A stretch of 64,000 bases of DNA from Candidatus Fermentibacterota bacterium (lineage in GTDB: Bacteria > Fermentibacterota > Fermentibacteria > Fermentibacterales > Fermentibacteraceae). Both the position numbers and the translations under genes were made by a program. The first letter of the stretch is position 1; each line of letters begins with the position of its first letter. Below the pieces are notes generated by a model. That model did no database searches, had not been told where the DNA came from, and worked only from the letters and a program-made list of their open reading frames with translations. This document shows, one piece after another, positions 1 through 64,000 of the stretch. The stretch spans positions 1,547,566 through 1,611,565 of the forward strand of contig OY970370.1 in assembly GCA_963718745.1 (NCBI GenBank), read 5' to 3'.

Positions 1-33
1 GCCCGCGGCCTCTTCGTTAACGCCCCCGTGCGG

Positions 34-630
34 CTAGAGTGCGTAGATTCTGCTGATCAGGAGCTCTGCCAGGCTTGTGAGGGTTGCCGTCCTGTCCAGC
101 TCGGGATAGATCGCCACGTCGTACCTGATCCGGATGCAGACGTCTCCCCGGCGGATCAGGATGGCGGCCTTCGTGGCGCCCGCATCCTCCATGGTTCCGA
201 TTATCGCCTGATCCCAGAGTTCGTTCGCAGCTTCGACAGGTTCGTTGACGAAGGCCGTGACCCTGTCGTAGTTGCTCTGTCCCTCGGCGCAGTAAACCAG
301 GAAGTTTACGCAGGAGGCGGCGAGCTGTCCGTCGTAGAAGCTTCCCTGCGGCTTGCCGGCGGCCGGGTCGCTCAGGGTCTCGGCCCAGGGCTGGAAGCCC
401 GTGCGTCCCATGATGGCCTCGACTTCAGCCGGCGTGATGGCATCGTTGATCTCCCAGCCGGCAGGCAGAGTGATCGTCGCGCTGAGGTCGGGGGTTTCGG
501 CAGGCTCTGTGGCAGTCTCCGCAGGCTCCGCCGCGGTATCCGCAGGCTCGTCGGCGGGTTCCCCGCCACAGCCGGGCAGGGCGAACATGGATACGGAGAG
601 CAGGATCGCGAACGTCAGGATACGGAACAT
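34..630 (-). CDS. hypothetical lipoprotein
   Basis: ORF 34..636; internal ATG gives N-terminus MFRILTFAILLSVSMFALPGCGG (signal peptide with lipobox); purine-rich RBS upstream. Confidence 0.6.
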   Translation of the reverse strand: MFRILTFAILLSVSMFALPGCGGEPADEPADTAAEPAETATEPAETPDLSATITLPAGWEINDAITPAEVEAIMGRTGFQPWAETLSDPAAGKPQGSFYDGQLAASCVNFLVYCAEGQSNYDRVTAFVNEPVEAANELWDQAIIGTMEDAGATKAAILIRRGDVCIRIRYDVAIYPELDRTATLTSLAELLISRIYAL

Positions 631-819
631 GGCCACCCCTCTCTCGGGTCGGGAAGTTGTGATACTGCTGGACAGCCTCGAAGCATTGTGCGGCGAGGCC
701 CCTGAATATTAGTCCGGATACGCGTGCGGCGGTATGCGCGGAGTGGCGGGAGATCGCTCCGGGGAGAGATGTGCAGAGGGCCGGGATCGCTCACGGCCCC
801 CCTGCTGCTGCCGTACAGG

Positions 820-1620
820 TCAGAGGTTGCTGAAGATCGTCAGCCTTGGAATCGGCTGGTACCAGTAGTTGAACTCCAGACCGTAGACGATGCTGTCCGG
901 TGCGATCGTGTCGGCCGGGATCCCGGTGACGTTCATCTTGACGAAGTTCCCGCTCGAAAGTTCGATGAAGAGCCTGTCGCCGTCGATCAGATGAATGGAG
1001 TCGACATACCCGGAGTCGGGCGCGATCCTCGGGTTGTTCCCCTTGGCCATGTCGACATGGCTGCCGTCCCCGAAGGGAGCCAGGTCTCCGGAGTTGAGGC
1101 CGACCGGGCTCTGAGCCCATCCCCCGTCGAAACAGTAAGCATCCTGCAGGAAGGCGGGATCGGATGCCTTGCCGAGAGTGCCGCTCGTTTCGCCGAAGAT
1201 GACGGCATCTAGGCTGTCCGCCGGAGCGTGGTTCGACCAGATGGTGAAGCTGCCGCAGAAGACGGGGTGGGTGTTCGCGTAATCCGAGTAATCCTCCGAA
1301 GTGTCGACCCCGTTGAAGGCAAGGACCGTGTAGTAGCCTGCGCCTCCGTTGCTCCGGAGCGACACGTCGTCGACGTATGTCGTGTCGACTACGTTCACCA
1401 GCTCGTCCCAGGAGCCCGTGGTCTCCGACCAGTAGAGCCTGTAGCCGTCGACGTCGGGAACCGAGTTCCACCTGAGGCTGACCTGCGTTCCCGTACAGAG
1501 GCTTTCCACCACTTCGAGGCCTGTAACCTGGGGTAGCGATCCGGTGGGCGACGATGGGTCGCCGCAACCCGGTGCGAGGATCAGTGCGAATGAGACCGAT
1601 GCGAGAACGAGTTTCTTCAT
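820..1620 (-). CDS. hypothetical lipoprotein, possible fibronectin type III-like domain
   Basis: Within ORF 820..2115; start placed at MKKLVLASVSFALILAPGCG (lipoprotein signal) with GGGAGG RBS; the upstream ORF extension is low-complexity. Confidence 0.6.
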   Translation of the reverse strand: MKKLVLASVSFALILAPGCGDPSSPTGSLPQVTGLEVVESLCTGTQVSLRWNSVPDVDGYRLYWSETTGSWDELVNVVDTTYVDDVSLRSNGGAGYYTVLAFNGVDTSEDYSDYANTHPVFCGSFTIWSNHAPADSLDAVIFGETSGTLGKASDPAFLQDAYCFDGGWAQSPVGLNSGDLAPFGDGSHVDMAKGNNPRIAPDSGYVDSIHLIDGDRLFIELSSGNFVKMNVTGIPADTIAPDSIVYGLEFNYWYQPIPRLTIFSNL

Positions 1621-1721
1621 GACCCCTCCCTTGTTCGTGCGTTCGTGAAGATAAAGGATGGCAAGCGTATGCGGGAGTGTTCCGCCGCCCGGCCCTCTCC
1701 GGTCACGCATGGACGGGCTGC

Positions 1722-2522
1722 TCAGGGGTTCGCAGTCCTCGCCAGGCGGAATCCCAGATAGTGCTGATACTCCTCCGGGATCTCGTAGAAGCGATTGGAA
1801 GATGTGCATACTCCCGCGCCCAGGTCGAAGCTCCCGCCTCTGCTTATCCTGAAGGTGTAGCTGTCCTCCTCGATCCAGGCCGAGCCGTCGTCCGGGGCTC
1901 CGGAGTAGTCGGCATGATAGAGATCCTCGCAGAGTTCGATGGCGTTCCCCAGCATGTCGTAGAGTCCCCACGGGTTCGGCTGCAGGCTCCCCGCCGGGTG
2001 CAGCGCGTAGCGGGAGTTGCCGGCGTACCAGCAGTAGAGGGCCATCAGGGCGGGGGAGCCGTCGTCCCCCCAGAAGTACTTCGTCGAGGTTCCGGCTCGG
2101 CAGGCGTATTCCCACTCCGCTTCGCTCGGGAGGCGGTAGGTGTGCTGCGGGTCCAACCTGTTCAGGGTTTCGATGAAGTCATGACAGTCGGCCCAGTCGA
2201 TGTAGTGGACGGGGAACGAGGGGCCGCACCCGTAGAGGCTCCGGCTCGGGTGGGCCCGGTCGCGCTGCTCCTCGATCGTGCGCCCGGTGACGGCCTCCCA
2301 TGCGGCCTGGGTGACCTCCGTGGTCATCATCTCGAAGCTCTCGATCCGGACGGAATGCACGGGCCGCGAGTCTTCGAATGCGTAAGGGGCGTCCGAACCC
2401 ATCATGAAACTGCCCGCCGGGATCGTCACGAACTCCATCCCCAGGTCCGCTGCGACGTCGCCCGCCTCCGCGCCCGTGGTCGCCAGGATCAACGAAGACA
2501 ATAGCATCAGGATCGATTCCAT
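1722..2522 (-). CDS. formylglycine-generating enzyme (FGE/SUMF1) family protein
   Basis: ORF 1722..2552; start at MESILMLL signal; FGE-sulfatase-like motifs (WEYACRAGT, GLYDMLGNAIE, RGGSF). Confidence 0.8.
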   Translation of the reverse strand: MESILMLLSSLILATTGAEAGDVAADLGMEFVTIPAGSFMMGSDAPYAFEDSRPVHSVRIESFEMMTTEVTQAAWEAVTGRTIEEQRDRAHPSRSLYGCGPSFPVHYIDWADCHDFIETLNRLDPQHTYRLPSEAEWEYACRAGTSTKYFWGDDGSPALMALYCWYAGNSRYALHPAGSLQPNPWGLYDMLGNAIELCEDLYHADYSGAPDDGSAWIEEDSYTFRISRGGSFDLGAGVCTSSNRFYEIPEEYQHYLGFRLARTANP

Positions 2523-2601
2523 CTCGTTCCTTCCCGTCCGGTGCGGGCGCATGCCGCTCTCCGATGAAGCCTGGAGGAATATCCGCGCCTCCGCCCCCCG
2601 T

Positions 2602-2630
2602 CACCAGTTCCAGGTTTAAATAAGCTTGAA
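2602..2630. promoter_or_regulatory. conserved 29-bp intergenic motif CACCAGTTCCWGGTTTAAAWWAGCTTGAA (copy 1)
   Basis: Near-identical copy at 43168..43196; contains the CCAG-TTC-CTGG palindrome; sits in the divergent region between the FGE gene and the lipoprotein gene. Confidence 0.35.
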
Positions 2631-2712
2631 TTGGGATTGTTAACGCTAGCGGGAGAAGTTATGCCATCATTCCGTGTTCATCATGGGTAAACGGTCGGAA
2701 TGGAGGTCGAGG

Positions 2713-3651
2713 ATGTCAGGAGGCTCCGATCCAGGTGAAAGGCACGGCCAGGTCCGGATGTCCCGTCAGTCAGGCACCGGCGTTCGCTTCCACGTTGCGC
2801 TCTTCTTCGTCGTTCTCGCAGCCGGCTGCGGAACAGGATCCCCTGGCGGCCCCGGTCCGGAGGAGAACGTCGGCTTCGCCGGCGTGCGCTCCTCCAGCTA
2901 CGGGGTCGATCCCTTCCCGGACCCGGCCGGCTGGGTGGACTGCATCCTCGCCATGTCCGACGCCTTCCCGGGCTCGACGCCGTCCGCCCTCTGGGTTGTG
3001 GGGACGGTCGACGAGGGGATTGGCGGGGTGAACCTGGAGTTCCCGACGCCGGACAGCCTAGTGTATCCGCATGTGAGCTTCTCGGACGAGGACCTGCACG
3101 AGGAGTACCTGGCCTGGTTCGACCAGTGCGGGGTGGAGGTGTTCCTGCAGGTCGAGCCCGGGTACGCGGATGTCGAAACGCTGATCTGCCTGGTCATGCA
3201 GCAGTACGGCGACCATCCCTGCGTCATAGGGTTCGGTGTCGACGTCGAGTGGCTCGGAAACGTCACCGAGGGCGGGGAGGGGACTCCGGTCGGCGATTCG
3301 ACGGCCGCCTCCTGGGAGAGCCTGATACATGGTTTCGATCCGGCGTACGGCCTGTTCCTCAAGCACTGGGACGCTTCGTTCATGCCCCCTTCGTACAGGG
3401 GGAGCATCATCTTCGTGGACGACGGCCAGGGCTACTCAGACATGGGGGCCTACCTGGACGACATGGGGGAGTGGGCGGAGACTTTCGCTCCGAACAGGGT
3501 CTTCTACCAGTACGGATACGAGGCCGACCGGCCCTGGTGGGAGGACCTGGAGTCACCTCCGATCGCCATCGGAGAGGCGCTGGCCGGGCAGACCGCCCAG
3601 GAGTGCGGCCTGTTCTGGGTGGACTTCAACCTATCCGAGCTGCAGCGCTAG
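2713..3651 (+). CDS. hypothetical lipoprotein
   Basis: ORF 2674..3651; ATG at 2713 has a GGAGG RBS; hydrophobic segment VALFFVVLAAGCG with lipobox. The start could also be 2674 or 2758. Confidence 0.6.
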   Translation: MSGGSDPGERHGQVRMSRQSGTGVRFHVALFFVVLAAGCGTGSPGGPGPEENVGFAGVRSSSYGVDPFPDPAGWVDCILAMSDAFPGSTPSALWVVGTVDEGIGGVNLEFPTPDSLVYPHVSFSDEDLHEEYLAWFDQCGVEVFLQVEPGYADVETLICLVMQQYGDHPCVIGFGVDVEWLGNVTEGGEGTPVGDSTAASWESLIHGFDPAYGLFLKHWDASFMPPSYRGSIIFVDDGQGYSDMGAYLDDMGEWAETFAPNRVFYQYGYEADRPWWEDLESPPIAIGEALAGQTAQECGLFWVDFNLSELQR

Positions 3652-3721
3652 TTCCGCGCTAGTTCCTGGTTTCAGATGCTTCAGATGCAGTCATATCACT
3701 ATGTATGGCTATGATTTAGCA

Positions 3722-4438
3722 TCAGTAACGAGTTTCCGATCTGAATGTTGATAGGAATTCTTCGAGTTCCATTCCGTATGTGCTCTCGAAAACATCATCA
3801 GGGTCGCTCCAGAACGTGTGCCGGGTCATGTACTCCTGGAATCTCTCGCGTCCGAACCTCTCGATGAGATTATTCACTATGAGGGCGAATTCGCAGTAGA
3901 TGAACGGCTGCCTGTACTCGACATCCAGTCCTACCTCATCCTCGGAATCGGTGCCAAAAACTGCAGGCGGCATCCAGTTGCCCGCCGCGATAAGCCTCAC
4001 GGTCTCCGCCGAATCCGGATAGAAGGTGGCGCCCATCTGGTCTGCACCGAGTGTCGCCATCCCCTCCATGAGCCATCGCGGATACCGGAGAGCGGCGATC
4101 AGATCCATGTGCTGATAGAGGAGAGTGTGCGACAGCTCGTGCGTGAGGTAGGTCTCCAGCGATATCAGGCCTTCCGCGTCCTCCCTGGAAGCCCATGGCG
4201 AGACCACGATGGAGCCTGAAGGGAAGGCGCAGAGCCTGGCTCTCGAGGGGGAGCGCCGGGAATAGGTCCCATCGTCGCCGAAGAGGAAGACCCTCGGCCT
4301 GGAGCTGAAATCGAGCCCGTGGAACTCCTCCACTCGCCGGGGGAGTGAGTCGATCCAGCCGGTGTCGCCGAAGTCGAATCCCTTCTGGGTGTAGACCGCA
4401 ACGCAGGGATAGTCGGTCCTGTCGAAGCCCACGATCAC
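3722..4438 (-). CDS. putative zinc metallopeptidase (HExxH), 5' end likely frame-disrupted
   Basis: ORF 3722..4438 (GTG); HELSH zinc-binding motif; the upstream in-frame stretch reads like a signal peptide but has no start, while an ATG with RBS lies at 4520 in another frame. Confidence 0.5.
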   Translation of the reverse strand: MIVGFDRTDYPCVAVYTQKGFDFGDTGWIDSLPRRVEEFHGLDFSSRPRVFLFGDDGTYSRRSPSRARLCAFPSGSIVVSPWASREDAEGLISLETYLTHELSHTLLYQHMDLIAALRYPRWLMEGMATLGADQMGATFYPDSAETVRLIAAGNWMPPAVFGTDSEDEVGLDVEYRQPFIYCEFALIVNNLIERFGRERFQEYMTRHTFWSDPDDVFESTYGMELEEFLSTFRSETRY

Positions 4439-4958
4439 CGGGGAGTAGGGGAAGAGCCTGCCCCAGACGAGAGCGTACGAGAGCCCGGGAGCAAGCAGGA
4501 GATTCCTGCTGCTGCCGCATGTGCGGTTCTCCAGCTCTTCCGGCTCTTGTCATCTCCATGCCCCCTGCGTCGTGCGAACCCGGTCTATCCGGCATCGCCG
4601 GGCTGTTCCTGGCGGGAAGGGAGGATTCAACTGTCCGCCGGCACGCCACGGCGGACAGTCCCTTCCGGGACCAGGACTATAGATTCCGGGACGGATGCGA
4701 GCAATAATGACCGGAATGGCGGATCACGCTTCTGGCCGGGAGAGTTGAGCGGTAAGGTTATAGCCTTCTGTGCCCCGGTGCCGCCCTTGCCTGGGAATAT
4801 CCGCACAGCAGCCGTTTGTGAACATCGCTCTGAAGAGCGCCTTGATGGCGGCTGCCATCATGAAGGAATCTTACTTGTCAGCGTGGGGCGGTTGGTGACC
4901 GCAGCGGCAGACAGGGAACAGGGCAGAGATAGTGCCCTGTCCCCCCAGAGAAGCGAAT

Positions 4959-5783
4959 CTAGCGGACTATCGCGAAAGTCGCCGAATCGAACGACTGCCC
5001 TGTGGATGCCGTGACCACATACGCTCCTGACGGGAGAGGGTTCCCGTCGTTGCCGCGGCCGTCGAAGTCGAAGTAAACCTCTTCTGTCGATGTCTGCACA
5101 CCATCGAGAGTTCGCACGCACCGACCCATGATGTCGATTACTTCGGCACCGACAGCTTCGGCGTCATCTCCACGGTAGCGGAAGACGAACGGGCCGGAGA
5201 TTGAGACCCTGGTTACACTCAGCCCGGCTTCGGAAGCAGGAAGAGGAATCCCGGCTGTAATCTCCGAGCCGTCGGAAAGGTTTTCAGGGAAGAACGGTCT
5301 GTACATGACGTCGTAGTTGGTGTGTCCGCTGCTGAGATAGGCCGCCCCTGCAGCGAAGAAATGCCCCGCCTCCGTGACACAGCCACCCATCTGATCGCAG
5401 GATGGGGCAGTTAATCCGAAGGAGCCCGTGTCGGCGCTTCCGACAAAGGAGTGAGTGAGTTCGAAGTCGTTGTTCAGCCTTCCGATCCAAATATACCATT
5501 CGTCTCCATCTCTTACCATGCCGGAGACCATGTAGCCCGCGGAGAACAGCTCGAAATCGTAGACTCTGATCCCATCGAAGGGATTCGGGGGATAGACTTT
5601 GTAATCCCTAAGGAAGTTCAGCGACTCGTCGAGGATAGTAATCGAGATGTATGCATCTGTATGCTGGAAGATGCCCTCCATGCTCTGAGTGGTGATCGGA
5701 TTGCCCATCACGACATAGCCGGGGGCTCCCGGAAGGGGAAATGATGTTCGATCTCCTGATACTGCTGACGATTGCGGCTTCAC
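4959..5783 (-). CDS. protein with T9SS/FlgD-like C-terminal sorting domain, possibly N-terminally truncated
   Basis: C-terminus EVYFDFDGRGNDGNPLPSGAYVVTASTGQSFDSATFAIVR resembles the Por-secretion C-terminal domain; no signal peptide, and the 5' end overlaps the divergent gene at 5741. Confidence 0.45.
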   Translation of the reverse strand: MKPQSSAVSGDRTSFPLPGAPGYVVMGNPITTQSMEGIFQHTDAYISITILDESLNFLRDYKVYPPNPFDGIRVYDFELFSAGYMVSGMVRDGDEWYIWIGRLNNDFELTHSFVGSADTGSFGLTAPSCDQMGGCVTEAGHFFAAGAAYLSSGHTNYDVMYRPFFPENLSDGSEITAGIPLPASEAGLSVTRVSISGPFVFRYRGDDAEAVGAEVIDIMGRCVRTLDGVQTSTEEVYFDFDGRGNDGNPLPSGAYVVTASTGQSFDSATFAIVR

Positions 5784-7354
5784 CGGTCAGGATTGCAGTC
5801 CTGGGTGACAGGACCGGGGGTCCGGACGACGAGGAATTCGAATCAGCCCTCGAGGCGGTCTCGATACTGGCTCCCGACCTGGTGATGAACGTGGGTGATC
5901 TCATCGACGGCTACACCGACGACACGGACGCCCTCGGCGGGCAGTGGGACCATGTCCTCGGCATGATCGACTCAACCCTGGGCGAACTCCCGTTCGTATT
6001 CGTCCCGGGCAATCACGACATCACCTACGACGAGGCCGAGGCCGTCTGGCTGGAGAGGACCGGGACAGGGCCAGACAGGACCGAATCGACCAGCGGTGTC
6101 GAGTTCATTGTCTGGGACACGTCCAGAGACGAGATCCTGGAGGCTGACGATCTGGACCGTCTCGCCGCCCTTCTCGAGGACGTCCGCCCCGGCGGTACAA
6201 CCATCCTCGCGACCCACAGGCCGTTCTGGATGATGTGGGAGACGGATCCGGAGATGGCTGCGAGGCTTCGCGCCATGGTCGCCGCAGCCGACGTGGAGGT
6301 AGTCATCGGGGGCCATATCCATACTTACGCGTGGGAGCAGGTCGACGGGGTCCACTACATTACGATGGGGACATCCGGAGGCGATTACGGGCAGGAGGAC
6401 ATCCAGGCGGGGTGCTTCCCCCAGGTGGGCTGGCTGACGCTGGACGGCGACGAAGCGGCATTCGCCCTCCTGGACCCCAGGTCGGTCCACCCTCTCGATC
6501 TCAACACTGTCATCGAGGAGACCCTGCTCTATCTCGCTACCACAAGGCTGCTCTCGCTCAGGCCTCTCGAGGATGCGCTCGAATCCGCCTCACTCACGGT
6601 GGAATCGATCGAGGACGTGGAGCGCACGGTCGGGATCGCGATCGACCCCGGTTGCTGGGGCTTCGATCCCGAGAGCGTTTCGGTGCTTCTCCCCCCCGGC
6701 GGTCAGGTGCCGGTGCACTTGAGCCAGAATCCGTCCGGAGCTGTCTTCCCCCTCCCCGTGCTGCACGTGAGCATTCCCTACGGTGACAGGGGCAAGATTG
6801 CGGAGTTCGATACGTGCTGGCCTGCGCTGAGGTCGATCGATGCTCCACGGGGCGTTGTGGATATCGACGGTACTGCTTTCCCGACCGAATACCCGGGTCC
6901 GGCCGAGACGCTGTTCGCAGGAGACGGCGGCATGCCGGCGCAGAACGGTCCAATGGAGGTCCTCATAGCCGATTCGGACGGCATGCTCTGCTTCCAGTCC
7001 AGGATGGGCCTGAGCCCGGACGGTCTGCTGGAGGACGAGTCGTTCGCGGTGGTCCTGTTTGCGGACGGCCTCTTCTGGAGGGTCAAGGTCTTCCCGGACG
7101 GCGGCGTCGATGCGATCTGCTACTCCGATGAAGGCATCGAGGAGTGGACGGAAGGATGGCAGGCCGTCTCGACAGTTTCGGAAGGCGGCTGGGAGGCCGA
7201 GATCGGGATCGACCCCGCTGCCGTCGGAGCTTCGGAGCCGGAGCTGCGCACGCACATCTACCGCCTGTCGACCAATGGGTACGCCACCTGGTCGTGGCCC
7301 CTCGAGTTCGACATGGAGGCTATGGGTCTCGTCTGCACGGAGCCGGGGATCTGA
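5741..7354 (+). CDS. metallophosphoesterase (calcineurin-like) family protein with C-terminal extension
   Basis: Motifs VLGDRTGG, GNHD, GGHIHTY; hydrophobic N-terminus. Confidence 0.75.
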   Translation: MMFDLLILLTIAASPVRIAVLGDRTGGPDDEEFESALEAVSILAPDLVMNVGDLIDGYTDDTDALGGQWDHVLGMIDSTLGELPFVFVPGNHDITYDEAEAVWLERTGTGPDRTESTSGVEFIVWDTSRDEILEADDLDRLAALLEDVRPGGTTILATHRPFWMMWETDPEMAARLRAMVAAADVEVVIGGHIHTYAWEQVDGVHYITMGTSGGDYGQEDIQAGCFPQVGWLTLDGDEAAFALLDPRSVHPLDLNTVIEETLLYLATTRLLSLRPLEDALESASLTVESIEDVERTVGIAIDPGCWGFDPESVSVLLPPGGQVPVHLSQNPSGAVFPLPVLHVSIPYGDRGKIAEFDTCWPALRSIDAPRGVVDIDGTAFPTEYPGPAETLFAGDGGMPAQNGPMEVLIADSDGMLCFQSRMGLSPDGLLEDESFAVVLFADGLFWRVKVFPDGGVDAICYSDEGIEEWTEGWQAVSTVSEGGWEAEIGIDPAAVGASEPELRTHIYRLSTNGYATWSWPLEFDMEAMGLVCTEPGI

Positions 7355-7396
7355 CCCCGGCTGTGTGTTGCGGGGCCGCCCCCGCGGTCTCCGGCC

Positions 7397-8449
7397 CTAC
7401 CGCCAGCTCGACGGATCCGTCGGGATGGTCATCCTGACCAGGAAGACCTCTTCCGAACCGGGGCTTGTTCCTGCCGCCAGATACTCATCTGCTGAAGGAT
7501 CGGCGCAGGCGATTCCCGTGAGCCAGTTCGAAGACTGCAGTCCGATCACGGACTCACCGAGCAGGTTGCCCTCGCCGTCGAGCACGACGAGCAGGGGGAG
7601 CATCTCCTCGCAGGTGGAAAGACCGCATCCTGCGACGACCGGGATGGAGGTCGAGCCCACCGCAAGCAGAAGCCCGGAATCGGTCTCGACTGTCTGAAAG
7701 GCATTCGCTGTGCCGAGGCCGAACCCGGTCGTCTTCCAGACAGGTTCCCCGGTGTCCCCGTCCAGGATGCAGACGTACCACGCCCCGGGCGTGGTGAACC
7801 ACTCCGAGACGCTGCCCGACAGGAGCACATCACCGGAACGGGTCAGGGTCATCGACTCGACGCCGGGTCCGGTCTCGCCGTCGAATTCCGGAAGGTCCAG
7901 CAGATAGTAGTTGCTGAGCTGGACGGAGAAGATGACCTCCCCGGACGGCGAGAGACGGAGGACGCGCGTCTCGTTTCTGTTGCAGTCGGGGCGGATGCTC
8001 ACGAGGTATCCGTCCGCCTCAGAGCCGGCCACGACAGGGCAGTTGTCGAACTCGTCGGTTCCATCCAGGGTGCATGTCCACAGCGTGTCTCCCGCCGTTG
8101 TGCAGGCAACGAGGACCTGGTTCCCCGCATAACCCCCGGGCTGGAACACGGTGATCACAGGATCTCCGGACACGATCACAGGCTCGCAGGAAGCCGGGTC
8201 TCCACAGGAGCCTTCAACCAGACCCCATGCGTCATAGTCGTTCACCACAGGCAGCGAATAGATGTACCTGCTCGCGACGAGACCCGTGATCCCGAAGGCT
8301 CCGGCCTCGAAGCCTTCCATGTGGACCGGGTACGTCCCGTACGAGGTGGCGGGTATTCCGCAGGGCAGCTCGGACAGGATTTCAACGGGTGCATTGTCGT
8401 ACGACGCGGGAAGCAGCAGGGCGAGAAGCAGCAGCATCAAGGACACCAC
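7397..8449 (-). CDS. hypothetical secreted protein
   Basis: ORF with signal peptide MVSLMLLLLALLLPASY; Cys/Gly/Thr-rich. Confidence 0.6.
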   Translation of the reverse strand: MVSLMLLLLALLLPASYDNAPVEILSELPCGIPATSYGTYPVHMEGFEAGAFGITGLVASRYIYSLPVVNDYDAWGLVEGSCGDPASCEPVIVSGDPVITVFQPGGYAGNQVLVACTTAGDTLWTCTLDGTDEFDNCPVVAGSEADGYLVSIRPDCNRNETRVLRLSPSGEVIFSVQLSNYYLLDLPEFDGETGPGVESMTLTRSGDVLLSGSVSEWFTTPGAWYVCILDGDTGEPVWKTTGFGLGTANAFQTVETDSGLLLAVGSTSIPVVAGCGLSTCEEMLPLLVVLDGEGNLLGESVIGLQSSNWLTGIACADPSADEYLAAGTSPGSEEVFLVRMTIPTDPSSWR

Positions 8450-8600
8450 CTTCGGCTCGAGTTCGATGATAGATCCGAGGTCGGAATGGACCCGGTATCT
8501 GACGGATTTCAGAGGATCGCTTCACGAAATCCCCGGATTATCATCGGCCTCAGGCCCCGTTGTCACCTATCGAGAAGCCCGGGAACTTCGCCCCGTCGGA

Positions 8601-8792
8601 TCAGCTGCTCCTGCTCGACAGCCGTGTTACCAGCAGGGCGGCGCTCACGCCGGCCGTGATCCCGACTATGCGCCCGGGCCAGACCCCGCCTATCAGCGCC
8701 CCGGAGACGGAGCCCAGGACTAGACAGAGCACCACTGTGACGGCTGTCCAGACAGCCAGAAGCTTCCCGTTTCCTCGGATGCTGAAGGACAT
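8601..8792 (-). CDS. small hypothetical membrane protein
   Basis: Internal start in ORF 8601..8942 gives MSFSIRGNGKLLAVWTAVTVVLCLVLG with two predicted TM helices; downstream of the regulator gene on the same strand. Confidence 0.4.
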   Translation of the reverse strand: MSFSIRGNGKLLAVWTAVTVVLCLVLGSVSGALIGGVWPGRIVGITAGVSAALLVTRLSSRSS

Positions 8793-8938
8793 GTCTACCC
8801 CTCTCCGACGGTTCCAGGTGAAGGATTTGCATGAATCCGCTCTTTCACATACCGGATGACAGGAGAGGGTATTCCCTCTTCCAGGCTCCTCCGGGATCAC
8901 CTGTGTCGTTTCACCAGAGCAGCACTGATCAGCCTTCA

Positions 8939-9253
8939 TCAAGACCCGAGTGCGGCGAGCATGGCCCGCCTGTACCCGTCGAAGGCCTCTCTGCCGGCCG
9001 TGGTCAGCCTGTACATGGTCCGCGGCCTCCGGTCCACGAACTCCTTCTTCTCCTCGACGTAGCCGGCGCCAGCGAGCCTGCTCATGTGCGACGACAGGTT
9101 GCCGTTCGTGAGGCCGGTCCTGTTCAGCAGGAAAACGAAATCGGCGCTGTCGACCACATAGAGATTCGCCATGATGGTCAGGCGAGCGGGTTCGTGTATC
9201 AGCCTGTCGATCCCGGGAAGACCCGCTTCATCCTGTGCGGCTCCCGGGACCAT
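8939..9253 (-). CDS. winged-helix transcriptional regulator (ArsR/HTH_34-like)
   Basis: Start at MVPGAAQ overlaps the stop of the upstream membrane gene; wHTH signature HEPARLTIMANL...GNLSSHMSRLAGAGYVEEKKEF...RPRTMYRLTTAGREAF. Confidence 0.6.
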   Translation of the reverse strand: MVPGAAQDEAGLPGIDRLIHEPARLTIMANLYVVDSADFVFLLNRTGLTNGNLSSHMSRLAGAGYVEEKKEFVDRRPRTMYRLTTAGREAFDGYRRAMLAALGS

Positions 9254-9840
9254 CACGCAGCCTCGACCTTCTGCACCGGGTTCCGCCGGACGAATCTCAC
9301 CAGGAGCAGGACGCCGACAACGAATATCGGCGCCCCTGTGGCCATGACGGGCCAGGTGTGGGGCTGGCCGAAGAACTGCGCGCCTGCGAAGTCGAGCACG
9401 GCCATGATTGCATAGACGTAGAACCTGCCTGCGGACTTTGCCCATGCGACCGCCGCCATGCTGACCGCCACGAAAAGGCCGAGCACTAGGGTCGCGTGAT
9501 TCGATACGGCTCCCAGCCAGGCAACAGGCTTGTCCGCGAAGAACAGAGCAAGGCCCAGGGGGATCGGCAGCAGGACGAGTAGCGCGATGAGCAGCACGCC
9601 CGTCCTCTCGCGGGCCCTGCGGTCCGCCGCGAACCTCACCCTTCCGACCCTGGGGGTCACGACGAACTTCCTGAGCAGTACGGCCAGAAGCAGGCAGTAT
9701 GTCGGGACGAGATAGGCTCCGACGGTGGCAAGGAGCCCGTACCCCAGCAGGCCTGCTCCGACCACGACGTCGAGTAACCCGCTCTCGCTCCTGACGGCAT
9801 AAGCCCTGCTCTCTATCTCCTTCAGATCAAGCGCATCCAT
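9253..9840 (-). CDS. hypothetical integral membrane protein
   Basis: ORF with multiple hydrophobic helices; first gene of a three-gene unit with the wHTH regulator. Confidence 0.6.
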   Translation of the reverse strand: MDALDLKEIESRAYAVRSESGLLDVVVGAGLLGYGLLATVGAYLVPTYCLLLAVLLRKFVVTPRVGRVRFAADRRARERTGVLLIALLVLLPIPLGLALFFADKPVAWLGAVSNHATLVLGLFVAVSMAAVAWAKSAGRFYVYAIMAVLDFAGAQFFGQPHTWPVMATGAPIFVVGVLLLVRFVRRNPVQKVEAA

Positions 9841-9850
9841 CTCCTACCCT

Positions 9851-9885
9851 CCGCAGATTAATTTGTAATGCAAACCGATCTGCGG
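9851..9885. promoter_or_regulatory. inverted repeat CCGCAGAT-N19-ATCTGCGG upstream of membrane/wHTH operon
   Basis: Perfect 8-bp arms 11 nt upstream of the start at 9840; candidate operator. Confidence 0.3.
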
Positions 9886-10185
9886 AAGTATATCAACTAC
9901 CCCGGGAGTGTCAAGGCTGCCCCGGTCCGGTTGCCTTTTGCTTGTCTCAATCCAAAGGCGTGAACCTTATCGTCCACGTGCCGATGGCGGTCTCGTCGTC
10001 GTATGGAAGAAGGATCTCGCAGGGCTCCCCCTCCCCCAGTTTCGAGAGGGGGACCGGAAAGACCACCACGCCGCTCTCGATGGAGGTTTCAGCGAAGTCG
10101 GGATACTGCCACTGCAGCTCCGGCCCCAATTTGACACGGATCCGCACCGTCCTGATTTTCGACAGGAGATGCAATCAGGACCACT

Positions 10186-11574
10186 ATGATGATCGAATGT
10201 ATCCCACAGACTGGGAGAGTGGATGTGAGAACTTCCGTCTTGTCCTTCCTGGTCGCCCTGGTACCTTTCTCGATGTCTTTCGCGAACGGCGGCCCGATCG
10301 ACGGATCGCGAGTACTCGGCGCGGGAAGCATCGAGATCGCCCCGGTCGACGGTGTGGAGCTGAGATCCGAGGATCTGTCGTTCGTAATCAGAGGCGATTA
10401 CGTCGATGTAGTGGCAGTCTACGAACTGGAGAACACCGGGGCCGCCCGGGATGTGGAGTTCGCGTTCCCCGTGGACTTCGTCACGGACTACGAAGAGGTG
10501 AACTACTTCTCCGAAGACTCGCCCGAGCCGCTCCAGGAGGTCGAGGAATTCTCGATGACGCTGGACGGCGTGCCGCTACGGATAAGCCGCATCGTGGCGG
10601 ACTCCTCCGAGATCGAGCTGGACGAATGGGTCTATACGAGATCCTCCCTCTGGCACGTCGCCACTCTGCCCCTCGAGGACGGAGCGACACAGATGCTCAG
10701 GGTCGGGTACAGCTTCAAGCCCTTCTTCATGGATGCCGCCTTCAGCAAGGGCTGGTTCCCGTACTGGGGGACGAGGAGCTTCACATACAGGCTGGACCCG
10801 GCGGGCGGCTGGGGTGACGGGATCGTGGAGTCTTTCTCGTGCAGGATGGACGTCTCCACGCTCGAGCACTACGGCGACAGCTTCTCCCTTCCCGAAGGCG
10901 GGAGCTGGATCACCCCCGGCGTTTACGGATGGAGCTGGACGGACTGCGATCTGAGCAGCGCCGATCCCCTCCTGATGTCCTACTCGGTCACGAACGCAAA
11001 GAATTCGCGGTTCCTGCTGGATGACCGGCTCGACTCCGCGGACGTCGCAGCCATTCGTTCCTCCTCGGATCTGGCCCCGCAGGACGGCAACACCTACGAT
11101 CCGGGCAACCTCCTCGACATGGACTTCACTACGGCGTGGTGCCCCGGGGGTCCGGCCGGAGGCGTGGGTTCCTGGGTGGAGTTCGACATGGAGCCCTGCC
11201 TCGCAGGCGCAATTCTCATCGGGAACGGCTACACGAAGAGCGCGGAGGCTTACACCGCCAACTCGCGAGCGCGATCCGTCAGGCTGATCCTGACGGGCGA
11301 CCCCGACAACCCGCATGGCTACGGGGACGGCGGCGTGATATTCGACGAGGTGATCAACCTGGAGGACACGCCGTGGGCGGAGCTGGACGAAGGTAACTTC
11401 GCACGCGGTCTGCAAAGGCTCTTCTCGACTGGAGACATGGGCGAGGCAGTGGGCAGGATCCGCCTCGAGATCCTCGAGGTCTACCCCGGGGATGCTTGCG
11501 ATGACCTGTGCATCTCTGAACTTGTAATCGCGGGTTACGACGGGGAGGACTTCGCACGCTGGGAATCCGACTGA
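10186..11574 (+). CDS. hypothetical secreted protein
   Basis: Signal-like N-terminus (VLSFLVALVPFSMSFA); C-terminal region is W/D-rich and may be a carbohydrate-binding-like domain. Confidence 0.6.
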   Translation: MMIECIPQTGRVDVRTSVLSFLVALVPFSMSFANGGPIDGSRVLGAGSIEIAPVDGVELRSEDLSFVIRGDYVDVVAVYELENTGAARDVEFAFPVDFVTDYEEVNYFSEDSPEPLQEVEEFSMTLDGVPLRISRIVADSSEIELDEWVYTRSSLWHVATLPLEDGATQMLRVGYSFKPFFMDAAFSKGWFPYWGTRSFTYRLDPAGGWGDGIVESFSCRMDVSTLEHYGDSFSLPEGGSWITPGVYGWSWTDCDLSSADPLLMSYSVTNAKNSRFLLDDRLDSADVAAIRSSSDLAPQDGNTYDPGNLLDMDFTTAWCPGGPAGGVGSWVEFDMEPCLAGAILIGNGYTKSAEAYTANSRARSVRLILTGDPDNPHGYGDGGVIFDEVINLEDTPWAELDEGNFARGLQRLFSTGDMGEAVGRIRLEILEVYPGDACDDLCISELVIAGYDGEDFARWESD

Positions 11575-11612
11575 CGCTGTCGCCCGGCGCCGCGGCAGCC
11601 TGCTCCGCGGCC

Positions 11613-12476
11613 GTGATCCTGACGGGGGGCGTGCGGGTGGACGGGACGAGCATGCACGTCCTCTCCGGAGACTCGATCGTTCTGGTGTCGGAGTGCACCT
11701 CGGACTGGTACATCATTCGGCCGGAGCCCGCATCCTACGACCGATTGGAAAGCAGTATTCCGTGCGGAGCCGCGGATACTCTGGCATACACCAGAGTCCT
11801 GCTGTCGGCCGGTGCGTGCAGCCTGGAGACGGTTGCTGGAAGCCTTGCAGGCCCCCTGGGTGCGGGAACCTTCTACATCCAGGCACTTCCCGCCGGGGCT
11901 GCATGCCCGGAGAGCCTGCATTCGACGGAGCCGCCCCATCTTGTGGAACCAGGGATGGTGCAGGTTGCGGTGCGCCCCGGTGACGAGTACGTGGACTTCC
12001 TCATGGAGGCGCTCGGCACGCCGTTCGTGATGATGCCCGGTCGCACGCCCCGGGGCGCCCACCAGGCCGACGACCTCCTGGGTTTCGACTGCGCGGGGCT
12101 CGCCGTCTACGGGGCGCGGAGGCTCGGCCTGGATGTGGAGTACCTCGGGCCGCAGGGGATCATGCGGTATCTCGATCCGGTCGCCTCGGGTCTGTACTCG
12201 CCGGAGCCGGAGGGCGGCCTGTCCGTCTACAGGGATTCCGGAGGCCGGACGGTCGCGGTCGGCGAAGGCGGCCTGGTCACGGGTGACATCCTGCATCAGA
12301 GGACCCAGGTCTCGGTGTTTCTGGAGGACCGCGGGGTGCCGGGCCTGCTCGATTCCGAGGACCTCGTGATCCAGTCCTGGTTCGACGGCCCAATGATCTG
12401 TACGCTGGAGGAGAACGGCTTCTACGGCCTGCCGCTTCGCGTCATGCGCTGGCATGGCATGCCCGCAGCACAGTGA
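11613..12476 (+). CDS. hypothetical protein, weak NlpC/P60-like cysteine peptidase signature
   Basis: GTG start; GFDCAGLAVYGARRLG resembles the NlpC/P60 catalytic Cys region, with downstream His candidates. Confidence 0.45.
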   Translation: MILTGGVRVDGTSMHVLSGDSIVLVSECTSDWYIIRPEPASYDRLESSIPCGAADTLAYTRVLLSAGACSLETVAGSLAGPLGAGTFYIQALPAGAACPESLHSTEPPHLVEPGMVQVAVRPGDEYVDFLMEALGTPFVMMPGRTPRGAHQADDLLGFDCAGLAVYGARRLGLDVEYLGPQGIMRYLDPVASGLYSPEPEGGLSVYRDSGGRTVAVGEGGLVTGDILHQRTQVSVFLEDRGVPGLLDSEDLVIQSWFDGPMICTLEENGFYGLPLRVMRWHGMPAAQ

Positions 12477-12596
12477 TGGAGCAGGATGCCCGGGCGATGA
12501 TGCGGCGCCCGTTCCGCCGCCTGCCCGCCCGTCGACGTCTCGAAGTCGTGGAAGAGGGTCCCGGCGAGGTCTACTCAGGCTCCTGACGATCTCCGA

Positions 12597-15188
12597 TCAT
12601 CTGCCTGATCTCGTCCGCCTTGCTCCGGGTCGACTCGTCGAACTCCCCTCCGAGGATCTCCGTCGCCCTTTCGAGGGACTCCCGGCCTCCGCCCGGCGTC
12701 CAGTGAAGGCGGCAACCTGGGCGAGCACGAGCAGGGCGTGACCCTGCATGCTGGCATGCTCGATGGACTCCGCGATCCGCAGGCATTCCCCGGCCAGCCG
12801 TCCAGCCCTTTCAGGATCCTCCCGGCACAGCAGGTCGGCGATGCCCAGGAGCGACAGCTCCTCGGCCCTCCTGTCGCCCACTTCCCTCGCGATTTCGAGG
12901 GATTCCTCCAGGCAGGCGAGCGCGCGGGCGTCCTCGCCGGCGTGGATGAGCATGAAGCCCATGCTGCCGAGGGTCCGCATCTGCATGATGATGTCTCCCT
13001 GGATCCTGGCGTGGTCGAGAGCCTTCCCGTAGTGCTCCACGCCCTTCATCAGGTTGCCGCCGATCGCCTCGAGCGTGGCCAGGTTGGTGAGCGCGACTGC
13101 TATCTGCCTGTGATCCCCGATCTCCTCGACCGTGGCCAGCATCCTCTCGAAGAATCTCCTGGCTGCATCGTGCCGGCCCCCCTGCGCCTCCATGACTCCC
13201 AGCGTGCCGAGTATCCTGGGCTCGAGGTCCTTCTCCCCGGAGCCCGCTGCCAGGGTCAGGGCCTCTTCGAGCAGCAGCCGGGAATCCTCCGCCCGGCCGG
13301 CAAGCTGCAGGAAGGTCGCCATCCTCTCCATCACGTTCGCCAGCAACCCGGACCTATCGGGCTGCAGATCCCGTCCCCACCTCGACCTGAAGATCTCGAG
13401 CTTCTCGCCGAAGACCTGCAGGGCGAGGCCTGTTGTGCTCCGCACGATGAAGATCTGGCTCAGCGCGATCAGGAAGCCGCGCGTCTCGGCTGGCGGCCAC
13501 AGCCTCGCGGCCCGGTCCCACGCCTGGAGGAGGTTGGGCAGAGCCGTCTCGATCTGCTTCAGGACCTCCGCCGAACCGGCCCGGTTGATGTCCTGTCTGG
13601 CCTGCTCCAGCCAGGCGGCGAAGTGGCGGGCATGCCTCTCCGACAGTTCCTCCCGCCTGCCGGGGTCGTTCGACAGCTTTTCCGCGGCATATGCGTGGAC
13701 GATGGGGTGCATGAGGAACCTGCCGGGGGAGGGGCAGTTGAGCAGCGACCTGTCGAGGAGGCTCCGAAGGTTGCGAAGACCGCAGTCCGCCACCGCCGAG
13801 GCAGCCGGAGGATCGAACTCCCCCGCGAAGATCGACAGTCCGGATAGAGCACGCCTGCCTTCCTCGTCGAGCAGTTTCCAGGAATACTCGAAGACGGCCT
13901 CGAGCCCCCGATGCCTTCCCGGCATGTCCAGGGGAGCGGAGTCGAGCAGCTCGAAGCTGCGCGCCAGCTCGGAGACGATATCCGCCGGCGGGACCATCCG
14001 GACCCAGGAGGAGGCGAGCTCGATGCCCAGCGGGCTGCCCTCCAGCATTCTGCAGATGGAGGCTATTGCAGGCCTGTCCGCCCGCGAGGCATCCCAGCCG
14101 GGGTCCGCCCTGCGGGCCGATGCGAGGAAGAGATCCGACGCGTCGCAGCCCTCGAGGTCGGATCCGTCCGGCGCCGGAAGGTCCATCCCGCGCAGCACGA
14201 AAACCCTCTCCTCGCGGATGTCGAGCCTGTGACGGGAGGTGACCAGCAGCTTCAGCCCCGGGCTCCTGGAGAGCAGGCGCGAGAGGACCGGCGAGTCCTG
14301 CGACAGATGCTCGAAGTTGTCGGCGACGACGAGCACTTCTCTGTCGGCGAGGAACGAGGCCAGCTGGTCCTCCTCGGAGGAGGTTCCGGAGAACCTGAGG
14401 GACATTGCAGAGGCCACAGCGGCGGGGATCATGGAAGCGGAGGGGATGTCCTCGAGGCGCACGAAGAAGGCTCCGTGCCTGAAGCCAGTTATGGCGCGAG
14501 CAGCAGACTGCAGCGCCAGGCGGCTCTTACCCGTGCCGCCGGGGGCGAGTATCGTGAGCAGCCTGCAGCTTGGGTCCTCGAGCTGTGCGCAGATCTCGTC
14601 CAGCTCTCTCGCGCGGCCGACGAATGGCGTCGGCTGTGGCGGTAGGTTCTGAGGGCGGCTGGAGACCGTCCGCAGGGCGGGGAACTCCGATCTGAGTGAC
14701 GGGTGGGTCAGGATGTGGATCTGCTGAGGCTCCATCAGGTCGCGAAGAATGTGCAGACCGGCATCCAGGAGCGATGCTCCGGCGGGAAGCACTTCGGTTC
14801 GACCTGCCTCATCGTTGGCCAGGACCTGCCCGCCCCATGCCGCCGAAAGCATGCGGGCGGCGCCGTTCATGACAGGGCCGAAGTAGTCGTCGCCCCTTCG
14901 CTCGGCCTCCCCTGCGAACGCGCACATCCTGACGTTGAGTCCCCCGACCCCGGACCAGTCCCCGGCCTGCAGGGCGACCTGGGCATGGATGGCGCATTCC
15001 AGGGCCCGGCCATTGTCGAAGACGGCGATGATGCCGTCACCCGTGTGCTTGACGATCCTGCCGCCGTGGAGGGCTGCCGATTCCCGCAGGATGGAGTCGT
15101 GGCGGCAGAGGGCGGCCGACATGGCGTCGGGTGCGCTCTCCCACCTGGCGGTCGAGCCTTCGATGTCGGTGAACAGGAACGTGGGCAT
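12597..15188 (-). CDS. adenylate/guanylate cyclase domain protein with AAA-type P-loop ATPase and TPR repeats
   Basis: N-terminal class III cyclase motifs (FLFTDIEGSTARWE, HGGRIVKHTGDGIIAVF); P-loop APGGTGKSRLA; alpha-helical repeat C-terminus. Confidence 0.8.
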   Translation of the reverse strand: MPTFLFTDIEGSTARWESAPDAMSAALCRHDSILRESAALHGGRIVKHTGDGIIAVFDNGRALECAIHAQVALQAGDWSGVGGLNVRMCAFAGEAERRGDDYFGPVMNGAARMLSAAWGGQVLANDEAGRTEVLPAGASLLDAGLHILRDLMEPQQIHILTHPSLRSEFPALRTVSSRPQNLPPQPTPFVGRARELDEICAQLEDPSCRLLTILAPGGTGKSRLALQSAARAITGFRHGAFFVRLEDIPSASMIPAAVASAMSLRFSGTSSEEDQLASFLADREVLVVADNFEHLSQDSPVLSRLLSRSPGLKLLVTSRHRLDIREERVFVLRGMDLPAPDGSDLEGCDASDLFLASARRADPGWDASRADRPAIASICRMLEGSPLGIELASSWVRMVPPADIVSELARSFELLDSAPLDMPGRHRGLEAVFEYSWKLLDEEGRRALSGLSIFAGEFDPPAASAVADCGLRNLRSLLDRSLLNCPSPGRFLMHPIVHAYAAEKLSNDPGRREELSERHARHFAAWLEQARQDINRAGSAEVLKQIETALPNLLQAWDRAARLWPPAETRGFLIALSQIFIVRSTTGLALQVFGEKLEIFRSRWGRDLQPDRSGLLANVMERMATFLQLAGRAEDSRLLLEEALTLAAGSGEKDLEPRILGTLGVMEAQGGRHDAARRFFERMLATVEEIGDHRQIAVALTNLATLEAIGGNLMKGVEHYGKALDHARIQGDIIMQMRTLGSMGFMLIHAGEDARALACLEESLEIAREVGDRRAEELSLLGIADLLCREDPERAGRLAGECLRIAESIEHASMQGHALLVLAQVAAFTGRRAEAGSPSKGRRRSSEGSSTSRPGARRTRSGR

Positions 15189-15600
15189 CGTCAGCCACCT
15201 TCCCCGATGCGGAGGCCGGTCTCTCCGGCCGCAAGATTATGGCGCAGGGCAGGGAGCCCTGTCCCGTTCTGTCGATCCAGCCGGGCGGGTCGTCGCTGGG
15301 GCCTCGCAGCTTCCGGTCGGACCCCCTAGTCATCCGGGCAGTGAAGAGCGCTCCGGTCAGGTTTCGAACAGCCAGCCTCTGAACGTGTTCACTCTGTCAG
15401 ATGTCCCGGGTTTCTCCCGGTCGGAGAGGCGGAAGCCGGAGGGGTTCGAACAGCGGAATCCAGGAGGACGGATATCTTGAATTGGAACATCATGCTGGTT
15501 GCAGGATAAATAGATGCACGAATGGCCTGACCGGCCGTCGGAGTCGCAGGGGATGGGTGTCCATGGCCGCAGAGGGTGCAACTGTAGAGGGGAGTTTCAA

Positions 15601-16263
15601 ATGCGCCTGATGTTCCGTACTCTGTCAGCCCTGGTTATCGTGGCTCTGGGATGCGGGGATTCCCCGTCCGGGCCGGATGATCCGGGTTATCCAGTCTGGA
15701 TGCCGATGAATGAATCCGAGCAGTGGCTCTATGAAGCTTCGGGTTACATGGTCCAGGAGGGCGACACCCTCGATGCTTCGGGGCTTTTCATTATCGACTA
15801 CAAGCAGGAGGTGATGCACTCGCTCGGATTCCCCGTAGTGGAGATCGAGGAGGTGGACAGCACCGTCTTCACACCCCGGAAAGGTGGAGAGACTCTCCGT
15901 GGGAGCAGAGGATGGACCTTCTACAGACGCCTTACCGATGACATGCTCCGGCTGTACTACAATCTGGAAGCCGACAGTGGAATGGTGGAGCTCGTCCTGC
16001 CTCTCGTCGTGGGGGACCAGTGGGAACTGTGCTTCCCCGGATTGCCCGGCGTCACACAAGTCCGCGAAGTCATCAGCCTTACTGATTCGGTCTCGGTCCC
16101 GTTCGGCGATTTTACTGACTGTGCGCACGTACGTGCGAGCGACGGCCTGAGCCTGACCGGGGACTTCTGGTATGCGGACAGCGTAGGGCTCGTGAGATGG
16201 ACCGTCCAGGAGGCCGGTGTAGACATGATGTTCGAACGAATTCCACAGCCTTCGGTTGAATAG
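15601..16263 (+). CDS. hypothetical lipoprotein
   Basis: Internal start MRLMFRTLSALVIVALGCG (lipobox) with GAGGGGAG RBS; upstream part of ORF 15514 is not protein-like. Confidence 0.6.
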   Translation: MRLMFRTLSALVIVALGCGDSPSGPDDPGYPVWMPMNESEQWLYEASGYMVQEGDTLDASGLFIIDYKQEVMHSLGFPVVEIEEVDSTVFTPRKGGETLRGSRGWTFYRRLTDDMLRLYYNLEADSGMVELVLPLVVGDQWELCFPGLPGVTQVREVISLTDSVSVPFGDFTDCAHVRASDGLSLTGDFWYADSVGLVRWTVQEAGVDMMFERIPQPSVE

Positions 16264-16667
16264 GCGCGTCCTCGGGCCGACCCCGTAGCACCTCGCCCCA
16301 CGCGTCAGCTGAAAAAGTACAGGGATGCGGGGTCCGCTCCGGCGGGCCCCGCATCCATCTGTGAAACGGTTGCTGGAAGCTCACCAGCCTGATCCATCGA
16401 GGTCTTCCGACCATCAATCCAGCCTGCTTGTCGCCAACTGCCCCCCGGGGCAACGCATTCCCCGCTGATCAAAGAGCGAGTATTCGATGGGAGCACCATG
16501 TCGGACGGACTCTGTGTCCCGAGTTGCTGGTTTCCTCCTGTCTGACTCCCCCGGATGTCTTCATAATCATGCTGGAAACCGATTCGGGCGCGTGGACGGC
16601 CAGGATGGTCATCCTGAGAAATGCGGCACCATGCACACGGTGCCCGAGTCCCCGGAGGGGAGGAACG

Positions 16668-18578
16668 ATGAGATACCTTCTGCTGCCGGTCATCTGCGCG
16701 CTGCCGTGCTTCTCCGCGGAGCTCCTGTTCCGCAGCCAGGAAGCAATGCCGGACGCCGAGATCCTCGCTTCGGATGCGAGCTCGGTTACCTTGTGCTTCA
16801 ACCTCCCCGCCCTCACCGGATCCGATGCTTTGGTCGACGGTTTCGGCACCGGCACCTGCCTGCGCGTGCCGGGCTGGGGAATGCTGGCCGAAGCGGGCTG
16901 CCCCGACCTGCCGGTGCTCAGGAAGCTCGTCATGGTCCCGGACATCGGGGGGGTGAGCCTCGAGGTGATGGAGGAGACCACCGCGAGCCTGGGTGTGTTC
17001 ACGATACCGCCATTCCAGCATCCACCCCTCAGATCCGGTGAGACTCAGCCGTTCGAGCAGGACCCGGCGATCTATGGTTCGGAAGGTCCTTTTCCTTCCG
17101 AGTGTGCACTGCTGGAAGGCGTTCACGTGCTGAGGGACCTCAGGGTTGCGACGGTCAGGTTCAATCCCGTGAGGTACGACCCACGGACGGGTGAGGTCAC
17201 TCTGGTGACTTCGGCCACTGTCAGGCTGACGTTCGGGGGATCAGGGGAGAACGAGTTGTCGCGAAACTTCACGGGCACCACCCCCGGTTTCCTCCCGGTG
17301 TACGAGGAGGTCCTGGGGTTCGAACCCTCGGGTCCCTTCCTCGACGGCTGCTACCTGTTCATCGGCACCGAGGAGAGCCTCGAAGCGATCGAGGCGCTGA
17401 TCGACTGGAAGAGACAGCGGGGCTACAGGGTGGAACTGGCACAGGTGCCGAACATGGGAACGACAGCCGAAGAGGTCGACGACTGGATCGAGCTTGCCTA
17501 CGCGATCTGGTCGTGCCCGCCCGAGTGGATCCTCATCGCAGGCGGCGAAGACCTCGTGCCGGTGCCGCTGTACGAGGGATTCGCATCCGACAACGTCTAC
17601 GGCGTCATCGGCACAGGGACCAGCGTGCCATCGATACATGTCGGGAGGATCACCGGGTCCATGGAGGACCTCCAGTACCAGGCCTGGAAGATCCGCAGCC
17701 ACGAGGCCGACCCGTACGAGCCGGCAGGCGTGAACTGGCTGCAGAGGACCGTGGTCATCGGCTCGAGCGACGGGCTGGATCCGCTGCACTCCTGGGAGCA
17801 TGCTCAGATCTTCATGCAGCACGGTTTGTCCGTGGATTACTACTGCGACAGCCCCGCGTACGGCGGGGCGCCTCCGGACAAGGCGGCCATCGCGGCGAAC
17901 ATCGACGAGGGAAGGACGATCGTAGACTACATCGGCCACGGGTGGAGCGAAGGCTGGGGCACCTCGGGGTTCTCCTCGACCGACGTGGCAGCCCTTTCGA
18001 ACGGCCGCATGCTCCCCTGGGTGAACTCGATAGCCTGCAGCAACGCGGAGTTCATGTACGGGTACTGCTTCGGAGAAGCCTGGATGACCGAGGGAGACAT
18101 GGTCGACCCCAGGGGCGGGCTCGGTTTCATGGGGGCGACGACGGGCAGCCCCTTCGGCCCGACGGATTCACTGGCGGAGTACACGTGGCGCGGCTACTTC
18201 GAACTCGATATCCATCACATGGGAGCGGCAGTCGACTACGGGAAGCTGAAGGTCGAGGAGTTCTACGGCGGCGGCGGCTGGGCAAACAACATGATGCACA
18301 TGGTGTTCGGATGCCCCGAGGTCGACGTCTATGGCGACACTTCCCCCATCCCCGTCCTGGCATCTGACCACAGCGGGTACATCTGGAGCGGACCGTGGCC
18401 GGTATACGTCACCTCCGAGGGCGATGGTCCCGTCGAAAACGCGATGGTGGGCGTGGTTCAGGGCGACGAACTGCTCGGAGCCGGATACACCGACAGCAAT
18501 GGCTTCCTGCAGCTGGACATCCCGGAACTGCCCTACGGATCTTCCGATGGAGGCCACCATCACTGTCACTGCTCATAA
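16668..18578 (+). CDS. peptidase C25 (gingipain-like) family protein, catalytic region
   Basis: Start MRYLLLPVICALPCFSA (signal) with GGAGGGGAGG RBS; conserved His/Cys regions (IDYIGHGWSEGWG, VNSIACSNAEF); reading frame ends abruptly at 18578. Confidence 0.8.
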   Translation: MRYLLLPVICALPCFSAELLFRSQEAMPDAEILASDASSVTLCFNLPALTGSDALVDGFGTGTCLRVPGWGMLAEAGCPDLPVLRKLVMVPDIGGVSLEVMEETTASLGVFTIPPFQHPPLRSGETQPFEQDPAIYGSEGPFPSECALLEGVHVLRDLRVATVRFNPVRYDPRTGEVTLVTSATVRLTFGGSGENELSRNFTGTTPGFLPVYEEVLGFEPSGPFLDGCYLFIGTEESLEAIEALIDWKRQRGYRVELAQVPNMGTTAEEVDDWIELAYAIWSCPPEWILIAGGEDLVPVPLYEGFASDNVYGVIGTGTSVPSIHVGRITGSMEDLQYQAWKIRSHEADPYEPAGVNWLQRTVVIGSSDGLDPLHSWEHAQIFMQHGLSVDYYCDSPAYGGAPPDKAAIAANIDEGRTIVDYIGHGWSEGWGTSGFSSTDVAALSNGRMLPWVNSIACSNAEFMYGYCFGEAWMTEGDMVDPRGGLGFMGATTGSPFGPTDSLAEYTWRGYFELDIHHMGAAVDYGKLKVEEFYGGGGWANNMMHMVFGCPEVDVYGDTSPIPVLASDHSGYIWSGPWPVYVTSEGDGPVENAMVGVVQGDELLGAGYTDSNGFLQLDIPELPYGSSDGGHHHCHCS

Positions 18579-18924
18579 CTGCAGGGCGTACACGGCTTCA
18601 CTGGACCCGGCTCCGGTGGGCTGGGAGGAAGGCGGCAGCGCGTGTCTCTTCCTCGACCCGGCCACCCCCTCTCCGTTCTCGTCCCTCACCTCGATAACCT
18701 TCGGCCTGCCGTCGGAATCCCCCTGCAATCTGTCCGTCTACGATGTCTCCGGAAGGCTGGTGCGGACGATCATCGACGCCAGCCTGCCCGGCGGCGGTCA
18801 TGCGGTCGTCTGGGACGGTACGACGGGCTCGGGTGCGAGATGCCCGGACGGAGTCTACTTCATTCGCCTGAGCATTCCGGAGGACGGGCTCACCCGGAGA
18901 GTAGTCCGGCTGGGCGGGGATTGA
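18546..18924 (+). CDS. T9SS C-terminal sorting domain, probable 3' continuation of the C25 peptidase in the +1 frame
   Basis: Frame +1 encodes ...CNLSVYDVSGRLVRTIIDASLPGGGHAVVWDGTTGSGARCPDGVYFIRLSIPEDGLTRRVVRLGGD, a classic Por-secretion C-terminal domain; implies a frameshift near 18530-18550. Confidence 0.5.
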
Positions 18925-18943
18925 CGGCTTTCTAGATCATCAT

Positions 18944-18968
18944 GGGGCGGAGTTCCAGGCTCCGCCCC
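18944..18968 (+). terminator. GC-rich hairpin downstream of C25/CTD gene
   Basis: GGGGCGGAG-TTCCAGG-CTCCGCCCC about 20 nt after the stop; weak T-tract. Confidence 0.35.
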
Positions 18969-19184
18969 TGTCCGACTTGTCCGGTATCAGGCCGGGGTCA
19001 CCTTAAGGACAGGTCTGCAGCAGTTACCAGCCTCCGTCCATCTTCTCTGCGGGCGGCATCCCTCACGCCAGATTCCTGAAAGCGTGCACTGAAGGCGATG
19101 GTGTCGATCTGATGGGCGGAGAGGCATCCACAGAAGGAGTCGGACCCGATCATCCGTTTGACGGTATCCGGAGCTCCGCCTGTC

Positions 19185-19565
19185 TCAGTCGCACACCCAC
19201 CAGCGACCGTCGATCAGAATCATCGCAATCTTGATGTTCGTGGCGAGGATCGAGGCTTCAGCGATATCGTCCCGCACTTCGACATAGACTTCGTAGTCGC
19301 CGGGCAGGTCGGGCATCCCGTCGATCTCCATCGCCTGCCTCAACTCGGCCCGCTGTTCGGGCAGGATCCAGAGCAGCGCAGCTTCCATGTCTTTCCGGTC
19401 TACGGCGTCATAGAAGATTTCGGCGACCATCACCGGATTCGATGTGTCGACCTCGGATTCGGTCGATTCCGCAAAGGAGTCCGTGCTCTCATTCCGGATG
19501 CTTCCGCAAGCCACAGAACCCATGATGAAGACGGAACATGCGAATGCTGCAGCTCTCGACGACAT
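19185..19565 (-). CDS. hypothetical lipoprotein
   Basis: Internal start MSSRAAAFACSVFIMGSVACGS (lipobox). Confidence 0.5.
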   Translation of the reverse strand: MSSRAAAFACSVFIMGSVACGSIRNESTDSFAESTESEVDTSNPVMVAEIFYDAVDRKDMEAALLWILPEQRAELRQAMEIDGMPDLPGDYEVYVEVRDDIAEASILATNIKIAMILIDGRWWVCD

Positions 19566-19816
19566 CGATGCCCCCGTTCGGAGATCCAGCCTTTCTGCGT
19601 TCCCGATATGGAATTCTAAGAAGCTCATCGCTCCTGGAACACCCTGATTGTCCTGTTCGTGAAATTGTCCCTCGAGTGGGCTTCCGGCTCCCGGATGCCC
19701 TGATCACTCAGCTGATCGCAGAAGCAGCAGCCGGAAGGGATCGGAACATCGCAGACATCCTGTATCTGCCTGATGCTGCACAAGCGTGCCTCGTCATCCT
19801 GCCGAAGACGTGTGTA

Positions 19817-20878
19817 TCAGTCGTGGTCGTGCCGGTGGTGGATGTCGGGATAGTGCTGGTGGAAATGAGTCAGCGGAGCATGGATGTGGGGATGGCTGTG
19901 CATCTCTCCGTCGGGTTCGGTGCCGTCGTGCTCATGGGCATGATGTTCGTCGTGGGCGTGAGAATGCTGATGGACGATCTCCTCGTGCGTGTGCTCGTGA
20001 CGGTGCTTTTCCCCCAGCTGCAGCCAGACTCCCAGACCCATCAGGAGCGCTGCCGGGAGCAGCAGGGGGCTTGCCTGCTCCCCTAGGAACAGCAATGAGG
20101 CAATTGCTCCTATGAAGGGCGCCGTCGAGAACAGGGCTCCGGTCCTTGCAGCACCCATGTTGCGCAGGGCCAGCACGAACAGCACCAGGCTGGCGCCATA
20201 GCCTATGAATCCCACCAGGCAGGACATGGCGACCATCGGCGCTCGCGGGACGGCCTGTCCGAGGGTCAGAGCGATCGAGACGTTCACCACGCCTGCGAAC
20301 AACCCCTTGATCCCGGCTATGAGCGCTGGATCCCCCGCCGAGATCCGGCGGGTGAGGTTGTTGTCCACGGCCCAGCAGAGGCAGGCGGCCACGATTGCCA
20401 TCCTTCCGGGCAGACCTGCATCAGTGCCACCCTCTGGTGAGATCGACAGGAAGACGGCTCCCGCGATTATTGCGAGGAGCCCGGATAAAACCTTCAGGCC
20501 GATGTTCTCCCGGAAGACCAGCCATGCCAGAAGGGCTGTCAGGATACCCTCGAGGTTCAGAAGCAGCGACGTGGTGGAGGCAGGGGTGCGCATGAGCCCC
20601 CACATGAGAAGCAGTGGCGCGAGAATTCCGCCCGACAGTACGGCGCCTGCGAGCCAGGGAAGATCAGTCCACGCGAGAGGGGTCGATTGTTTCCGACCCC
20701 TCCCGAACAGTCGACCGGCAATGATCAGCGAGCTGAGACCCAGCCCGGAGCCTAGGTATAGGAGTCCGGCCAGCATGAAGGGTGTGACATCGCCGAGAAG
20801 GGCTTTCGCCGCTGCGGTGGCCCCGCCGAAGAAAGCCGCAGCGACGAGGGCCGGAACCGGACCTTCAGCGATCCTCAA
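19817..20878 (-). CDS. EamA/DMT-family transporter with ~60-aa histidine-rich C-terminal tail
   Basis: About ten TM segments typical of EamA; tail HRHEHTHEEIVHQHSHAHDEHHAHEHDG...HSHPHIHAPLTHFHQHYPDIHHRHDHD. Confidence 0.8.
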   Translation of the reverse strand: MRIAEGPVPALVAAAFFGGATAAAKALLGDVTPFMLAGLLYLGSGLGLSSLIIAGRLFGRGRKQSTPLAWTDLPWLAGAVLSGGILAPLLLMWGLMRTPASTTSLLLNLEGILTALLAWLVFRENIGLKVLSGLLAIIAGAVFLSISPEGGTDAGLPGRMAIVAACLCWAVDNNLTRRISAGDPALIAGIKGLFAGVVNVSIALTLGQAVPRAPMVAMSCLVGFIGYGASLVLFVLALRNMGAARTGALFSTAPFIGAIASLLFLGEQASPLLLPAALLMGLGVWLQLGEKHRHEHTHEEIVHQHSHAHDEHHAHEHDGTEPDGEMHSHPHIHAPLTHFHQHYPDIHHRHDHD

Positions 20879-20884
20879 CTGAGG

Positions 20885-21505
20885 CTATCGCATCCCCCTG
20901 CAGCCGCCACCCGTGCGGCCCATACCGCGCATGCCGTCCATGCCGTTCATCCCGCCCATTCCGCAGCCACCGCGCATGTCGGCACCCATCTGATCGAGGT
21001 CGAGATCCTGCAGCTGCTCCAGCTGACCGGGCGTGAGGACCCCGTGTATGCTCACCAGGGCTTCCTCGTGGATGTTCCTGATCTCGTCGGACAGGTCGGC
21101 GGCCCGGCCTGTGAAGTCCTCGAGAGATGCCACCGAGAAGCTGCTGCTGGAGAAGAGATCGAGGAATGCCCTTGCAGGATCGGCCATCCCGGCCTCTTCG
21201 CGGGCTTCGGAGATCCTCTCCTCGAAACCGGCCATGAGATCATCGATCTCGGCCAACTGGGCATCCGAGAGATCGAGGTATCCCAGGAAGGGCATGATCA
21301 TCATCGGGCAGCCCTGCATCATGTTGCATGATCCCATGCCCATCATGCCGCCACACATGCCACCCATACCGCCCATACCAGACATCCCTGAGCCACGGTC
21401 CATGCCCATACCCATGCCGCCCATTCCGCCGCAGCCCTGTGCCCCGGCCGGGACTGCCAGAGCCAGAACAAGTGCGAGCACGAGCAACCATCTGAAGCGG
21501 TTCAT
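20885..21505 (-). CDS. periplasmic Spy/CpxP/ZraP-like protein with Met/Gly/Cys-rich termini
   Basis: Signal peptide; LTxxQ-type motifs (LDLSDAQLAEI, LTPGQLEQL); MGGMG/CGG repeats at both ends. Confidence 0.65.
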   Translation of the reverse strand: MNRFRWLLVLALVLALAVPAGAQGCGGMGGMGMGMDRGSGMSGMGGMGGMCGGMMGMGSCNMMQGCPMMIMPFLGYLDLSDAQLAEIDDLMAGFEERISEAREEAGMADPARAFLDLFSSSSFSVASLEDFTGRAADLSDEIRNIHEEALVSIHGVLTPGQLEQLQDLDLDQMGADMRGGCGMGGMNGMDGMRGMGRTGGGCRGMR

Positions 21506-21699
21506 CTCCGACTCCTCTCGAAAACCATACGACTATACCCTACCTTACAGGTATTCTATAGTGGAATCACATCTTGTGGTTCCCGACCATTTGAATCAGC
21601 AACGCAAGGTTCGTCCATATCCGCTGACAACCCGCAATCAGGGTCGCTGTATCAGTTGATGATGCCCCAGGGGGGAACAAAGCCCCCCTGGGACAAGTC

Positions 21700-21905
21700 G
21701 TGATAGCTATCTATGCATGGACGAGCCTGCGAGCACGGCGAAGGGGAGACACGGTCGTTGCCGGTTGGAACATCATTATAGCCCAGCTCATCAAGACGCG
21801 GAGTGGAGCAGGGTTGCGTAAGGGCAGCTCAGAATGCCTTCTACCCGCTCTGCTGCAAAGAAGCCTCTCCTGGCCGAGAGAAGGGTAGCCATGTCGGATT
21901 GGAGT
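21700..21905. repeat. mosaic intergenic repeat, copy D
   Basis: About 120 bp nearly identical to 25530..25640 and about 55 bp to 29545..29600; lies between the FG-GAP gene stop and the Met-rich gene; a 10-bp GC hairpin sits at 21666..21692. Confidence 0.6.
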
Positions 21906-21934
21906 ACCAGGAGGAAAGGTCCTCCCGCTCGATG

Positions 21935-23755
21935 CTACTCCACCACCACGACGCGTCTCGCGGTCTCGAACTCCCCGGCCTGCATCCTTACGAAGTAGAC
22001 GCCCGGGGGATGCTCGCCCAGTCCAACCTGCGAATAGCCGGGCTGGTATTCGATCGAACCCGTCGATTCCGCAACCCTGCCCGCGATGTCCAGAACGGTC
22101 AGAGTCACCATGGAAGGCTCGGGAATGCCGATCGTGACGAGCAGGGGCCCGGAGACGGGATTGGACACGAAGGGCATCAGCTCGAAACCGCCGGGCATCT
22201 CCGGCCCCTCCGTGCCGAGCGGGTTCCAGGAGACCGTTACGTCGAGCAGAGCGGGGCTGGCGCCGGGATCGTCCGTCGTCATCACGGACCTGTACTGGAA
22301 GTAGTTCGCTCCCTCAGGAAGCACGCCCGCGAGACTGCACGGGTCATCGAGAATGGCCGACCACGCCCCCATCTCGTCGGAATCGTCCGAAGCGCGCACC
22401 TGGAAGGAAATGTCGGTCTGGGAGGGAGAGTCTTCAGTCCATGTCAGACCTCCCCAGCCCGGATCGCCCTGCAGGTATAGGATGCTGGATTCCAGGACCG
22501 CCTCGTTCACATGGATGTCCCACCAGCGGAAGAAGTGCAGGTCCGGCTCGAAGCTGGTCCCCAGGATGTCCATCCAGCCGTCGCCGTCCACGTCACCCGG
22601 GATGATGCAGTCGGCAGTGTTGTACTCCCCGATGTCGCAGACCGTGTGCTCCTCCCAGTCCGTCCCCAGTCCGTCGGAGTTCTCGATCCAGATGTACTGT
22701 CCGCCAAGCCCCGTTGTGACCAGGATGTCGCTGTCTCCGTCCCGGTCGAGATCGCCGGACCCGAGGCCCCAGCAGCAATCGGAATAGGCTGCAACTACGT
22801 GCTTGGTCCAGTCCGAACCCGTGCCGCTCAGGTTCTCCCACCACGAGACGGCGTCCGAGTCAGTACCTGAACCGAGGACGTCGAGATCCCCGTCTCCGTC
22901 GAAATCGGCCGCATGGACGGAGAACGAGCTGTTGTAGCCGTCATCTATGGCGGCCATGGTCCAGGTCGTCCCGAGACCGTCGGTGTTCTCGAGCCAGAAC
23001 ACGCCGTACTCGGCTGAACCTGCGGCAATGATGTCCAGATCTCCGTCTCCGTCCAGATCGCCGGGATGCACACCGTGGTAGGAACTGCTGAGCCCCGTAT
23101 CGATCTCATGTTCGAGCCAGTCGGAGCCGTCCCCCTCGACGTTCTCCCACCAGTACCAGTACAGGCCGAAGACGTCTGCGCAGACGATGTCGATGTCTCC
23201 ATCCCCGTCGAAGTCCCCCGTGCACGGGGTCACTGGCATCTCTGGAGCGGCGCTGATCGAACAACCGATCCATAGAGTCCCCTGGCCGTCCACGTTCTCG
23301 AACCAGGAGACCAGGTCCTGGGCTGCGACGAAGTCGGTGTCGCCGTCGCCGTCGATGTCGCTCGCGCAGATGTATCCGCCGGTTGCAGCTGCTATAAAGT
23401 GAATCGTCCAGTCGGTGCCCGTGCCGTCGTTGTTCTCCCACCAGCAGACGGTGGAGGAGCTGCTCGCAACGACGTCCAGGTCCCCGTCGCCGTCCATGTC
23501 GGCAGCATCCAGGTATTCGGGCTCGAAGATGTCGTCGATGGTGTTCTCGTACTCTCCAGGGAGGATCCCGACCTGCCCGGCGGGAGACGACCACGACGCT
23601 CCGGCGCATTCGTAGAATTCTCCACCCCATGCCGTTACCGGCCCCTGAGTCCCGGGGCCGCCGGCCCAGTCGGTCTGGCTTTCGCTGTCGGCATGGCAGA
23701 CGGAAACTGTAATCAGAAGGGCTATGAGGAGGAAGAGTCGCTGCATCCGGACCAC
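21935..23755 (-). CDS. FG-GAP/VCBS repeat protein with T9SS C-terminal sorting domain
   Basis: Signal peptide; repeated DxDGDGDxD calcium-binding-like motifs; C-terminus TLTVLDIAGRVAE...PGVYFVRMQAGEFETARRVVVVE. Confidence 0.8.
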   Translation of the reverse strand: MVRMQRLFLLIALLITVSVCHADSESQTDWAGGPGTQGPVTAWGGEFYECAGASWSSPAGQVGILPGEYENTIDDIFEPEYLDAADMDGDGDLDVVASSSSTVCWWENNDGTGTDWTIHFIAAATGGYICASDIDGDGDTDFVAAQDLVSWFENVDGQGTLWIGCSISAAPEMPVTPCTGDFDGDGDIDIVCADVFGLYWYWWENVEGDGSDWLEHEIDTGLSSSYHGVHPGDLDGDGDLDIIAAGSAEYGVFWLENTDGLGTTWTMAAIDDGYNSSFSVHAADFDGDGDLDVLGSGTDSDAVSWWENLSGTGSDWTKHVVAAYSDCCWGLGSGDLDRDGDSDILVTTGLGGQYIWIENSDGLGTDWEEHTVCDIGEYNTADCIIPGDVDGDGWMDILGTSFEPDLHFFRWWDIHVNEAVLESSILYLQGDPGWGGLTWTEDSPSQTDISFQVRASDDSDEMGAWSAILDDPCSLAGVLPEGANYFQYRSVMTTDDPGASPALLDVTVSWNPLGTEGPEMPGGFELMPFVSNPVSGPLLVTIGIPEPSMVTLTVLDIAGRVAESTGSIEYQPGYSQVGLGEHPPGVYFVRMQAGEFETARRVVVVE

Positions 23756-24053
23756 CCCCGTTTAAATTTTCACTGCATATCTGATCTCGCACGACATCAG
23801 ACCTGCGTCAAGCCCAACTTCCAGATCGCTTTGACTTCAGGTCCCAGCTCTGGTCGAAGGTTTCGCAGCAGTTTCTTTCGCTAGGCGGAAGACAGGAGTC
23901 ATTCACCTTGAATCCTTTTCATGACCGAGCAAGCTCTGGTTACTGCGGTGCAGTCCTCTGGAGGCACCGACCCTCCCGATCTGCCGGAAACCTGTAAATG
24001 TCCTGCCCGGGAAGCATATCCATCGTTTTCTACGATCCGATGAAGGGTAGGCA

Positions 24054-24082
24054 TTGACTCTACGTACGGCATTGCGTACGAT
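24054..24082 (+). promoter_or_regulatory. sigma70-like promoter TTGACT-N17-TACGAT with CGTACG-N6-CGTACG operator palindromes
   Basis: About 25 nt upstream of the antitoxin start; paired short palindromes in a toxin-antitoxin promoter are the expected autoregulation architecture. Confidence 0.45.
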
Positions 24083-24105
24083 ACAGAAGATAGAAAGGGG
24101 AGCGT

Positions 24106-24348
24106 ATGTCAGCGTTGAGCGCCACTGATGCAAGAGCCCGGCTGTACCGCCTCATCGACGAGGCGGCCGAGACTCATGAACCGATCCTGATAACCGGGAA
24201 GCGGAGTAACGCCATTCTCCTCTCGGAGGAGGACTGGCGTTCGATCCAGGAAACCCTGTTCCTGCTCTCGGTCCCCGGCATGCGCGAGAGCATCGTCGAG
24301 GGCATGAAGACACCGGTCGAGAAGTGCAGCGAGAAGCCCGGCTGGTGA
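24106..24348 (+). CDS. yefM: type II antitoxin, Phd/YefM family
   Basis: 80 aa; MSALSATDARARLYRLIDEAAETHEPILITGKRSNAILLSEEDWRSIQETLFLLSVPGM matches YefM; AAAGGGGA RBS. Confidence 0.85.
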   Translation: MSALSATDARARLYRLIDEAAETHEPILITGKRSNAILLSEEDWRSIQETLFLLSVPGMRESIVEGMKTPVEKCSEKPGW

Positions 24349-24608
24349 CCTGGCGCCTGGTCTACACTGCGCAGGCCCGGAAGGACGCGAAGAAGATCCA
24401 GGCAGCCAGCCTCCGGGAAAAGACGGAAGCTCTCCTCGAACTGATCGCGAAGGATCCTTGCGCCGCCCCTCCTCCCTTCGAGAGGCTCCTCGGTGACCTG
24501 AAGGGCGCGATATCCCGCAGGATCAACATCCAGCACAGACTTGTCTACCAGGTTCTCGAAGCAGAGAAGACCATCAAGGTCCTCAGGATATGGACGCACT
24601 TCGAGTAG
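24324..24608 (+). CDS. yoeB: type II toxin, YoeB/Txe family
   Basis: RLVYTAQARKDAKKI...RRINIQHRLVYQV...IWTHFE matches YoeB; the likely start is the GTG at 24345 overlapping the antitoxin stop. Confidence 0.85.
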   Translation: MQREARLVTWRLVYTAQARKDAKKIQAASLREKTEALLELIAKDPCAAPPPFERLLGDLKGAISRRINIQHRLVYQVLEAEKTIKVLRIWTHFE

Positions 24609-24705
24609 ACAGAATCAGCCCTCTGGAAGCATGACCGCCATGCCTTCTTGCCTGCCTGGACCCTCTTCCGTATCGTCACTTCTGGCGTATGCGAGAGGGG
24701 GGCGT

Positions 24706-25182
24706 ATGCGGATCGTCGCCGAAGTTCTCGGGCTAGTCACGATCTTCACTTTGATGCTCTCAGGATGCGGCAGTTATGAGGACGAAACCGTCATCTTCAC
24801 CAAGGTCCTCCCGGCTGACGTTCAGCAGCTCATGGACAACGGGTATCTCGACAGCGGGGGTGCAAACCCCATCCTTTATCCTGTCGAGGAAATGTGGGAA
24901 GACTTCTACTTCGCAGAAACCCCCGAGATGCTGGACTCCCTGTTCCAGGAATATCCTCCAGTTCTGGACAGCCTCTTCCCGGAAGGCGGCTCACTTCTGA
25001 TCCTGGACCTCCACACAGAAATTGAGGATGAAGTTCTAGGCTACTCTATGGAAGCCAGTTCTGACACAGTGCGGATATGTGTTGAGATAAGATACCGAGA
25101 TGTCGGAAGCCCTTATCCAGGGATTCGCGAGTGGGTTTTCCCGATGGGAGTTGTTCTTGATCCGGAGACTCCCGCTGAGTAG
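24706..25182 (+). CDS. hypothetical lipoprotein
   Basis: Internal start MRIVAEVLGLVTIFTLMLSGCGS with GAGAGGGGGG RBS. Confidence 0.55.
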   Translation: MRIVAEVLGLVTIFTLMLSGCGSYEDETVIFTKVLPADVQQLMDNGYLDSGGANPILYPVEEMWEDFYFAETPEMLDSLFQEYPPVLDSLFPEGGSLLILDLHTEIEDEVLGYSMEASSDTVRICVEIRYRDVGSPYPGIREWVFPMGVVLDPETPAE

Positions 25183-25307
25183 ACTGACGCCGACCAGCTG
25201 ACCTCGCGGACTTCCACACGGATGCAGTAGACGATCTCGCCTAAACCCCGTAATCTCAAAAGGCTTCAACATCCTGGGGCTGCTCAACAACCCGAAGAAG
25301 ACGGATG

Positions 25308-25640
25308 TGTCCCACGGGGATACGCAGCCCCCCGTGGACCGGTCGCGCGAACGAATCGAGCTGAATGGCAGTTGTGAGCGCGACAAGGCATCATCACGGT
25401 CGTTTCACGGAAACGACGATGCTGTGCTTATCTACTGGTGGTGATGATGCCTTTGCCACTTCCCGCAGGGAAGTGGCGGTCCTGGTCCTTTGTGGATGGA
25501 ACACCCTGATGGCCCAACTCGTGAAGATTGCGGCGTGGAGCAGAGTTTCGTAAGGTCTGCTCAGAATGTCCTCTACCCGCTCTGCTGCAAATAAGCCTCT
25601 CCTGGCCGGAGAAGTAATAGCCATGTCGGATTGGAGAATG
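25308..25640. repeat. mosaic intergenic repeat, copy A (includes a hairpin variant of the tRNA-Glu 3'-end motif)
   Basis: About 270 bp aligns with 27396..27650 at high identity; its 3' part matches copy D. Confidence 0.65.
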
Positions 25641-25794
25641 GCCTGAACAATGTGGATGGGATTGCAGGCCAGCTCGATTCCGGATGATCAATTCCCTCGA
25701 TGTTGACGACACTCACATCTGAACTTGCTGGCATGTCCTAGTCTAGGCATAGATAGAATACACTCGGCTTCGGTAATGGGCTGGAGGTGGAACG

Positions 25795-27285
25795 GTGTTG
25801 GCGCTCCTTTTACTTGCAGCGACCGCGAGTCCACCCGAGATCCTGTGGGCTGCCTGGTCCCCTGGCGGGATAGTTGATGTAGAGTGCGCCGGCTTCGTGA
25901 ATGGCGACTCCACCGAAGATGTCTTTGCCGCGTCAGATGAAGCCTCCGGGCATGGCATCATGTGCCTGGACGGGGCTACAGGTGGAATCATCTGGCTCAA
26001 CGACTCTCTTCCGGGAATCACTGGCACGGGTTGCCTCCGAGCTATCAGAGACGTGAATCTTGACGGAGTTCATGATGTTGCGGCAGGTTCATCGGCGAAT
26101 CCTGCGGTGGCTGTCTTCTCTGGAAGCACAGGTGAGATTCTGTGGAGCATTCCCCAGGAGTATCCGGTCTGTTGGATCGAGGCCGCCAATGGTCCTGGTC
26201 CCTCGGACGTCTACGTTCTTGTTAACCGACAGAACTCATACTGGACCAGTTGTGCCGCGCTTGTCGGTCAAACTGGAGCGCAGCAGTGGGCCACGCCTTA
26301 CGTGGCAACCACAGATCTCTGGCTAAGAGCGACTGAAGGTGACATCAACGGTACAGGCTGGTCCGAGTTCGGTATATCGGTTGACAGGGGATCTGTCAGC
26401 GGCGGATGGGCCGACGTGATGGACGGTTCGAATGGCGGCCTGATCCATCGAGAAAACACGATGTATTTCGGATCCATGGACGTATGCGACACGCCCATGC
26501 CGTTGATGGTCATGTCTCACTTCGGAACCTACCCCGTGACATGGGCGTACTCCTTTGTCTCGGGCACTGTAGTATGGCAGAGTTACAACCCGGATCTGGG
26601 TGGCGCCCAGCTCCAGATTCTCCCGAGCATCACCCAGCCTGCCACCCCGGATCGTGAGATCCTCGGATTCGGAAGCAGCAGCCACCTGGTCCTGTTCAGT
26701 TGTGATGAGGAATACACTGACGTTTTTGTTGAATACGTCTTTCCGAGCGCGATCAGGGCGGTTGACTATTTCTGTGAGGCTGCAACGTGGAGGGTTGCCT
26801 TGGTGACCTCGGCCAGATTCCATTGCCCCCTGCTGGACCTTTGGTCCCCACCTTCCACAGAGCCTTCAATCGCCTTGCCTAACGCGGATGCACAGGATCT
26901 TTGCCTGATCGAGTCGGTTCTCTCTCCGACACCACTCGTAGCTGTCGCAATGAAAGCAGCCGGACCAGGTGTCTGCGCGATTCGCACCACATGGCCCGAA
27001 GGCATCGAGGAGGAAAGCACAGCCCCCAATCTGGTCTTGAGCTCCTGTTCGCCTAGTCCTGGGACGGGGGAGTTCAGTCTCACCTGGTCATCCGGCATGG
27101 GGCCGACGGAGATCGGAGTCTATGAGGAATCCGGCAGACTCTGCCTCGATTGCGACCTGGGTCTGATGCCCGAAGGCGAACACTCCACACAGCTCGACCT
27201 GCAGGAAATGCCCTCCGGCTGCTATGTGGTCGTAGTCTCCTGTGGCACAGAGCGGGCCTCCACGAAGCTGGTTGTGCTCAGGTAG
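25795..27285 (+). CDS. secreted repeat protein with T9SS-like C-terminal domain
   Basis: GTG start with GGAGGTGG RBS; signal MLALLLLAATASPP; C-terminus GVYEESGRLCLDCDLG...PSGCYVVVVSCGTERASTKLVVLR. Confidence 0.7.
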   Translation: MLALLLLAATASPPEILWAAWSPGGIVDVECAGFVNGDSTEDVFAASDEASGHGIMCLDGATGGIIWLNDSLPGITGTGCLRAIRDVNLDGVHDVAAGSSANPAVAVFSGSTGEILWSIPQEYPVCWIEAANGPGPSDVYVLVNRQNSYWTSCAALVGQTGAQQWATPYVATTDLWLRATEGDINGTGWSEFGISVDRGSVSGGWADVMDGSNGGLIHRENTMYFGSMDVCDTPMPLMVMSHFGTYPVTWAYSFVSGTVVWQSYNPDLGGAQLQILPSITQPATPDREILGFGSSSHLVLFSCDEEYTDVFVEYVFPSAIRAVDYFCEAATWRVALVTSARFHCPLLDLWSPPSTEPSIALPNADAQDLCLIESVLSPTPLVAVAMKAAGPGVCAIRTTWPEGIEEESTAPNLVLSSCSPSPGTGEFSLTWSSGMGPTEIGVYEESGRLCLDCDLGLMPEGEHSTQLDLQEMPSGCYVVVVSCGTERASTKLVVLR

Positions 27286-27375
27286 GAGAGCCTCCGAAGC
27301 TGCTTCCCGATTCCGTGCTGTAGTGCGTCTGGCTGTCTGTATTAGCGCAAAATATTGCTGTATAACTGATTATAT

Positions 27376-27660
27376 GGTGGCGGTCCCACGGGGCAACGCA
27401 GTCCCCCGTGGACCGGTCGCGCGAACGATTCGAGATGGATAGCCGTTGTGAGCGCGACAAGGCATCATCACGTCGTTTCTCTGGGAACGACGATGCTGTG
27501 CTTATCTACTGGTGGTGATGATGCCTTTGCCACTTCCCGCAGGGAAGTGGCGGGCCTGGTCCTTCGTGGATGGAACACCCTGATGGCCCAGCTCATCAAG
27601 ATCGCAGCCTGGAGCGAGGTTTCGTGAGGGGCAGCTCAGGATGGTGTTATCAGCTCCAAT
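27376..27660. repeat. mosaic intergenic repeat, copy B (starts with a duplicate of the tRNA-Glu 3' terminus)
   Basis: TGGCGGTCCCACGGGG (revcomp = the last 16 nt of tRNA-Glu) followed by the CAACGCAGT-loop hairpin and about 250 bp shared with copy A. Confidence 0.65.
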
Positions 27661-27845
27661 TGGCCATCGATCCTCTACAGGATGGAGAAGTAGTAGCCAG
27701 AGGGGATTGGACCACCACGGTATCTTGCCATTGTTGTGTCTGGTCGACTACAGATCGCTGCCGTCAACCAACCGAGCTAGCTGGTTAGGATACTGGAGCT
27801 CCATGCCCCAGTTCTGAAGACCTTCCTAATGGAACAGCCAACCCA

Positions 27846-28931
27846 CTACTGCAGCTCGAAAATGTAGACCCGGGGCCACGAGCTGGCGAAAGGATTCCAG
27901 GCAAGAATCCCGCGATCTGTGATGCGGAAGATCATCAGCTCGTCGCCGGGGAGGCCACTGACAGCGGAGGTGAACTCCAGCGTGCCATCCGACCTATACA
28001 CGTCGAACTCAGGGTGGAAATAGGAACTGTGGTGCACCCAGACCCTTCCCAGGGAATCCTGGACCTGGATCCCGATCACACCCAGCTCCCTTGGATCAGG
28101 GCGCCAGGCCCCGCCCATGTTGTCACGGTACCGGCGCCAGAGGAGTTCCTCCTCTACTTCCAGAGAATCGCGGAAACCTGGTTCCCGGGGATTTTGAAGA
28201 GTATCCAGGGGGGTACCGTCCTGCGCTAAAACTAGGACACGATTGTTGACGCCAGAGAGGGCCACATATATGTGCCCGTCACTATCTGTAGTTACTGCAG
28301 GCTGTCCGGCATAAAGCTCGTAGAGATCCTCGGGATTGATGCTGATCTGCTGAAGTGAGCTAAAGGTAGTGGTTATCTCTCCGGTGTCGATGCTCCACCG
28401 GGACAAGTCCATAGAAAGCGTGAGATCGCCATTCTGATCCGCAGTGAGATTCCCGGCCCAGCCGAGAGCGGAGCTGTCTGGAAGGATACTCAGCTGATCG
28501 ATGACCGAATTTCCGGGGAGTGTGACGGAACGCACCGTTGCCAAATCAGCTCGGTAGTACACAAATCGTCGAAGGTAGTATTCGTATAGGACGAAGCCTT
28601 CGCCGAATGGCGTTATCCCACCGATGTGATTGTATTCCAAAGGGCCATTGCCCAGATTCTTGACCCGGCTGATGCAGAGACCATCCGGAGAAAACAGACG
28701 CAGATCCTGATACGCCCCGTCCGCAACCAGTATGTTTCCGTCCGGTATGAAGAATGCCCCAGCGACTTTGCCCAGTAAAAGGTTGCTATCTCCGATTTCA
28801 ACTCCGATGGAATCGACAACTCGCAGTTCTCTGTATGTGATCGGATCATCGGTTGCTGGTGTGGGTCCTTTGCAGGCGATAGCCATAAGGATCAATGGCC
28901 CGCCTGAAACAAGGAAATATCCACTTCTCAT
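27846..28931 (-). CDS. hypothetical lipoprotein, beta-propeller-like
   Basis: Start MRSGYFLVSGGPLILMAIACKG (lipobox) with GGAGG RBS; repetitive beta-rich sequence. Confidence 0.65.
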   Translation of the reverse strand: MRSGYFLVSGGPLILMAIACKGPTPATDDPITYRELRVVDSIGVEIGDSNLLLGKVAGAFFIPDGNILVADGAYQDLRLFSPDGLCISRVKNLGNGPLEYNHIGGITPFGEGFVLYEYYLRRFVYYRADLATVRSVTLPGNSVIDQLSILPDSSALGWAGNLTADQNGDLTLSMDLSRWSIDTGEITTTFSSLQQISINPEDLYELYAGQPAVTTDSDGHIYVALSGVNNRVLVLAQDGTPLDTLQNPREPGFRDSLEVEEELLWRRYRDNMGGAWRPDPRELGVIGIQVQDSLGRVWVHHSSYFHPEFDVYRSDGTLEFTSAVSGLPGDELMIFRITDRGILAWNPFASSWPRVYIFELQ

Positions 28932-29149
28932 CCCGCTAATCACCTCCAGTCTGCAATATCATCAGTTTCGCAGCTCTGCCTGTCTAGTTACAGGGATCGA
29001 AGTCCAATCCGGGGAAGGTCAGCATTCCGAGCTTCAGAACCCGGGGACCGTTAATGCGATCCTTCAAGACAAGGACGAGCTGCTTGCACGACCAGGCATC
29101 GTCATGGTCGTTTTAGGAAACGACGGCTCTGAGCTTGTAACCAGTTGGT

Positions 29150-29650
29150 GATGATGCCTTTGCCACTTCCCATGGGGAGGACGCTCAGGCCCTCTCGCGG
29201 CTCGTCTCTTCAGTTTCGCAAGGCGAAACTGATACTTAGCAGAACACTCCAGTTCCGCGAAGCGAAAATGGTACGTAGCGCAACAGCATGGTTCCCGAAG
29301 GGAACCTGCGAGTGCGCGTGTCTGTGTTACCAGGGAACCTGCAAGTGTGCGTGAATGTCGTTGAAGGCTTTACCGCTCTCGCAGGTCCGCTTCGCGGACC
29401 GTGCTGCCGCTAAACTCATCCCTCTTCGCGGGATTCGAGACCTGTCGGGCCAGGTCATTCCCGCAGACGCGGGAATGACCGTGGCGGTCCCACGGGGCAA
29501 CGCAGTCCCCCGTGGACCTGCCGTGAGAGCTTCGTGCGAATACTGTGAGCCTGCGAGCACGGCGCAGGGACGACACGGTTGTTGCCGGAGGGAACGACCA
29601 TTCAACCGTTATGTCTTCGAGGTGTCGTCACTGCTGCCACTTGCCGGAGG
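29150..29650. repeat. mosaic hairpin-rich repeat block, copy C, directly downstream of tRNA-Glu
   Basis: Contains a second duplicate of the tRNA-Glu 3' end (~29482..29497), the hairpin GGTCATTCCCGC-AGAC-GCGGGAATGACC, and units shared with copies D and E. Confidence 0.65.
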
Positions 29651-29654
29651 CAAG

Positions 29655-29730
29655 TGGCGGTCCCACGGGGAATCGAACCCCGGTTTGATGGCTGAGAACC
29701 ACCCGTCCTAGACCTCTAGACGATGGGACC
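29655..29730 (-). tRNA. tRNA-Glu (anticodon CUC)
   Basis: Revcomp GGTCCCATCGTCTAGAGGTCTAGGACGGGTGGTTCTCAGCCATCAAACCGGGGTTCGATTCCCCGTGGGACCGCCA; cloverleaf with TTCTCAG anticodon loop; CCA encoded. Confidence 0.9.
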
Positions 29731-29766
29731 GCAGGCGAGGCCGGTACTATCGCCCGCGAGGGGCTT

Positions 29767-31293
29767 TTACGTCAAGACCCCTCGGCGGGTTGCCCTTCCG
29801 CCGGCTCTTCTCTGAAGAGATCGGCGTACTTCTGCTCCGATGTCCGACAGCATTGCCTGGGTCACGGGGCCGAGGGCCTCGATCGCGCGTCGCAGCCGCA
29901 TGCGCACCATGTCGGTACCCAGCAGCGCCATCGAGTCGTACAGCGGGGTGGAGGCCTTCGACCCGCTCACGGCCATGTAGAACGGTTTCGTGAGATCCCG
30001 CAGCTTGATGCCCAGCCTGTCGCTCATGGTCTTGAACATCTCCTCCACGCCTTCGGCAGTGAGACCCTGCATGCGCTCGATCTCCCAGATCGAGTACTGG
30101 AGGATCTCCTGCGACTCCTGCGGCGTCCGGCCCTTCAGGAGCAATGCTTCCGCATCGAGCGGCACGGAGTCCGAGAAGAAGAAGGAGGTGAGATGCCCCC
30201 AGTCGGAGAGGGTCTCGAGACGGGTGTGGGCAACCCGTGCAACCTTCCCGAGGTATTCCTGATTGAGCCCCCAGCTCTGGAGGCGGGCAAGAAGGGTGTC
30301 GGGCGTGAGGTCCTCCCTGATGTACCTTGCATTCAACCACCGCAGCTTGGCAAAGTCGAACACCGGGCCGCCCAGGGTGACGTCCTCGAGCCTGAACTCC
30401 CTCACCATGTCCTCGACTGTGAACTTCTCCTCCCCGCCCGGCATGCCCCAGCCCATCATCCCCAGGTAGTTGAGGAGAGCCTCCGGGAGGAAGCCCGCCT
30501 GCCTGAAATACGTGATGGAGGTGGGGTTCTTCCTCTTCGACAGCTTGCTCTTGTCCGCATTCCGCAGCAGGGGCAGGTGGCAGAAGACGGGCGGCTCCCA
30601 TCCGAACAGGCTGAAGAGGTGGACGTGCTTGGGGACGGAGTTGATCCACTCCTCGCCGCGGATGATGTGGCTGATCTTCATCAGATGGTCGTCCACCACG
30701 ACCGCGAGGTGGTATGTGGGGAATCCGTCGCTCTTCATCAGCACCTGGTCGTCGACCGTGGACCAGGCCTTCCTGATCTCTCCCCGCAGGAGGTCCGTGA
30801 AGACGCAGTCGCCCTCCAGGGGCGCCTTCATCCGTATTACGAAATGCTCGCCAGCCGTGGCCCGCCTGTCGGACTCCTCGCGCGGGATGTCCCTGCAGTG
30901 CCTGTCATAGCCGGAGCCCGCGCCCGTCCGGCGGGAGTCGCGCATGGAGTCCAGGCGCTCCTTCGTGCAGAAGCAGCGGTATGCGGCTTCCTTCGAGAGA
31001 AGGGCTTCGGCGTGCTCCCTGTAGATCGCGAGCCGCTCGCTCTGCCTGTAGGGTCCATACGGTCCGCCGACACCGGGACCCTCGTCCCACTTCAGGCCGA
31101 GCCACTCGAGGGAATCCAGGATGGCCTTTTCCGAATGCCCGGTGGACCGCTCCTGGTCGGTGTCCTCGATCCTCAGGACGAAGCTGCCGCCGTTCCGCTT
31201 CGCCCAGACATAGTCGAACAGAGCCTGGTAGGCGGTTCCGACATGCGGGTCCCCGGTCGGGGAGGGGGCGATCCTGGTCCTGACCTCCGTCAC
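29767..31293 (-). CDS. gltX: glutamyl-tRNA synthetase
   Basis: HIGH-type motif PHVGTAY and KMSKS-type KLSKRK; full-length class I GluRS; start overlaps the glnS stop. Confidence 0.95.
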
Positions 31294-33032
31294 CCGTTCA
31301 CCCCCGGGGTTCCGGTCCGCTCGATCTTCGCCCAGGTGTCCCTGAGGGTGGCGGTGCGGTTGAAGACCGGCGCGCCCGGCTTCGAGTCCTGGGGGTCCGT
31401 GAAGAAGTAGCCCAGGCGCTCGAACTGCCAGCTGGAGCCGACGGGCGCTTCGGCCAGATGCTTCTCGATCAAGGCCCCGGCGACGATCTCGAGCGATCCG
31501 GGGTTCAGCTCTTCCTTCCAGTCGACACCCTCCGTGGACCCTGGGAACTCGGCCGAGAAGAGGTGGTCGTACAGCCTGACCTCGGTCGCCATGGAATGCC
31601 TCGCGGAGACCCAGTGGAGGGTCGCCTTGACCTTGCGTCCGTCCGGGGCGTCGCCGCCCCGGGTCGCGGGGTCGTATGTGCAGCGCAGTTCGGTCAGTTC
31701 ACCAGTTGAAGGGTCCTTCGTAACGCCGGTGCACTTCACGAGGTAGGCGTACCTGAGCCTGACCTCGACGCCCGGGGAGAGGCGGTGGTACTTCGGCGGC
31801 GGCACCTCGCGGAAGTCGTCACGCTCGATGTAGACCTCGCGGGAGAAGGAGATCTTCCGGGTCCCCGCCGAGAGGTCCTCGGGGTTCACGACGAAGTCGA
31901 ACTCCTCGACCAGGTCCGGAGGATAGTTCTCTATGACAACCTTTATCGGCTTGAGGACTGCCATGGCGCGCGGGGCCGTGCGGTTGAGCTCCTCCCGGAC
32001 GCAGTGCTCGAGCAGCGCGATGTCCACCACGCTGTCGCGCTTCGCTACGCCGACCCTCTCTGCGAAGGCCCGGATGGCAGCGGGCGGGTAGCCCCGGCGC
32101 CTGATCCCCGCAAGCGTCGGCATCCTGGGGTCGTCCCAGCCACGTACGCGACCTTCGTTCACGAGCTGGAGGAACTTGCGCTTGCTCATCACCGTGTGCG
32201 TCAGGTTCAACCTTGCGAACTCGATCTGGCGGGAGTGATGGATGCCTAGCTCGTCGAGGAACCAGTCGTACAGAGGCCTGTGGTCCTCGAACTCCAGCGT
32301 GCAGATCGAATGCGTGATCCCCTCGAGCGAGTCCGAGACCGGGTGGGCGTAGTCGTACATCGGATAGATGCACCATGCGTCCCCGGTCCGGTGGTGGCTG
32401 GCGCGCAGGATCCTGTAGACGACGGGATCGCGCATGTTGAGGTTGGGCGAGGACATGTCGATCCTCGCACGAAGGGTCCTCGAGCCGTCCGGAAACTCTC
32501 CTGCCCGCATCCGCCGGAACAGGTCGAGGTTCTCGGCGACGCTGCGCCCGCGCCACGGGCTGTTCCTGCCAGGCTCGGTCAGGGTGCCCCTGTACTCCTT
32601 CATCTCGTCGGCCGCGAGGTCGCAGACGTAAGCGCTGCCCTTCATGACCAGCCGCTCCGCGAAATCGTACAGCCTGTCGAAGTAGTCCGAGGCGTAGAAG
32701 AGCCTGTCCTCCCAGTCGAATCCCAGCCAGCGAACGTCGTTCATTATCGAGTCGACGTACTCGACCTCCTCCTTCGAGGGGTTCGTGTCGTCGAAGCGGA
32801 GGTTGCACAGACCTGAATACTGCTTCGCGATCCCGAAGTTCAGGCAGATGGATTTGGCGTGGCCGATGTGGAGGTAGCCGTTGGGTTCAGGAGGGAAGCG
32901 CGTGTGTACCAGCCCTCCGAAGCGCCCTGTCCTGTTGTGCTCGTCTATGATCTCGCGGATGAAGTCCCGGGCTCCGGACGATGCCCCAGCATCAGCCCCG
33001 GCAGCCGGCCTCTCGCTCGTCTTCTCGTTCAT
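31290..33032 (-). CDS. glnS: glutaminyl-tRNA synthetase
   Basis: HIGH-type NGYLHIGH and VMSKRK motifs; length and C-terminal anticodon-binding region typical of GlnRS. Confidence 0.9.
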
Positions 33033-33131
33033 CGCATGGCTCCGTTATTCTGGCGACCCGCGGGTCGGTTGTGTTCGTTACGACGCCTTCGCGCACGTTG
33101 AAGCATGCCTGCAGCCTGCAGGAGACGGATT

Positions 33132-33926
33132 CTACTGCTGCGGGATATCGGTGCGCCAGGGCTCGGACAGCCCCCTGTACTGGGCGAACCGCCTGCCGCG
33201 GATGAGGATGGCGTTGACAGGACAGATCGACTGGCAGCGCATGCAGCTTTCGCAGCGGTCGGCGAACTCCGGCAGGGTCGTCATCCTGATGTTGCTCGAG
33301 GGGCAGTGTGCGGCGCAGAGGCCGCAACGGGTGCAGACGGACTGGTCCACCGAGATGGGCAGACCCTTTCTCATCCCCGCGAAAGGCCTGTCGTTCGCCA
33401 TGTATTTCGCGACCAGGTCGGGCAGCCCGGGTATGCGCCGCCAGACAGCCCTGCCCTCGGCAAGGGCGGACGCGAATTCCGAGACACTGCGGAGGGCCTT
33501 CTCCCTCTGAGCCGCGTTCCGCTTCTCGTTCTGCGATGTCAGAAGGAAGTTGGAAGGCATCCTTATGCGTTTCGCTCCGAGCGGCCGGTATCCCTTTGCG
33601 GTGACGAGTTCGCGCATCGGCCCCACGAGGCCCCCGGTGGCTCCGGCCATCGTGACCAGGAGGAACACGCCCTTCCCTCCCCCGGGCCTGAGATTCTTCA
33701 CGAACCGCCACACGAGCGGATAAGTGGTGAAGGCCGCCGCAGGGCAGGCTATGCCTATCGAGCCGGACGAATAGAGCGTTGCAGGATCGGTGTCCTCTAT
33801 CGCCCTGAGGTTGGTCTCGATCCCGCGGATCGAGAAATCCGCGGCCATGCGCCCCGCAGCGAGTGCCGTGTTCCCCGTGCCGGAGAAGAAGCAGAGATCG
33901 ATCGGACCCTCGGGTATCATTTCCAC
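33132..33926 (-). CDS. EFR1-like ferredoxin (flavodoxin-like domain plus two 4Fe-4S motifs)
   Basis: N-terminal CFFSGTGNT; C-terminal CTRCGLCAAHCP and CESCMRCQSICP. Confidence 0.6.
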   Translation of the reverse strand: MEMIPEGPIDLCFFSGTGNTALAAGRMAADFSIRGIETNLRAIEDTDPATLYSSGSIGIACPAAAFTTYPLVWRFVKNLRPGGGKGVFLLVTMAGATGGLVGPMRELVTAKGYRPLGAKRIRMPSNFLLTSQNEKRNAAQREKALRSVSEFASALAEGRAVWRRIPGLPDLVAKYMANDRPFAGMRKGLPISVDQSVCTRCGLCAAHCPSSNIRMTTLPEFADRCESCMRCQSICPVNAILIRGRRFAQYRGLSEPWRTDIPQQ

Positions 33927-33988
33927 CAGACTTCCCTTGCATCAATACCTGCAATGAAACATACACATCCGGAAGGGATGTGAATACG

Positions 33989-35077
33989 ATGGCGGAAAAG
34001 GTGCTCCTGGCGATGAGCGGCGGGCTGGACTCGACCGTTGCCGCCATGCTCCTCCTGGACGCAGGCTGCGAAGTCACGGGCGTGACCTTCACCGTCAAGC
34101 CGCGACCGGGCCTGCCCTCGTGCGCCCTGTCGTCGGGGAGCTCCGCCGCCTCCGCGTCCTCCTCCGCACGGAAACTCGGCATCCCGCACCACGAGGCGGA
34201 CCTGTCCGGGGAGTTCATCTCGAGCGTCCTCGAGCCCTTCAGGCAGGGATACCTGTCGGGCCTGACCCCGAATCCTTGCACCGTGTGCAACGGCGCGATC
34301 AAGTTCGGCGCCCTTCCCCGATGGGCTTCGGCGGCAGGTATCGCGTTCGACCTCGTGGCCACCGGGCATTATGCCGGAACGAGGATCGGATCGGACGGAG
34401 GAGTCGATCTGGTCCGAGGCAGGGACCACAGGAAGGACCAGTCCTACTTCCTGGCCATGCTCGCGCCGGATCAGCTTGCCCGCGCTTTGTTCCCTCTGGC
34501 GGAGCTGACCAAGGACGGTGTCCGGGAATTGGCCGGGCAGCGCGGCTTCGAACAGGTTGCCGGGCGGCCGGAGAGCCAGGATTTCGCCGGCCCCGGCGGG
34601 CTAGGGTCCATCCTGGGTTCGGAGGGGCTCCGGCCGGGTCCTGTTCTCTCGGTCGACGGCAGGGTTCTGGGCGCCCACGGCGGATGGGCGCTCTTCACGA
34701 GGGGGCAGCGCCACGGGCTGGACATCGGGGGCGGGTCCGAACCCCAGTACGTGATCCGCACGGATCCTTCGGACTGCACGGTCACCACGGGACCGCGGAG
34801 CGACCTCATGTCGGACCGGCTCGAGGCCGGACCGATGAACTGGCATCTCCGAGGGGGTCTACCCCGGGAGTTCGAGGCGGAGGCTGCCATCAGGAGCACC
34901 GGCGCGCCTCGCCGCGTGAAGGTCGGCCTGCTCGATCCGGAGGGCGCCTGCGTCGAGGTGTTGTTCGAGGAGCCAGTGTTCGCCGTAACCCCGGGCCAGC
35001 TGCTCGTGCTGTACGACGGGGACAGGGTCCTGGGGGCCGGAACGATCCGCGGTCATCGGAACGGCCGGGGCGCCTGA
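33989..35077 (+). CDS. mnmA: tRNA 2-thiouridine(34) synthase MnmA
   Basis: PP-loop LAMSGGLDSTVAA; C-terminal TPGQLLVLYDGDRVLGAGTI; start inside ORF 33863 with RBS. Confidence 0.9.
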   Translation: MAEKVLLAMSGGLDSTVAAMLLLDAGCEVTGVTFTVKPRPGLPSCALSSGSSAASASSSARKLGIPHHEADLSGEFISSVLEPFRQGYLSGLTPNPCTVCNGAIKFGALPRWASAAGIAFDLVATGHYAGTRIGSDGGVDLVRGRDHRKDQSYFLAMLAPDQLARALFPLAELTKDGVRELAGQRGFEQVAGRPESQDFAGPGGLGSILGSEGLRPGPVLSVDGRVLGAHGGWALFTRGQRHGLDIGGGSEPQYVIRTDPSDCTVTTGPRSDLMSDRLEAGPMNWHLRGGLPREFEAEAAIRSTGAPRRVKVGLLDPEGACVEVLFEEPVFAVTPGQLLVLYDGDRVLGAGTIRGHRNGRGA

Positions 35078-35129
35078 AGGGTTTGTTCGAGGATGTCCGG
35101 TAACCCGGGGTGAGCTCCGGGATCCGGGA

Positions 35130-35924
35130 TCAGCCTTGCCGCCCGGCCCGGGGTTCTGCGCCCGACCTGCCGAGGAACCGGAGCAGGGCGTCCAGGATCG
35201 TCAGGGGATGCGGAGGGCAGCCGGGGATGAAGAGGTCTACCGGCAGAAGCGAGCCGATCCCTCCACAGGTCTTCGGGTTGTCGGAGTAGAGCCCGCCCGA
35301 AATCGCGCAGGTTCCGGTCGCGATGACGATCTTCGGGTCCGGGACGGCCTCGTATGTCGCAAGCAGGGCATCCTTCATGTTCGTCGTGACCGGCCCGGTG
35401 ACCAGGAGTCCGTCCGCATGGCGCGGCGAGGCGACGAACTGGATCCCGAACCTCCCGAGATCCCAGCCCACCGTTCCCAGGACGTTGGAATCGGCCTCGC
35501 AGGCATTGCAGCCGCCCGCGCTGACCTGCCGGAGCTTGAGCGACCGCCCGAAGAGCGATGCGGCTGACTCCGCAAAGACCGGCGGCGGTTCCGCGCCTCC
35601 GCCCGCCTTCACGACCAGGTCACCGCGGGTCCTGGCTGCCAGGCGGTAGTCTTCCGTGAATCTGATCGAGCACGCGGGGCAGACCCTCGCGCACTCCCCG
35701 CAGAAGATGCAGCGGCCCGTGTCCAGCGTGATCTCGCCCGACGGCCCGTTCCCGATGGCGCCGGTGGGGCATCCCGCTATGCATGCCATGCAGCCTTCCG
35801 GGCATTTCGAGGCTTCTATCTGGGGACGGCCCGCGAAGCGCGCAGGCAGCGCAGGAGGCGGTCCGTCCGGGTACCGGATCGTCCTGAACTTCTGGCGGGC
35901 TCTCGCCATGAGGATCCTCAGCAT
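35130..35924 (-). CDS. fused 2x[4Fe-4S] ferredoxin (HycF/NuoI-like) and hydrogenase small subunit (HycG/EchC/NuoB-like)
   Basis: N-terminal CPEGCMACIAGCP and CIFCGECARVCP; C-terminal GGCNACE, RFGIQFVASPRHAD, PDPKIVIATGTC, IPGCPPHP. Confidence 0.8.
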   Translation of the reverse strand: MLRILMARARQKFRTIRYPDGPPPALPARFAGRPQIEASKCPEGCMACIAGCPTGAIGNGPSGEITLDTGRCIFCGECARVCPACSIRFTEDYRLAARTRGDLVVKAGGGAEPPPVFAESAASLFGRSLKLRQVSAGGCNACEADSNVLGTVGWDLGRFGIQFVASPRHADGLLVTGPVTTNMKDALLATYEAVPDPKIVIATGTCAISGGLYSDNPKTCGGIGSLLPVDLFIPGCPPHPLTILDALLRFLGRSGAEPRAGRQG

Positions 35925-35936
35925 CGGTGGGACCCC

Positions 35937-37409
35937 CTAGAGGTCATGTCCGCAGTAGGACAGGTTGAAGCTCTTGTTGCACAGGGGGAAGTCCGAGATC
36001 TGCTGCCCGCGGAGCGCGCAGGCCAGCCCGAACCAGTTCCGGAACGAGGGATCCACGACCTTGCAGCGGCTGAAACCCCCGCGGTCGTCCGTGATCAGGA
36101 CATGGCAGATCTCTCCGCGCCAGCCCTCCGCCAGGGAGACCGCCATCCCGTTCCGCGGCAGCGCGCCCGTATCGACATGGACCGGGCCGTCCGGGAGGCT
36201 TCCGAGCTGTTCCAGGATGAATGCGGCCGATCTCTGTACCTCCATCCACCGGACGAGGGCGCGGGCGAAGACGTCACCCGAATCCCAGACCGAGAGCGGG
36301 ATGTGGGACATCCGGTAGATGCCCGAAGGGAAGTCACGGCGCACGTCCTTCTCGAGCCCGCTGGCCCTGGCGGCCGGTCCGGAAAGGCCGATGGACGCCG
36401 CGAGGCCGGCGGGAACGGTCCCGGTGCCCTCGAACCGCGACAGGACGGAAGGGGTCTCCCACAGCAGGCCCACGGCCCCCTCTGCGTCCCGGAGCGCCGT
36501 CCTGAGCCTGTCCGAGAGGTCCCGCGCCGTCTCCCCGTCGATGTCCCGGGCCAGGCCTCCCGGCCGGAGCAGCCCCCGGCCGAACCTGTTGCCGCACATG
36601 CCCGCCGTTATGTTGAGGACATCCCCCCTGATCCTCCCGCAGTACGACATGGTGGGGAGGAAACCGACGTCGCCCGCCATCGCGCCCAGGTCGCCTACGT
36701 GGTTGGCCATCCTCTCCAGCTCGAGCGCCACGCCCCGGAGGACCTGCGCCCTCGCAGGGACGTCCGTTCCGCACAGAGCCTCGAATGCCGAGCAGTACGC
36801 GGTCGCATGGCCGATGGAGGTGTCTCCCGCGATCGTCTCGACGATGCGGAGCCTCCGGTAGTCCGGCCTGCCCTTCAGCGCCTCCTCGACTCCCCTGTGC
36901 TGGTATCCGAGGGCGATCTCGAGGTGATAAACCGTCTCGCCGTGGCACAGGAACCTGAAGTGGCCGGGCTCGATCACGCCCGCGTGCACGGGGCCGACGG
37001 CGACTTCGTGGATCTCCGCGCCCCTTATCCTGAAGAAGTTGTTCGTCTCCGCAGAAGGCGGGCCGGGGGGGTACCTGACCGGTTTCAACCACGGGTGCCC
37101 CCTGAACTCGATCCCGTACCCCTCGGCGGCCTCGCGCTCGAACATCTGCGCCTGCGGGCAGTCGGGCACCAGCGAGTCCATCCCGCCCGAGGGGCGGGTG
37201 GAGAATACCGAGATCTGGCCGGTGCCAGGCTTCGACATCACCGCGTACATCGTCAGGCTGTCCTGGAGCCGGCATGCGAAGAGCGCGGAAATGGCCGCCC
37301 CGCCCTGCACCGAATCCAGAACGCCCTGCCTGAACTCCGCCCTTGTGAGGAGGGGGATCTCGGCGAGCGGCACGGGTCCTCCGCCCTGGAACAGCGCTGT
37401 GCGTGTCAC
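35937..37409 (-). CDS. NuoC/NuoD-fusion large subunit (HycE-like) lacking NiFe-ligating CxxC motifs
   Basis: C-terminal 490 aa of ORF 35937..38888; GTG start overlaps the stop of the upstream gene; NuoC-like (YAVMS...ISVFSTR...FEREAAEGYGIEFRGHP) then NuoD-like domain; the L1 position reads TIAGDTSIGH and the C-terminus is NLSYCGHDL. Confidence 0.8.
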   Translation of the reverse strand: MTRTALFQGGGPVPLAEIPLLTRAEFRQGVLDSVQGGAAISALFACRLQDSLTMYAVMSKPGTGQISVFSTRPSGGMDSLVPDCPQAQMFEREAAEGYGIEFRGHPWLKPVRYPPGPPSAETNNFFRIRGAEIHEVAVGPVHAGVIEPGHFRFLCHGETVYHLEIALGYQHRGVEEALKGRPDYRRLRIVETIAGDTSIGHATAYCSAFEALCGTDVPARAQVLRGVALELERMANHVGDLGAMAGDVGFLPTMSYCGRIRGDVLNITAGMCGNRFGRGLLRPGGLARDIDGETARDLSDRLRTALRDAEGAVGLLWETPSVLSRFEGTGTVPAGLAASIGLSGPAARASGLEKDVRRDFPSGIYRMSHIPLSVWDSGDVFARALVRWMEVQRSAAFILEQLGSLPDGPVHVDTGALPRNGMAVSLAEGWRGEICHVLITDDRGGFSRCKVVDPSFRNWFGLACALRGQQISDFPLCNKSFNLSYCGHDL

Positions 37410-38888
37410 GGCAGCACCTCGATCACGGACGCGGCGGAGGCCAGGGCTTCCCTGAGGAATGGCGGCATCCATATCCCGAGGACGAGCAGGACTATCATGG
37501 GCACTGCGACTAGCAGCAGGTCGGGTAGCGTCGTGACGGCCTTCAGTGCGGGCCGTTCGGGCGGCATCCATGCCATCGGGATGGCGTGCCGGAGGATCCC
37601 GATGAAGGCGATCGAGACGCCGGCGAGGAAGAGGATCGCCACGAACACGGCGCCCGAGTCGAATGCCGTGCGGAGGATCATGAACTCGGTGAGGAAGATC
37701 GCGAACGGGGCTGTCCCCGTCAGGGCGAGGAGCGAAGCCAGCAGGCCCGCGCCCCACACCGGGGCGGACGAGAGGGTGCCGCGGATCCTGCGCATGTCGT
37801 TGGACCCGCTGATCGCGATGAGCCTCCCGGCTGACAGGAATGCGGTGCTCTTGGCAAGGGAGTGGGACAGGGCGTGCAACATCGCCGCGAGGGCTCCCGC
37901 TCCACCGAGACCGGCGCCGAGCGCGATTATCCCGATGTGCTCGAGGCTGGAGTACGCGAGCAGCCGCTTCAGATCCCTCTGCACCACGATGAAGGCCGCC
38001 GCTGTGAGTATCGAGGCGAGACCCGCCGCGATCAGGATGCTCCTGCCCCAGCCATGGCCGCCTGTCGCCGCCTCCACTATCGGGAGGCAGCGGAAGATGC
38101 AGTACAGGGCTGCGTTCAGGAGGAAGCCCGAGAACACGGCCGAAACGGGGGCGGGCGCCTGGCTGTGCGCGTCGGGCAGCCAGTTGTGCATCGGCGCGAG
38201 CCCCGCTTTCGTCCCGTAGCCCACGACCATGAAGATGAAACCCGCCTTGAGGAGGGTGACGTCCAGGCCGGATGCTGATGCGGCCAGGCTCGTCCAGAGA
38301 AGGGACTCGGTCCCGCGAAGCGAAGTAGGACCCGCCGAAGCCGCGAAGAGGAGGGTGCCTGTGAAGGCCAGGGCGACACCCACGGAGCACATCAGCAGAT
38401 ACTTCCACATGGCCTCGAGGGAGCCCGGCGTGGTGTGAACGCATATCAGGAAAGCGCTCAGGAGCGTCGTCGCCTCTATCCCGACCCACATCACCCCGAG
38501 GTTGTTGGACAGGAGAACGACGAGCATCGCGAAGAGCGAGCCGAACCAGAGCCCCCCGAATCGGCGGGCGGACCGGATGTCGAAAGAGCCGGCGGCGAGT
38601 CTCGTTCTCGAAGTAGCCGGGGGCCTGCAGCGCAGCGAGCGTGAATACGACGCCCATTATCAGGAGATGGAAGGCCGAGAGTGCGTCCAGCCTCAGCCAG
38701 CCGCCCGGTACCGTGACCGGGCCGCCTCCCAGCACAACGAATGCCGCCGCGCCCATGAGGATGCACGTGAAGACCGTGCCCAGGGCGCACAGGCGGAGCG
38801 CCGACCGGGGCGTGCCGGAGAACAGGCTCGCCGCGGCAAGCAGCACGGGAAGGGCCAGCATCGCGGTGATCATCAGGGTCGCCGTCAT
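37406..38888 (-). CDS. HyfF/NuoN-like antiporter-type membrane subunit, frame-disrupted near 38560-38600
   Basis: N-terminal ~96 aa in the frame of ORF 35937..38888 and the remaining 373 aa in ORF 37406..38527; both parts are NuoL/M/N-family TM sequence. Confidence 0.7.
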
Positions 38889-38891
38889 GCG

Positions 38892-39536
38892 TCAGCCCCT
38901 CAGCCTGGAGAGGCGGTCGGAGTCTATGTGGTCGAACTCCGAGTTGATCCTGTAGATGGCTATGCCCATCACGAACACGGCCACGAACATGTCCATCAGG
39001 ACGCCGATCTCCACGAGGAAGGGGACGTCCCTGACGAGTGCCAGGCTGAACGCGTAGATGCCGTTCTCGAGGACCAGGTAGCCCAGGACCTGGTTGACTG
39101 CGGTCCGCCTTGCGACAAGCAGGAAGAGCCCCGTGGACATGAGCGTGAACGAGACTGGGACCATCATGGCGGCGGATGACTGCCGGGGCAGGTCCAGCCT
39201 CCCGTCCAGCCAGAAGGAGGCGGAGAGGGCCAGGACGCCTATCAGGAGAGACGGCACGTACCCGACGAAAGGCTTGACCTCGCGGCTGGTCGCGGACTCC
39301 CTCAGGGCCTTCCTCAGCAGGTTCGGGAACACGAAGCCCTTGAGGGCGAAAACGGCAAGGCCGAGAACCGCTATCCTTATCGAAAGGCCGTCCTCCGCGG
39401 TCACGACGGGCAGCAGGCCGACCAGCATCCCCTGCCAGGCTGCGGTCCTTATGCAGTTCCCGAGCCTGCTCGAGCCGAGCAGCACGAAGTTGGAGAGCAT
39501 GAGGCCCACGAGCACGAGGTCCATCCAGGCCGTCAC
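38892..39536 (-). CDS. HyfE-like small membrane subunit
   Basis: 214-aa polytopic membrane protein in operon position and size matching hydrogenase-4 component E. Confidence 0.7.
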   Translation of the reverse strand: MTAWMDLVLVGLMLSNFVLLGSSRLGNCIRTAAWQGMLVGLLPVVTAEDGLSIRIAVLGLAVFALKGFVFPNLLRKALRESATSREVKPFVGYVPSLLIGVLALSASFWLDGRLDLPRQSSAAMMVPVSFTLMSTGLFLLVARRTAVNQVLGYLVLENGIYAFSLALVRDVPFLVEIGVLMDMFVAVFVMGIAIYRINSEFDHIDSDRLSRLRG

Positions 39537-40453
39537 GGTATGAACCTCGATGCCAGGATGAAGGCGAGTACCGACAGCGCGCCCGCCGCCGCGAGGAGCT
39601 GGGGTGCCCTGGTCAGGCTCAGCCTAGCCATCACTGATTCGGCGACGCCGACGAGAACCCCTGTCAGGAGCATGACACCCAGGAAGGCGGCGAGGTATGG
39701 ATATCCCCCGAGCCCGAAGGGGGAGAGGAGCAGGCCTGCGAACAGGGAGCCGAAGAGCCAGAGCTTGAGCGAGGCGCCGTATGTCACCAGGGCGAAGTCC
39801 GGGCCTGAGCTGTCGAGGACCATCACCTCGTGGACCATCGTCAGTTCAAGGTGGGTGTCGGGGTCGTCGAAGGGGATCCTCGAGTTCTCGGCGAGCAGGA
39901 TTATGAAGAACGACACCGCCACCAGCGCGGGAGCGGTTTCCGCGGAGATCCAGCCTGCGCTCCCCAGGCCCGCGAACATGCCCGGGAGGGAAGCGGAGCC
40001 CGAAATCCTCGACAGCGCCGCGAGACCGGTCAGCAGGGCCGGTTCCGCCAGGGCCGAATAGAGTACCTCCCGGCTCGCGCCCATCCCCTCGAAGCTGGAG
40101 CCGCAGTCCAGTGCCGCTGCGACAGTGAAGAACCTTGACAGACCGAGGATGTACGCGAAGAAGATCATGTCTCCCGCGAATCCCCAGCCGGGCTGGTTCC
40201 CGGCGGGCGCAAGGATCACGAGCGAGGCGAGGACGCATGCTATCGAAAGAGACGGGGCGAGCTTGAAGATCCATGTCGATGTGGAACTGAAGACGGCGCC
40301 CTTCCGCAGCAGCTTGGAGATGTCGCGGTACTGCTGGAGGAGGGGCGCGCCCCTCCTTCCGGCGAAGACGGCCTTGGTCCTGTTCACGACCCCTGCGAGC
40401 AGGGGGGCCAGCAGGAGCCCCGCGAAGACGAACAGCAGACCCTCGGTGCTCAT
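39533..40453 (-). CDS. HyfC/HycD/NuoH-like membrane subunit
   Basis: 306-aa polytopic protein with NuoH-like conserved acidic/aromatic loops; 4-nt overlap with the next gene. Confidence 0.8.
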   Translation of the reverse strand: MSTEGLLFVFAGLLLAPLLAGVVNRTKAVFAGRRGAPLLQQYRDISKLLRKGAVFSSTSTWIFKLAPSLSIACVLASLVILAPAGNQPGWGFAGDMIFFAYILGLSRFFTVAAALDCGSSFEGMGASREVLYSALAEPALLTGLAALSRISGSASLPGMFAGLGSAGWISAETAPALVAVSFFIILLAENSRIPFDDPDTHLELTMVHEVMVLDSSGPDFALVTYGASLKLWLFGSLFAGLLLSPFGLGGYPYLAAFLGVMLLTGVLVGVAESVMARLSLTRAPQLLAAAGALSVLAFILASRFIP

Positions 40454-40466
40454 CGCCGCGCCCCCG

Positions 40467-42455
40467 TCAGAGCTTCCACGCCAGCAGTGCGAAGAGCGCC
40501 GCGACGATGTAGAGGATGTAGAGGTTCACCCTGCCGTGCTGTATCACCCTGAATCGGGAGAAGACGCGCTCCAGGGCGGAGAAGACGGGTCTGTACAGCC
40601 CGTCCTGATAGACATCCGGCGTCTCGGTGGAGAAGGAGGATTCCGCCGGGAACAGGCCGTCCGGTTCCACGAAGCTCCTGCGCCTCCGGAGGATTCCTCC
40701 GAAGAGGCGGACGATCGGCTCGGCGAATGACGACGCAGTGTACTGCATCGACGGGGCGGGCGACCGGAATCCGCAGCCCCAGGTGGGCGCGACGGCAGTT
40801 GTGCGCCTCCTGAGGATTGCCGTCCTCGCCCAGTAGATCGCCGCCGATGCCAGTATCAGGGCGCCCGAGAAGAGTGCGGCCGCCGTCAGGGCATCTCCGG
40901 GCTGCCCCGCCGGTCCGGCGGCGCTGCCGAAGCCCGTGACGAGCCCGGACACGACGGGGCGCAGGAAACCCGCCATGAAGCGGCCCGAGAGGCCGAGCAG
41001 CAGGCAGAGAGAAGCGAGGACCGTCATCGGGAGCCGCATCGAAAGAGGGGTTTCCCCGGCTCTCGACGCGCAGGCGCTGCGCGGCTCCCCGAGGAAGACT
41101 ATGCCGAAGGCCTTCGTGAAGCAGGCCAGGGCGAGGCCGCCCGTCAGGGCCAGGCCGCCCGCGGCCAGCAGGCCGGCCGTGGCACCTGCATGCGAGGAGG
41201 CTGCCGCCTGTGTGATGCCGGAGAATGCGGACAGGTAGACGAGCAGCTCGCTCGCGAATCCGTTGAAGGGCGGCAGCCCGCAGATCGCTATGCTGCCCGC
41301 GAGGAAGCAGATGCCCGTGACCGGCATCGTCCTGAGAAGGCCTCCGAGGTGGTCCAGCTCGCGGGTGCCGGTCTGCTTCAGCACCGCTCCGGCCCCCATG
41401 AACAGGAGGCTCTTGAACAGGGCGTGGTTTATGACGTGGAAGAGGCCTCCCGCGAAGCCGAGGAAGGCCATTGCAGGTATGTCGTAGCTGATCCCGAGGA
41501 AGCCTAGCCCGAGGCCCATCCCGATGATCCCGATGTTCTCCACGCTGTGGTAGGCGAGAAGGCGCTTGAGATCGTGCTGTGCGATGGCCGAGAGCACGCC
41601 GACCAGCGCCGAGACCATGCCGGACAGCAGGAGCACCCATCCCCACCAGGGAGGCGGGGGGCCCAGGAACAGGAGGAAGCGGAGGAGCCCGTATATCCCT
41701 GTCTTGATCATCACGCCGCTCATCACCGCGGACACTCCCGAGGGGGCCGAGGGATGCGCCTCGGGGAGCCAGACATGGAGGGGGACGAATCCCGCCTTGG
41801 TGCCGAAGCCTGCGAAGGCCAGCACGAACGCGACTCCTGCGGGACCCCCCGCCGGCAGGGCGAGCCTAGAGAAATCCAGCGAACCGCCACGGCCCAGGAT
41901 GGCGAACAGAGCAAGCAGGCAGGCTGTGCCGAGGTGTGTGGCTACGAGGTAGATCCAGCCGGATCTCCGGACATCGCCCTCGACGGCGTCGTGCATGACC
42001 AGGAAGAAAGACGCGATGGCCATGACCTCCCAGCCGAGGAGGAACAGGAGCGCGTTCCTGGAGACGGTGACGAGCAGCATCCCGAAGGCGAGCAGGTTGA
42101 AGAATCCCCAGTAACCGGCCCGGTGCCTGCCCGTCCCCGCCGGGCGCCCGAGGTATCCGATGCTGTAGACGGCCGCAAGGGACGAGACCAGCAGGATGGG
42201 GATCGTGAACAGGGCGGACAGAGGATCCATGCCCAGGACCAGCCCGCCCGACGGCATGTCCCAGGGGATGACCGAGGATTCTACCGGGCCATCGAAGAAT
42301 GCGAGGATGGCGGCGGCGATGCCCGGGAGGCTGCCTGCCACGGCCGCGATCGGACCTGCCGTCCTCGAGGCTCCGAACCTGTCGGGGATGGCGAAGGAGA
42401 CCAGAGCCCCGGCCAGGAATGTGCAGAGTGACGCGACTAGCAGTCCGATGATCAT
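40467..42455 (-). CDS. HyfB/HycC/NuoL-like antiporter-type membrane subunit
   Basis: 662 aa; conserved NuoL-family segments (LGWEVMAIASFFLV, FGTKAGFVPLHVWLPEAHPSAPS, HALFKSLLFMGAGAV). Confidence 0.85.
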   Translation of the reverse strand: MIIGLLVASLCTFLAGALVSFAIPDRFGASRTAGPIAAVAGSLPGIAAAILAFFDGPVESSVIPWDMPSGGLVLGMDPLSALFTIPILLVSSLAAVYSIGYLGRPAGTGRHRAGYWGFFNLLAFGMLLVTVSRNALLFLLGWEVMAIASFFLVMHDAVEGDVRRSGWIYLVATHLGTACLLALFAILGRGGSLDFSRLALPAGGPAGVAFVLAFAGFGTKAGFVPLHVWLPEAHPSAPSGVSAVMSGVMIKTGIYGLLRFLLFLGPPPPWWGWVLLLSGMVSALVGVLSAIAQHDLKRLLAYHSVENIGIIGMGLGLGFLGISYDIPAMAFLGFAGGLFHVINHALFKSLLFMGAGAVLKQTGTRELDHLGGLLRTMPVTGICFLAGSIAICGLPPFNGFASELLVYLSAFSGITQAAASSHAGATAGLLAAGGLALTGGLALACFTKAFGIVFLGEPRSACASRAGETPLSMRLPMTVLASLCLLLGLSGRFMAGFLRPVVSGLVTGFGSAAGPAGQPGDALTAAALFSGALILASAAIYWARTAILRRRTTAVAPTWGCGFRSPAPSMQYTASSFAEPIVRLFGGILRRRRSFVEPDGLFPAESSFSTETPDVYQDGLYRPVFSALERVFSRFRVIQHGRVNLYILYIVAALFALLAWKL

Positions 42456-42463
42456 CGCTGGCT

Positions 42464-43165
42464 CTACCGGCGCTTGTCCTGCGCCCGCGAGAGGAGCATG
42501 CCGTCGACCAGGGCGGCCTGCTCGAGGATCTCCGGTTCGGGGCAGCGCCTGGAGACCGATTCGATGAACGGAGGCTGTCTGAGTGCGAAGGCCAGCCTGG
42601 AGAGGAGGTCGAGATGCGAGTTGACCGTCGGGCTTATCATCATGAAGAGGGTGTCGACAGGCCTGCCGTCGAGGGCTCCGAACTCTATCCCGCGCTCCAG
42701 GAAGGAGAGCGTGATGATCGGCCGGGGTATGTCCAGGACGATCGGATTGCGCACGTGGGGGATGGCTATCCCGTCCCCGATGCCCGTCGAGGCGAGGGCT
42801 TCACGGGCTTCGAGGATCTGCAGGAGGTACTTCCTGTCCGCGCTTTCCGGAACGGGCATCAGGGCTAGCGTCGCTTCGAGGACCGAGTGGCGGTCGCCGC
42901 CGGTTACGCCGTACCGGATTCCTCCGGCCTGGAGGGCGTCCCGGAGACCCCACGCCCCGGCCGGGTCATCCGATCCAGCCCCGGAGAAGAGCCCGGAGGC
43001 GAGGGGGATCTGCCTGCGCGTGGCCCACTCCAGAAGCTCGGTGCGGTTGAAGCGGTACTGCCCGCCCACCTTGACCGCGGGCAGGGCATCCTCGCGTATC
43101 CAGCGGAGGAGGGTCTTCTCCGGCACCCCCATGATCCCCGCGGCCTCTCTCATCCCAAGCTGCAT
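42464..43165 (-). CDS. MerR/excisionase-type HTH fused to PTS EIIA(Ntr)-like domain, putative regulator
   Basis: Start MQLGMREAAGIMGVPEKTLLRWIRE (HTH); C-terminal EIIA-2-like region with GIAIPH; ends 8 nt before the first gene of the hyf-like operon. Confidence 0.65.
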   Translation of the reverse strand: MQLGMREAAGIMGVPEKTLLRWIREDALPAVKVGGQYRFNRTELLEWATRRQIPLASGLFSGAGSDDPAGAWGLRDALQAGGIRYGVTGGDRHSVLEATLALMPVPESADRKYLLQILEAREALASTGIGDGIAIPHVRNPIVLDIPRPIITLSFLERGIEFGALDGRPVDTLFMMISPTVNSHLDLLSRLAFALRQPPFIESVSRRCPEPEILEQAALVDGMLLSRAQDKRR

Positions 43166-43167
43166 GG

Positions 43168-43196
43168 CACCAGTTCCTGGTTTAAAATAGCTTGAA
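43168..43196. promoter_or_regulatory. conserved 29-bp intergenic motif (copy 2)
   Basis: Differs at three positions from 2602..2630; abuts the start codon of the MerR-EIIA gene. Confidence 0.35.
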
Positions 43197-43379
43197 AACG
43201 GTCGGTAAAATATTGATGGGCAGAGAGATGAGAGAAAAACAGATCTGGCTGCGTCTCTCCGCTCGAACTGCCATATAACTAACCGTACTCCGGGTCTGCT
43301 GCAAGGTCGAACAAGGCCCATTCCTGGTTTCAGATCCCTCATTCCGGCTGAGCCGGAATGAGCAGGTAGCACATCAGCA

Positions 43380-43860
43380 TGGTTCAAAAAGGAAGGACGC
43401 TCGGGCCCTCTCGCGGTTCGCCACTCCAGTTCCGCGAGGCGGAACTGGTAGGTAGCACGACAGCATGGTTCCCGGAGGGAACCTGCGAAAGTGCGTGCAA
43501 GTCGTTATAGAGGTCGCTCGGAGCCCTCTCGCGGCTCGCCTCTTCCGGCTGATGCTCTGTGAGCTGGCGAGCCACTGACGGGCCAGGTCGTTCCTGCGCT
43601 TGCAGGAACGACCGATGCGAGTGTGCGTGCATGTGTTATAGAGGTTCGCTCGGGCCCTTTCGCGGCTCGCCTCTCCGGAATGTTCTTGATCTGGCGAGCC
43701 ACTGACGGGCCATGTCATTCCCGCGGACGCGGAGTTGATGGAAGCCCTGCGGGCTCGTTTGAGGAAGATCGCCCGGGTCCTCTCGTTATCCGCCAGACGT
43801 CTTGAACAACGGATGGCGGATAACTGTCGGACCTGGTCATTCCTGCCCGTGCAGGAATGA
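43380..43860. repeat. mosaic hairpin-rich repeat block, copy E, directly downstream of tRNA-Ser
   Basis: Tandem ~130-bp units sharing blocks with copy C; perfect hairpin GGTCATTCCTGC-CCGT-GCAGGAATGACC abutting the tRNA-Ser 3' end, plus variants with compensatory stem changes. Confidence 0.65.
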
Positions 43861-43863
43861 CCG

Positions 43864-43956
43864 TGGCGGAGAGGGAGGGATTCGAACCCTCGGATAGGTG
43901 ATAAGCCCATCAACCGCTTAGCAGGCGGTTGCCTTCAGCCTCTCGGCCACCTCTCC
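43864..43956 (-). tRNA. tRNA-Ser (anticodon GCU)
   Basis: Revcomp GGAGAGGTGGCCGAGAGGCTGAAGGCAACCGCCTGCTAAGCGGTT...GAGGGTTCGAATCCCTCCCTCTCCGCCA with long variable arm; CCA encoded. Confidence 0.9.
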
Positions 43957-44103
43957 GCATGGTCGGTGATTATCGGCCGGGAGTGCCGGACAGTCAAGCT
44001 GTGATCCAGCCGCGTCGGCACCGCTGCGCCGCTGCATCGGGGCGATATCCGTTTTGAGTATAGTCCGTACCTGCACGGACGGACGATCCGGGGGAGGTGA
44101 CGG

Positions 44104-45417
44104 ATGCCGAGGATCGACAGGCTTGTGATCGGGATATTCGGGAGGATCAACGCCGGCAAGAGCACGCTCATGAATCTCCTCACCCAGCAGGAGACCTCGA
44201 TAGTTGATCCGACCCCCGGGACGACGGCGGATATCAAGACCGCCGTAATGGAGATCCACTCGCTCGGTCCCGCGCGGCTGCTCGACACCGCGGGCCTCGA
44301 CGAGAAGGGGGAGCTCGGCGACAAGAAGCGCCGGAAGGGTTTCGCCGCGCTCGAGGAATGCGACGTCGCCCTGCTCGTGATCGATCCGATCCAGACCTTC
44401 CTGTCCAATACCCTCGATGTGGAGGAGACCATCGGCAATGCCGCACGGAGGCACGGAAGGGCTCTCGCCGTCGTCTTCAACATCAGGCGGGGATCGGAGC
44501 GGGCGGCGGAGGATGCCGGGACGAGCCTGGGTGATGCGATCGAGTTCTGCCGGACCGCGCTGCCCGACAGGGCGGCCGTTCCGTCCTGTACCACCGACCT
44601 GGCCGACCCGTCGGCGCTCTCCGGGATAGTGAGCCTTATCGAGCGGGCGCGCCCGGCTGCCGACGCGCACCCGCCTCTCCTGCCTTTCATCAGGCCGCGC
44701 GGAGCGGTGCTCCTTCACATCCCCATGGACGAGGAGACCCCGTCGGGCAGGCTCCTGCGGCCCCAGGAGATGGCGATGGAGCACCTCCTGAGGATGATGG
44801 TCCCCGTGGGTCTCTACCGGACCGACCTCAGGCTGGGGCGGAGTTCCACCGAGTCGCTGGCTGCCGCCGAGAGGCGGAAGTTCGAGGCCTTTCTCGGATC
44901 CCTCGGTGGAGACCAGGGAGTCCAGCTCGTCCTCACCGACTCCCAGGCGGTCGACCTGATGAAGGACTGGGTCCCCCGGGACATCCCCCTGACCACCTTC
45001 TCGATAATGATGATCAACCAGACCGCAGGCGGGGATCTGGCGCTCTTCGCGAAGGGCACGGAGGCGCTGGGGCGGCTCGTGCCGGGCGACCGGGTGCTGA
45101 TCGTGGAGGCCTGCAACCACGACCGGATGGCCGAGGACATCGGCACGGTCCAGATCCCGGCAAAGCTCCAGGCTGCAGTTCCAGGCCTGGAGATCGACCA
45201 CGCATTCGGGCGGGAGTTCCCTGATCCGGCCGGTCTGTCACGCTACAGCGTTGCCGTGCATTGCGGAGGCTGTATGATTAGCCGTCAGGCCGCCTCCGCC
45301 AGGGTCAGGAGGCTCGTCGAGGCGGGCGTGCCCGTCACCAACTACGGCCTGGCCCTGTCCTGGTTCGAGGGTCCTGAAGTCCTCGCCAGAGTCCTTGCGC
45401 CCTGGACCGAAAGGTAG
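44104..45417 (+). CDS. hydF: [FeFe]-hydrogenase maturation GTPase HydF
   Basis: G1 motif GRINAGKST and G3 DTAG; HydF-specific C-terminus (LTTFSI, EACNHDRMAEDIGTVQIP, VHCGGCMISR, TNYG). Confidence 0.8.
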   Translation: MPRIDRLVIGIFGRINAGKSTLMNLLTQQETSIVDPTPGTTADIKTAVMEIHSLGPARLLDTAGLDEKGELGDKKRRKGFAALEECDVALLVIDPIQTFLSNTLDVEETIGNAARRHGRALAVVFNIRRGSERAAEDAGTSLGDAIEFCRTALPDRAAVPSCTTDLADPSALSGIVSLIERARPAADAHPPLLPFIRPRGAVLLHIPMDEETPSGRLLRPQEMAMEHLLRMMVPVGLYRTDLRLGRSSTESLAAAERRKFEAFLGSLGGDQGVQLVLTDSQAVDLMKDWVPRDIPLTTFSIMMINQTAGGDLALFAKGTEALGRLVPGDRVLIVEACNHDRMAEDIGTVQIPAKLQAAVPGLEIDHAFGREFPDPAGLSRYSVAVHCGGCMISRQAASARVRRLVEAGVPVTNYGLALSWFEGPEVLARVLAPWTER

Positions 45418-45427
45418 GTTTCGCGGA

Positions 45428-45688
45428 ATGAGACTCCTACACGCGTCAGCCATCGTCACGGCAATGTGCCTTCTCTGCGCGTGCGGCGGGGGACCGGCGG
45501 AGGAAGCCGCCGTAGAGACCGGAACCACCCCGGGGGCCGAGGCCGTCCAGGTTGTACAGACCCAGGAAGTCCTGACCTCCACGCCCGTTCCGGCGCCCTT
45601 CACAGGCGCGATAGGCGAAGCCAGGGAGACGGCCGCAGCCGCCAACGCCCACGTGCAGGCCATCGATTCCATAATGAGCGGCCAGTGA
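45428..45688 (+). CDS. small hypothetical lipoprotein
   Basis: MRLLHASAIVTAMCLLCACGGG lipobox; Ala/Thr-rich. Confidence 0.5.
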   Translation: MRLLHASAIVTAMCLLCACGGGPAEEAAVETGTTPGAEAVQVVQTQEVLTSTPVPAPFTGAIGEARETAAAANAHVQAIDSIMSGQ

Positions 45689-46962
45689 GGGCCCTCGCGG
45701 CCGCGATCCTGCTGCTGCCGGCCCTTGCCGCCGCGGTGCCGGTACATCATCTGGGGCCTCTGTCAGACCAGTTCGACGTCATAGCCGTGTTCCTGCCGGG
45801 CGGGCAGCCCCCTGCAAGCCCCTGGCAGGGCATCTCGGACGATTTCAGGGAGCGCTTCTGGACCCTCGGATGCCAGGGGTTCCTGATCCAGAGAACGGCC
45901 TGGTGCGCCTACCTGGCGGTCACTCCGGCAGGCACGGCAGACCTGTTCCTCGAGGAGATGGCCGGTCTGGGCGACTCGGCCGTCATTAGCGACACGTCGA
46001 TCTGGGCAGGTTTCCTCCAGCTCGAGCCCGTCAACGACGACAGCGCCCTGGCCGTGGTCTGGCACGCCTGCGACGAGCCGTCGCAGCCTCCGACGATCCC
46101 GCTCAGGGGAAGCCGCTGGCTCGCCTCCGGCAGTGATACCCTGATCTCCAACGGACCGTGGAGCACGAGCACATTCCTGTGGACCCGGGATGCCTCGGAA
46201 CAGGCCAGCTACGACGGAGCCTGGAGAGGATCGGGGACCGAGATCGTACCCGTCGGACCTGATCGATCCGTGATCGTGAGCGTTCTGTGCTCCACCGGGA
46301 TGACTCCGGCCGAGCTGCAGTTCGCGGATGATGCCGGACACGATTGGGACGGCGAGTTCGGGAGGACCTGGACCCCGGTCTTCCAGGCGGTAGATGCCCT
46401 CGTTGCTGCATCCTGCCCGCCGGTCACAGGGCCGGCCAGCCTGCTCTGGCTCAAGGGATCCGGCGCGGGAGCGCCGTTCGAGCCCTGGAAGACAGCAGCC
46501 GCTCCACCTCCGCCGGCCAGGTCGCGATCGACCATCGCGCCCCCCGCGGGAATCAGCGGTTTCCAGCGCTCCTGCTCGATGCCTTCCGCACCCGGCATCT
46601 CGATGACGACGATCAGGTGCACAGGCGCATCAGCGGACGAGACCGCTGTATTTGCCGGTGTCTTCGAGAGGGTGCTCGCGCGCAGCGCCCTGCCGGAGCT
46701 CCCGGGGGCTGTCTCCGTGGCCGTCGATGCGGAGGGCGATTCGATAAGGGTATGGCTCGCGGCTGACTGCGAGGTAGATGCCACCGGACTCGCCGGGATG
46801 CTGCCCCGGCTTCTCGGCCCTACTGCGCTCTGCCCGCCCGAGAGCGAACTGGTGGCCAACGCTGCTCTGCGTGCCTCCATGCGCACCGGGAGGTTCGTCT
46901 CCACTCCGTCCCCCACCACGATGGTCCACATCCTGGCGGAGGTCCTGGGGCTGCTGGACTAG
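45685..46962 (+). CDS. hypothetical secreted protein
   Basis: GTG start overlapping the previous stop; signal MRALAAAILLLPALAAAVP. Confidence 0.6.
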   Translation: MRALAAAILLLPALAAAVPVHHLGPLSDQFDVIAVFLPGGQPPASPWQGISDDFRERFWTLGCQGFLIQRTAWCAYLAVTPAGTADLFLEEMAGLGDSAVISDTSIWAGFLQLEPVNDDSALAVVWHACDEPSQPPTIPLRGSRWLASGSDTLISNGPWSTSTFLWTRDASEQASYDGAWRGSGTEIVPVGPDRSVIVSVLCSTGMTPAELQFADDAGHDWDGEFGRTWTPVFQAVDALVAASCPPVTGPASLLWLKGSGAGAPFEPWKTAAAPPPPARSRSTIAPPAGISGFQRSCSMPSAPGISMTTIRCTGASADETAVFAGVFERVLARSALPELPGAVSVAVDAEGDSIRVWLAADCEVDATGLAGMLPRLLGPTALCPPESELVANAALRASMRTGRFVSTPSPTTMVHILAEVLGLLD

Positions 46963-47195
46963 GGTCTTCTTCCCCCGGCCGGCTTGCCGAGGAAGGCAGC
47001 CTTCACCCAGCTCCAGTTGAGGGCGAGGTGGACCAGGGCGAGCCCGATGAAAACGAGCCCCGCATTCGGGTGTACGGTTCTGAACAGGTCCGTATCGACC
47101 AGTCCTGCGCGCCTGCCAATTGCGGCCCCGGCTACGGCGACGAACGAGAGCAGCAGCAGGGGGTTCACGATCTTGAGAGCGGCCTGCTTCTTCAT
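46959..47195 (-). CDS. small hypothetical membrane protein
   Basis: Internal ATG with AAGGAGGAGG RBS; two predicted TM helices. Confidence 0.45.
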   Translation of the reverse strand: MKKQAALKIVNPLLLLSFVAVAGAAIGRRAGLVDTDLFRTVHPNAGLVFIGLALVHLALNWSWVKAAFLGKPAGGRRP

Positions 47196-47209
47196 GCGAT
47201 CCTCCTCCT

Positions 47210-47767
47210 TCAGGTGAGATCCTTCAGTGAACGCGAGATGATCCCGGCGATCTCCTGCGCGAGTCTTCGGGCCTCCGCCTCGTCCTGGAGCACGAGGAGG
47301 TCCTCCTCCCCGTCCATGGTCATCAGACGTATCACGAAGTGCTTCACGCCGGGCCTGCCCTCCCATCCGCCGTCCCTCGACGAGAGGACCATGTCGCGAA
47401 TCGCGGAGAAGGGTACGGAGACCCTCCTCGAGCCCCGGCCGGCCATGCCGCGGGTGAAGGAGACGATTCCGGCCGCGGGGTCGATCGTCGCTCCACCGAG
47501 CTTCCTTGCGAGCAGGACAGAAAAGACGACGCTGAAGAGCGTTATCGCGAGGAACGGCAGGATCATGAAGATCGGACCCCCGGGGAGCTCGTCTCCGCCT
47601 GCCCTCCCGGGGATGGAGCCCGGATTGCTGATGAATATCCCAAGGACGATCACCATGACCACGAGAGGGGGGATCATGGTGTGGATCCTGCGCTGCGATC
47701 CCGCCCCGCCCCCTTTCAGGTAGTACTTCCCGTCCCTGAATTCGAGAGTCGCCATCTCAGCCTCCAT
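47210..47767 (-). CDS. hypothetical membrane protein
   Basis: Two central TM helices with a cytoplasmic-looking C-terminal domain. Confidence 0.5.
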   Translation of the reverse strand: MEAEMATLEFRDGKYYLKGGGAGSQRRIHTMIPPLVVMVIVLGIFISNPGSIPGRAGGDELPGGPIFMILPFLAITLFSVVFSVLLARKLGGATIDPAAGIVSFTRGMAGRGSRRVSVPFSAIRDMVLSSRDGGWEGRPGVKHFVIRLMTMDGEEDLLVLQDEAEARRLAQEIAGIISRSLKDLT

Positions 47768-49745
47768 TGTTTCCGGGCGTCAGCCTCTCGTGCTCCTCCG
47801 CGAACCCGTTCCACCGGGCCTGGAGCCCGTGGACCCTGTCGGCCAGCCAGGCGTGCTCCTTCTGCAGCTCGACCACCCTCCGGCCGTCGGCGAGGACATC
47901 GGGATCGCACAGCGAGGCCTCGATGCACTTCTTCTTCTCCTCCAGCGGGATCAGCTCGCGTTCGACCCTCTGCATCCGCTTCTCGACCTCGAGCCTCTTC
48001 TTGTACAGCCTGTTGCGCTCCTCGGCCTCCGCCCGCTTCCTCTGCTTCTCGATGTCCCTCTGAGAAGGCCCCCTGGGCTCCTCGCGCCTCTCGGCGCCGA
48101 ACCCCGCCTCGAGCTGCTGCTGCTTCTTCTCCACATACCACGCGAACGTACCTGCGAAGGGTCTCACCCTTCCTCCCTCGACCTCGTAGATGGTCTCGAC
48201 CGTCGAGGAGAGCAGCTTCTCGTCGTGGCTTATCAGGATCAGCGTTCCCTTGTAGTCCGCCAGCGCCTCCTCGAGCACCTCGCGGGAGAAGATGTCGAGA
48301 TGGTTTGTGGGCTCGTCCAGGATGAGGAGGTTGAGGGGGGTCATCAGGATGCGGGCCAGCGCCACGCGGGACTTCTCGCCTCCGGAGAGCACCGAGGTCT
48401 TCTTGAAGGCCTCGTCGCCCGTGAAGAGGAACATGCCGAGATAGCTCCTGAGTTCGCCCTGGGACCGTTCGGGTGTGACGGCGGCAACCTGGTCCAGGAC
48501 TGTCAGTTCGCGGTCCAGCGCGAGCTCCACCTCCTGGGAGTAGTAGCCCATCAGGACCCCCGGCCCGGTCGTGACGGTTCCCGCGGTGGCGTCCTCCAGC
48601 CCGGCCATGATGCGCGAGAGGGTGGACTTGCCCTCGCCATTGCGCCCCACGACACCGATCCTGTCTCCCCGCCCGACTATCAGGTCGACGCCTGTGAAGA
48701 TCGTCCTCTCGTAGCTCTTGGCTATGCCCTTCAGCTCCAGCACCTTCTGGGGGCCTCTCGGCACCTCGGGGAAACGGATCCTCATGCGGGACGGGCTGCG
48801 GTGGGTCTCGATGACCTCCATGCGCTCCAGCATCTTCATCCGGCTCTGCACCAGGTTGCGCTTCTTGGGACTGCTGCGGAACTTGTTGATGAATCTCTCG
48901 TAGCGCTCCCGCTGGTCCGCCAGCAGACCCGCCTGCTTCTCGCGCTCCCGGATCTCTTCCCGCTTGAGCTCCTCGTATCGCGTGTAGCCGCCCCGGTACG
49001 AGGTCATCCGGCCGAACTCGATCTCGCATATGCGCTTCACGGTGCGGTCGAGGAAGGCCGGATCGTGCGAGATCATCCAGACGGCCCCCCCGAACGACTT
49101 GAGGTACTCCTCGAGCCAGAGACGCGCATCGAGGTCCAGATGGTTGGTGGGCTCGTCCAGGAGAAGCAGGTCCGGCTCCGCAAGCAGCAGGGCTGCAAGC
49201 TCCGCCCTCATCCTCCAGCCGCCGGAGAACTGGTCGAGCGGCTTGTCCATCTCCTCCTGCCTGAAGCCCAGCCCGCCGAGCAGCCGTGCTGCCCTGTGCT
49301 CGAGGTCGTAGAACCCGGCCGACTCGAGAACCGCCGAAGCACTTGCCAGTTCATGCAGTACGGCCTTTTCCTCCTCCTCGTCCAGCTCTCCCGAAAGGTC
49401 CTCGTGCAATCTGTGCTGGAGGGAGAGGGCTGTGCGGATCTCGTCCGAGTGGAACATGACCCTGCTGAGCAGAGGGCCGGAGGGGAACTCGGACATCTCC
49501 TGGGGCAGGTATCCGACCCGGGTCCCGCGAGCGACGACCAGAGTGCCTTCGGTGGGTTCGAGGAAGCCCCCCATCACCCTGAAAAGCGTCGTCTTGCCCG
49601 CTCCGTTCACGCCTACGAGGGCCGTCCGGTCGCCCCGTTCTATCGAGAAGTTCAATGCGGAGAATATCTCATCCTCGCCGAAGGACATTCCCAGATTGCC
49701 CGCGTGCAGGATCAAGTCAGGACCCCCTCCATGCCGGAACCCCAT
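47757..49745 (-). CDS. ABC-F family ATPase (tandem ABC domains, no TM domain)
   Basis: Two Walker A motifs (GVNGAGKTT, GRNGEGKST), signature LSGG motifs, and a charged linker/C-terminal coiled region. Confidence 0.9.
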   Translation of the reverse strand: MGFRHGGGPDLILHAGNLGMSFGEDEIFSALNFSIERGDRTALVGVNGAGKTTLFRVMGGFLEPTEGTLVVARGTRVGYLPQEMSEFPSGPLLSRVMFHSDEIRTALSLQHRLHEDLSGELDEEEEKAVLHELASASAVLESAGFYDLEHRAARLLGGLGFRQEEMDKPLDQFSGGWRMRAELAALLLAEPDLLLLDEPTNHLDLDARLWLEEYLKSFGGAVWMISHDPAFLDRTVKRICEIEFGRMTSYRGGYTRYEELKREEIREREKQAGLLADQRERYERFINKFRSSPKKRNLVQSRMKMLERMEVIETHRSPSRMRIRFPEVPRGPQKVLELKGIAKSYERTIFTGVDLIVGRGDRIGVVGRNGEGKSTLSRIMAGLEDATAGTVTTGPGVLMGYYSQEVELALDRELTVLDQVAAVTPERSQGELRSYLGMFLFTGDEAFKKTSVLSGGEKSRVALARILMTPLNLLILDEPTNHLDIFSREVLEEALADYKGTLILISHDEKLLSSTVETIYEVEGGRVRPFAGTFAWYVEKKQQQLEAGFGAERREEPRGPSQRDIEKQRKRAEAEERNRLYKKRLEVEKRMQRVERELIPLEEKKKCIEASLCDPDVLADGRRVVELQKEHAWLADRVHGLQARWNGFAEEHERLTPGNNGG

Positions 49746-50488
49746 GCGGGGACCCGGACCGGCGTGAATCCGGTCTGGTCGGCCGAGCACATGATGAACC
49801 TGACTCCTTCCAGGATGAAGTCAGAGAGACCCGGGGATACGGTTCCGTGCAGATGTCCGAAGACGCAGACCGAAACCCCTCCATCGGAGAGGATCCGGGT
49901 GAACTCCGAAGGCCCGCCGTCCTCGGTGGGCGCGAAGTGCATCATCGCCACCAGAGGCTTGCCCGTCATCCCGGAGGCGCTCTCGACCGCTGTCTTCAAC
50001 CTTCCGAACTCCCTGCGGAGGATCGGGTCGTCCCTGTCGGCGCTGTAGTGTTCGGAGGACGGCAGGGTCCAGCCCCTTGCCGCGCAGAGCGCGAATGAGC
50101 CGAGGTCGACGGCCGAATCCAGAAGCGCGTGGACCCCTTCCGGAAGGATCGCGGCCGCCTGGGCCTTTGATTTCCACCAGTAGTCGTGGTTGCCGCGCGT
50201 GATGTACTTGGTGCCCGGCAGTGAGCCGAGGAAGGCGAGGTCCTCCGCCGCGTCGGCCGGGCGCGTGGCCCAGGAGATGTCGCCCGGCACCAGGACGATG
50301 TCGTCGTCACCCACGCATCCGCGCCAGGAGGCCTCGATGCGCTCCGCATGGCCGGTCCAGCCTTCGCCGAACCTGTCCATGGTCTTCCCGGTTCCCCCCG
50401 GAAGATGGAGATCGGAAAGAGCCCAGAGCACGCGTGCACCTCCGTCGGTTCGTACTTTTGCGGTTATATACCGGTCTCTCCGCCCCAT
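49712..50488 (-). CDS. metallophosphoesterase family protein
   Basis: Motifs LSDLHLP, GNHD, GHLHG. Confidence 0.7.
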   Translation of the reverse strand: MGRRDRYITAKVRTDGGARVLWALSDLHLPGGTGKTMDRFGEGWTGHAERIEASWRGCVGDDDIVLVPGDISWATRPADAAEDLAFLGSLPGTKYITRGNHDYWWKSKAQAAAILPEGVHALLDSAVDLGSFALCAARGWTLPSSEHYSADRDDPILRREFGRLKTAVESASGMTGKPLVAMMHFAPTEDGGPSEFTRILSDGGVSVCVFGHLHGTVSPGLSDFILEGVRFIMCSADQTGFTPVRVPAWGSGMEGVLT

Positions 50489-50510
50489 CGACGAACAAAG
50501 GAGCTGTCAG

Positions 50511-51158
50511 TTGCGCAAACTCGCGGTTTTCGACCTCGACGGTACCCTGCACGACTCGTCCGCCGCGCTCACCCCGGCAATTGCCGAGGCCCTCGCCGAG
50601 ATAGGGATGGAGCCGTCCGCCCCGTCGAGCATCGAGGCGCTGTACGGGCAGCCGATGAGCGTGCTGCTGCCGTCCCTGGTGCCCGATCCGAACCTGCGGG
50701 TCGCGTTCGTCGCAGCGCTCGGGAGGATACAGAAGAGGACGGTGTCGGAGTCGGGCAGGACCTTCCCCGGAGTGCCCGAGATGCTAACCGAGCTGAAGTC
50801 GGATGGCTGGAGGACTGCGGTCTGTTCGAACGCCGGCCGATCCTATGTCGAGATGGTCCTCGGCGCCCTGGGCATAAGATCCCTCATCGACAGGGCGGAG
50901 GGGCTCGGGGAGTCCGGCGGCAAGGCCGGCTCGCTGTCCGGTATTCTCTCGGAGGAGAAGCCCGACCGGGCGATCATGGTAGGCGACAGGTACCTGGACT
51001 TCGAGGCGGCGAGGGAGAACGGCATCCCCTCGATAGGCTGCGCGTGGGGATTCGGGGACCCGTCCGAGCTGGCGGAGGCGGACATCGTGGCCGATTCCCC
51101 CGCGGTCGTCCCCGGCCTCCTGGAAGACCTGCTCCGGAGGGGCGAAAGCCTCGGCTGA
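50511..51158 (+). CDS. HAD-family hydrolase
   Basis: TTG start with AAAGGAG RBS; HAD motif I VFDLDGTL and C-terminal GDRYLDFEAA-type motif. Confidence 0.75.
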   Translation: MRKLAVFDLDGTLHDSSAALTPAIAEALAEIGMEPSAPSSIEALYGQPMSVLLPSLVPDPNLRVAFVAALGRIQKRTVSESGRTFPGVPEMLTELKSDGWRTAVCSNAGRSYVEMVLGALGIRSLIDRAEGLGESGGKAGSLSGILSEEKPDRAIMVGDRYLDFEAARENGIPSIGCAWGFGDPSELAEADIVADSPAVVPGLLEDLLRRGESLG

Positions 51159-51184
51159 CCCCTGCGTCTCGATGCGCCCGCGCG

Positions 51185-51856
51185 CTACCCTCCGCAGCGG
51201 CCCGCCTTGCCGCCGGCCACCTCGATCGCGTGCCCGAGGATGGGCAGCATGTGCGAGAAGCTCTCCACCGCGCCCCTGCGGCTTCCCGGCAGGTTCACCA
51301 TGAGGGTCCGGGTGCGGATCCCGGCTACCGCGCGCGAGAGCCAGGCGTTCGGAACCGTTTCCGCCGACTTCAGGCGGATCATCTCGGGGATGCCGGGGAC
51401 CACCCTCTCCAGGACGTCCAGAGTGGCCTCCGGAGTGATGTCCCTGGGGGAGAGGCCGGTTCCGCCGGTCGTCAGGATGATGTCGCACGAGCAGTCGTCG
51501 CACCAGGACCGCAGCCTCCCGGAGATCCTCTCCCGGTCGTCCGGCTCTATGGCGTAGCGGACCGCATGGAATCCCGCGGCTTCGAGCGCTTCGACGAGGG
51601 CCGGGCCGCTCAGGTCCTCCCGGCCGCCCTCGCTGCATGTGTCGCTGACCGTGATCACTCCGGCGTTGCCCGCGCCTGTGCGCTCGAATGTTACGGAGTC
51701 ACCGCAGCCGAATTCTCCGGCTTCGATGACCTCGGCCTTCACGCGGTCCCGCGAGGCGTCGTCGCGGAAGACGGCCAGCACGGCGCGGCCGGCCTTCAGC
51801 AGAGCCCCCTGCCTGATGCAGTCGAGGTCCAGGTCGCTCACTGCGATGAGCTTCAT
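51185..51856 (-). CDS. molybdenum cofactor biosynthesis protein MoaB/MogA family
   Basis: Conserved ILTTGGTG and PGIPEMIR...LMVNLPGS regions; start with GGAGGA RBS. Confidence 0.8.
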   Translation of the reverse strand: MKLIAVSDLDLDCIRQGALLKAGRAVLAVFRDDASRDRVKAEVIEAGEFGCGDSVTFERTGAGNAGVITVSDTCSEGGREDLSGPALVEALEAAGFHAVRYAIEPDDRERISGRLRSWCDDCSCDIILTTGGTGLSPRDITPEATLDVLERVVPGIPEMIRLKSAETVPNAWLSRAVAGIRTRTLMVNLPGSRRGAVESFSHMLPILGHAIEVAGGKAGRCGG

Positions 51857-52009
51857 TCCTCCGTCCCCGACTGGCTTCAGAGGATGCGAGTCCATGCGGG
51901 GACTCGAAGAGCACCACCCGCTCGGGCTCGCGCTCTCCCGCCTCGTTCACGCCCACCAGCGTCGCAGCTATGGGAACCTGCCCCGAGGGGGAGGGGATGC
52001 TGATGTATT

Positions 52010-52492
52010 CTACTCTTGCCATATGTACTCCCCGGATCTGCCCCCGCTCTTCCGCGAAAGCCGTATCCCCTCCATGACCATCGACCTGTCCAGCGCCTTG
52101 AGCATGTCGTAGACTGTCAGGAGAGCAACCGAGACGCCTGTCAGCGCCTCCATCTCGAACCCGGTCCTGTCCTCGCCCGCTACCATGCATCTGCACAGGA
52201 GGCCGTCGGGCAGGGTTTCGAACTCGATCCTCGCTCCGGCTATGCTCAACTGATGGCACAGGGGGATGAGCCCGGGGACCTTCTTGACCGCCATGATCCC
52301 GGCCGCCCTCGCCAGCGCCAGAACGTCGCCCTTGGCGGCGGAGCCGGTTCGGAGAGCCTCCAGGGCCTCTGCGGACATGCGGATCACGCCCCTTGCCTCG
52401 GCCGTCCGTCGCGTGGGCGCCTTGTCGGAGATGTCCACCATGAGCGCCCGGCCGTTCTCGTCCAGATGGGTCAGGCTTCGCCCTTCTCCCAT
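52010..52492 (-). CDS. moaC: cyclic pyranopterin monophosphate synthase MoaC
   Basis: MVDISDK and GLIPLCHQL motifs; 160 aa. Confidence 0.9.
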   Translation of the reverse strand: MGEGRSLTHLDENGRALMVDISDKAPTRRTAEARGVIRMSAEALEALRTGSAAKGDVLALARAAGIMAVKKVPGLIPLCHQLSIAGARIEFETLPDGLLCRCMVAGEDRTGFEMEALTGVSVALLTVYDMLKALDRSMVMEGIRLSRKSGGRSGEYIWQE

Positions 52493-52493
52493 A

Positions 52494-53441
52494 TCAGCCT
52501 CCAGTCCTCCACATCTTGAGCCCGTCGCAGCCGGAGTGTCCAGCCGGCTTCGATTCCACAGCGCCGCGGACCATCCCGGCGATTTCTTCGTCGGATGCTC
52601 CCGAGCGGAGCACCTCTCTGAGCGGGATGCCCGTCTGCGACCCCAGGCACGGCATCAGGTCGCCGGTCGAAGCAAGCCTTATCCTGCGGCATCTCGAGCA
52701 GAACAGAGGATCGGACAGCGGGGCTATCACACCGAACCGGTACCCGGTACCCTCTACCCCGAATGTCCTCTGGAGGTCCCCGGCCGCTCCGGGGAGCTCT
52801 TCCGTGCGACCCAGCACCGAGGCCGCCCGAAGGACCCTCTCCAGTGCGCCGGGTCCGGTCCCGGAGCCCGGCATGAGCTCGATGAAGCGCACCTCCGCGC
52901 CAACGTCGGCCCCCCAGATGATGAAGTCGACCACCTCGCCCTCGTTGACGCCGGGGATGAGGACGGTGTTGATCTTGACAGGCTCGAGACCCGCCCGGTG
53001 CGCGGACTCGACAGCCTTCTCGATGTCCCGGGCGGAGACGGGCGCGCGGCAGACCGCAGCAAGGACTTCGTCCCGGAGGGAGTCGAGGCTGATGTTGACC
53101 CTCTGCAGCCCGGCGCCGGCCAGATCCTCCGCGGTGTCAGGCAGGAGGAGGCCGTTGGTCGTGAGCACGAGCTCGCGCGGGGACAGCGCGGAGATGCGCC
53201 GGATGAGGTCCGCGAGGTTCCTCCTGAGGAGGGGCTCCCCCCCGGTCACCCGGATCTTTGCTATCCCGCAGGAGCCGATGAGGATGGCGCACAGCCTCTC
53301 GATCTCCTCGAAGCGGAGCAGGTCGTCATGCCTCACGAGTTCGACCCCGGAGCCGGGCATGCAGTACGTGCACCTCAGGTTGCACCTGTCCGTGACCGAG
53401 AGCCTCAGATAGTCTATTTCGCGACCCAGGAGGTCCCTCAT
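52494..53441 (-). CDS. moaA: GTP 3',8-cyclase MoaA (radical SAM)
   Basis: N-terminal CNLRCTYC radical-SAM motif; C-terminal Cys cluster; overlaps neighbouring genes. Confidence 0.9.
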   Translation of the reverse strand: MRDLLGREIDYLRLSVTDRCNLRCTYCMPGSGVELVRHDDLLRFEEIERLCAILIGSCGIAKIRVTGGEPLLRRNLADLIRRISALSPRELVLTTNGLLLPDTAEDLAGAGLQRVNISLDSLRDEVLAAVCRAPVSARDIEKAVESAHRAGLEPVKINTVLIPGVNEGEVVDFIIWGADVGAEVRFIELMPGSGTGPGALERVLRAASVLGRTEELPGAAGDLQRTFGVEGTGYRFGVIAPLSDPLFCSRCRRIRLASTGDLMPCLGSQTGIPLREVLRSGASDEEIAGMVRGAVESKPAGHSGCDGLKMWRTGG

Positions 53442-55186
53442 TCCCAGGACGCCTCCTGCGCCGACTCCCAGTTCAGGCTGAAGGGAAGGGAGCCCCCGGG
53501 GGAGACCCCGTCCAGCTCCATGTCGCAGACTGCTATCGCGTTGGTTCCGGCGGTGCTCATCAGGTCCCCCGAACCGCTGGTGTCAGGCATGTCCAGGAGC
53601 CATCGCCCCTGGTCGCGGGTCGCGATGACCCTCAGGAGGTTGGTGCGGCCGGGCCGCTGCCTGTGCTCGAACCGGCAGATGCCCTGCAGGCGTGTCCTGG
53701 AGCAGCGCTCGTGGCCCGACATGCGGCGCAGGGCCGGAGTGACGAATTCGAGGAAGGTGCAGAAGACCGACACGGGGTTGCCCGGGAGGCAGAAGACCGG
53801 TCTCTCCCCGGCCATGCCGAACGAGAATGGCTTGCCCGGCTTGATCGCCACCTCGCGGAACAGGAATCCCGTCCCGGCAGCCTCGAGCGCCGGAGCCACA
53901 TGGTCATGGGCGCCGAGGGAGATCCCGCCCGCGGCTATCAGAACATCCGAGGATGCCAGCAGGGCTTCGGCAGCCTCCGTCGTCTCGCGCAGGGAGTCCG
54001 CCGCGTGCAGGGAGTGCGCCACTTCGAACCCGCAGGCCGAAGCAAGCGAGAGCAGCATCGGCATGTTGGCGTTCCGCACCTGTCCTGGACCCGGCAGCGC
54101 CCCGGGCGCGACCACCTCGTTCCCGGTCGTGAGGATCGAGAGCAATGGGCGCCTGTAGACGCGGAGGGATGGTCTTCCCGCCATCGCGGCCACTCCCGCC
54201 GCCTTCGAGTCCAGCAGCGACCCCCGCCGGAGCACGAGCTGCCCGCGCCTCATGTCCTCGCCTCTGATGCAGATGTTCTCACCCGCCTGCGGCAAGGCCG
54301 CTGGCACAAGCCTGCCTCCATCCACCGAGGATTTCTCGAGCATAAGCACCCTGTCCGCGCCGGGAGGGACCTGCGCGCCGGTCATGATCGGGGATGCTGC
54401 GCCCGCTTCCAGCCGGGCCGGATCGGGGGTTCCTGCGGGGACCTCGTCCGCGAGCCGGTAGCTTCCGGCCTCTCCGGCCAGTGCGTAGCCGTCCATGGCC
54501 GAACGGTCGAACGGGGGCATGTCGATGTCGCTCGCGATATCCTCCGCGAGGACCATGCCGGAGGACCGATGCAGTTCCACGGTCGTCTCCGACGGCGCCG
54601 GGAGGCTCCGGAGGATGGCTTCGAGCGCCTGCTCCGGGGTCAGCATTATCCGGTAGGAATCTGTGCGATCATTCATCCGTGGTGCTCCGGTTCGTTTCGG
54701 GGCTGTCCCTCCGCCCGCGCGGCTCAGTATTTCCATGATGCCGGCTGCGGCATCCCGTGCTGCATCTTCACCGAGCGGACCGTCGAGCAGCAGGTCGGCC
54801 CTCGCGGCAAGCCCGGGATTCTTCGGCTCCGTTTCACCTCCCCGGATGTAGACCAGGCAGTCGGCTTCCATCCAGGACGTCAGCGCGTTGCTCTCCCATA
54901 CGGCGACGTCCTCGTGCCCGAGCAGGCGGGGCATCAGGGATTCGAGCTCGTCCAGGCCGGAGAACCTGACCAGGGCGACCCGGGCTGCGCCCGCGCGGTC
55001 GAAGCGCCAGGTATCCGAGCCTTCCCTTCCGGCTCCTTCGAAGATCCCTGCAGCGCCGTGGCCACCCCGGGAAAGCTTGCAGCAGAGCGCGGTCATGCCG
55101 GCGCCCGTGACCTTCTCGAGCAGCGCGCAGCAGACGGTCGTCTTCCCCAGGTCGGAAGCGGCGGCCGATACGATGACGTGCTTCAA
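53438..55186 (-). CDS. moeA: MobB-like P-loop domain fused to molybdopterin molybdenumtransferase MoeA
   Basis: TTG start with GGAG RBS; P-loop SDLGKTT; MoeA motif PPFDRSAMDGYA; the upstream 70 codons of ORF 53438..55402 are Arg-rich non-protein-like sequence. Confidence 0.8.
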   Translation of the reverse strand: MKHVIVSAAASDLGKTTVCCALLEKVTGAGMTALCCKLSRGGHGAAGIFEGAGREGSDTWRFDRAGAARVALVRFSGLDELESLMPRLLGHEDVAVWESNALTSWMEADCLVYIRGGETEPKNPGLAARADLLLDGPLGEDAARDAAAGIMEILSRAGGGTAPKRTGAPRMNDRTDSYRIMLTPEQALEAILRSLPAPSETTVELHRSSGMVLAEDIASDIDMPPFDRSAMDGYALAGEAGSYRLADEVPAGTPDPARLEAGAASPIMTGAQVPPGADRVLMLEKSSVDGGRLVPAALPQAGENICIRGEDMRRGQLVLRRGSLLDSKAAGVAAMAGRPSLRVYRRPLLSILTTGNEVVAPGALPGPGQVRNANMPMLLSLASACGFEVAHSLHAADSLRETTEAAEALLASSDVLIAAGGISLGAHDHVAPALEAAGTGFLFREVAIKPGKPFSFGMAGERPVFCLPGNPVSVFCTFLEFVTPALRRMSGHERCSRTRLQGICRFEHRQRPGRTNLLRVIATRDQGRWLLDMPDTSGSGDLMSTAGTNAIAVCDMELDGVSPGGSLPFSLNWESAQEASWE

Positions 55187-55296
55187 TATGACTCCATGCC
55201 GGTGATATCTCTGCCCGGGGCGCGCCGCTGTCAAGAATGACGCTTGCAGGACGGGGCGGCTGCTGTCATCTTCGGGTGATGACGGAGGTGTGGAGG

Positions 55297-56268
55297 ATGT
55301 TTGGACGCCGATTGTCCGGGAGTGTCGCACTTTGCGCCCTTTCCGCCGCCTGCCTCTCGTGCGGGGGCGGGGAGGTAAGGGAACCCCACCTGAGGGGCGC
55401 AATCACTGTCGACGGGATCGAGTTCGGTCTCGGAGGCGCGAGGGGTACCGTTCTGAACACGCCCCGGACGGTCTACTGGGCGGGGGTGGCGATGCCGGCC
55501 CTGGTCCGTATCGACCTGTACGGGATGGACGTGGATGTGGACGAGATGGGGCTTCCCGCGAACGACGCCTTCCCGGCGCTGACCCTGATGATACCGGCCG
55601 GACCGGATGGCGACTTCTACGCCGGGGAGGATGCGATCCCGGCATCCATGGAGATGCAGCTCGGGGGCGTCCGGACGTTCATCCCCGAGTCCCTGCTGAT
55701 AAACTGTACCGTCAGCCTGTCCGCGAGCCCGCTGGACACCTCGATAGTCGATCTCGGCATGTACTTCGCCTTCGACAGGGGAGATTCGTTCTACGAGGGC
55801 GAGTACGACTGCCCTGTCTGCTTCCCGGGCGTCCCCGCCTCGGAGTCGCCCCCTGCGTATCCGTCGCATCAGCTTCCGGACTCGCTGTTCTTCACGGCGG
55901 CCAGCGACACTCTGCGCCCCATGTTCTATGCCGCGATGGAGGAGCAGTACGCCGGGAAGGACTGCTTTTCGGTGTATGCCTTCACCGAGCCCTATACCGG
56001 CTCGGTCCCGTCCAAGGCCGGTCAGACATGCCTGCTGTTCAGGATACCCGCCGACCGTGCCGACGGGGAGCCGGTTCCCACGTTCGTAGAGGCCTGTGTG
56101 ATATCGCAGGGGGATACCCTCGGGCTCTCCGCGGGCTATGCCTTCTGCTGGGCCACGGGGCGGGTCGAGGGCTCGGTTCTCGAGGGTTCGGTCCAGTTCC
56201 AGGGGAACGGCAGCGAACAGGCGACCGGCTTCATGGGAGGCGGGCCCTACACCGCACCGATCAAGTAG
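55297..56268 (+). CDS. hypothetical lipoprotein
   Basis: Internal start MFGRRLSGSVALCALSAACLSCGGG with GGAGG RBS. Confidence 0.6.
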   Translation: MFGRRLSGSVALCALSAACLSCGGGEVREPHLRGAITVDGIEFGLGGARGTVLNTPRTVYWAGVAMPALVRIDLYGMDVDVDEMGLPANDAFPALTLMIPAGPDGDFYAGEDAIPASMEMQLGGVRTFIPESLLINCTVSLSASPLDTSIVDLGMYFAFDRGDSFYEGEYDCPVCFPGVPASESPPAYPSHQLPDSLFFTAASDTLRPMFYAAMEEQYAGKDCFSVYAFTEPYTGSVPSKAGQTCLLFRIPADRADGEPVPTFVEACVISQGDTLGLSAGYAFCWATGRVEGSVLEGSVQFQGNGSEQATGFMGGGPYTAPIK

Positions 56269-56896
56269 ACATCGGCTCCGGCGGATCCTCCAGGGTCCTG
56301 AGTACGGCGACCACCTTTCCCAGGACCTTCAGCGGCTCCCCTCCCGGGGAGAATGTCATGACCTGGAATGCGGGATTGGCCGGGACAAGCTCGATGACGT
56401 CCGGCGAGACGCGGTGGAAGTGCTTTACCGTGGCCTCGTCACCAACCAGGACTACGGCCGTCTCGTCCTGACGGACGAAAGGCTGCGACCGCACTAGGAC
56501 AAGGTCCCCGTCCAGGATGCCGTCGTCCTTCATGCTGTCGCCCTTCACGCGAAGGAAGAAGTGGTTCTCGGCCGGGTAGCCAGGCAGTTCGATCCACCCC
56601 GTGATGTTCTCCTGCGCGAGGATCGGCTTTCCCGCCGCCACCTGGCCGATCACCGGGAGCCCGCGGCCCCCGGGTGCGCCGAGGGGTGCACCGCGAACAG
56701 AGATGGCTCGGGCGGCGCGCTCAGACCTGCGGAGGTATCCGCGGGCGACGAGCCAGTCCAGATGGTCTTTTACGCTTTTAGTGCTCTTGAGGCCGACGGC
56801 GGAGGCTATCTCGCGGATGCTGGGGGGGTATCCGTTGCGCTCGTCGAACGAACGGACGAACTCGAGGATCCTCTTGTTCCTGTCGGTGAGTTCCAT
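56261..56896 (-). CDS. lexA: LexA repressor
   Basis: N-terminal wHTH; cleavage-site region; S24 peptidase motifs GDSM and Lys-containing C-terminal domain. Confidence 0.9.
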   Translation of the reverse strand: MELTDRNKRILEFVRSFDERNGYPPSIREIASAVGLKSTKSVKDHLDWLVARGYLRRSERAARAISVRGAPLGAPGGRGLPVIGQVAAGKPILAQENITGWIELPGYPAENHFFLRVKGDSMKDDGILDGDLVLVRSQPFVRQDETAVVLVGDEATVKHFHRVSPDVIELVPANPAFQVMTFSPGGEPLKVLGKVVAVLRTLEDPPEPMST

Positions 56897-56901
56897 GCAC
56901 G

Positions 56902-56919
56902 AAACATACACAGATGTTT
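56902..56919. promoter_or_regulatory. candidate SOS box AAACAT-N6-ATGTTT upstream of lexA
   Basis: Perfect inverted hexamers 6-24 nt upstream of the lexA start codon. Confidence 0.4.
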
Positions 56920-56987
56920 GTATCGGTCAAGTGACCTGCGGCTGCTGGAACCCCGGCTCGATGTCCCGGCTCCGCCGGGTGCCGACG

Positions 56988-57416
56988 TCAGTCCGGCAGG
57001 ATGTCGCTGAAGAAGACTACGTAGGCGGCTATCCTCACCAGCATCTGCTCGTCGGAGCCGTCGGTGTACAGCAGCGTGCTGAAGCTGCGGTCCTCGACGG
57101 TCCCGTCGCTCGATATCGTGATCAGGCAGCTGAAGGACGTGTCAGTCAGCCTTCCGTCATCCTCGAGGTGGTACAGGGTGTTGAAGCTCGCCCCCTCGAT
57201 CCGGCCGTCCCGGATGTAGCCGAGCGTGCGGAAGGACGAGTCCTCGACCCTGGAGTCGTCGCGGATGTACCCCAGCGTGCTGAAGGAGGAATCCTCGATG
57301 CGGCCGTCTTCCCTTATGTAAGCGAGTGTGGAGAAGCTGTCGTCCTCGAGGCGGAGATCACCGGCGGATGCGGAGGTGACCGTCATCATGATAGCAAAAA
57401 ACAGCAGGTTCCTCAT
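56988..57416 (-). CDS. secreted tandem-repeat protein (six ~17-aa SFSTLGYIRxDGRxEDS units)
   Basis: Signal peptide MRNLLFFAIMMTVTSASA; repeats visible directly in the translation. Confidence 0.55.
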   Translation of the reverse strand: MRNLLFFAIMMTVTSASAGDLRLEDDSFSTLAYIREDGRIEDSSFSTLGYIRDDSRVEDSSFRTLGYIRDGRIEGASFNTLYHLEDDGRLTDTSFSCLITISSDGTVEDRSFSTLLYTDGSDEQMLVRIAAYVVFFSDILPD

Positions 57417-57451
57417 GTACGTTGGAACCTCCTTTCAGGACTCATAAAGTA

Positions 57452-58522
57452 ATGTACCCGACAGCGGTGTCAATGGCGGCGCTGCTGGCCTCGCTCCTGG
57501 ACCCGGTCCCGCTGGACATAAACACCGCATCTCTGCGCGACCTGGAGTCGCTCCCGGGGATCGGCCCGGAAAGGGCGGCGGCGATCGTCTCCTTCCGCGA
57601 ATCGTGCGGTCCCGTCCTCGAGCTTTCGGACCTGCTCGGGGTCCCGGGCATCGGCCCGGAGACCCTGGAGGAGCTCGGGCTGCTCATGACGATAGACGAC
57701 AGGCTCGAGCTCCCGGTGGACACCACCCACTGGCTGCCCGTGTTGGACAGCATCTCCGATCCAGTCCTCACGATCGTCTCTATCGACATAGGCGAGGGCG
57801 ACGCGACCCTCGTCCGGTGCGCCGGAGGAGGAACGGTCCTGATCGACGGCGGCCCCGACGAGGGAGGGCCGATCGTGCCCGCGGTCGTCACCCGCCTGCG
57901 GAGCCTGGACATCGACAGCCTGGACGCGGTCGTGATCACCCATCCGCACGACGACCACATCGGAGGCCTGGTCGAGGTCGTACGACGGCTCCACGTCGGC
58001 TGCGTCTATGATCCCGGAACGGCATGCACCTCGCCCGTCTACGAGGACCTTCTGCTCGCCGTCGAGGCCTCCGGGGCAGGCTACAGGCTCCTGGAGGAGG
58101 GCATGGTCCTGGACCTCGGGGTCGCCTCGATCACGGTAGTCGACGCCGGGGACTCCCTGGCGGCGGACATGAACGAGAGCTCGGCCGTCATGCTGGTTTC
58201 CTGCGGGCACTTCAGGGCGCTGCTCGCCGGAGACATCTCGGAGGCCTCCGAGGTCCGCCTGACACCGGAAATGCCGCCTGTGAACTTCATGGTCGCGCCC
58301 CACCACGGCAGCAACACCTCGGCCTTCGAGCCCTTCCTCAGGAGGCTCAGGCCCCAGATCGTCGCCGTCAGCGCGGGACGGGACAACCCGTTCGGCCACC
58401 CGCACATGTCGGTGATGGAGAAGTATCGCGGTCTGGGAGCCGTTTTGTTGCGAACCGACAGGTCCGGGACTATTTTCGTCGAGACCGATGGGGAGTCCGT
58501 CTCGATCCGGACATCGATGTAA
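57452..58522 (+). CDS. ComEA-like helix-hairpin-helix domain fused to MBL-fold (ComEC-type) metallo-hydrolase
   Basis: HhH motifs (LESLPGIGPERAAAIV, LLGVPGIGPETLEEL); MBL motif VITHPHDDHIGG; a TTG at 57422 is an alternative start. Confidence 0.75.
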   Translation: MYPTAVSMAALLASLLDPVPLDINTASLRDLESLPGIGPERAAAIVSFRESCGPVLELSDLLGVPGIGPETLEELGLLMTIDDRLELPVDTTHWLPVLDSISDPVLTIVSIDIGEGDATLVRCAGGGTVLIDGGPDEGGPIVPAVVTRLRSLDIDSLDAVVITHPHDDHIGGLVEVVRRLHVGCVYDPGTACTSPVYEDLLLAVEASGAGYRLLEEGMVLDLGVASITVVDAGDSLAADMNESSAVMLVSCGHFRALLAGDISEASEVRLTPEMPPVNFMVAPHHGSNTSAFEPFLRRLRPQIVAVSAGRDNPFGHPHMSVMEKYRGLGAVLLRTDRSGTIFVETDGESVSIRTSM

Positions 58523-58542
58523 GGCAAGGCAGGGAAGGCCAA

Positions 58543-59493
58543 GTGAAATCCCGAAACAGGATCTGGCTCTCGCCGTATCTCTATGTCCTCCCGGCCCTGG
58601 CCGTAGTGATCGTGTTCAGGATCGTTCCCATCATCAGCTCCTTCCTCGCCTCCTTCACCGAATACGACATCGGCGGTCTTCACGGGTTCATCGCCTTCGA
58701 GAACTACACCCGGATGTTCTCCGATCCCCGATTCTGGGGCAGTTTCGCCAACACTGTCTTCTTCGTCGTCGGCGTGGTCCCGCTGGGCATCGTGTTCCCC
58801 CTGCTCCTCGCCCTCCTGCTGCGCGGCAGGCTCATCGGCAAGAGCTTCTACAGGACGGTCTACTTCCTCCCCGTCGTCACCAGCGCCGTTGCAGTGTCGG
58901 TCGTATGGACCTGGCTCTTCAATCCTGAAGCGGGACCGATCAACCGCATACTCGCCTCCCTCGGGCTGGATCCCCTGATGTGGCTCCGGGAGCCCCGCGG
59001 CATCTTCTCGCTCCTGCTGGAGCCCCTCGGGCTGGATCTCCCCGGGCTGCTCGCGGGTCCCAGCCTTGCGCTTGTTTCCCTGATGATCGTGAGCATCTGG
59101 AAGAGCCTGGGCTACAACACGGTGCTGTTCCTGGCGGGGCTCGAGAACATCCCGGGCGAGTACTACGAGGCCGCGAAGCTGGACGGCGCCGGCCGCTGGC
59201 CCGTGTTCAGGCATGTCACCTGGCCGCTGCTGTCGCCGACGACCTACTACGTGCTGATAATGAGCACGATAACGTCGTTCCAGGCCTTCGCGCTGGTCTA
59301 TGTGATGACTCCTCCGCCGGGCGGGGGGCCGCTGGGAACGACGAACCTGCTCGTCTTCTACCTGTACCACAAGGCGTTCGACAGGTTCGACATAGGCTAC
59401 GCCAGCGCGATCTCGGTGTTCCTCTTCGCCATACTGCTCGGACTGACGATCCTGCAGAGGAGGCTCGCGGGCAGGCGGGTGGTGTACGAATGA
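58543..59493 (+). CDS. sugar ABC transporter permease (MalF/UgpA-like)
   Basis: GTG start; six TM segments; conserved EAA-loop region EAAKLDGAGRWPVFRHVTWPLL. Confidence 0.85.
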   Translation: MKSRNRIWLSPYLYVLPALAVVIVFRIVPIISSFLASFTEYDIGGLHGFIAFENYTRMFSDPRFWGSFANTVFFVVGVVPLGIVFPLLLALLLRGRLIGKSFYRTVYFLPVVTSAVAVSVVWTWLFNPEAGPINRILASLGLDPLMWLREPRGIFSLLLEPLGLDLPGLLAGPSLALVSLMIVSIWKSLGYNTVLFLAGLENIPGEYYEAAKLDGAGRWPVFRHVTWPLLSPTTYYVLIMSTITSFQAFALVYVMTPPPGGGPLGTTNLLVFYLYHKAFDRFDIGYASAISVFLFAILLGLTILQRRLAGRRVVYE

Positions 59494-60272
59494 CCTCCGG
59501 GACCTTCGCCGGCAGGCTTCTCAAGCACGTCCTCCTGGTCGCCGGGAGCCTGGTGATGCTTCTGCCCTTCGTCTGGATGGTCGCGACCTCGCTCGAACAG
59601 GGCGGTTTCCAGAACTACGTCGACGCGTGGACCGAGGTGCCGTTCGGCAGGTATCTGATCAACACGCTGATCGTGACTTCCCTCACGGTGCTCGGCGTGC
59701 TGGTGACCTCCGCCCTCGCCGCATACTCCTTCGCGACGATGGAGTACCGCGGGCGCAACTTCCTGTTCCTGCTCTTCCTCTCCACCATGATGGTCCCCCA
59801 GCCGGTGTACCTCGCGCCCTCCTACGTGATACTCGCCAGGATGGGCTGGATAGACACCTTCGCCGCCCTGATAGTGCCCTGGACCGCCAACGTATTCAGC
59901 GTCTTCCTCCTCCGGCAGCACTTCAGGACCCTCCCGAAATCCCTCTACGAGGCGGCCACGCTGGACGGCTGCAGCAGGTTCGGCTACCTCTGGAGGATCG
60001 CCCTGCCCCTCTCCCGGTCCGTGATCGTCACGGTGGTCCTGTTCGACATCATCGGCAGCTGGAACAGCTTCATGTGGCCCCTCGTGGTTACAAACTCCGA
60101 GAACATGCGGGTGCTCCAGGTCGGTCTCTCGTATTTCAACCAGGAGCAGGCCAGCAACTTCCCGATGCTTATGGCCGCCTCGACCTTCTGCACCGTCCCG
60201 CTGCTCGTCCTGTTCGTGCTGGCGCAGAAGCAGATCGTATCGAGCTACTCCCGCTCGGGACTGAAGGATTGA
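59490..60272 (+). CDS. sugar ABC transporter permease (MalG/UgpE-like)
   Basis: ATGA overlap with the previous gene; EAA-loop YEAATLDGCSRFGYLWRIALPL. Confidence 0.85.
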   Translation: MTSGTFAGRLLKHVLLVAGSLVMLLPFVWMVATSLEQGGFQNYVDAWTEVPFGRYLINTLIVTSLTVLGVLVTSALAAYSFATMEYRGRNFLFLLFLSTMMVPQPVYLAPSYVILARMGWIDTFAALIVPWTANVFSVFLLRQHFRTLPKSLYEAATLDGCSRFGYLWRIALPLSRSVIVTVVLFDIIGSWNSFMWPLVVTNSENMRVLQVGLSYFNQEQASNFPMLMAASTFCTVPLLVLFVLAQKQIVSSYSRSGLKD

Positions 60273-60742
60273 TGAGGGCATTCCTGCTCTGCTTCGTGCT
60301 GGCGTCTGTCTGCTCCGCCGCGGGGGTCATGGAGGAGGGGCTGAGGTTCCTGAACAGGCTGGCCTCGATGGGGTACGAGGGCGTCTTCATCATGCCGATG
60401 GAGGTCTCGATCCTCGAGCCCTGCTCCCTGAAGGTCCTCATGAACCCGGACGCCGGAGACGGTTTCTTCATGGCGCTCGGCGGTGCGAACGTCCTCGACC
60501 TCTCCCTCTCGGTGTCGGGGGACGGATGGACGGTGGCCGACTCGTTCCCGGACGATTTCCCCGTGCTGGAACTGACGGCGCCCAGGACTGCTACAGTGAG
60601 TGAGATGATCGTATGTGCAACGGACATGATCAACAACGCCGATCGCGACAGCGTGGTGGTGATGTATGCCATCTCGGTCGTTGACCGTCCGGAGATGGCA
60701 GATGATGTTCCGGCGGAGCAGGATTCAACGGGGGTTCAATAG
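60272..60742 (+). CDS. hypothetical secreted protein
   Basis: Start overlaps the previous stop; signal MRAFLLCFVLASVCSAAG. Confidence 0.5.
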   Translation: MRAFLLCFVLASVCSAAGVMEEGLRFLNRLASMGYEGVFIMPMEVSILEPCSLKVLMNPDAGDGFFMALGGANVLDLSLSVSGDGWTVADSFPDDFPVLELTAPRTATVSEMIVCATDMINNADRDSVVVMYAISVVDRPEMADDVPAEQDSTGVQ

Positions 60743-61666
60743 ATGAAGGCTGTCGTCGTAGCTCTGTCAGTGGTGATCGCCGCCGCAGGCGTCGCTTCCG
60801 CGGCGGACACCGCCGGTTTCGCGTTCCTCAGGATCCCCGTGGGCGCCCGCGCAACCGCCATGGGCGGCGCATTCTGCGCAGTCACGGGCGACCCGCTCTC
60901 GCTCTACTGGAACCCCGCCGCCGCAGCTTCGGTGGAGTCGCAGTCGCTCACCACGAACTACACCGGCTACTTCCTCGACATGCAGGGAGGGTTCGCAGGC
61001 TGGGTGAACCCCGGCGAGAACGACGCCATGGGCGTCTCGGCCAATTACTTCTACGGCGGCAGCTTCGACCGCACCACGATGGAGGACCCGCTGGGCACGG
61101 GCGAGCAGTTCTCGTCCAGCAGCGTAGCCCTTGCCGGCACCTACGCCCGGAACCTCACTTCGACGATAGATGCGGGCATTACTGCCAAGTTCGTCTACTC
61201 GAGCATCGACACGTACAGCGGCAACGCCTTCTTCGTCGACGCGGGCGCCACCTGGCGGCCCGACGTGGAAAGCCCCCTCACCGCAGCGCTCGTTCTCCGG
61301 AATGCAGGCCTCCAGACGAAGGCCTTCTATCGCGAGAACGATCCCGTCCCCACCGAGATCGCCGCGGGTGGCAGCTACATCCTGGCAAGCCCCGACCTCC
61401 TGGTCTCCGCCGAGGCGACCTACCCGCTGAACGGCGACCCGAATGCCGCTCTCGGGATCGAGTACGGCGTCATGGAGATGCTGGACCTCCGCGTGGGCGG
61501 CAACCTCAGGGACATGGACGCCTCGGGCGAGGCTGGCGGTGGCTTCGTGGACGGCATGGCCTTCGGCCTGGGCACCTCGCTGAACCGTTTCGCCCTCGAC
61601 TACTGCTTCAAGCCGTTCGCCGACCTCGGCACCGTTCACAGGATATCTCTGGGCTACATCCTGTGA
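60743..61666 (+). CDS. PorV/PorQ-family-like outer-membrane beta-barrel protein
   Basis: Signal peptide; N-terminal motif FAFLRIPVGARATAMGGAFCAVTGDPLSLYWNPAA; alternating beta-strand pattern; C-terminal aromatic residue. Confidence 0.6.
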   Translation: MKAVVVALSVVIAAAGVASAADTAGFAFLRIPVGARATAMGGAFCAVTGDPLSLYWNPAAAASVESQSLTTNYTGYFLDMQGGFAGWVNPGENDAMGVSANYFYGGSFDRTTMEDPLGTGEQFSSSSVALAGTYARNLTSTIDAGITAKFVYSSIDTYSGNAFFVDAGATWRPDVESPLTAALVLRNAGLQTKAFYRENDPVPTEIAAGGSYILASPDLLVSAEATYPLNGDPNAALGIEYGVMEMLDLRVGGNLRDMDASGEAGGGFVDGMAFGLGTSLNRFALDYCFKPFADLGTVHRISLGYIL

Positions 61667-62022
61667 CCCTTCTCCACAGGCTCCCTGCAGCGACGGCCCT
61701 CCTGGCCGCCGCAGCGGTGACGGCGTTCGGCTGCGGTCCTGAGAGCAGGGCCGAGGGGCGCCAGAGAAGGCTGGACACCTTCAGGCATATCCTGCCGGAC
61801 AGCGTCCTGGCGGCTTTCGACGCGATCGGCTCTCCCGGGGACTGCGGTCCAGTCGCCCGGATGCTCGCGTCGGCCCGTTCCTCGGACCCCTCGCTCGAAG
61901 CGCGGATCGATTCGGTGATGCACGCAGAACTGATCGACAGCTTCAACGACAGCGACATGGTGTACTTCTTCTGGTACTACTTCGCGGATGCCCTCGAGAA
62001 GGGGAGGATCCCCGAGCCCTGA
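61663..62022 (+). CDS. hypothetical lipoprotein
   Basis: GTG start overlapping the previous stop; LLAAAAVTAFGCG lipobox. Confidence 0.5.
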   Translation: MTLLHRLPAATALLAAAAVTAFGCGPESRAEGRQRRLDTFRHILPDSVLAAFDAIGSPGDCGPVARMLASARSSDPSLEARIDSVMHAELIDSFNDSDMVYFFWYYFADALEKGRIPEP

Positions 62023-62076
62023 CCGCCCCGGGCAGGTTGACCGCCAGCGGAAAAACCCTATATTCCGCGCTACGAT

Positions 62077-62153
<77 letters not shown>

Positions 62154-62158
62154 GTCTC

Positions 62159-62193
62159 GCCCCCGGTAGGCCGCAACCGGGGGCTATTCTTTT
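62159..62193 (+). terminator. rho-independent terminator after tRNA-fMet
   Basis: GCCCCCGGT-AGGCCGCA-ACCGGGGGC hairpin followed by TATTCTTTT. Confidence 0.6.
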
Positions 62194-62448
62194 ATGGCAG
62201 GACTTCGTCGACTGCCCCGAGCTATCGGGGTCAGACCCCAGTTAGGTTCATATACTTGTACTGCAACAATATGCCTCTGTATAGTGTCTGAGCCCCGGAT
62301 TGCCAACTGCCGGTTGCAGTATCGGTGCCTGCCACTCGTGGGGGACCTAGTCGCTGACATGACGCCATGATCGAGAAGGCACTGTAGGAACCGGGATACT
62401 CCAGAGCAGTGTTATTGACAAATAGGGCCTCAAGCGTTAATAACGGAC

Positions 62449-63648
62449 TTGGTTATTAACACTTCTGATAACTGGAGGCATGAATGTTGCGGGGATTCGA
62501 CGACGGGGCGTCTTGTCGAGTCTTCCACTGCTGGAGAGACGGTGCGCGCATTCGTGCCCCTGCCCCTGCCCCCTGTGCCCGCGATCGAGATCACGGCCGA
62601 CCGCCAGAGGCTCCTCGAGAAGGCGCTGCTCGCATGTGGCCGGCTCGATGCAATCACGACTCTGCTGCCCGACCCGGATCTCTTTCTCTATGCCTATGTG
62701 CGCAGGGAGGCAGTGCTTTCGAGCCAGATCGAGGGGACGCAGTCCTCTCTCTCCGATCTGTTGCTTTTTGAGATGGAAGAGGCTCCCGGAGCCCCATTCG
62801 ACGATGTCGTAGAAGTCTCGAACTATGTCGCAGCTCTGGAGCACGGGCTCGCGCGTTTGTCGGGGGGGTTCCCCCTGTGCAACCGACTCCTCCGTGAGAT
62901 CCATGCGATCCTTCTCTCACGCGGACGCGGCTCGGACAGGCAGCCTGGCGAGTTCCGCAGAATCCAGAACTGGATCGGGGGTACGCGTCCCGGCAACGCG
63001 CACTTCGTTCCGCCTCCCCCTGGAGAGGTCCAGCGCTGTATGTCCGAGCTGGAGAGCTTCATGAACAGTTCGAGCGAGGCCGGAGCACTGGTCAAGTCCG
63101 CACTGGCACACGTGCAGTTCGAGACAATCCATCCATTCCTCGACGGCAACGGGAGAGTTGGCAGGCTTCTGATCGCCCTTATCCTCAACATCGAAGGAGT
63201 CCTACGCCAACCGCTCCTCTACCTCAGCCTCTACTTCAAGCAGCACCGCGTCGAGTATTACAGGCTGCTCGACACCGTCCGATCCACAGGTGACTGGGAG
63301 GCCTGGCTCGACTTCTATCTCGAGGGCGTCGAGCGGACCGCGACGGGAGCTGTGGAGACCGCTGGCAGGCTACTTGCGCTGTTCCGGGAGGACTCGGAAA
63401 AGATCAGGACTCTTAATCGTGCTGCAGCAAATGTCCAGCTTATCTTCGAGGCTCTTCGGCACCGACCATTAGCCGGGATCGACTACCTTGCGCAGCAGGC
63501 CGGCGTCTCGTACCCGACCGCCGCCCGCGCTGTCGAGTCGCTGGCGCGGCTGGGAATCGTCTCCGAGGTGACAGGCCGCAGACGGAACCGCGTGTATGCC
63601 TACGGCAGGTACGTCTCGATCCTGAGTGAAGGGGTCGAGCCGAGTTGA
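62449..63648 (+). CDS. Fic family protein
   Basis: Fic motif HPFLDGNGRVGR; N-terminal Fic_N-like region; C-terminal wHTH-like segment; the true start may lie slightly downstream of 62449. Confidence 0.85.
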   Translation: MVINTSDNWRHECCGDSTTGRLVESSTAGETVRAFVPLPLPPVPAIEITADRQRLLEKALLACGRLDAITTLLPDPDLFLYAYVRREAVLSSQIEGTQSSLSDLLLFEMEEAPGAPFDDVVEVSNYVAALEHGLARLSGGFPLCNRLLREIHAILLSRGRGSDRQPGEFRRIQNWIGGTRPGNAHFVPPPPGEVQRCMSELESFMNSSSEAGALVKSALAHVQFETIHPFLDGNGRVGRLLIALILNIEGVLRQPLLYLSLYFKQHRVEYYRLLDTVRSTGDWEAWLDFYLEGVERTATGAVETAGRLLALFREDSEKIRTLNRAAANVQLIFEALRHRPLAGIDYLAQQAGVSYPTAARAVESLARLGIVSEVTGRRRNRVYAYGRYVSILSEGVEPS

Positions 63649-64000
63649 CCGCTGAGCAATCCAGTCTCTCGATTGTCACCGGAACCTGTGCCACCGGCCG
63701 ATCGGGTCTGACTCCGATTTGCACCATAGACCGGTACAACAACGACATGACTCTGAAAGTAGTCTGACCCCAACTCCTTATGTGATGGAAGGCTCACAGC
63801 TGAGGCATTGGCCGAAGCCGGCCAGCCGGTTGTTCTACCTTCTACAGGTGACGCCTTACCGACTGGGTGCTATATGGTTGTGGTGGAGCAGGGTGACGCC
63901 GTGTTCACGCAGAAGGTGGTTGTGCTAAGATGACGAAGAGGGTCGGCGCCCGGCAGTTGATACTGGCAGTATTGCTGCCGGGCGCCACCCTGTTTCTTCC

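Follow-up and report, generated by a model that had tools for sequence, protein, structure and literature searches.

[quoted passage not shown] They were first described and defined in Geobacter (PMC7894505, PMC3569383, PMC13194489), and the passages of these papers that cite Coppi 2005 place the Ehr genes of Geobacter sulfurreducens at GSU0739-0745. That locus is annotated with a second EhrA copy (PMC7894505, PMC13194489), and a 2026 paper treats the Geobacter complex as non-functional, presenting no test (PMC13194489). Ehr complexes have also been described in Margulisbacteria, Saganbacteria and Melainabacteria (PMC6349859) and in comammox Nitrospira (PMC10284858); Supplementary Note 4 of PMC6349859 lists six subunits, among them NuoC-NuoD and NuoI-NuoB fusions.

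Three groups of better-known complexes are related to Ehr. In Escherichia coli formate hydrogenlyase (FHL) and hydrogenases 3 and 4 (PDB 7Z0S), HycE is the closest solved relative of the Ehr large subunit, and HycC/HyfB, HycD/HyfC, HyfE and HyfF are homologous to the Ehr membrane subunits. The Mbh (6CFW) and MBS/Mbx (6U8Y) complexes of Pyrococcus furiosus have NuoB/D/H/I-like modules and MrpD-like subunits in common with Ehr, and all three are ferredoxin-dependent, ion-translocating relatives, for Ehr as predicted from homology. Complex I shares with Ehr a homologous Q-module and P-module, an N2-type cluster site, and the Glu and Lys residues of the antiporter-like subunits.

Here we describe an Ehr operon on contig OY970370.1 of assembly GCA_963718745.1, from a Candidatus Fermentibacterota bacterium. 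The whole stretch of DNA analysed, hereafter the window, comprises 64,000 nt (positions 1,547,566-1,611,565, forward strand). The host is related to Ca. Fermentibacter, at 74% identity to the nearest named protein. Seven co-directional genes make up the operon (35130-43165, minus strand), namely an HTH-EIIA gene, EhrA, EhrB, EhrC, EhrD, EhrL and EhrS. Window annotation places MnmA, an EFR1 ferredoxin, tRNA-Ser and HydF at its flanks; HydF, a maturase of [FeFe] hydrogenases, adjoins the operon (NCBIfam). Gene content was checked by Pfam, NCBIfam and PDB sequence searches (phmmer), which bear out the initial annotation of a Hyf/Hyc-like membrane complex with six subunit genes. To the whole reading, namely that the operon encodes an Ehr complex with a predicted ferredoxin-fed, ion-translocating, ferredoxin-oxidising mechanism, we assign a probability of roughly 0.72.

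The large subunit, EhrL (35937-37409, minus strand; 490 aa), starts with a GTG that overlaps the TGA of the upstream gene. As had been proposed, it is a NuoC-NuoD fusion, like HycE (Pfam Complex1_30kDa, 5e-7; Complex1_49kDa, 9.5e-38). Its PDB matches are HycE (2e-45), Nqo4 (9e-39), MbhL (5e-37) and MbsL (2e-23), and its best Foldseek match is likewise HycE (7z0s_E, TM 0.78), with NuoCD chains next. In the AlphaFold monomer model, pLDDT falls below 50 at residues 113-168 and 471-490, the segments that would form the predicted pocket. The protein had been described as having no CxxC pair at either canonical site, and alignment to HycE and MbhL confirms this: the reading frame is right, the flanks are conserved, and the motifs are not intact. 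In the L1 region, HMMER aligns TIAGDTSIGH with RVCGICGFAH of HycE and RMCGICSFSH of MbhL; both ligand cysteines are replaced, and the histidine alone is kept. In the L2 region, NLSYCGHDL aligns with DPCYSCTDR of HycE, placing Ser and Gly at the ligand positions and the lone cysteine, C486, out of register. Residues A194, T197, S484 and G487 therefore occupy the four NiFe-ligand positions (0/4 Cys relative to HycE and MbhL). EhrL retains the hydrogenase-type GP.HAG.IEPGHFRF loop including its glutamate, the L1-motif histidine and the terminal aspartate. Because its C-terminus coincides exactly with the end of mature HycE in the alignment, there is no C-terminal maturation peptide. Assignment of EhrL as the large subunit of a group 4 [NiFe] hydrogenase (Hyf/Hyc/Ech/Mbh) was rejected, as neither L1 (R.CG.C...H) nor L2 (DPC..C..H/R) is present. 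Since the NiFe centre cannot be bound, the Ehr complex is not a hydrogenase.

These replacements characterize a large family. The same residues occur at the four ligand positions in 120 of 120 close EhrL homologues (58-74% identity), whose replacement motifs are almost invariant, and the ligand replacements extend to most of the full-length proteins in the set of 150 best cluster representatives. In total, 936 clusters (50% identity) match EhrL at E<=1e-30. Relatives are found in at least 584 GTDB species representatives, the best 80 of which belong to Planctomycetota, Verrucomicrobiota, Lentisphaerae, Geobacter/Desulfuromonadales, Anaeromyxobacter, Holophagae, Omnitrophota, Elusimicrobia, Spirochaetia and others, and the Ehr gene order is shared by at least 80 species of many phyla. 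Compared with Ca. Fermentibacter orthologues, dN/dS is approximately 0.15-0.29 for all seven genes, at a dS near saturation. The family is under strong purifying selection.

For comparison with Geobacter, we used other Geobacter and Geobacteraceae genomes, leaving out the EhrL of G. sulfurreducens PCA. Loci from Geobacter sp., Geobacteraceae, Geomesophilobacter and Desulfuromonadales have EhrL proteins 51-55% identical to the one studied here (53-55% within the genus Geobacter), the same subunit set, fusions and gene order, and a duplicated EhrA. The EhrL motifs of Geobacter, Geobacteraceae and Desulfuromonadales are also the same, reading GIIEPGHFRFQCHGE, ETIAGDTTIGH and DFPLCNKSFNLSYCG.DL. 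Whereas the Geobacter-type operons encode EhrA-1 and EhrA-2, the present operon has one EhrA, like most Planctomycetota and Verrucomicrobiota loci; it also differs from the compared Geobacter-type operons by a frameshift in EhrD. Given replacement motifs that are almost invariant and the same in Geobacter, and a gene order that is kept, we conclude that the operon belongs to the known Ehr family and does not encode a hydrogenase, in agreement with the assignment in the initial annotation.

The same data bear on whether this could be a true [NiFe] hydrogenase of the Hyf/Hyc type, its cysteine motifs hidden by a wrong frame or a sequencing error. In overall gene set and in closest solved relative, the operon does resemble hydrogenase 3/4. 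However, both motif regions are in frame with conserved flanks and 0/4 Cys at the ligand positions, the same residues recur in all 120 homologues and in the Geobacter orthologues, and EhrL has no maturation peptide. Cysteine-bearing relatives do exist, but they are only 37-41% identical and form a separate subfamily. This possibility, already refuted by the EhrL alignments to HycE and MbhL, is extremely improbable. The present operon further differs from E. coli FHL/Hyf in its fused HycF-HycG and in the absence of HycB, of FdhF, of a third, HyfD-like antiporter subunit and of hyc/hyp maturation genes in its vicinity; no hyp gene was found in the annotated parts of the 64-kb window.

The small subunit, EhrS (35130-35924, minus strand; 264 aa), is a fusion of NuoI/HycF and NuoB/HycG (Pfam Oxidored_q6, 1e-26, and Fer4 families). 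Residues ~11-106 form a HycF/NuoI/MbhN-like 2x[4Fe-4S] domain, and residues ~123-252 a HycG/MbhJ/NuoB-like one in which none of the four proximal [4Fe-4S] cluster cysteines is missing. Its PDB matches include MbhJ (3e-32), HycG (5e-29), MbsJ (2e-21), HycF (2e-13) and MbhN (6e-12). The segments GGCNACE, TGTCAISGG and PGCPPHP align with the four cluster cysteines of MbhJ and HycG, consistent with the original description of a HycF-HycG fusion with hydrogenase-type cysteines (GGCNACE, GCPPHP). This fusion had been considered unusual, but it is typical of the family: it is present in 77 of 81 EhrS orthologues, and the remaining four are cut by contig ends.

The membrane arm consists of a NuoH-like subunit, a HyfE-like subunit and two antiporter-like subunits, as expected of Ehr, although EhrD is frameshifted. 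EhrA (40467-42455, minus strand; 662 aa) is of the HyfB/NuoL-like antiporter type (Pfam Proton_antipo_M, 2e-49, and Proton_antipo_N) and scores 596 bits against the model of hydrogenase 4 subunit B, under the cut-off of 667 (NCBIfam). Read directly from its sequence are GWEVM (TM5 Glu), GTKAG (TM7 Lys) and HALFKS (TM12 Lys). EhrB (39533-40453, minus strand; 306 aa) is HyfC/HycD/NuoH-like (Pfam NADHdh, 9e-27) and contains the acidic loop RIPFDDPDTHLELTMVHE. EhrC (38892-39536, minus strand; 214 aa) is HyfE-like with a NuoK-like C-terminal half; it aligns over its full length with the hydrogenase 4 membrane subunit model NF008556 (1.6e-21, under the cut-off; NCBIfam) and matches Oxidored_q2 (4.6e-6; Pfam). 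EhrD (37406-38888, minus strand) is a HyfF/NuoN/MrpD-like antiporter-type protein of 493 aa when one base is skipped. Its downstream frame matches Proton_antipo_M (2.6e-45; Pfam), and its best PDB matches are subunit H of MBS (4e-26) and MrpD (1e-23); the TM5 Glu, TM7 Lys and TM12 Lys align. Both antiporter-like subunits thus retain the conserved Glu and Lys.

The HyfF-like subunit in the initial annotation therefore stands with respect to domain content, but it is not a single ORF, and the frameshift was overlooked. Codons 1-96 of EhrD (38888-38601) and the remaining 397 codons (38599-37409) lie in different frames. A single extra base at ~38598-38603 (minus strand), where there is no slippery motif, shifts translation to the +1 frame after codon 96; in DNA alignments with the Ca. 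Fermentibacter orthologues L001 and L002, GAGACTCGCC stands against GGCA-TCGCC. A GC3 frame plot switches frame at ~38600. The upstream frame has no stop there and stays open into the EhrL frame, yielding an artefactual 983-aa ORF (35937-38888). Once reconstructed, EhrD shares 71% identity with its 494-aa orthologue in L001, which is intact.

Because of this 1-nt insertion, EhrD is broken as sequenced, and the Ehr copy in this genome may therefore be inactive. Either the assembly is wrong at this base or the gene was inactivated very recently. If the insertion is real, the operon would be a freshly inactivated pseudogene cluster, with no antiporter-like EhrD and an unassembled complex. The frame break relative to two orthologues is consistent with this explanation, as is the position of the extra base, which lies outside any homopolymer; homopolymers are the commonest place of sequencing errors. 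Moreover, GC3 plots of 47.1-55.5 kb and 57.3-60.4 kb of the window reveal no similar frame break, so the assembly does not appear indel-prone. On the other hand, beyond the shift EhrD is conserved like the other operon genes (pN/pS 0.30), amino acid identity is 71% over the whole protein, and the six other genes are intact, which means that the shift is either very recent or an error; with dS near saturation, its age is not datable by pN/pS. We regard inactivation as possible but rather unlikely. Such inactivation would concern this copy alone and is compatible with membership in the Ehr family.

The first gene of the operon (42464-43165, minus strand) encodes a protein of 233 aa that has an HTH_17 DNA-binding domain (7e-13) at its N-terminus and a PTS EIIA domain of the Ntr/fructose type (PTS_EIIA_2, 2e-20; Pfam) at its C-terminus. 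Matches to PtsN (1e-15) and fruA IIA (2e-17) are both under the NCBIfam cut-offs. The protein carries the conserved GIAIPH histidine, and the motif G.GiAiPHvrnP is kept in at least 90% of 45 orthologues. The EIIA domain and the 8-nt spacing between this gene's stop and the EhrA start are as previously noted; the DNA-binding domain, previously given as MerR-HTH, is of the HTH_17 (excisionase) type according to Pfam. Nor is this gene a peculiarity of the locus, as had been suggested: of 48 informative loci, 42 have it upstream of Ehr, and all 4 reverse look-ups gave the same linkage. It probably ties Ehr expression, or possibly activity, to PTS phosphorylation state. Among the best 80 loci, no other conserved neighbour was found, the largest cluster of neighbours being histidine kinases (9 loci). 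The electron donor is therefore likely a soluble carrier such as ferredoxin.

This lack of dedicated partner genes also bears on the idea that Ehr is the membrane module of a formate-dependent FDH-Ehr complex, analogous to FHL. The idea is in keeping with FHL, through HycE, being the closest solved relative; G. sulfurreducens grown on formate contains more of the Ehr subunits (PMC7894505), and an FDH-Ehr complex has been proposed for Riflemargulisbacteria and Saganbacteria (PMC6349859). Nevertheless, genes for formate dehydrogenase, HycB-like or NuoEF-like proteins are not conserved neighbours across 80 loci, and in the window none adjoins the operon. We consider a formate-dependent role very unlikely.

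Many host lineages, including Geobacter, Anaeromyxobacter and Planctomycetota, respire with menaquinone. The complex might be a minimal, complex-I-like ferredoxin:quinone oxidoreductase that reduces menaquinone at the EhrL/EhrS/EhrB interface. NuoD models are the best NCBIfam matches of EhrL, NuoCD chains rank after HycE in Foldseek, and the invariant Tyr485, His201 and Asp196 could, speculatively, bind a quinone head group. However, the NuoD models all score far under their cut-offs (192 bits for the best, where 360 would be required), and all NCBIfam Nuo models score under their cut-offs for Ehr proteins. The quinone ligands His38 and Tyr87 of Nqo4 (Thermus thermophilus numbering) correspond to Ile146 and Gly195 of EhrL in an ungapped HMMER alignment, and the beta1-beta2 loop is of the hydrogenase type, EPGHFRF as in HycE. 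On the basis of these replacements and scores, NDH-1 was rejected as an identity for the complex; Ehr also has no NuoEFG input module and fewer membrane subunits than complex I. The family is also found in lineages for which a purely fermentative metabolism or a lack of quinone biosynthesis has been described, namely Hyd24-12/Fermentibacter (PMC5030696) and Riflemargulisbacteria (PMC6349859). Quinone reduction is therefore an unlikely function.

We consider it similarly doubtful that Ehr works like MBS/Mbx and reduces sulfane sulfur, polysulfide or some other small, oxidised sulfur or disulfide compound at or near the proximal cluster, possibly with the aid of C155, C477 and C486. Pyrococcus MBS sets a precedent, being a NiFe-less relative that reduces another substrate (sulfane sulfur). 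MbsL and MbsJ are detectable homologues, and MBS subunit H is the best PDB match of EhrD. The three cysteines are invariant or nearly so in this EhrL's subfamily; at their positions, however, many members of the wider Cys-less family have V, I or S. EhrL is far closer to HycE than to MbsL, as EhrS is closer to MbhJ than to MbsJ, and a classification as MBS/Mbx was rejected accordingly. Relative to Mbh and MBS, the present operon has only two antiporter-like subunits, and fused NuoC-like and NuoI-like domains; Ehr operons encode only two or three antiporter-like subunits, a comparison limited to this type of subunit. Most hosts belong to lineages without known sulfur respiration, although sulfur was proposed as an electron acceptor in the Hyd24-12 paper (PMC5030696).

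Judging from homology, Ehr is most likely a ferredoxin-oxidising, ion-translocating oxidoreductase with an acceptor other than protons. Mbh and Ech take electrons from ferredoxin via the homologous MbhN/EchF module. Reduced ferredoxin, produced for example by pyruvate:ferredoxin oxidoreductase in a fermentative host, would similarly donate electrons to the ferredoxin-like domain of EhrS, from which they would pass to the proximal cluster. The acceptor would then be reduced in a proton-fed pocket at the EhrL/EhrS/EhrB interface. Candidate pocket residues are the invariant E147, D196, H201, Y485 and D489, which lie in segments homologous to the surroundings of the NiFe site. As in Mbh, FHL and complex I, the reaction would drive H+ or Na+ through EhrB, EhrC and the two antiporter-like subunits. 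In the organism examined here, the Ehr complex would be complete only if the insertion in EhrD is an assembly error.

The operon for the energy-converting hydrogenase-related (Ehr) complex lies on the minus strand, and the coordinates, gene list and peptide strings given for it in the initial annotation all proved correct. Its first gene encodes a 233-amino-acid protein with the Pfam domains HTH_17 and PTS_EIIA_2 (HTH-EIIA, 42464-43165). The six structural genes follow on the same strand: the HyfB/NuoL-like subunit EhrA (40467-42455, 662 amino acids, Proton_antipo_M/N), the NuoH/HyfC-like subunit EhrB (39533-40453, 306 amino acids, assigned by Pfam), the HyfE-like subunit EhrC (38892-39536, 214 amino acids, assigned by Pfam and NCBIfam), the HyfF/NuoN-like subunit EhrD (37406-38888, frameshifted), the large subunit EhrL (35937-37409, 490 amino acids), in which Complex1_30kDa and Complex1_49kDa domains are fused and whose GTG start overlaps the preceding TGA, and the small subunit EhrS (35130-35924, 264 amino acids), a fusion of the Pfam domains Fer4 and Oxidored_q6. 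EhrA scores 596 bits against the NCBIfam model for hydrogenase 4 subunit B, under the cut-off of 667. Both antiporter-like subunits keep the TM5 Glu, TM7 Lys and TM12 Lys, as judged by PDB alignment for EhrD and by direct reading for EhrA. Scans for sigma-70 promoters and terminators around the operon gave matches at chance level only.

The EhrD gene is split over two frames. Codons 1-96 correspond to 38888-38601, and the rest is read in +1; the ORF listed for that frame begins no earlier than an internal ATG at 38527. Aligning the DNA with two orthologues reveals one extra base at approximately 38598-38603 (GAGACTCGCC versus GGCA-TCGCC), and skipping base 38600 gives a 493-amino-acid EhrD that is 71% identical to the intact, 494-amino-acid orthologue in a Candidatus Fermentibacter metagenome-assembled genome (locus L001). 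In a GC3 frame plot, the coding frame switches at approximately 38600, the upstream frame has no stop codon, and no comparable frame breaks occur in 47.1-55.5 kb or 57.3-60.4 kb. No stop codon interrupts the shifted frame over 397 high-GC codons, and it runs on into the frame of EhrL. Because the upstream EhrD frame is open by chance and coincides with that of EhrL, mechanical ORF lists contain a 983-amino-acid ORF (35937-38888, minus strand) that is an artefact of the frameshift. Conservation beyond the shift matches that of the other genes (pN/pS 0.30 versus 0.23-0.42); therefore, the insertion is a very recent mutation if it is not an assembly error. Programmed +1 frameshifting is unlikely, since the site is not a homopolymer and the extra base falls at GAG-A-CUC, which is neither slippery nor a stop codon. 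A shift at the nearby CUC-UUU-CGA was also rejected, as its product would match the orthologues less well.

The initial annotation had held that EhrL lacks both CxxC pairs of the L1 and L2 motifs, which carry the NiFe-ligand cysteines of hydrogenase large subunits, and alignment to proteins of known structure bears this out. In a phmmer search of all PDB sequences, the best match to EhrL is HycE of Escherichia coli formate hydrogenlyase (7z0s_E, 2e-45), followed by Thermus thermophilus Nqo4 (9e-39), Pyrococcus MbhL (5e-37) and MbsL (2e-23). The EhrL string TIAGDTSIGH pairs with RVCGICGFAH of HycE and RMCGICSFSH of MbhL, and NLSYCGHDL pairs with DPCYSCTDR of HycE, so that the four ligand positions are occupied by A194, T197, S484 and G487. 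The sole cysteine of the C-terminal motif, C486, is one position off register. The final residue of EhrL aligns with the Arg that precedes the HycE cleavage site, and the protein therefore lacks a C-terminal maturation peptide. Hydrogenase-type flanks are retained, namely the L1 histidine and the loop GPVHAGVIEPGHFRF, which matches GPLHVTSDEPGHFRL of HycE. An AlphaFold model of the EhrL monomer (pTM 0.82) has HycE as its top Foldseek match (E 3e-24, TM 0.78), and E. coli NuoCD next. Because pLDDT is below 50 in the pocket-forming segments (residues 113-168 and 471-490), we used this model for the fold-level search only and drew no geometric conclusions from it.

Absence of the ligands is a property of a large family. 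At least 8000 relatives of EhrL were found at E≤1e-5, and 936 clusters of a library of representatives at 50% identity match it at E≤1e-30. The nearest named relative, from a Candidatus Fermentibacter sp., is 74% identical. The best 120 homologues are 57-100% identical to EhrL, and none of them has a CxxC pair. Their majority pattern is that of the window at every position compared (E147, C155, A194, D196, T197, H201, C206, C477, S484, C486, G487 and H488), and the strings GP.HAG.IEPGHFRFQCHGE, ET.AGDT..GH and SDFPLCNKSFNLSYCGHDL are near-invariant. Similarly, the ligand cysteines are absent from nearly all full-length members of the best 150 cluster representatives, and these Cys-less proteins share the signature E..xGD(S/T) and FP.xNKSFNLSY.G.DL. 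Just three representatives (P0274, P0284 and P0292, 37-41% identity) have complete CG.C and C.SC motifs, and an EhrL with all four cysteines was reported in Desulfotomaculum ruminis (PMC3569383). On a crude neighbour-joining tree, the three are nested in another Cys-less subfamily, well away from the clade of the window, which hints either at repeated loss of the NiFe site during the radiation or at poor resolution of the tree. EhrL is therefore not nested within bona fide Hyf/Hyc hydrogenases, the placement that the initial annotation had named as contradicting its reading; this tree is too weak to say more than that.

These replacement motifs appear to be maintained by selection. For all seven genes, dN/dS relative to the Candidatus Fermentibacter orthologues is about 0.15-0.29. 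The Ehr complex of Geobacter has been stated to be a functionless relic (PMC13194489). The dN/dS values argue against this idea, as does the near-invariant state of the replacement motifs in different phyla, which points to tight constraint on these active-site positions. We also considered C155, C477 and C486 as a new metal or disulfide site. However, this triad is invariant solely within the subfamily of the window, and its positions vary semi-independently across the wider Cys-less family, so we retain it only as a minor hypothesis.

One metagenome-assembled genome from Verrucomicrobia (JACRJZ010000060.1, approximately 200-12235; locus L060) carries two tandem Ehr-like clusters. One belongs to the subfamily of the window (FQCNGE, AGDT and LCNKSFNLSYCGFDL) and the other to a second Cys-less subfamily (FSVAGE, SGDS and VVNKSFNLSYSGTDR). 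Both subfamilies can thus occur side by side, and redundancy between them is unlikely.

Unlike the large subunit, EhrS was expected from the initial annotation to retain hydrogenase-type cysteines, and this was confirmed. Residues 123-252 align to MbhJ (3e-32) and HycG (5e-29), with all four cysteines of the proximal [4Fe-4S] cluster in place (GGCNACE, TGTCAISGG and PGCPPHP). Residues 11-106 align to HycF (2e-13), MbhN (6e-12) and NuoI, and contain eight cysteines for two further clusters, giving a chain of three predicted [4Fe-4S] sites. The fusion of ferredoxin and small subunit, which had been regarded as unusual, is instead typical of the family: 77 of 81 orthologues have it, and the sequence of the remaining four is cut off by a contig end.

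Ehr complexes were reportedly recognised in 2005, and the assignment of the operon to this known system is supported by motifs, operon layout and subunit composition alike, as the initial annotation had proposed. An EhrL relative is present in at least 584 species when one genome is taken per GTDB species. The best 80 of these include Planctomycetota, Verrucomicrobiota, Lentisphaerae, Hydrogenedentota, Omnitrophota, Elusimicrobia, Holophagae, Spirochaetia and Anaeromyxobacter, as well as several Geobacter, Geobacteraceae, Geomesophilobacter and Desulfuromonadales genomes at 51-55% identity. Geobacter-type large subunits have the same motif strings as the window, and the gene order EhrA(-EhrA2)-EhrB-EhrC-EhrD-EhrL-EhrS holds in essentially all loci. 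The HyfB-like gene is duplicated in Geobacter-type operons, in agreement with the published annotation of Geobacter sulfurreducens GSU0739-0745 as the seven genes ehrA-1, ehrA-2, ehrB, ehrC, ehrD, ehrL and ehrS (PMC7894505; PMC13194489). Passages of PMC6349859, including Supplementary Note 4, describe Ehr as comprising a NuoD-NuoC fusion, a NuoB-NuoI fusion, a homologue of NuoH, two antiporter-like subunits under the names HyfB and HyfF, and one more transmembrane protein with a relative in E. coli, which is the composition of the operon in the window. Absence of the NiFe-binding residues is likewise part of the descriptions in the sections consulted of PMC6349859, PMC10284858 and PMC3569383.

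The HTH-EIIA gene, also noted initially as an unusual feature, turned out to be a near-constant part of the locus. Among the 48 loci with a complete EhrA and 1 kb or more of upstream sequence, 42 carry this gene. The protein has more than 5000 homologues, of which the best 120 listed all share its two-domain architecture. In a reverse test, four homologues (51-57% identity) were chosen solely for their long contigs, and all four lie immediately upstream of the same six-gene operon in the same direction, with a gap of a few bases at most or a stop codon that overlaps the EhrA start. The phosphorylation motif of EIIA, G.GIAIPH, is kept in at least 90% of 45 orthologues, and between phyla the protein is about as conserved as the structural subunits (approximately 45-52% identity). 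These data suggest control of Ehr by the phosphorylation state of the phosphotransferase system (PTS). A search of neighbouring genes in 80 loci found no other conserved neighbours, and specifically no formate dehydrogenase, HycB, NuoEF or hyp genes. A limited literature search, which is not proof of novelty, found no mention of GSU0738 or of a link between the regulator and Ehr; EIIA is absent from the consulted portion of the PMC6349859 supplement.

HydF is the maturation GTPase for the H-cluster of [FeFe] hydrogenases. A HydF-like gene (44104-45417, plus strand; TIGR03918, 292 bits versus a cut-off of 326) is divergent from the Ehr operon, across a tRNA-Ser(GCT) (43864-43956, minus strand), and this suggests that the real H2 metabolism of this organism uses an [FeFe] hydrogenase. 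Downstream of the operon are MnmA and, two genes away, an EFR1-family ferredoxin with a flavodoxin-like domain and two [4Fe-4S] clusters (33132-33926, minus strand; NF038196, 136 bits versus a cut-off of 75), which is also found in a Candidatus Fermentibacter locus (L002). Synteny of HydF, MnmA and the ferredoxin extends to Candidatus Fermentibacter loci but not to other phyla. A molybdenum/tungsten cofactor cluster (MoCF_biosynth, MoaC, a MoaA-like radical SAM protein and MoeA; 51185-55402, minus strand) implies a molybdo- or tungsto-enzyme encoded elsewhere in the genome.

The non-coding spacer upstream of the operon, between the tRNA-Ser and the regulator start at 43165, is unusually long (approximately 700 nt) and is filled by a unit of about 122-131 nt repeated three times in tandem (43386-43850, minus strand), with the core GGCGAGCCGCGARAGGGCYCGAGCG and short inverted repeats. 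A related core occurs at 29182-29206, near a tRNA-Glu at 29.2 kb. The repeat has no Rfam match, and an Rfam scan of the window detected three tRNAs only. The region 24001-30000, in which GC falls to 0.57 versus 0.62-0.69 elsewhere and few high-GC3 ORFs are found, may be foreign or otherwise atypical DNA.

EhrL thus keeps a hydrogenase-type proton-relay loop without NiFe ligands, in a complex that also has NuoH-like and HyfE-like subunits. By analogy with Mbh, Ech, formate hydrogenlyase and complex I, reduced ferredoxin would dock on the HycF/NuoI-like domain of EhrS, electrons would pass through the proximal cluster to an acceptor in a pocket that receives protons and lies where EhrL, EhrS and EhrB meet, and reduction of this acceptor would drive export of H+ or Na+. 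The quinone ligands of complex I are not conserved in the EhrL alignment, and the family is found in lineages described as fermentative or as lacking quinone synthesis, so a quinone is unlikely as the general acceptor. A sulfur or disulfide substrate, for which MBS is a precedent, is a minority option, as is a formate-linked role. A more far-reaching reading, with a probability of roughly 0.3, is that Ehr would be a distinct and ancient ferredoxin-driven ion pump, not a degenerate hydrogenase, in which a rebuilt NiFe pocket reduces the acceptor and HTH-EIIA couples the complex to the PTS. The rebuilt pocket would comprise the invariant residues E147, D196, H201, Y485 and D489, joined in the subfamily of the window by C155, C477 and C486. 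The operon-encoded HTH-EIIA protein would link the complex to PTS phosphorylation state, reflecting PEP/pyruvate or nitrogen status; it might be a regulator under the control of phosphorylation, or might even bind to the complex.

The locus in the window alone adds little on Ehr function, and the family-wide results are more useful. Beyond the initial annotation, the analysis contributes the EhrD frameshift, the tight constraint on the replaced motifs and the near-constant HTH-EIIA gene, the last of which offers experiments a way to learn under which circumstances the complex is used. Relatives of EhrL carry source labels such as "Ni,Fe-hydrogenase III large subunit", "hydrogenase" and "NADH-quinone oxidoreductase subunit C". 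Given that Ehr is found in hundreds of species and is routinely annotated in this manner, H2 production may be wrongly attributed to uncultured anaerobes when their metabolism is reconstructed. A membrane energy-conserving hydrogenase is part of the model of Candidatus Fermentibacter/Hyd24-12 in PMC5030696; this annotation would need revision if it was based on the Ehr cluster described here.

Follow-up and report, generated by a model that had tools for sequence, protein, structure and literature searches.

The tRNA-Ser(GCT) gene considered here lies on the minus strand at positions 43864..43956 of the window, the 64-kb stretch of DNA from a Candidatus Fermentibacterota bacterium that was analysed. 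It was recovered by ARAGORN and by Rfam (RF00005, 59 bits), and its CCA is encoded at 43864-43866. Because the gene is on the minus strand, its 3′ side points towards lower coordinates; the range 43380-43956 given in the initial annotation contains the tRNA itself. Upstream of the gene is a promoter-like minus-strand site, TTGACT-17-GATAAT (43969..43997; 10/12 matches, 2 sites vs 0.3 expected), and on that side the neighbouring gene is HydF (44104-45417, plus strand). On the other side, 695 nt of spacer (43169-43863) lie between the tRNA and a minus-strand PTS-EIIA/HTH gene (42464-43168). This spacer holds a 526-nt repeat block (43338-43863), in which fragments accompany three direct units and a single inverted short one. 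By its HydF and GluRS the window belongs to Fermentibacteraceae, and its closest named relatives are Candidatus Fermentibacter daniensis, Aegiribacteria and Fermentibacteria. The window GluRS is ~80% identical to that of Candidatus Fermentibacter daniensis, and the G+C content of the window, 63.8%, is as in that group.

The units are described below on the plus strand, which is antisense to both of the window tRNAs that are flanked by such blocks. Each full unit consists of a module A and a module B. Next to the tRNA, module B1 is a perfect 12-bp hairpin, GGTCATTCCTGC-CCGT-GCAGGAATGACC (43835..43862), predicted in the DNA folds of both strands. The single base G43863 stands between this hairpin and the CCA of tRNA-Ser, which confirms, to within one base, the earlier observation of a perfect 12-bp hairpin abutting the CCA end. 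The corresponding unit U1 (43769..43864, plus strand, antisense to the tRNA) has a predicted DNA fold of -32 kcal/mol (z -7.6). Further from the tRNA, also on the plus strand, are U2 (43646..43742), in which module A is intact and module B degenerate (GTCATTCCCGC-GGAC-GCGGAGTTGAT, about 43709-43735), and U3 (43515..43615), in which module B is perfect (GGTCGTTCCTGC-GCTT-GCAGGAACGACC, 43586-43613). In cmsearch with the covariance model R1, U1, U3 and U2 score 94.1 (E 3e-19), 83.2 and 79.8 bits respectively, values that are high by construction because all three are among the 12 seed units of the model.

TRF detects a tandem duplication of a 127-nt segment on the plus strand at 43484..43725 (period 127, 1.9 copies, 85% matches, score 355). 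The duplicated segment contains the spacer TGCGAGTGTGCGTGC..GTTATAGAGG, a module A and a module B. U1, which touches the tRNA, is a third and more diverged copy, and the recent duplication is only the middle part of the block. The two or three tandem units of ~130 bp previously described are thus found again as 1.9 copies plus one diverged unit, but the block is longer than this description implied and reaches 43338. Its distal part begins with an inverted short unit on the minus strand (43422..43502; 27.7 bits in cmsearch, also found by a regex scan). This unit carries a B-like hairpin, CCAGTTCCGC-GAG-GCGGAACTGG, at 43426-43448 and a short module A at 43458-43491, which reads CTTTCGCAGGTTCCC-TCC-GGGAACCATGCTGTCG on the minus strand. 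The inverted unit breaks a long module A, of which the 5′ half (CGCTCGGGCCCTCTCGCGGTTCGCC) is left on the plus strand at 43397..43425 (21.2 bits). The distal end (43338..43385) consists of a hairpin and a truncated inverted short module A. The hairpin, CTCATTCCGGCT-G-AGCCGGAATGAG (43338-43362), is perfect and of B type, so that the block has B-type hairpins at both ends; an identical hairpin adjoins tRNA-Arg in one of the related loci retrieved below (L020). Given the inverted short units and the distal B-type hairpin, the Ser block is a mosaic and not a simple tandem array.

Comparison of the units defines two modules. Module A reads GGCCC-TCTCGC-[variable 8-9 bp stem-loop]-ACTGWC-GGGCC, with a loop of either ~20 nt or ~3 nt. 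Module B is a 12-bp hairpin, GGTCATTCCNGC-N4-GCNGGAATGACC, followed by CG (1-2 nt in the window); in most relatives it reads CTCATTCC...GGAATGAG. Module A also has a short form, CTCTCGCAGGTTCSC-loop 3-GSGAACC..CTGTCG, which occurs inverted within arrays. Units are accordingly found as direct tandem, inverted, long, short, truncated and nested forms. In the alignment of the 12 units, 96.4% of the cells are paired, compared to 33-44% when the partners are slid. Compensatory changes affect 13 pairs and 40 cells of this alignment, a level reached by 0 of 500 shuffles. Moreover, double changes are seen in 7 of the 9 pairs of module A's helix 2, a helix left unconstrained by the search pattern. The structure of the unit is under selection.

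Which strand folds is less clear-cut. The stems of 24 distinct A modules, long and short, contain 205 Watson-Crick and 3 G-T pairs (208 in total), and DNA folding is equally good for both strands. Among the non-Watson-Crick cells, the tRNA-sense strand has 9 G-U and 4 mismatches, and the other strand 2 G-U and 11 mismatches. Since 7 of the 9 G-U cells come from a single column, this asymmetry gives no more than a hint that folding concerns the tRNA-sense strand. Folded as RNA, the whole Ser block has a z value of -9.9. Candidate structures of known type were discarded: the defining motifs of hammerhead, K-turn and attC are absent from the sequence, and an intrinsic terminator was rejected for want of a T-run. 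Rfam searches of both window blocks, at the gathering threshold and at E <= 10, returned tRNAs only, the sub-threshold matches being noise; the three window tRNAs are the sole Rfam matches at the gathering threshold.

The second block lies downstream of tRNA-Glu(CTC) (29655..29730, minus strand; ARAGORN and Rfam), a gene that has its own promoter-like site at 29775-29746 on the minus strand. This mosaic block (29175..29480, plus strand) matches the Ser block in blastn at 87% over 76 nt, 82% over 67 nt and 83% over 46 nt. Its terminal unit spans 29377-29482 (43.6 bits in cmsearch), with module B at 29453-29480. The 28-nt hairpin pattern has three matches in the window, one of them this module B, against 0.01 expected, and all the A/B modules of the 64-kb window are confined to the two tRNA-flanking blocks. 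The kinship proposed between the blocks is therefore upheld, both by the blastn segments (82-87%) and by the common hairpin pattern. The claim that two unrelated tRNAs carry the same downstream architecture has to be qualified: the units are related, but the Glu hairpin adjoins a duplicated fragment within an insert and not the gene. This fragment, 173 nt from the true tRNA 3′ end, is a 17-nt duplicate of the tRNA-Glu 3′ end (G-TGGCGGTCCCACGGGG, 29481..29497, plus strand).

An E2 element (29498..29654, minus strand) occupies the interval between the duplicated fragment and the real tRNA-Glu. E2 is a second repeat family, distinct from the A/B unit. The corresponding tRNA-Glu(CTC) site is empty in a related locus (L032), where the CCA runs straight into the flank found at window positions 27345-27376. 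This empty site indicates that about 2.1-2.3 kb were inserted in the window and that the window Glu block came with or after an insertion. Within this insert are two E2 elements, a 365-aa ORF and the A/B block, and the tRNA-Glu 3′ end is repeated identically at the boundaries of the insert. In relatives, the same site carries tandem E2 elements, serine recombinase genes or a gene for an IS1595 transposase.

To follow the units beyond the window, genome and metagenome collections were scanned with a pattern of the module A/B junction that includes no tRNA sequence. The scans returned 8 loci from the genome collection and 10 from the metagenomes. Matches come from Fermentibacteria MAGs and digester metagenomes (L008-L015, L017, L020, L022, L024), and scans of viral contigs and plasmids gave none. 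Three loci from unrelated organisms (L016, L018, L021) have only a similar hairpin, directly after a stop codon, and a Dehalococcoidia locus (L007) has a similar hairpin in non-coding DNA. Two further loci (L019, L023) were rejected as family members, being chance matches within genes of unrelated organisms. In all, related units occur at at least eight independent loci in several assemblies. Coincidence, or a tandem duplication confined to this locus and unconnected with any family, would account for that part of the Ser block which is a simple 127-nt tandem duplication; the number of independent loci and the compensatory stem changes refute it, and it is barely credible. The A/B family is real and non-random. 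It is also previously undescribed, as a search of the literature on tRNA-flanking palindromic repeats and on Fermentibacter repeats found no description of A/B repeats.

The junction between unit and tRNA is the same at several genes: it reads ...GAATGA(G/C)C-G, then at once TGG (= CCA). This exact junction is found at four tRNA species, Ser-GCT, Lys-TTT, Arg-CCT and the 3′ copy of Glu-CTC. For tRNA-Ser(GCT) it is present in the window and at two pairs of loci identified through their HydF orthologues, L005/L006 and L027/L028, the latter with short units and a variant module B. For tRNA-Lys(TTT) it is present at L009, L014 and L022, where the block takes up the space before tRNA-Glu(TTC). For tRNA-Arg(CCT), L020 has the junction both on the full gene and on a displaced 3′ half that is cut in the anticodon loop. 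The Glu(CTC) copy is that of the window. In addition, a unit adjoins a degenerate, displaced fragment of tRNA-Met at L010/L017, where the real tRNA-Met keeps its own terminator. Such anchoring, exactly at CCA plus 1-2 nt and common to at least four tRNA species, is an unusual trait.

The association with tRNA 3′ ends is neither tRNA-specific nor obligate. Arrays at L011/L012, L013/L015 (two units) and L024 follow the 3′ ends of protein genes or terminators, and at L011/12, L013 (both units) and L024 module B is turned towards the 3′ end of the nearest gene or towards a terminator hairpin. By our own count, ~5 of 9-10 independent sites are at tRNA 3′ ends; with ~45 tRNA genes among ~2,300 genes, we estimate this share to be far above chance. 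Conversely, some tRNA genes are bare. The tRNA-Met(CAT) gene of the window (62077-62153, plus strand; ARAGORN and Rfam; region with terminator 62077..62194) serves as a negative control: it is followed by an ordinary hairpin and T-run terminator (62159-62194) and by no A/B unit. No terminator of this kind, hairpin plus T-run, lies beside tRNA-Ser or tRNA-Glu in the window. A search of L009 with R1 found no unit downstream of tRNA-Glu(TTC); as R1 is a long-unit model that misses the short units of L027/L034, its negatives concern long units only. The tRNA-Ser orthologues of F. daniensis-like genomes (L001, L003, L026) have no A/B unit, their place being taken by a small element with ~30-nt terminal inverted repeats, and tRNA-Ser in L032 is also without a unit.

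The initial annotation had seen in the two blocks a tRNA-3′-end-associated element and not a coincidence, and had proposed to look at other tRNA genes and at orthologous loci. The CCA junctions at Ser, Lys and Arg in relatives bear out the association, in the non-exclusive form just described. At the orthologous tRNA-Ser loci the unit is there in L005/L006 and L027/L028 but absent in L001, L003, L026 and L032. A combination that was held to speak against a tRNA-associated element, bare tRNA genes together with relatives having the block at non-tRNA sites only, is found in its first half, with tRNA-Met bare, but not in its second, as relatives have units at tRNA ends too.

The position of the units at tRNA 3′ ends might suggest that they are scars of integration, that is, att-flanking arm-site leftovers of tRNA-targeting integrative elements after repeated integration and decay. 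Fragments of tRNA 3′ ends do stand beside units (the 17 nt of Glu in the window, the 3′ half of Arg in L020 and the degenerate Met of L010), and serine recombinase and IS1595 transposase genes are present at the tRNA-Glu site of relatives. However, the 3′ 25-mer of tRNA-Ser is unique in the window, so the tRNA-Ser 3′ end is unduplicated there and the Ser block is not att-bounded. The only att-type direct repeat of a tRNA 3′ segment belongs to the separate E2 element and insert at tRNA-Glu. A single unit family at four or more tRNA genes of different sequence is unlike the behaviour of a sequence-specific integrase, and protein genes too have units after them. Finally, at displaced fragments the unit stays with the displaced end, which is the older flank, as fits a unit that was present first, though at tRNA-Glu the fragment could be an E2 element's own 3′ end. 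Integration scars are for these reasons an improbable origin of the units.

Units also turn over at fixed sites. At tRNA-Lys, L009 and L014 have flanks that look near-identical by eye, but the arrays between these flanks measure 497 and 258 nt respectively, and module A has a different, compensated stem in each, TTGCCCGCC vs CGGTTCGCC. The tRNA-Ser site is occupied by units in three lineages and is empty or otherwise occupied in the F. daniensis-like genomes and L032. Orthologous sites thus differ in whether they have a unit and in which one they have, from which it follows that the tRNA can do without units. Neither a target-site duplication nor a clean empty/filled pair was seen among the loci compared. 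Many short-read contigs end in or beside A/B arrays.

Both tRNA-Ser and tRNA-Glu combine a promoter-like site of their own with the lack of an adjacent T-run terminator, so that the blocks are probably transcribed as 3′ trailers of the tRNAs. This brings up a different reading, in which B-A would be a functional 3′ trailer co-transcribed with the tRNA or upstream gene and spread by selection; its function could be that of a terminator lacking a U-tract, a barrier to 3′-exonucleases or a processing signal. Transcripts initiated at the two promoter-like sites should indeed enter the blocks. In L014, the block spans the interval from tRNA-Lys to a near-consensus promoter of tRNA-Glu(TTC), read from the sequence as TTGACT-N18-GATAAT, and thus occupies the position where a terminator is expected. 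The orientation of the units is constant relative to the upstream gene, the G-U cells favour the tRNA-sense strand by 9 to 2, and the RNA fold of the block is good (z -9.9, as given above). In addition, the internal loop of module A is purine-rich on the tRNA-sense strand (GWCAG/CGAGA), a composition from which tandem G-A pairs appear possible.

Several observations weigh against such a role. The tRNA-Ser of F. daniensis-like genomes and of L032 is without the block, and tRNA-Met has an ordinary terminator. Three G-T among 208 stem pairs would be unusual for an RNA family, the strand asymmetry arises mostly from one column, inverted units are found inside the arrays, and there is no match to an Rfam family. 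In bacterial tRNA maturation, a hairpin 1-2 nt past the CCA, where module B stands, is expected to impede, not to aid, exonucleolytic 3′ trimming. On balance we regard the RNA-level role as possible but rather doubtful.

Our favoured reading, with a probability of about 0.55, is a lineage-specific modular hairpin repeat of Fermentibacteraceae, of which the block is an array and which belongs to the REP/BIME/NIME type of intergenic mosaic. To the observed anatomy, covariation, distribution, exact junctions and presence/absence polymorphism, this reading adds a proposed insertion mechanism, a putative trans-acting enzyme and presumed effects on transcripts. The A/B units would spread and turn over as DNA, through hairpin-directed insertion and/or through gene conversion and unequal recombination. 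They would always insert in the same orientation, with module B leading, at the 3′ foot of a stable helix that closes a transcription unit. The landing helix would mostly be a tRNA acceptor stem with its CCA, and otherwise a mimic of a tRNA end or a terminator hairpin. Placement would thus be set by structure and not by sequence, as suggested by the range of neighbours that units adjoin: terminators, a mimic of a tRNA end, and tRNAs that are unrelated in sequence.

Some points sit less easily with the favoured mosaic-repeat reading. Exact-pattern matches number 3-4 per related MAG (the 64-kb window has 2 arrays), far below classical REP counts, and the A/B units could not be connected with any transposase, nuclease or recombinase. 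The fixed orientation to gene 3′ ends would equally suit an RNA-level role. Moreover, the persistence of units at the tRNA-Ser site across lineages whose HydF proteins are 70-73% identical could reflect selection rather than targeting. Two bolder proposals may be made, neither of which we think likely. The unit might be a non-autonomous element of a new targeting class, which would read the acceptor-like 3′ foot of folded single-stranded DNA and insert right after the CCA of any tRNA; alternatively, B-A might be a new, U-tract-independent module forming tRNA 3′ ends in Fermentibacterota.

Knowledge of mosaic palindromic repeats comes from a few well-studied phyla, and the way in which these repeats select their sites is still largely unsolved. 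The A/B family comes from an uncultured phylum, and its junction, at CCA plus 1-2 nt of tRNAs unrelated in sequence, is unusually exact. It offers a clean case in which structure-directed insertion can be set against retention by selection at the transcript level, and it would carry greater weight if either structure-directed insertion at tRNA ends or a function in transcript 3′ ends were demonstrated. The flanks of tRNA-Glu and tRNA-Ser are hot spots at which several kinds of small elements pile up. On the practical side, the arrays cause breaks at tRNA loci in short-read Fermentibacteria assemblies.

Among known systems, the Neisseria NIME with their dRS3 and NTS sequences, repeat blocks delimited by a 20-nt palindrome, appear close in layout, and the hairpins of both systems are thought to act as single-stranded DNA. 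The literal dRS3 sequence ATTCCC-N8-GGGAAT is present at 29457-29476 of the window and in L009, L020 and L022. At tRNA-Ser the copy has ATTCCT..AGGAAT instead, and most relatives have CTCATTCC. SsnA, a GIY-YIG nuclease, has NTS as its single-strand target, and NTS-like hairpins and Ssn genes occur across many phyla (PMC11893778); the main text of that paper contains 0 occurrences of tRNA. By analogy, module B could be the recognition hairpin of an Ssn-family GIY-YIG ssDNA nuclease, in which case the arrays would mark ssDNA cut sites that modulate recombination or uptake. In our own comparison, module B at 29453-29480 agrees with the published NTS consensus (PMC11893778) at 21 of 28 positions, including GTCATTCCCGC and GCGGGAAT with a 4-nt loop. 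The literal dRS3 in the window Glu copy, L009 and L020, the similar hairpins found singly after stop codons in unrelated bacteria (L016/L021, L018) and the location of arrays beside genes for T9SS-secreted proteins, a loose parallel to the clustering of NTS near variable genes, point the same way.

However, the key flanking bases, the symmetry of the palindrome and the phylum all differ. Neither NTS (CGTCATTCCCGCGMAVGCGGGAATCYRG) nor the degenerate SRM pattern has a match on either strand of the window, and neither is matched by a module B copy at any of the loci; SRM matches occur only in L001-L003, in unrelated sequence and at the level that shuffling of the window gives (0.9 per 64 kb). The base right after the palindrome, reportedly the most important for SsnA binding, is G here and C in NTS, and most Fermentibacteria copies have CTC in place of the GTC that precedes the palindrome. 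Unlike the oriented NTS, module B is a symmetric palindrome. A search of the window and the retrieved loci with a crude and weak regex gave no GIY-YIG-like ORF, and the Ssn reading offers no explanation for module A. The likeness of module B to dRS3/NTS is therefore a lead and not membership, and an Ssn-type nuclease target seems unlikely.

Module A resembles the attC sites of integrons: its outer pairing is conserved, its internal loops are unpaired, and its inner stem and loop vary, a layout that would let a protein read structure together with a few fixed bases. It differs in having no R/L cores (GTTRRRY), cassettes or IntI, and the likeness is an analogy of design only. With tRNA-targeting elements, that is, integrase-borne islands and CIMEs, the A/B units have in common the tRNA 3′ end as a landing site and the duplicated tRNA 3′ fragments seen at the Glu, Arg, Met and Leu loci. 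Unlike islands and CIMEs, they leave the tRNA end unduplicated (Ser, Lys), are ~95 nt long and non-coding, and are common to tRNAs of unrelated sequence.

The comparison is most extensive with the REP/BIME of Enterobacteria and Pseudomonas, which include the RAYT-associated REPINs. There, too, short GC-rich extragenic palindromes are located mostly at gene 3′ ends and form mosaics of direct and inverted copies with linker motifs; their stems covary, their flanking motifs are conserved, and they break assemblies and attract IS insertions, of which the ISL3 remnant beside the L005 units is an example here. In contrast, the A/B unit is bipartite, with a clamp-type module A and a module B in ~95 nt, its copy number is apparently modest, and no RAYT or other enzyme is linked to it; a candidate RAYT gene (Y1 HUH transposase) was noticed next to none of the arrays. 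To our knowledge, exact placement 1-2 nt past a tRNA CCA has not been described as a property of REP sequences. With these differences, the A/B arrays are, like REP/BIME, short imperfect extragenic palindromes clustered in mosaics of two orientations.

The 3′ flank of tRNA-Glu(CTC), a minus-strand gene at 29655-29730 of the window, is an insertion hot spot (window 27378-29670). Among the loci from other assemblies and metagenomes (L001-L035, each numbered in its own coordinates), the flank is empty in L032, carries an IS1595 transposase gene together with a large serine recombinase gene in L029, serine recombinase genes in L034 and L035, and a helicase-like gene in L030. In the window itself, the 3′-end of the tRNA is present in two identical copies, which enclose about 2.1 kb with a 365-aa ORF that has no family matches.

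A second repeat family, E2, occurs besides the ~95-nt A/B hairpin units, in copies of about 125-175 nt. Within the window, E2 copies lie at 29481-29654, 27377-27555, 25309-25485, 21666-21800 and about 16442; further copies are found in L005 (2036-2160) and in the F. daniensis-like genome L030 (7640-8200), where several E2 stand in tandem downstream of tRNA-Glu. The element ends on one side in a minihelix mimicking the T-stem/acceptor 3′ strand of tRNA-Glu plus CCA (GTCCACGGGGGACTGCGTTGCCCCGTGGGACCGCCA), and on the other in a hairpin, GCCACTTSCC..GGSAAGTGGC, that overlaps a CCA. The segments at 29481-29518 and 27377-27414 are identical at 38/38 positions. E2 copies have the appearance of miniature integrating elements or of CIME-like remnants.

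Elements other than A/B units are also found at tRNA-Ser 3′ flanks. In F. daniensis-like genomes, this flank holds a small element (L003 616-811; L001 216-411; L026 7762-7960) that is MITE-like, since its terminal inverted repeats of about 30 nt (GGTGTCAGAGGAAAAAACGT...) enclose an AT-rich core of 130-140 nt. In L005 (8540-9720), a stop-interrupted ISL3-family transposase gene ends about 20 nt short of the two A/B units abutting tRNA-Ser, and A/B arrays may attract IS insertions. Just past the short A/B units of tRNA-Ser in L027 (1-170), a 37-nt unit (CCTGTCGCTATCGCCGTCCCGCAAGTGGGACTACCGA) is repeated in about four tandem copies; a related short module A (the variable stem-loop module) recurs at L034 103-156 and L035 1265-1318. 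In the window, the tRNA-Ser repeat block is separated from the start of the PTS-EIIA/HTH gene by a 132-nt AT-richer stretch, flanked by a 15-nt direct repeat with 87% identity (43174-43188, TTCCTGGTTTAAAAT; 43321-43335, TTCCTGGTTTCAGAT), which may be either chance or a footprint.

Downstream of tRNA-Leu(GAG), L008 (5830-6910) carries a tandem array whose ~190-nt units each combine a copy of the tRNA-Leu terminator, a fragment that resembles the T-arm/acceptor 3′-end of tRNA-Leu, a further hairpin and a short module A in inverted form. Embedded among them is a single long A/B unit, oriented opposite to the tRNA gene. TRF also reported two tandem repeats in the window. One, at 57206-57320, has a 51-nt unit (2.3 copies, 76% matches); the other, at 20906-20964, has a 9-nt unit (GCCGCCCAT, 6.6 copies) and falls within an ORF with weak LTXXQ / Metal_resist matches, under Pfam cut-offs.

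Hairpins nearly identical to module B, the 12-bp hairpin of the A/B unit, occur as single copies (GTCATTCCCGC-N4-GCGGGAAYGAC) in unrelated bacteria, directly after stop codons in L016 (1843-1870), L021 (1260-1287) and L018 (2495-2522) and in non-coding DNA of a Dehalococcoidia (L007 1985-2012). This palindrome thus has a wide distribution, reaching far outside Fermentibacteria and Neisseria. Genes adjoining A/B arrays and E2 copies often encode secreted proteins (window 16428-28943; L011, L012, L013), with matches, some of them weak, to T9SS sorting-domain, FG-GAP or peptidase C25 families. This arrangement loosely parallels that in Neisseria, where hairpin repeats cluster round variable surface genes.

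Follow-up and report, generated by a model that had tools for sequence, protein, structure and literature searches.

The Cheo box of Bacillus subtilis is exemplified by CGAACATATGTTCG, and the recognition-helix region of Bacillus LexA reads SSSTVHGH. LexA boxes with longer spacers are represented by CTGT-N8-ACAG in E. coli and GGTT-N10-AACC in Geobacter. GAAC-N4-GTTC is the motif of Firmicutes and Actinobacteria, with variants in other phyla (PMC4951493). The LexA box of Verrucomicrobia, TGTTC-N4-GAACA, was defined largely by comparative genomics of the lexA, recA and imuA promoters with validation by EMSA and at several genes of the regulon (PMC4951493). In the LexA-like regulators of Bacteroidetes, an altered spacer length abolishes binding (PMC8565304). 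A literature search found no published description of the SOS system in Candidatus Fermentibacterota, the source lineage of the 64-kb stretch of DNA analysed here (the window).

A minus-strand gene of the window (56261..56896, ATG at 56896 and stop at 56261) encodes a protein of 211 aa, in which Pfam searches identified an N-terminal winged-helix domain (PF01726, LexA_DNA_bind, residues 2-64, E=1.1e-19) and a C-terminal S24 peptidase domain (PF00717, Peptidase_S24, residues 81-196). The protein scores 176.6 bits against TIGR00498 in NCBIfam, above the curated equivalog cutoff of 110.95, and the Ala88-Gly89 cleavage site, Ser121 (in GDSM) and Lys158 are invariant in a 34-sequence LexA alignment (A1). 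The predicted product is confirmed by these matches as a canonical LexA with a wHTH and an S24 peptidase domain, and it shares 40-46% identity with LexA proteins from Actinobacteria and Clostridia, the promoters of which have the canonical box. Translation starts at ATG 56896 (MELTDRNK...). GTG 56911, the start of the longest ORF, was rejected because the relatives likewise begin with MELTD and in one of them, L084, a TGA in the same frame precedes the lexA ATG by 6 nt; this GTG is also not conserved, as L104 has GTA in its place.

The palindrome AAACAT-N6-ATGTTT (AAACATACACAGATGTTT, 56902..56919, read on the plus strand) lies 5 nt upstream of the lexA ATG, where a reading made from the letters of the window alone (the sequence-only reading) had placed it and proposed it as a candidate SOS box of divergent type, with Gram-positive-like half-sites and a longer spacer. 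It is the sole match in the 64-kb window, even when up to two mismatches are allowed. Since 0.15 matches are expected by chance per window and at least one match at up to two mismatches arose in 12 of 100 window shuffles, the palindrome is unusual but by itself not compelling.

Comparison was made across 47 non-identical Fermentibacteria lexA promoters (the window and 46 relatives), drawn from loci L001-L002, L081-L100 and 49 further loci, whose LexA proteins range down to ~45-50% identity with the window LexA and whose flanking sequences are unrelated. The single element shared by these promoters is the 12-mer AAACA-NN-TGT-N-T, which precedes the conserved LT codons (those for residues 3 and 4 of the window LexA) by 27-45 nt and keeps its register in 47/47. 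AACA is present in all 47 promoters, T8 and G9 in 46 each, T12 in 44 and T10 in 43. The abutting palindrome AAACAT/ATGTTT (AAACATATGTTT) was recovered from 45/47 promoters at up to two mismatches, eight of the matches being perfect; the two 6-mers adjoin in this conserved dyad, and its inverted 4-bp arms are exactly 4 bp apart (AAAC-N4-GTNT). Unbiased counts over the lexA promoters returned AAACATAT, TAAACATA and AACATATG as the top 8-mers and ACAT-N0 (26), AACA-N2 (16) and AAAC-N4 (12) as the top dyads, all in one register, with no second conserved dyad.

The predicted LexA operator of the window is the corresponding 12-mer AAACATCTGTGT at 56908..56919 on the minus strand. It is the top match in the window to a PSSM of the lexA box (21.5-21.7 bits), the next-best being a weak site at 5650-5663 (13 bits, inside or beside a minus-strand ORF). 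A LexA operator is very probably present at the coordinates of the palindrome, which upholds one part of the sequence-only reading, although the box would be the 12-mer and not the palindrome with the 6-bp spacer. The description of AAACAT/ATGTTT as Gram-positive-like half-sites also holds, and they match the inferred consensus half-sites of the phylum. The link of the 12-mer to LexA is drawn from its position, its dyad symmetry, its similarity to the known box of LexA homologues and its conservation at this one gene, lexA. AAAC-N4-GT(W)T, with the consensus given above, emerges for Candidatus Fermentibacterota as a candidate LexA motif with good support. The pattern RAACANNTGTNY matches the window once, at the operator, with no second match; with 0.52 matches expected by chance, the 12-mer pattern is not statistically remarkable from the window alone.

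Positive-control lexA promoters from other phyla were fetched in the same way as the Fermentibacteria set, through a genome-contig search with full-length LexA that gave 80 loci, only two of them from Fermentibacteria. These promoters carry CGAAC-N4-GTTCG, the core of which is perfect in 41/77, and AAAC-N4-GTTT was seen in a few Clostridia. Like the Cheo box GAAC-N4-GTTC, the Fermentibacteria box is a dyad of 12 bp, its two 4-bp arms separated by 4 bp; it prefers a central ACAT/ATGT, lies over the lexA core promoter and would be bound by a canonical LexA. Unlike the Cheo box, its left arm starts with A rather than G (44/47, followed by an invariant AAC) and the right arm has GT[A/T/G]T where the Cheo box has GTTC, a terminal C occurring in 3/47 promoters; in the subclade of the window this arm reads GTGT or GTAT, and the window itself has AAAC...GTGT. 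The recognition-helix region of the Fermentibacteria LexA, STK[SG]VKDH, also differs from that of Bacillus. The Verrucomicrobia box is similar in belonging to a non-proteobacterial phylum and in being a dyad that has a 4-bp spacer and is akin to the Gram-positive motif, but its arms are the mirror image (TGTTC...GAACA), whereas the Fermentibacteria box, derived from promoter sequences, has the Gram-positive orientation. The operator may therefore be described as a putative variant of the Firmicutes/Actinobacteria box with arms other than the canonical GAAC/GTTC.

A promoter scan of the region upstream of lexA gave one site against 0.2 expected, TTGACC-16-TATGTT at 56930..56903, comprising a -35 hexamer TTGACC at 56925..56930 and a -10 hexamer TATGTT at 56903..56908, both on the minus strand. 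TATGTT is a weak -10 (4/6) and takes in the distal arm of the palindrome minus base 56902. The operator sits between the two hexamers and shares one base with the -10. In 45/47 related promoters, TTGAC precedes the box. The distance from the box to the -35 varies from 1 to 25 nt; some boxes fall in the spacer, some cover the -10 and some come immediately after a TATAGT -10, in the relatives always within the -35..+15 region that overlaps the core promoter. Because its placement shifts relative to the -35 and is always over the core promoter, the box behaves as an independent operator. These observations bear on the possibility that the 12-mer is a real regulatory element recognised by some other factor, or a promoter element peculiar to this lineage, with LexA binding elsewhere or lexA not being autoregulated. 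In its favour, all of the evidence comes from promoters of one gene family; however, the dyad shares its geometry and a near-identical sequence with the operator of homologous LexA proteins, its 24-nt shift against the -35 and -10 argues that it does not belong to the core promoter as such, the other sampled phyla show lexA autoregulation by way of a box of this kind, and the Fermentibacteria promoters hold no other conserved dyad. We consider this explanation unlikely.

The explanation that we favour, and regard as probable, is an autoregulated lexA promoter with a 12-bp operator, in which the distal arm of the palindrome is the -10 plus one unconstrained base. A LexA dimer would bind the 12-mer (56908-56919); because the operator fills the spacer between the -35 and the -10 and overlaps the latter by one base, bound LexA would exclude RNA polymerase. 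Upon DNA damage, RecA-stimulated self-cleavage at Ala88-Gly89, with Ser121 and Lys158 as the catalytic residues, would release the repression. On its sequence, the gene would be an ordinary autoregulated lexA.

The gap between the -10 and the ATG is exactly 6 nt (56897-56902) and contains no Shine-Dalgarno (SD) sequence, and TATGTT 6 nt before the ATG is invariant across the subclade (L081, L084 and L101-L106). Given this short gap and the absence of an SD sequence, the lexA mRNA of the subclade is predicted to be leaderless, with the ATG (56894..56896, minus strand) as the putative transcription start. A switch of lexA from SD-led to leaderless within one subclade would be a small and clean example of promoter and operator remodelling. 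It is conceivable, though quite improbable, that the right half-site of the LexA box was duplicated 6 bp downstream in this subclade (CTGTGT / ATGTTT) and that the copy was recruited as the -10 of the newly leaderless promoter. If so, one sequence would serve sigma-70 and, potentially, LexA, which could then bind in either of two registers or touch the -10 itself, and the autoregulatory switch would be unusually tight or bistable.

Recognition by LexA of the full 18-bp AAACAT-N6-ATGTTT, with Gram-positive-type half-sites 6 bp apart as in a divergent SOS box, appears very unlikely. The palindrome is a perfect 6+6 dyad unique in the window, its AACA-N8-TGTT is kept in the window and its five closest relatives, and its distal arm ATGTTT fits the consensus half-site perfectly, better than the proximal CTGTGT (4/6). 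Among the 47 promoters, however, it is perfect in the window only, and at up to two mismatches it occurs in 7/47, namely the subclade of the window and one unrelated promoter (L125). Its arms drop to 4-5/6 in the nearest relatives, and in the close relative L084 (AAACACCTGTATGTTT) its spacer is 2 nt shorter although the 12-mer is retained. The AACA-N8 dyad occurs in only six promoters, and the N6 dyad is absent from ~39 others whose LexA has the same recognition-helix segment. Conservation of AAACAT-N6-ATGTTT at the orthologous promoters was therefore not found in this set, and phylogenetic footprinting instead revealed a different conserved palindrome upstream of the lexA orthologues, one of the outcomes that the sequence-only reading had itself named as refuting its proposal. 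The -10 hexamer fully accounts for the distal arm: TATGTT is invariant in the subclade, whereas the following base, critical for the palindrome, is T, C or A, which suggests that the distal arm is the -10 plus one variable base and not a LexA half-site. The loss of binding by the Bacteroidetes LexA-like regulators upon a change of dyad spacing (PMC8565304) also argues against an 18-bp site. AACA-N8-TGTT of the window falls superficially in the spacing class of the E. coli box, but unlike in the long-spacer boxes its spacing is not conserved in the relatives, its arms are of the Gram-positive type and its distal arm is the -10.

Because the conserved dyad has canonical geometry and the distal arm coincides with the -10, the claim of a divergent box with a longer spacer is unsupported. 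The outcome is chiefly a correction, in that the apparent long-spacer SOS box is best read as a canonical-geometry operator fused to a -10 element, and it therefore gives no evidence for a new mode of LexA recognition. That the palindrome is a functionless product of chance, as the matches in shuffled windows might allow, is hardly credible given that neither the left arm nor the inner TGT varies across the phylum at the same promoter and that the right arm is the predicted -10, conserved in the subclade.

Other SOS genes and sites were sought in the window and in the flanks of the relatives. Pfam analysis of the 20 largest other ORFs of the window detected no recA, uvrABD, dinB, recN or ruv. 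The flanks of the relatives (751 kb, 72 loci) were scanned with the lexA-box PSSM, and all matches of at least 17.5 bits were lexA promoters; the best non-lexA matches were weak or inside coding ORFs (L128 4335, L140 4808 and 18328, L123 2910 and L088 15425). A tblastn search of the same 751 kb with E. coli RecA, UvrA, UvrB, DinB, RuvB and SSB queries gave no hits. A further palindrome, GAACTCGAGGATCCTCTTGTTC at 56858-56879, was set aside as a chance occurrence, as it falls within lexA codons and lacks conservation in L081. The 12-bp motif of the lexA promoters is a modest novelty, as the first inferred LexA box for the candidate phylum Fermentibacterota; it supports a wide distribution and a probably ancestral status of the Gram-positive-type motif, and the 16-bp PSSM is ready for regulon reconstruction in MAGs of the FCB group.

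The neighbouring genes are as the sequence-only reading described them, a tandem-repeat protein that is probably secreted and a fusion of a ComEA-type HhH domain with a ComEC-type MBL domain, as evidenced in Pfam and NCBIfam searches. The fusion gene (57452..58522, plus strand; Pfam HHH_3 and Lactamase_B) has its longest ORF from TTG 57422 and a likely start at ATG 57452. Residues 114-349 of its product align only to positions 439-663 of the 663 in TIGR00361 (ComEC), and the score of 104.9 bits falls short of the cutoff of 190.05; the ComEA HhH repeat is matched by residues 31-85, again below the family cutoff. With this partial and sub-cutoff match, its assignment as a full-length ComEC/Rec2 was rejected. 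Like ComEC/Rec2 and ComEA, the protein has a C-terminal-type MBL domain and an HhH DNA-binding domain; unlike ComEC, it lacks both an OB-fold/DUF4131 and a competence membrane-channel domain, and would be a soluble or anchored fusion of 356-366 aa, with orthologues of 352-366 aa occupying the equivalent place in relatives. LexA control of the neighbouring genes was rejected as unsupported, since the divergent region between the fusion gene and the repeat-protein gene has no box except in a single lineage (L096), where 7802-7815 matches with two mismatches. The repeat-protein gene (56988..57416, minus strand) is found upstream of lexA, shares its strand and has an SD sequence of its own. It encodes a small 5-fold beta-flower repeat protein of 142 aa (PF21785, Bflower_2, 72 bits, E=3.8e-20), which has a hydrophobic N-terminus and is probably secreted. 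The gene contains a 51-bp tandem repeat in 2.3 copies, and its synteny is retained phylum-wide.

lexA (56261-56896, minus strand) encodes a 211-aa protein with Pfam LexA_DNA_bind (residues 2-64) and Peptidase_S24 (81-196) domains, scoring 176.6 bits against the NCBIfam equivalog TIGR00498 (cutoff 110.95). Alignment with 33 relatives showed that the A88-G89 cleavage site, Ser121 (GDSM) and Lys158 are invariant, and that the MELTD start is common to the closest relatives. Upstream on the same strand lies a gene for a 142-aa protein (56988-57416; Pfam Bflower_2, 5-fold beta-flower) with a hydrophobic N-terminus and 2.3 copies of a 51-bp repeat within the gene. Divergent from it is a gene (57422/57452-58522, 356-366 aa) that fuses a ComEA-type HhH domain (HHH_3) to an MBL domain, the latter aligning only to the C-terminal part (439-663) of the ComEC model with a score below the family cutoff. 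The Pfam and NCBIfam matches and the 51-bp repeat bear out the sequence-only reading, which had described lexA, a tandem-repeat protein and a ComEA-HhH/MBL fusion. The nearest LexA proteins are metagenomic (97% to about 45% identity), the named sources being Candidatus Fermentibacteria or Aegiribacteria of the FCB group. The order HhH-MBL <- -> Bflower -> lexA of the window (56261-58522) recurs in every longer contig fetched from relatives (L081, L084, L088, L091, L094, L096 and L099), down to about 50% LexA identity; in L096 it is interrupted by a radical-SAM gene between Bflower and lexA. Two ABC permease genes after HhH-MBL are part of this phylum-wide conserved order. A 343-aa plus-strand ORF with a lipoprotein-like N-terminus (55237-56268) is convergent with lexA, with an 8-nt overlap at the 3' end of lexA; it gave no Pfam or NCBIfam match, and orthologues of 320-331 aa occupy the same place in relatives.

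The inverted repeat AAACAT-N6-ATGTTT, which had been proposed as a divergent SOS box, is indeed present directly upstream of lexA (plus strand 56902-56919, AAACAT-ACACAG-ATGTTT), ending on the minus strand 5 nt before the lexA ATG, and is the single match in the window even at two mismatches. Phylogenetic footprinting of lexA promoters, however, revealed conservation of a different palindrome, in the register AAACAT-ATGTTT without spacer. A full-length LexA search of genome contigs returned mostly other phyla, and a metagenome query with the Fermentibacteria-specific recognition-helix segment (pattern STK[SG]VKDH) gave 49 loci, which together with contigs from exact look-up provided 47 non-identical lexA promoters with unrelated flanks, from GC-rich to AT-rich. 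The 12-mer AAACA-NN-TGT-N-T is present in 47/47, with A1 in 44 (G in 3), A2-A3-C4-A5 in all 47, T8 and G9 in 46 each, T10 in 43, T12 in 44 (C in 3) and A, T or G at position 11. Frequent forms are GTAAACATATGTATAG, TATAGTAAACATATGTTTTC, CTGAACAAATGTTTCA and CTAAACATATGTACAGG, of which TATAGTAAACATATGTTTTC includes the perfect spacerless palindrome; 45 of the 47 promoters lie within two mismatches of AAACATATGTTT, eight of them perfect. An unbiased count of 8-mers by promoter spread ranked AAACATAT, TAAACATA and AACATATG highest, and the commonest inverted dyads, ACAT-N0 (26 promoters), AACA-N2 (16) and AAAC-N4 (12), all share one register, whereas AACA-N8, the register of the N6 palindrome, was found in six promoters, all within the window's subclade.

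Across promoters the box is 1 to 25 nt 3' of the -35 hexamer, lying in the spacer (window, L088, L091), over the -10 (Aegiribacteria-like group) or just past a TATAGT -10 (another group). Because its placement relative to -35 and -10 shifts, yet the core promoter stays covered, the box behaves as a separate operator, as a repressor site does. In one lineage, L091-L093, Bflower and lexA are separated by an inserted IS200/IS605-type Y1 transposase gene (8870-9910); the lexA box there, CAAACATATATTTG, is kept, directly beside TTGACA. We consider it probable that lexA is negatively autoregulated: a LexA dimer would bind the canonical-geometry 12-mer between -35 and -10, RecA-stimulated LexA autocleavage would relieve the repression, and the distal arm of the N6 palindrome would be the -10 of a leaderless promoter. 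We infer LexA as the binding protein from the dyad symmetry of the 12-mer, its position, its near-identity to homologous LexA operators and its conservation at lexA promoters phylum-wide; that another factor binds it, or that it is itself a promoter element, a reading at odds with its shifting placement, seems unlikely.

The promoter scan of 56700-57600 gave one sigma-70-type site, TTGACC-16-TATGTT (56930..56903; 0.2 expected), in the lexA-strand arrangement TTGACC gatac AAACATCTGTGT ATGTTT cgtgc ATG. Its -10, TATGTT (56908-56903), is the distal arm shifted by one base. As exactly 6 nt separate this -10 from the ATG, with no Shine-Dalgarno sequence, the lexA mRNA of the window is predicted to be leaderless, with +1 at the A of ATG. 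All subclade members (L081-L083, L084-L087 and L101-L106) share the layout TTGAC[AC]-16/17-TATGTT-6 nt-ATG, and in L084 an in-frame TGA 6 nt 5' of the lexA ATG makes a longer ORF or leader-encoded start impossible. Leaderless lexA is predicted only for this subclade (window 56894-56908; L081-L087, L101-L106); in the rest of Fermentibacteria, lexA always has a GGAGG leader.

That the N6 palindrome is itself the operator is distinctly improbable: perfect in the window, it is perfect nowhere else. The five nearest relatives keep 4-5 of 6 bases in its arms (AAACAG...ATGTTC, ATGTTA or ATGTTT), L084 has the arms 2 nt closer together (AAACACCTGTATGTTT), and the remaining lineages lack the second arm, L088 for example having a TACATT -10. 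The letters invariant in the subclade are those of the TATGTT hexamer, and the base after it, which the palindrome would need as the partner of A1, varies between T, C and A, whereas the nine core positions of the canonical 12-mer are all kept in every such promoter, L084 included. Since this core is kept throughout and the second N6 arm is not, the predicted operator of the window is AAACATCTGTGT (56908-56919), whose right half is degenerate (CTGTGT versus ATGTTT); the perfect distal ATGTTT is accounted for by promoter function, and it may plausibly have arisen when the right half-site was duplicated as a 6-bp unit. The likeness of the half-sites to Gram-positive arms therefore stands, but the longer-spacer reading is not supported, given the canonical-geometry 12-mer shared by 47 promoters. 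Chance is scarcely credible as the source of the palindrome, which is real, but its position weighs more than the statistics, because chance predicts 0.15 matches per window and at least one turned up in 12 of 100 shuffles.

As a positive control, 77 lexA promoters were taken from the other-phylum loci of the full-length LexA search; in 41 the GAAC-N4-GTTC core is perfect (typically CGAACANNTGTTCG), most others are one mismatch off, and three Clostridia promoters have AAAC-N4-GTTT. GAAC-N4-GTTC, the Firmicutes/Actinobacteria motif, is considered the probable ancestral form and has variants in Cyanobacteria and Chloroflexi (PMC4951493); altered dyad spacing abolishes binding by LexA-type regulators (PMC8565304). 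Considering these control promoters and published facts, the Fermentibacteria element is a variant of the Gram-positive-type box rather than a new geometry; the inferred motif belongs to a well-known kind, and the flagged feature is ordinary. AAAC-N4-GT(W)T seems undescribed for Fermentibacterota, as full-text literature searches returned only unrelated papers for LexA in Fermentibacteria/Fermentibacterota and nothing on LexA-binding motifs in candidate phyla.

No second motif match was found in the window, and none of its 20 largest other ORFs is recA, uvrA/B/D, dinB, recN or ruv. When a PSSM derived from the lexA sites was run over 751 kb of Fermentibacteria loci, every match of at least 17.5 bits was a lexA promoter, the best others being weak or inside coding ORFs; tblastn with E. 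coli RecA, UvrA, UvrB, DinB, RuvB and SSB queries found none in these loci. The ComEA-MBL gene is tied to LexA by conserved neighbourhood alone, because the divergent region between HhH-MBL and Bflower carries no box except a two-mismatch site in one lineage. This site, TAAGCATACGTATA (L096 7802-7815, upstream of the Bflower gene; two mismatches from the common TAAACATATGTATA), may be a second, weak LexA site or have arisen by chance. At 5650-5663 there is a weak box-like sequence, CATACAGATGCATA (13 bits), followed about 80 nt downstream by a 537-aa Metallophos ORF (5741-7354); it is also inside a possible minus-strand ORF (4959-5783). The 22-bp near-palindrome GAACTCGAGGATCCTCTTGTTC in lexA codons 6-13 (56858-56879) probably arose by chance, as it is not conserved in L081.

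The Bflower_2 gene has a conserved hairpin at its 5' end (57406-57430, minus strand), in which AGGTTCC (57424-57430), from the 3' portion of the Shine-Dalgarno region, pairs with GGAACCT of codons 2-4 (57406-57412) and the loop contains the ATG. For eight lineages RNAalifold gave nine pairs, two with compensatory CG->UA changes, and a rare AGG Arg codon is kept there in a high-GC genome; the hairpin may serve translational control.
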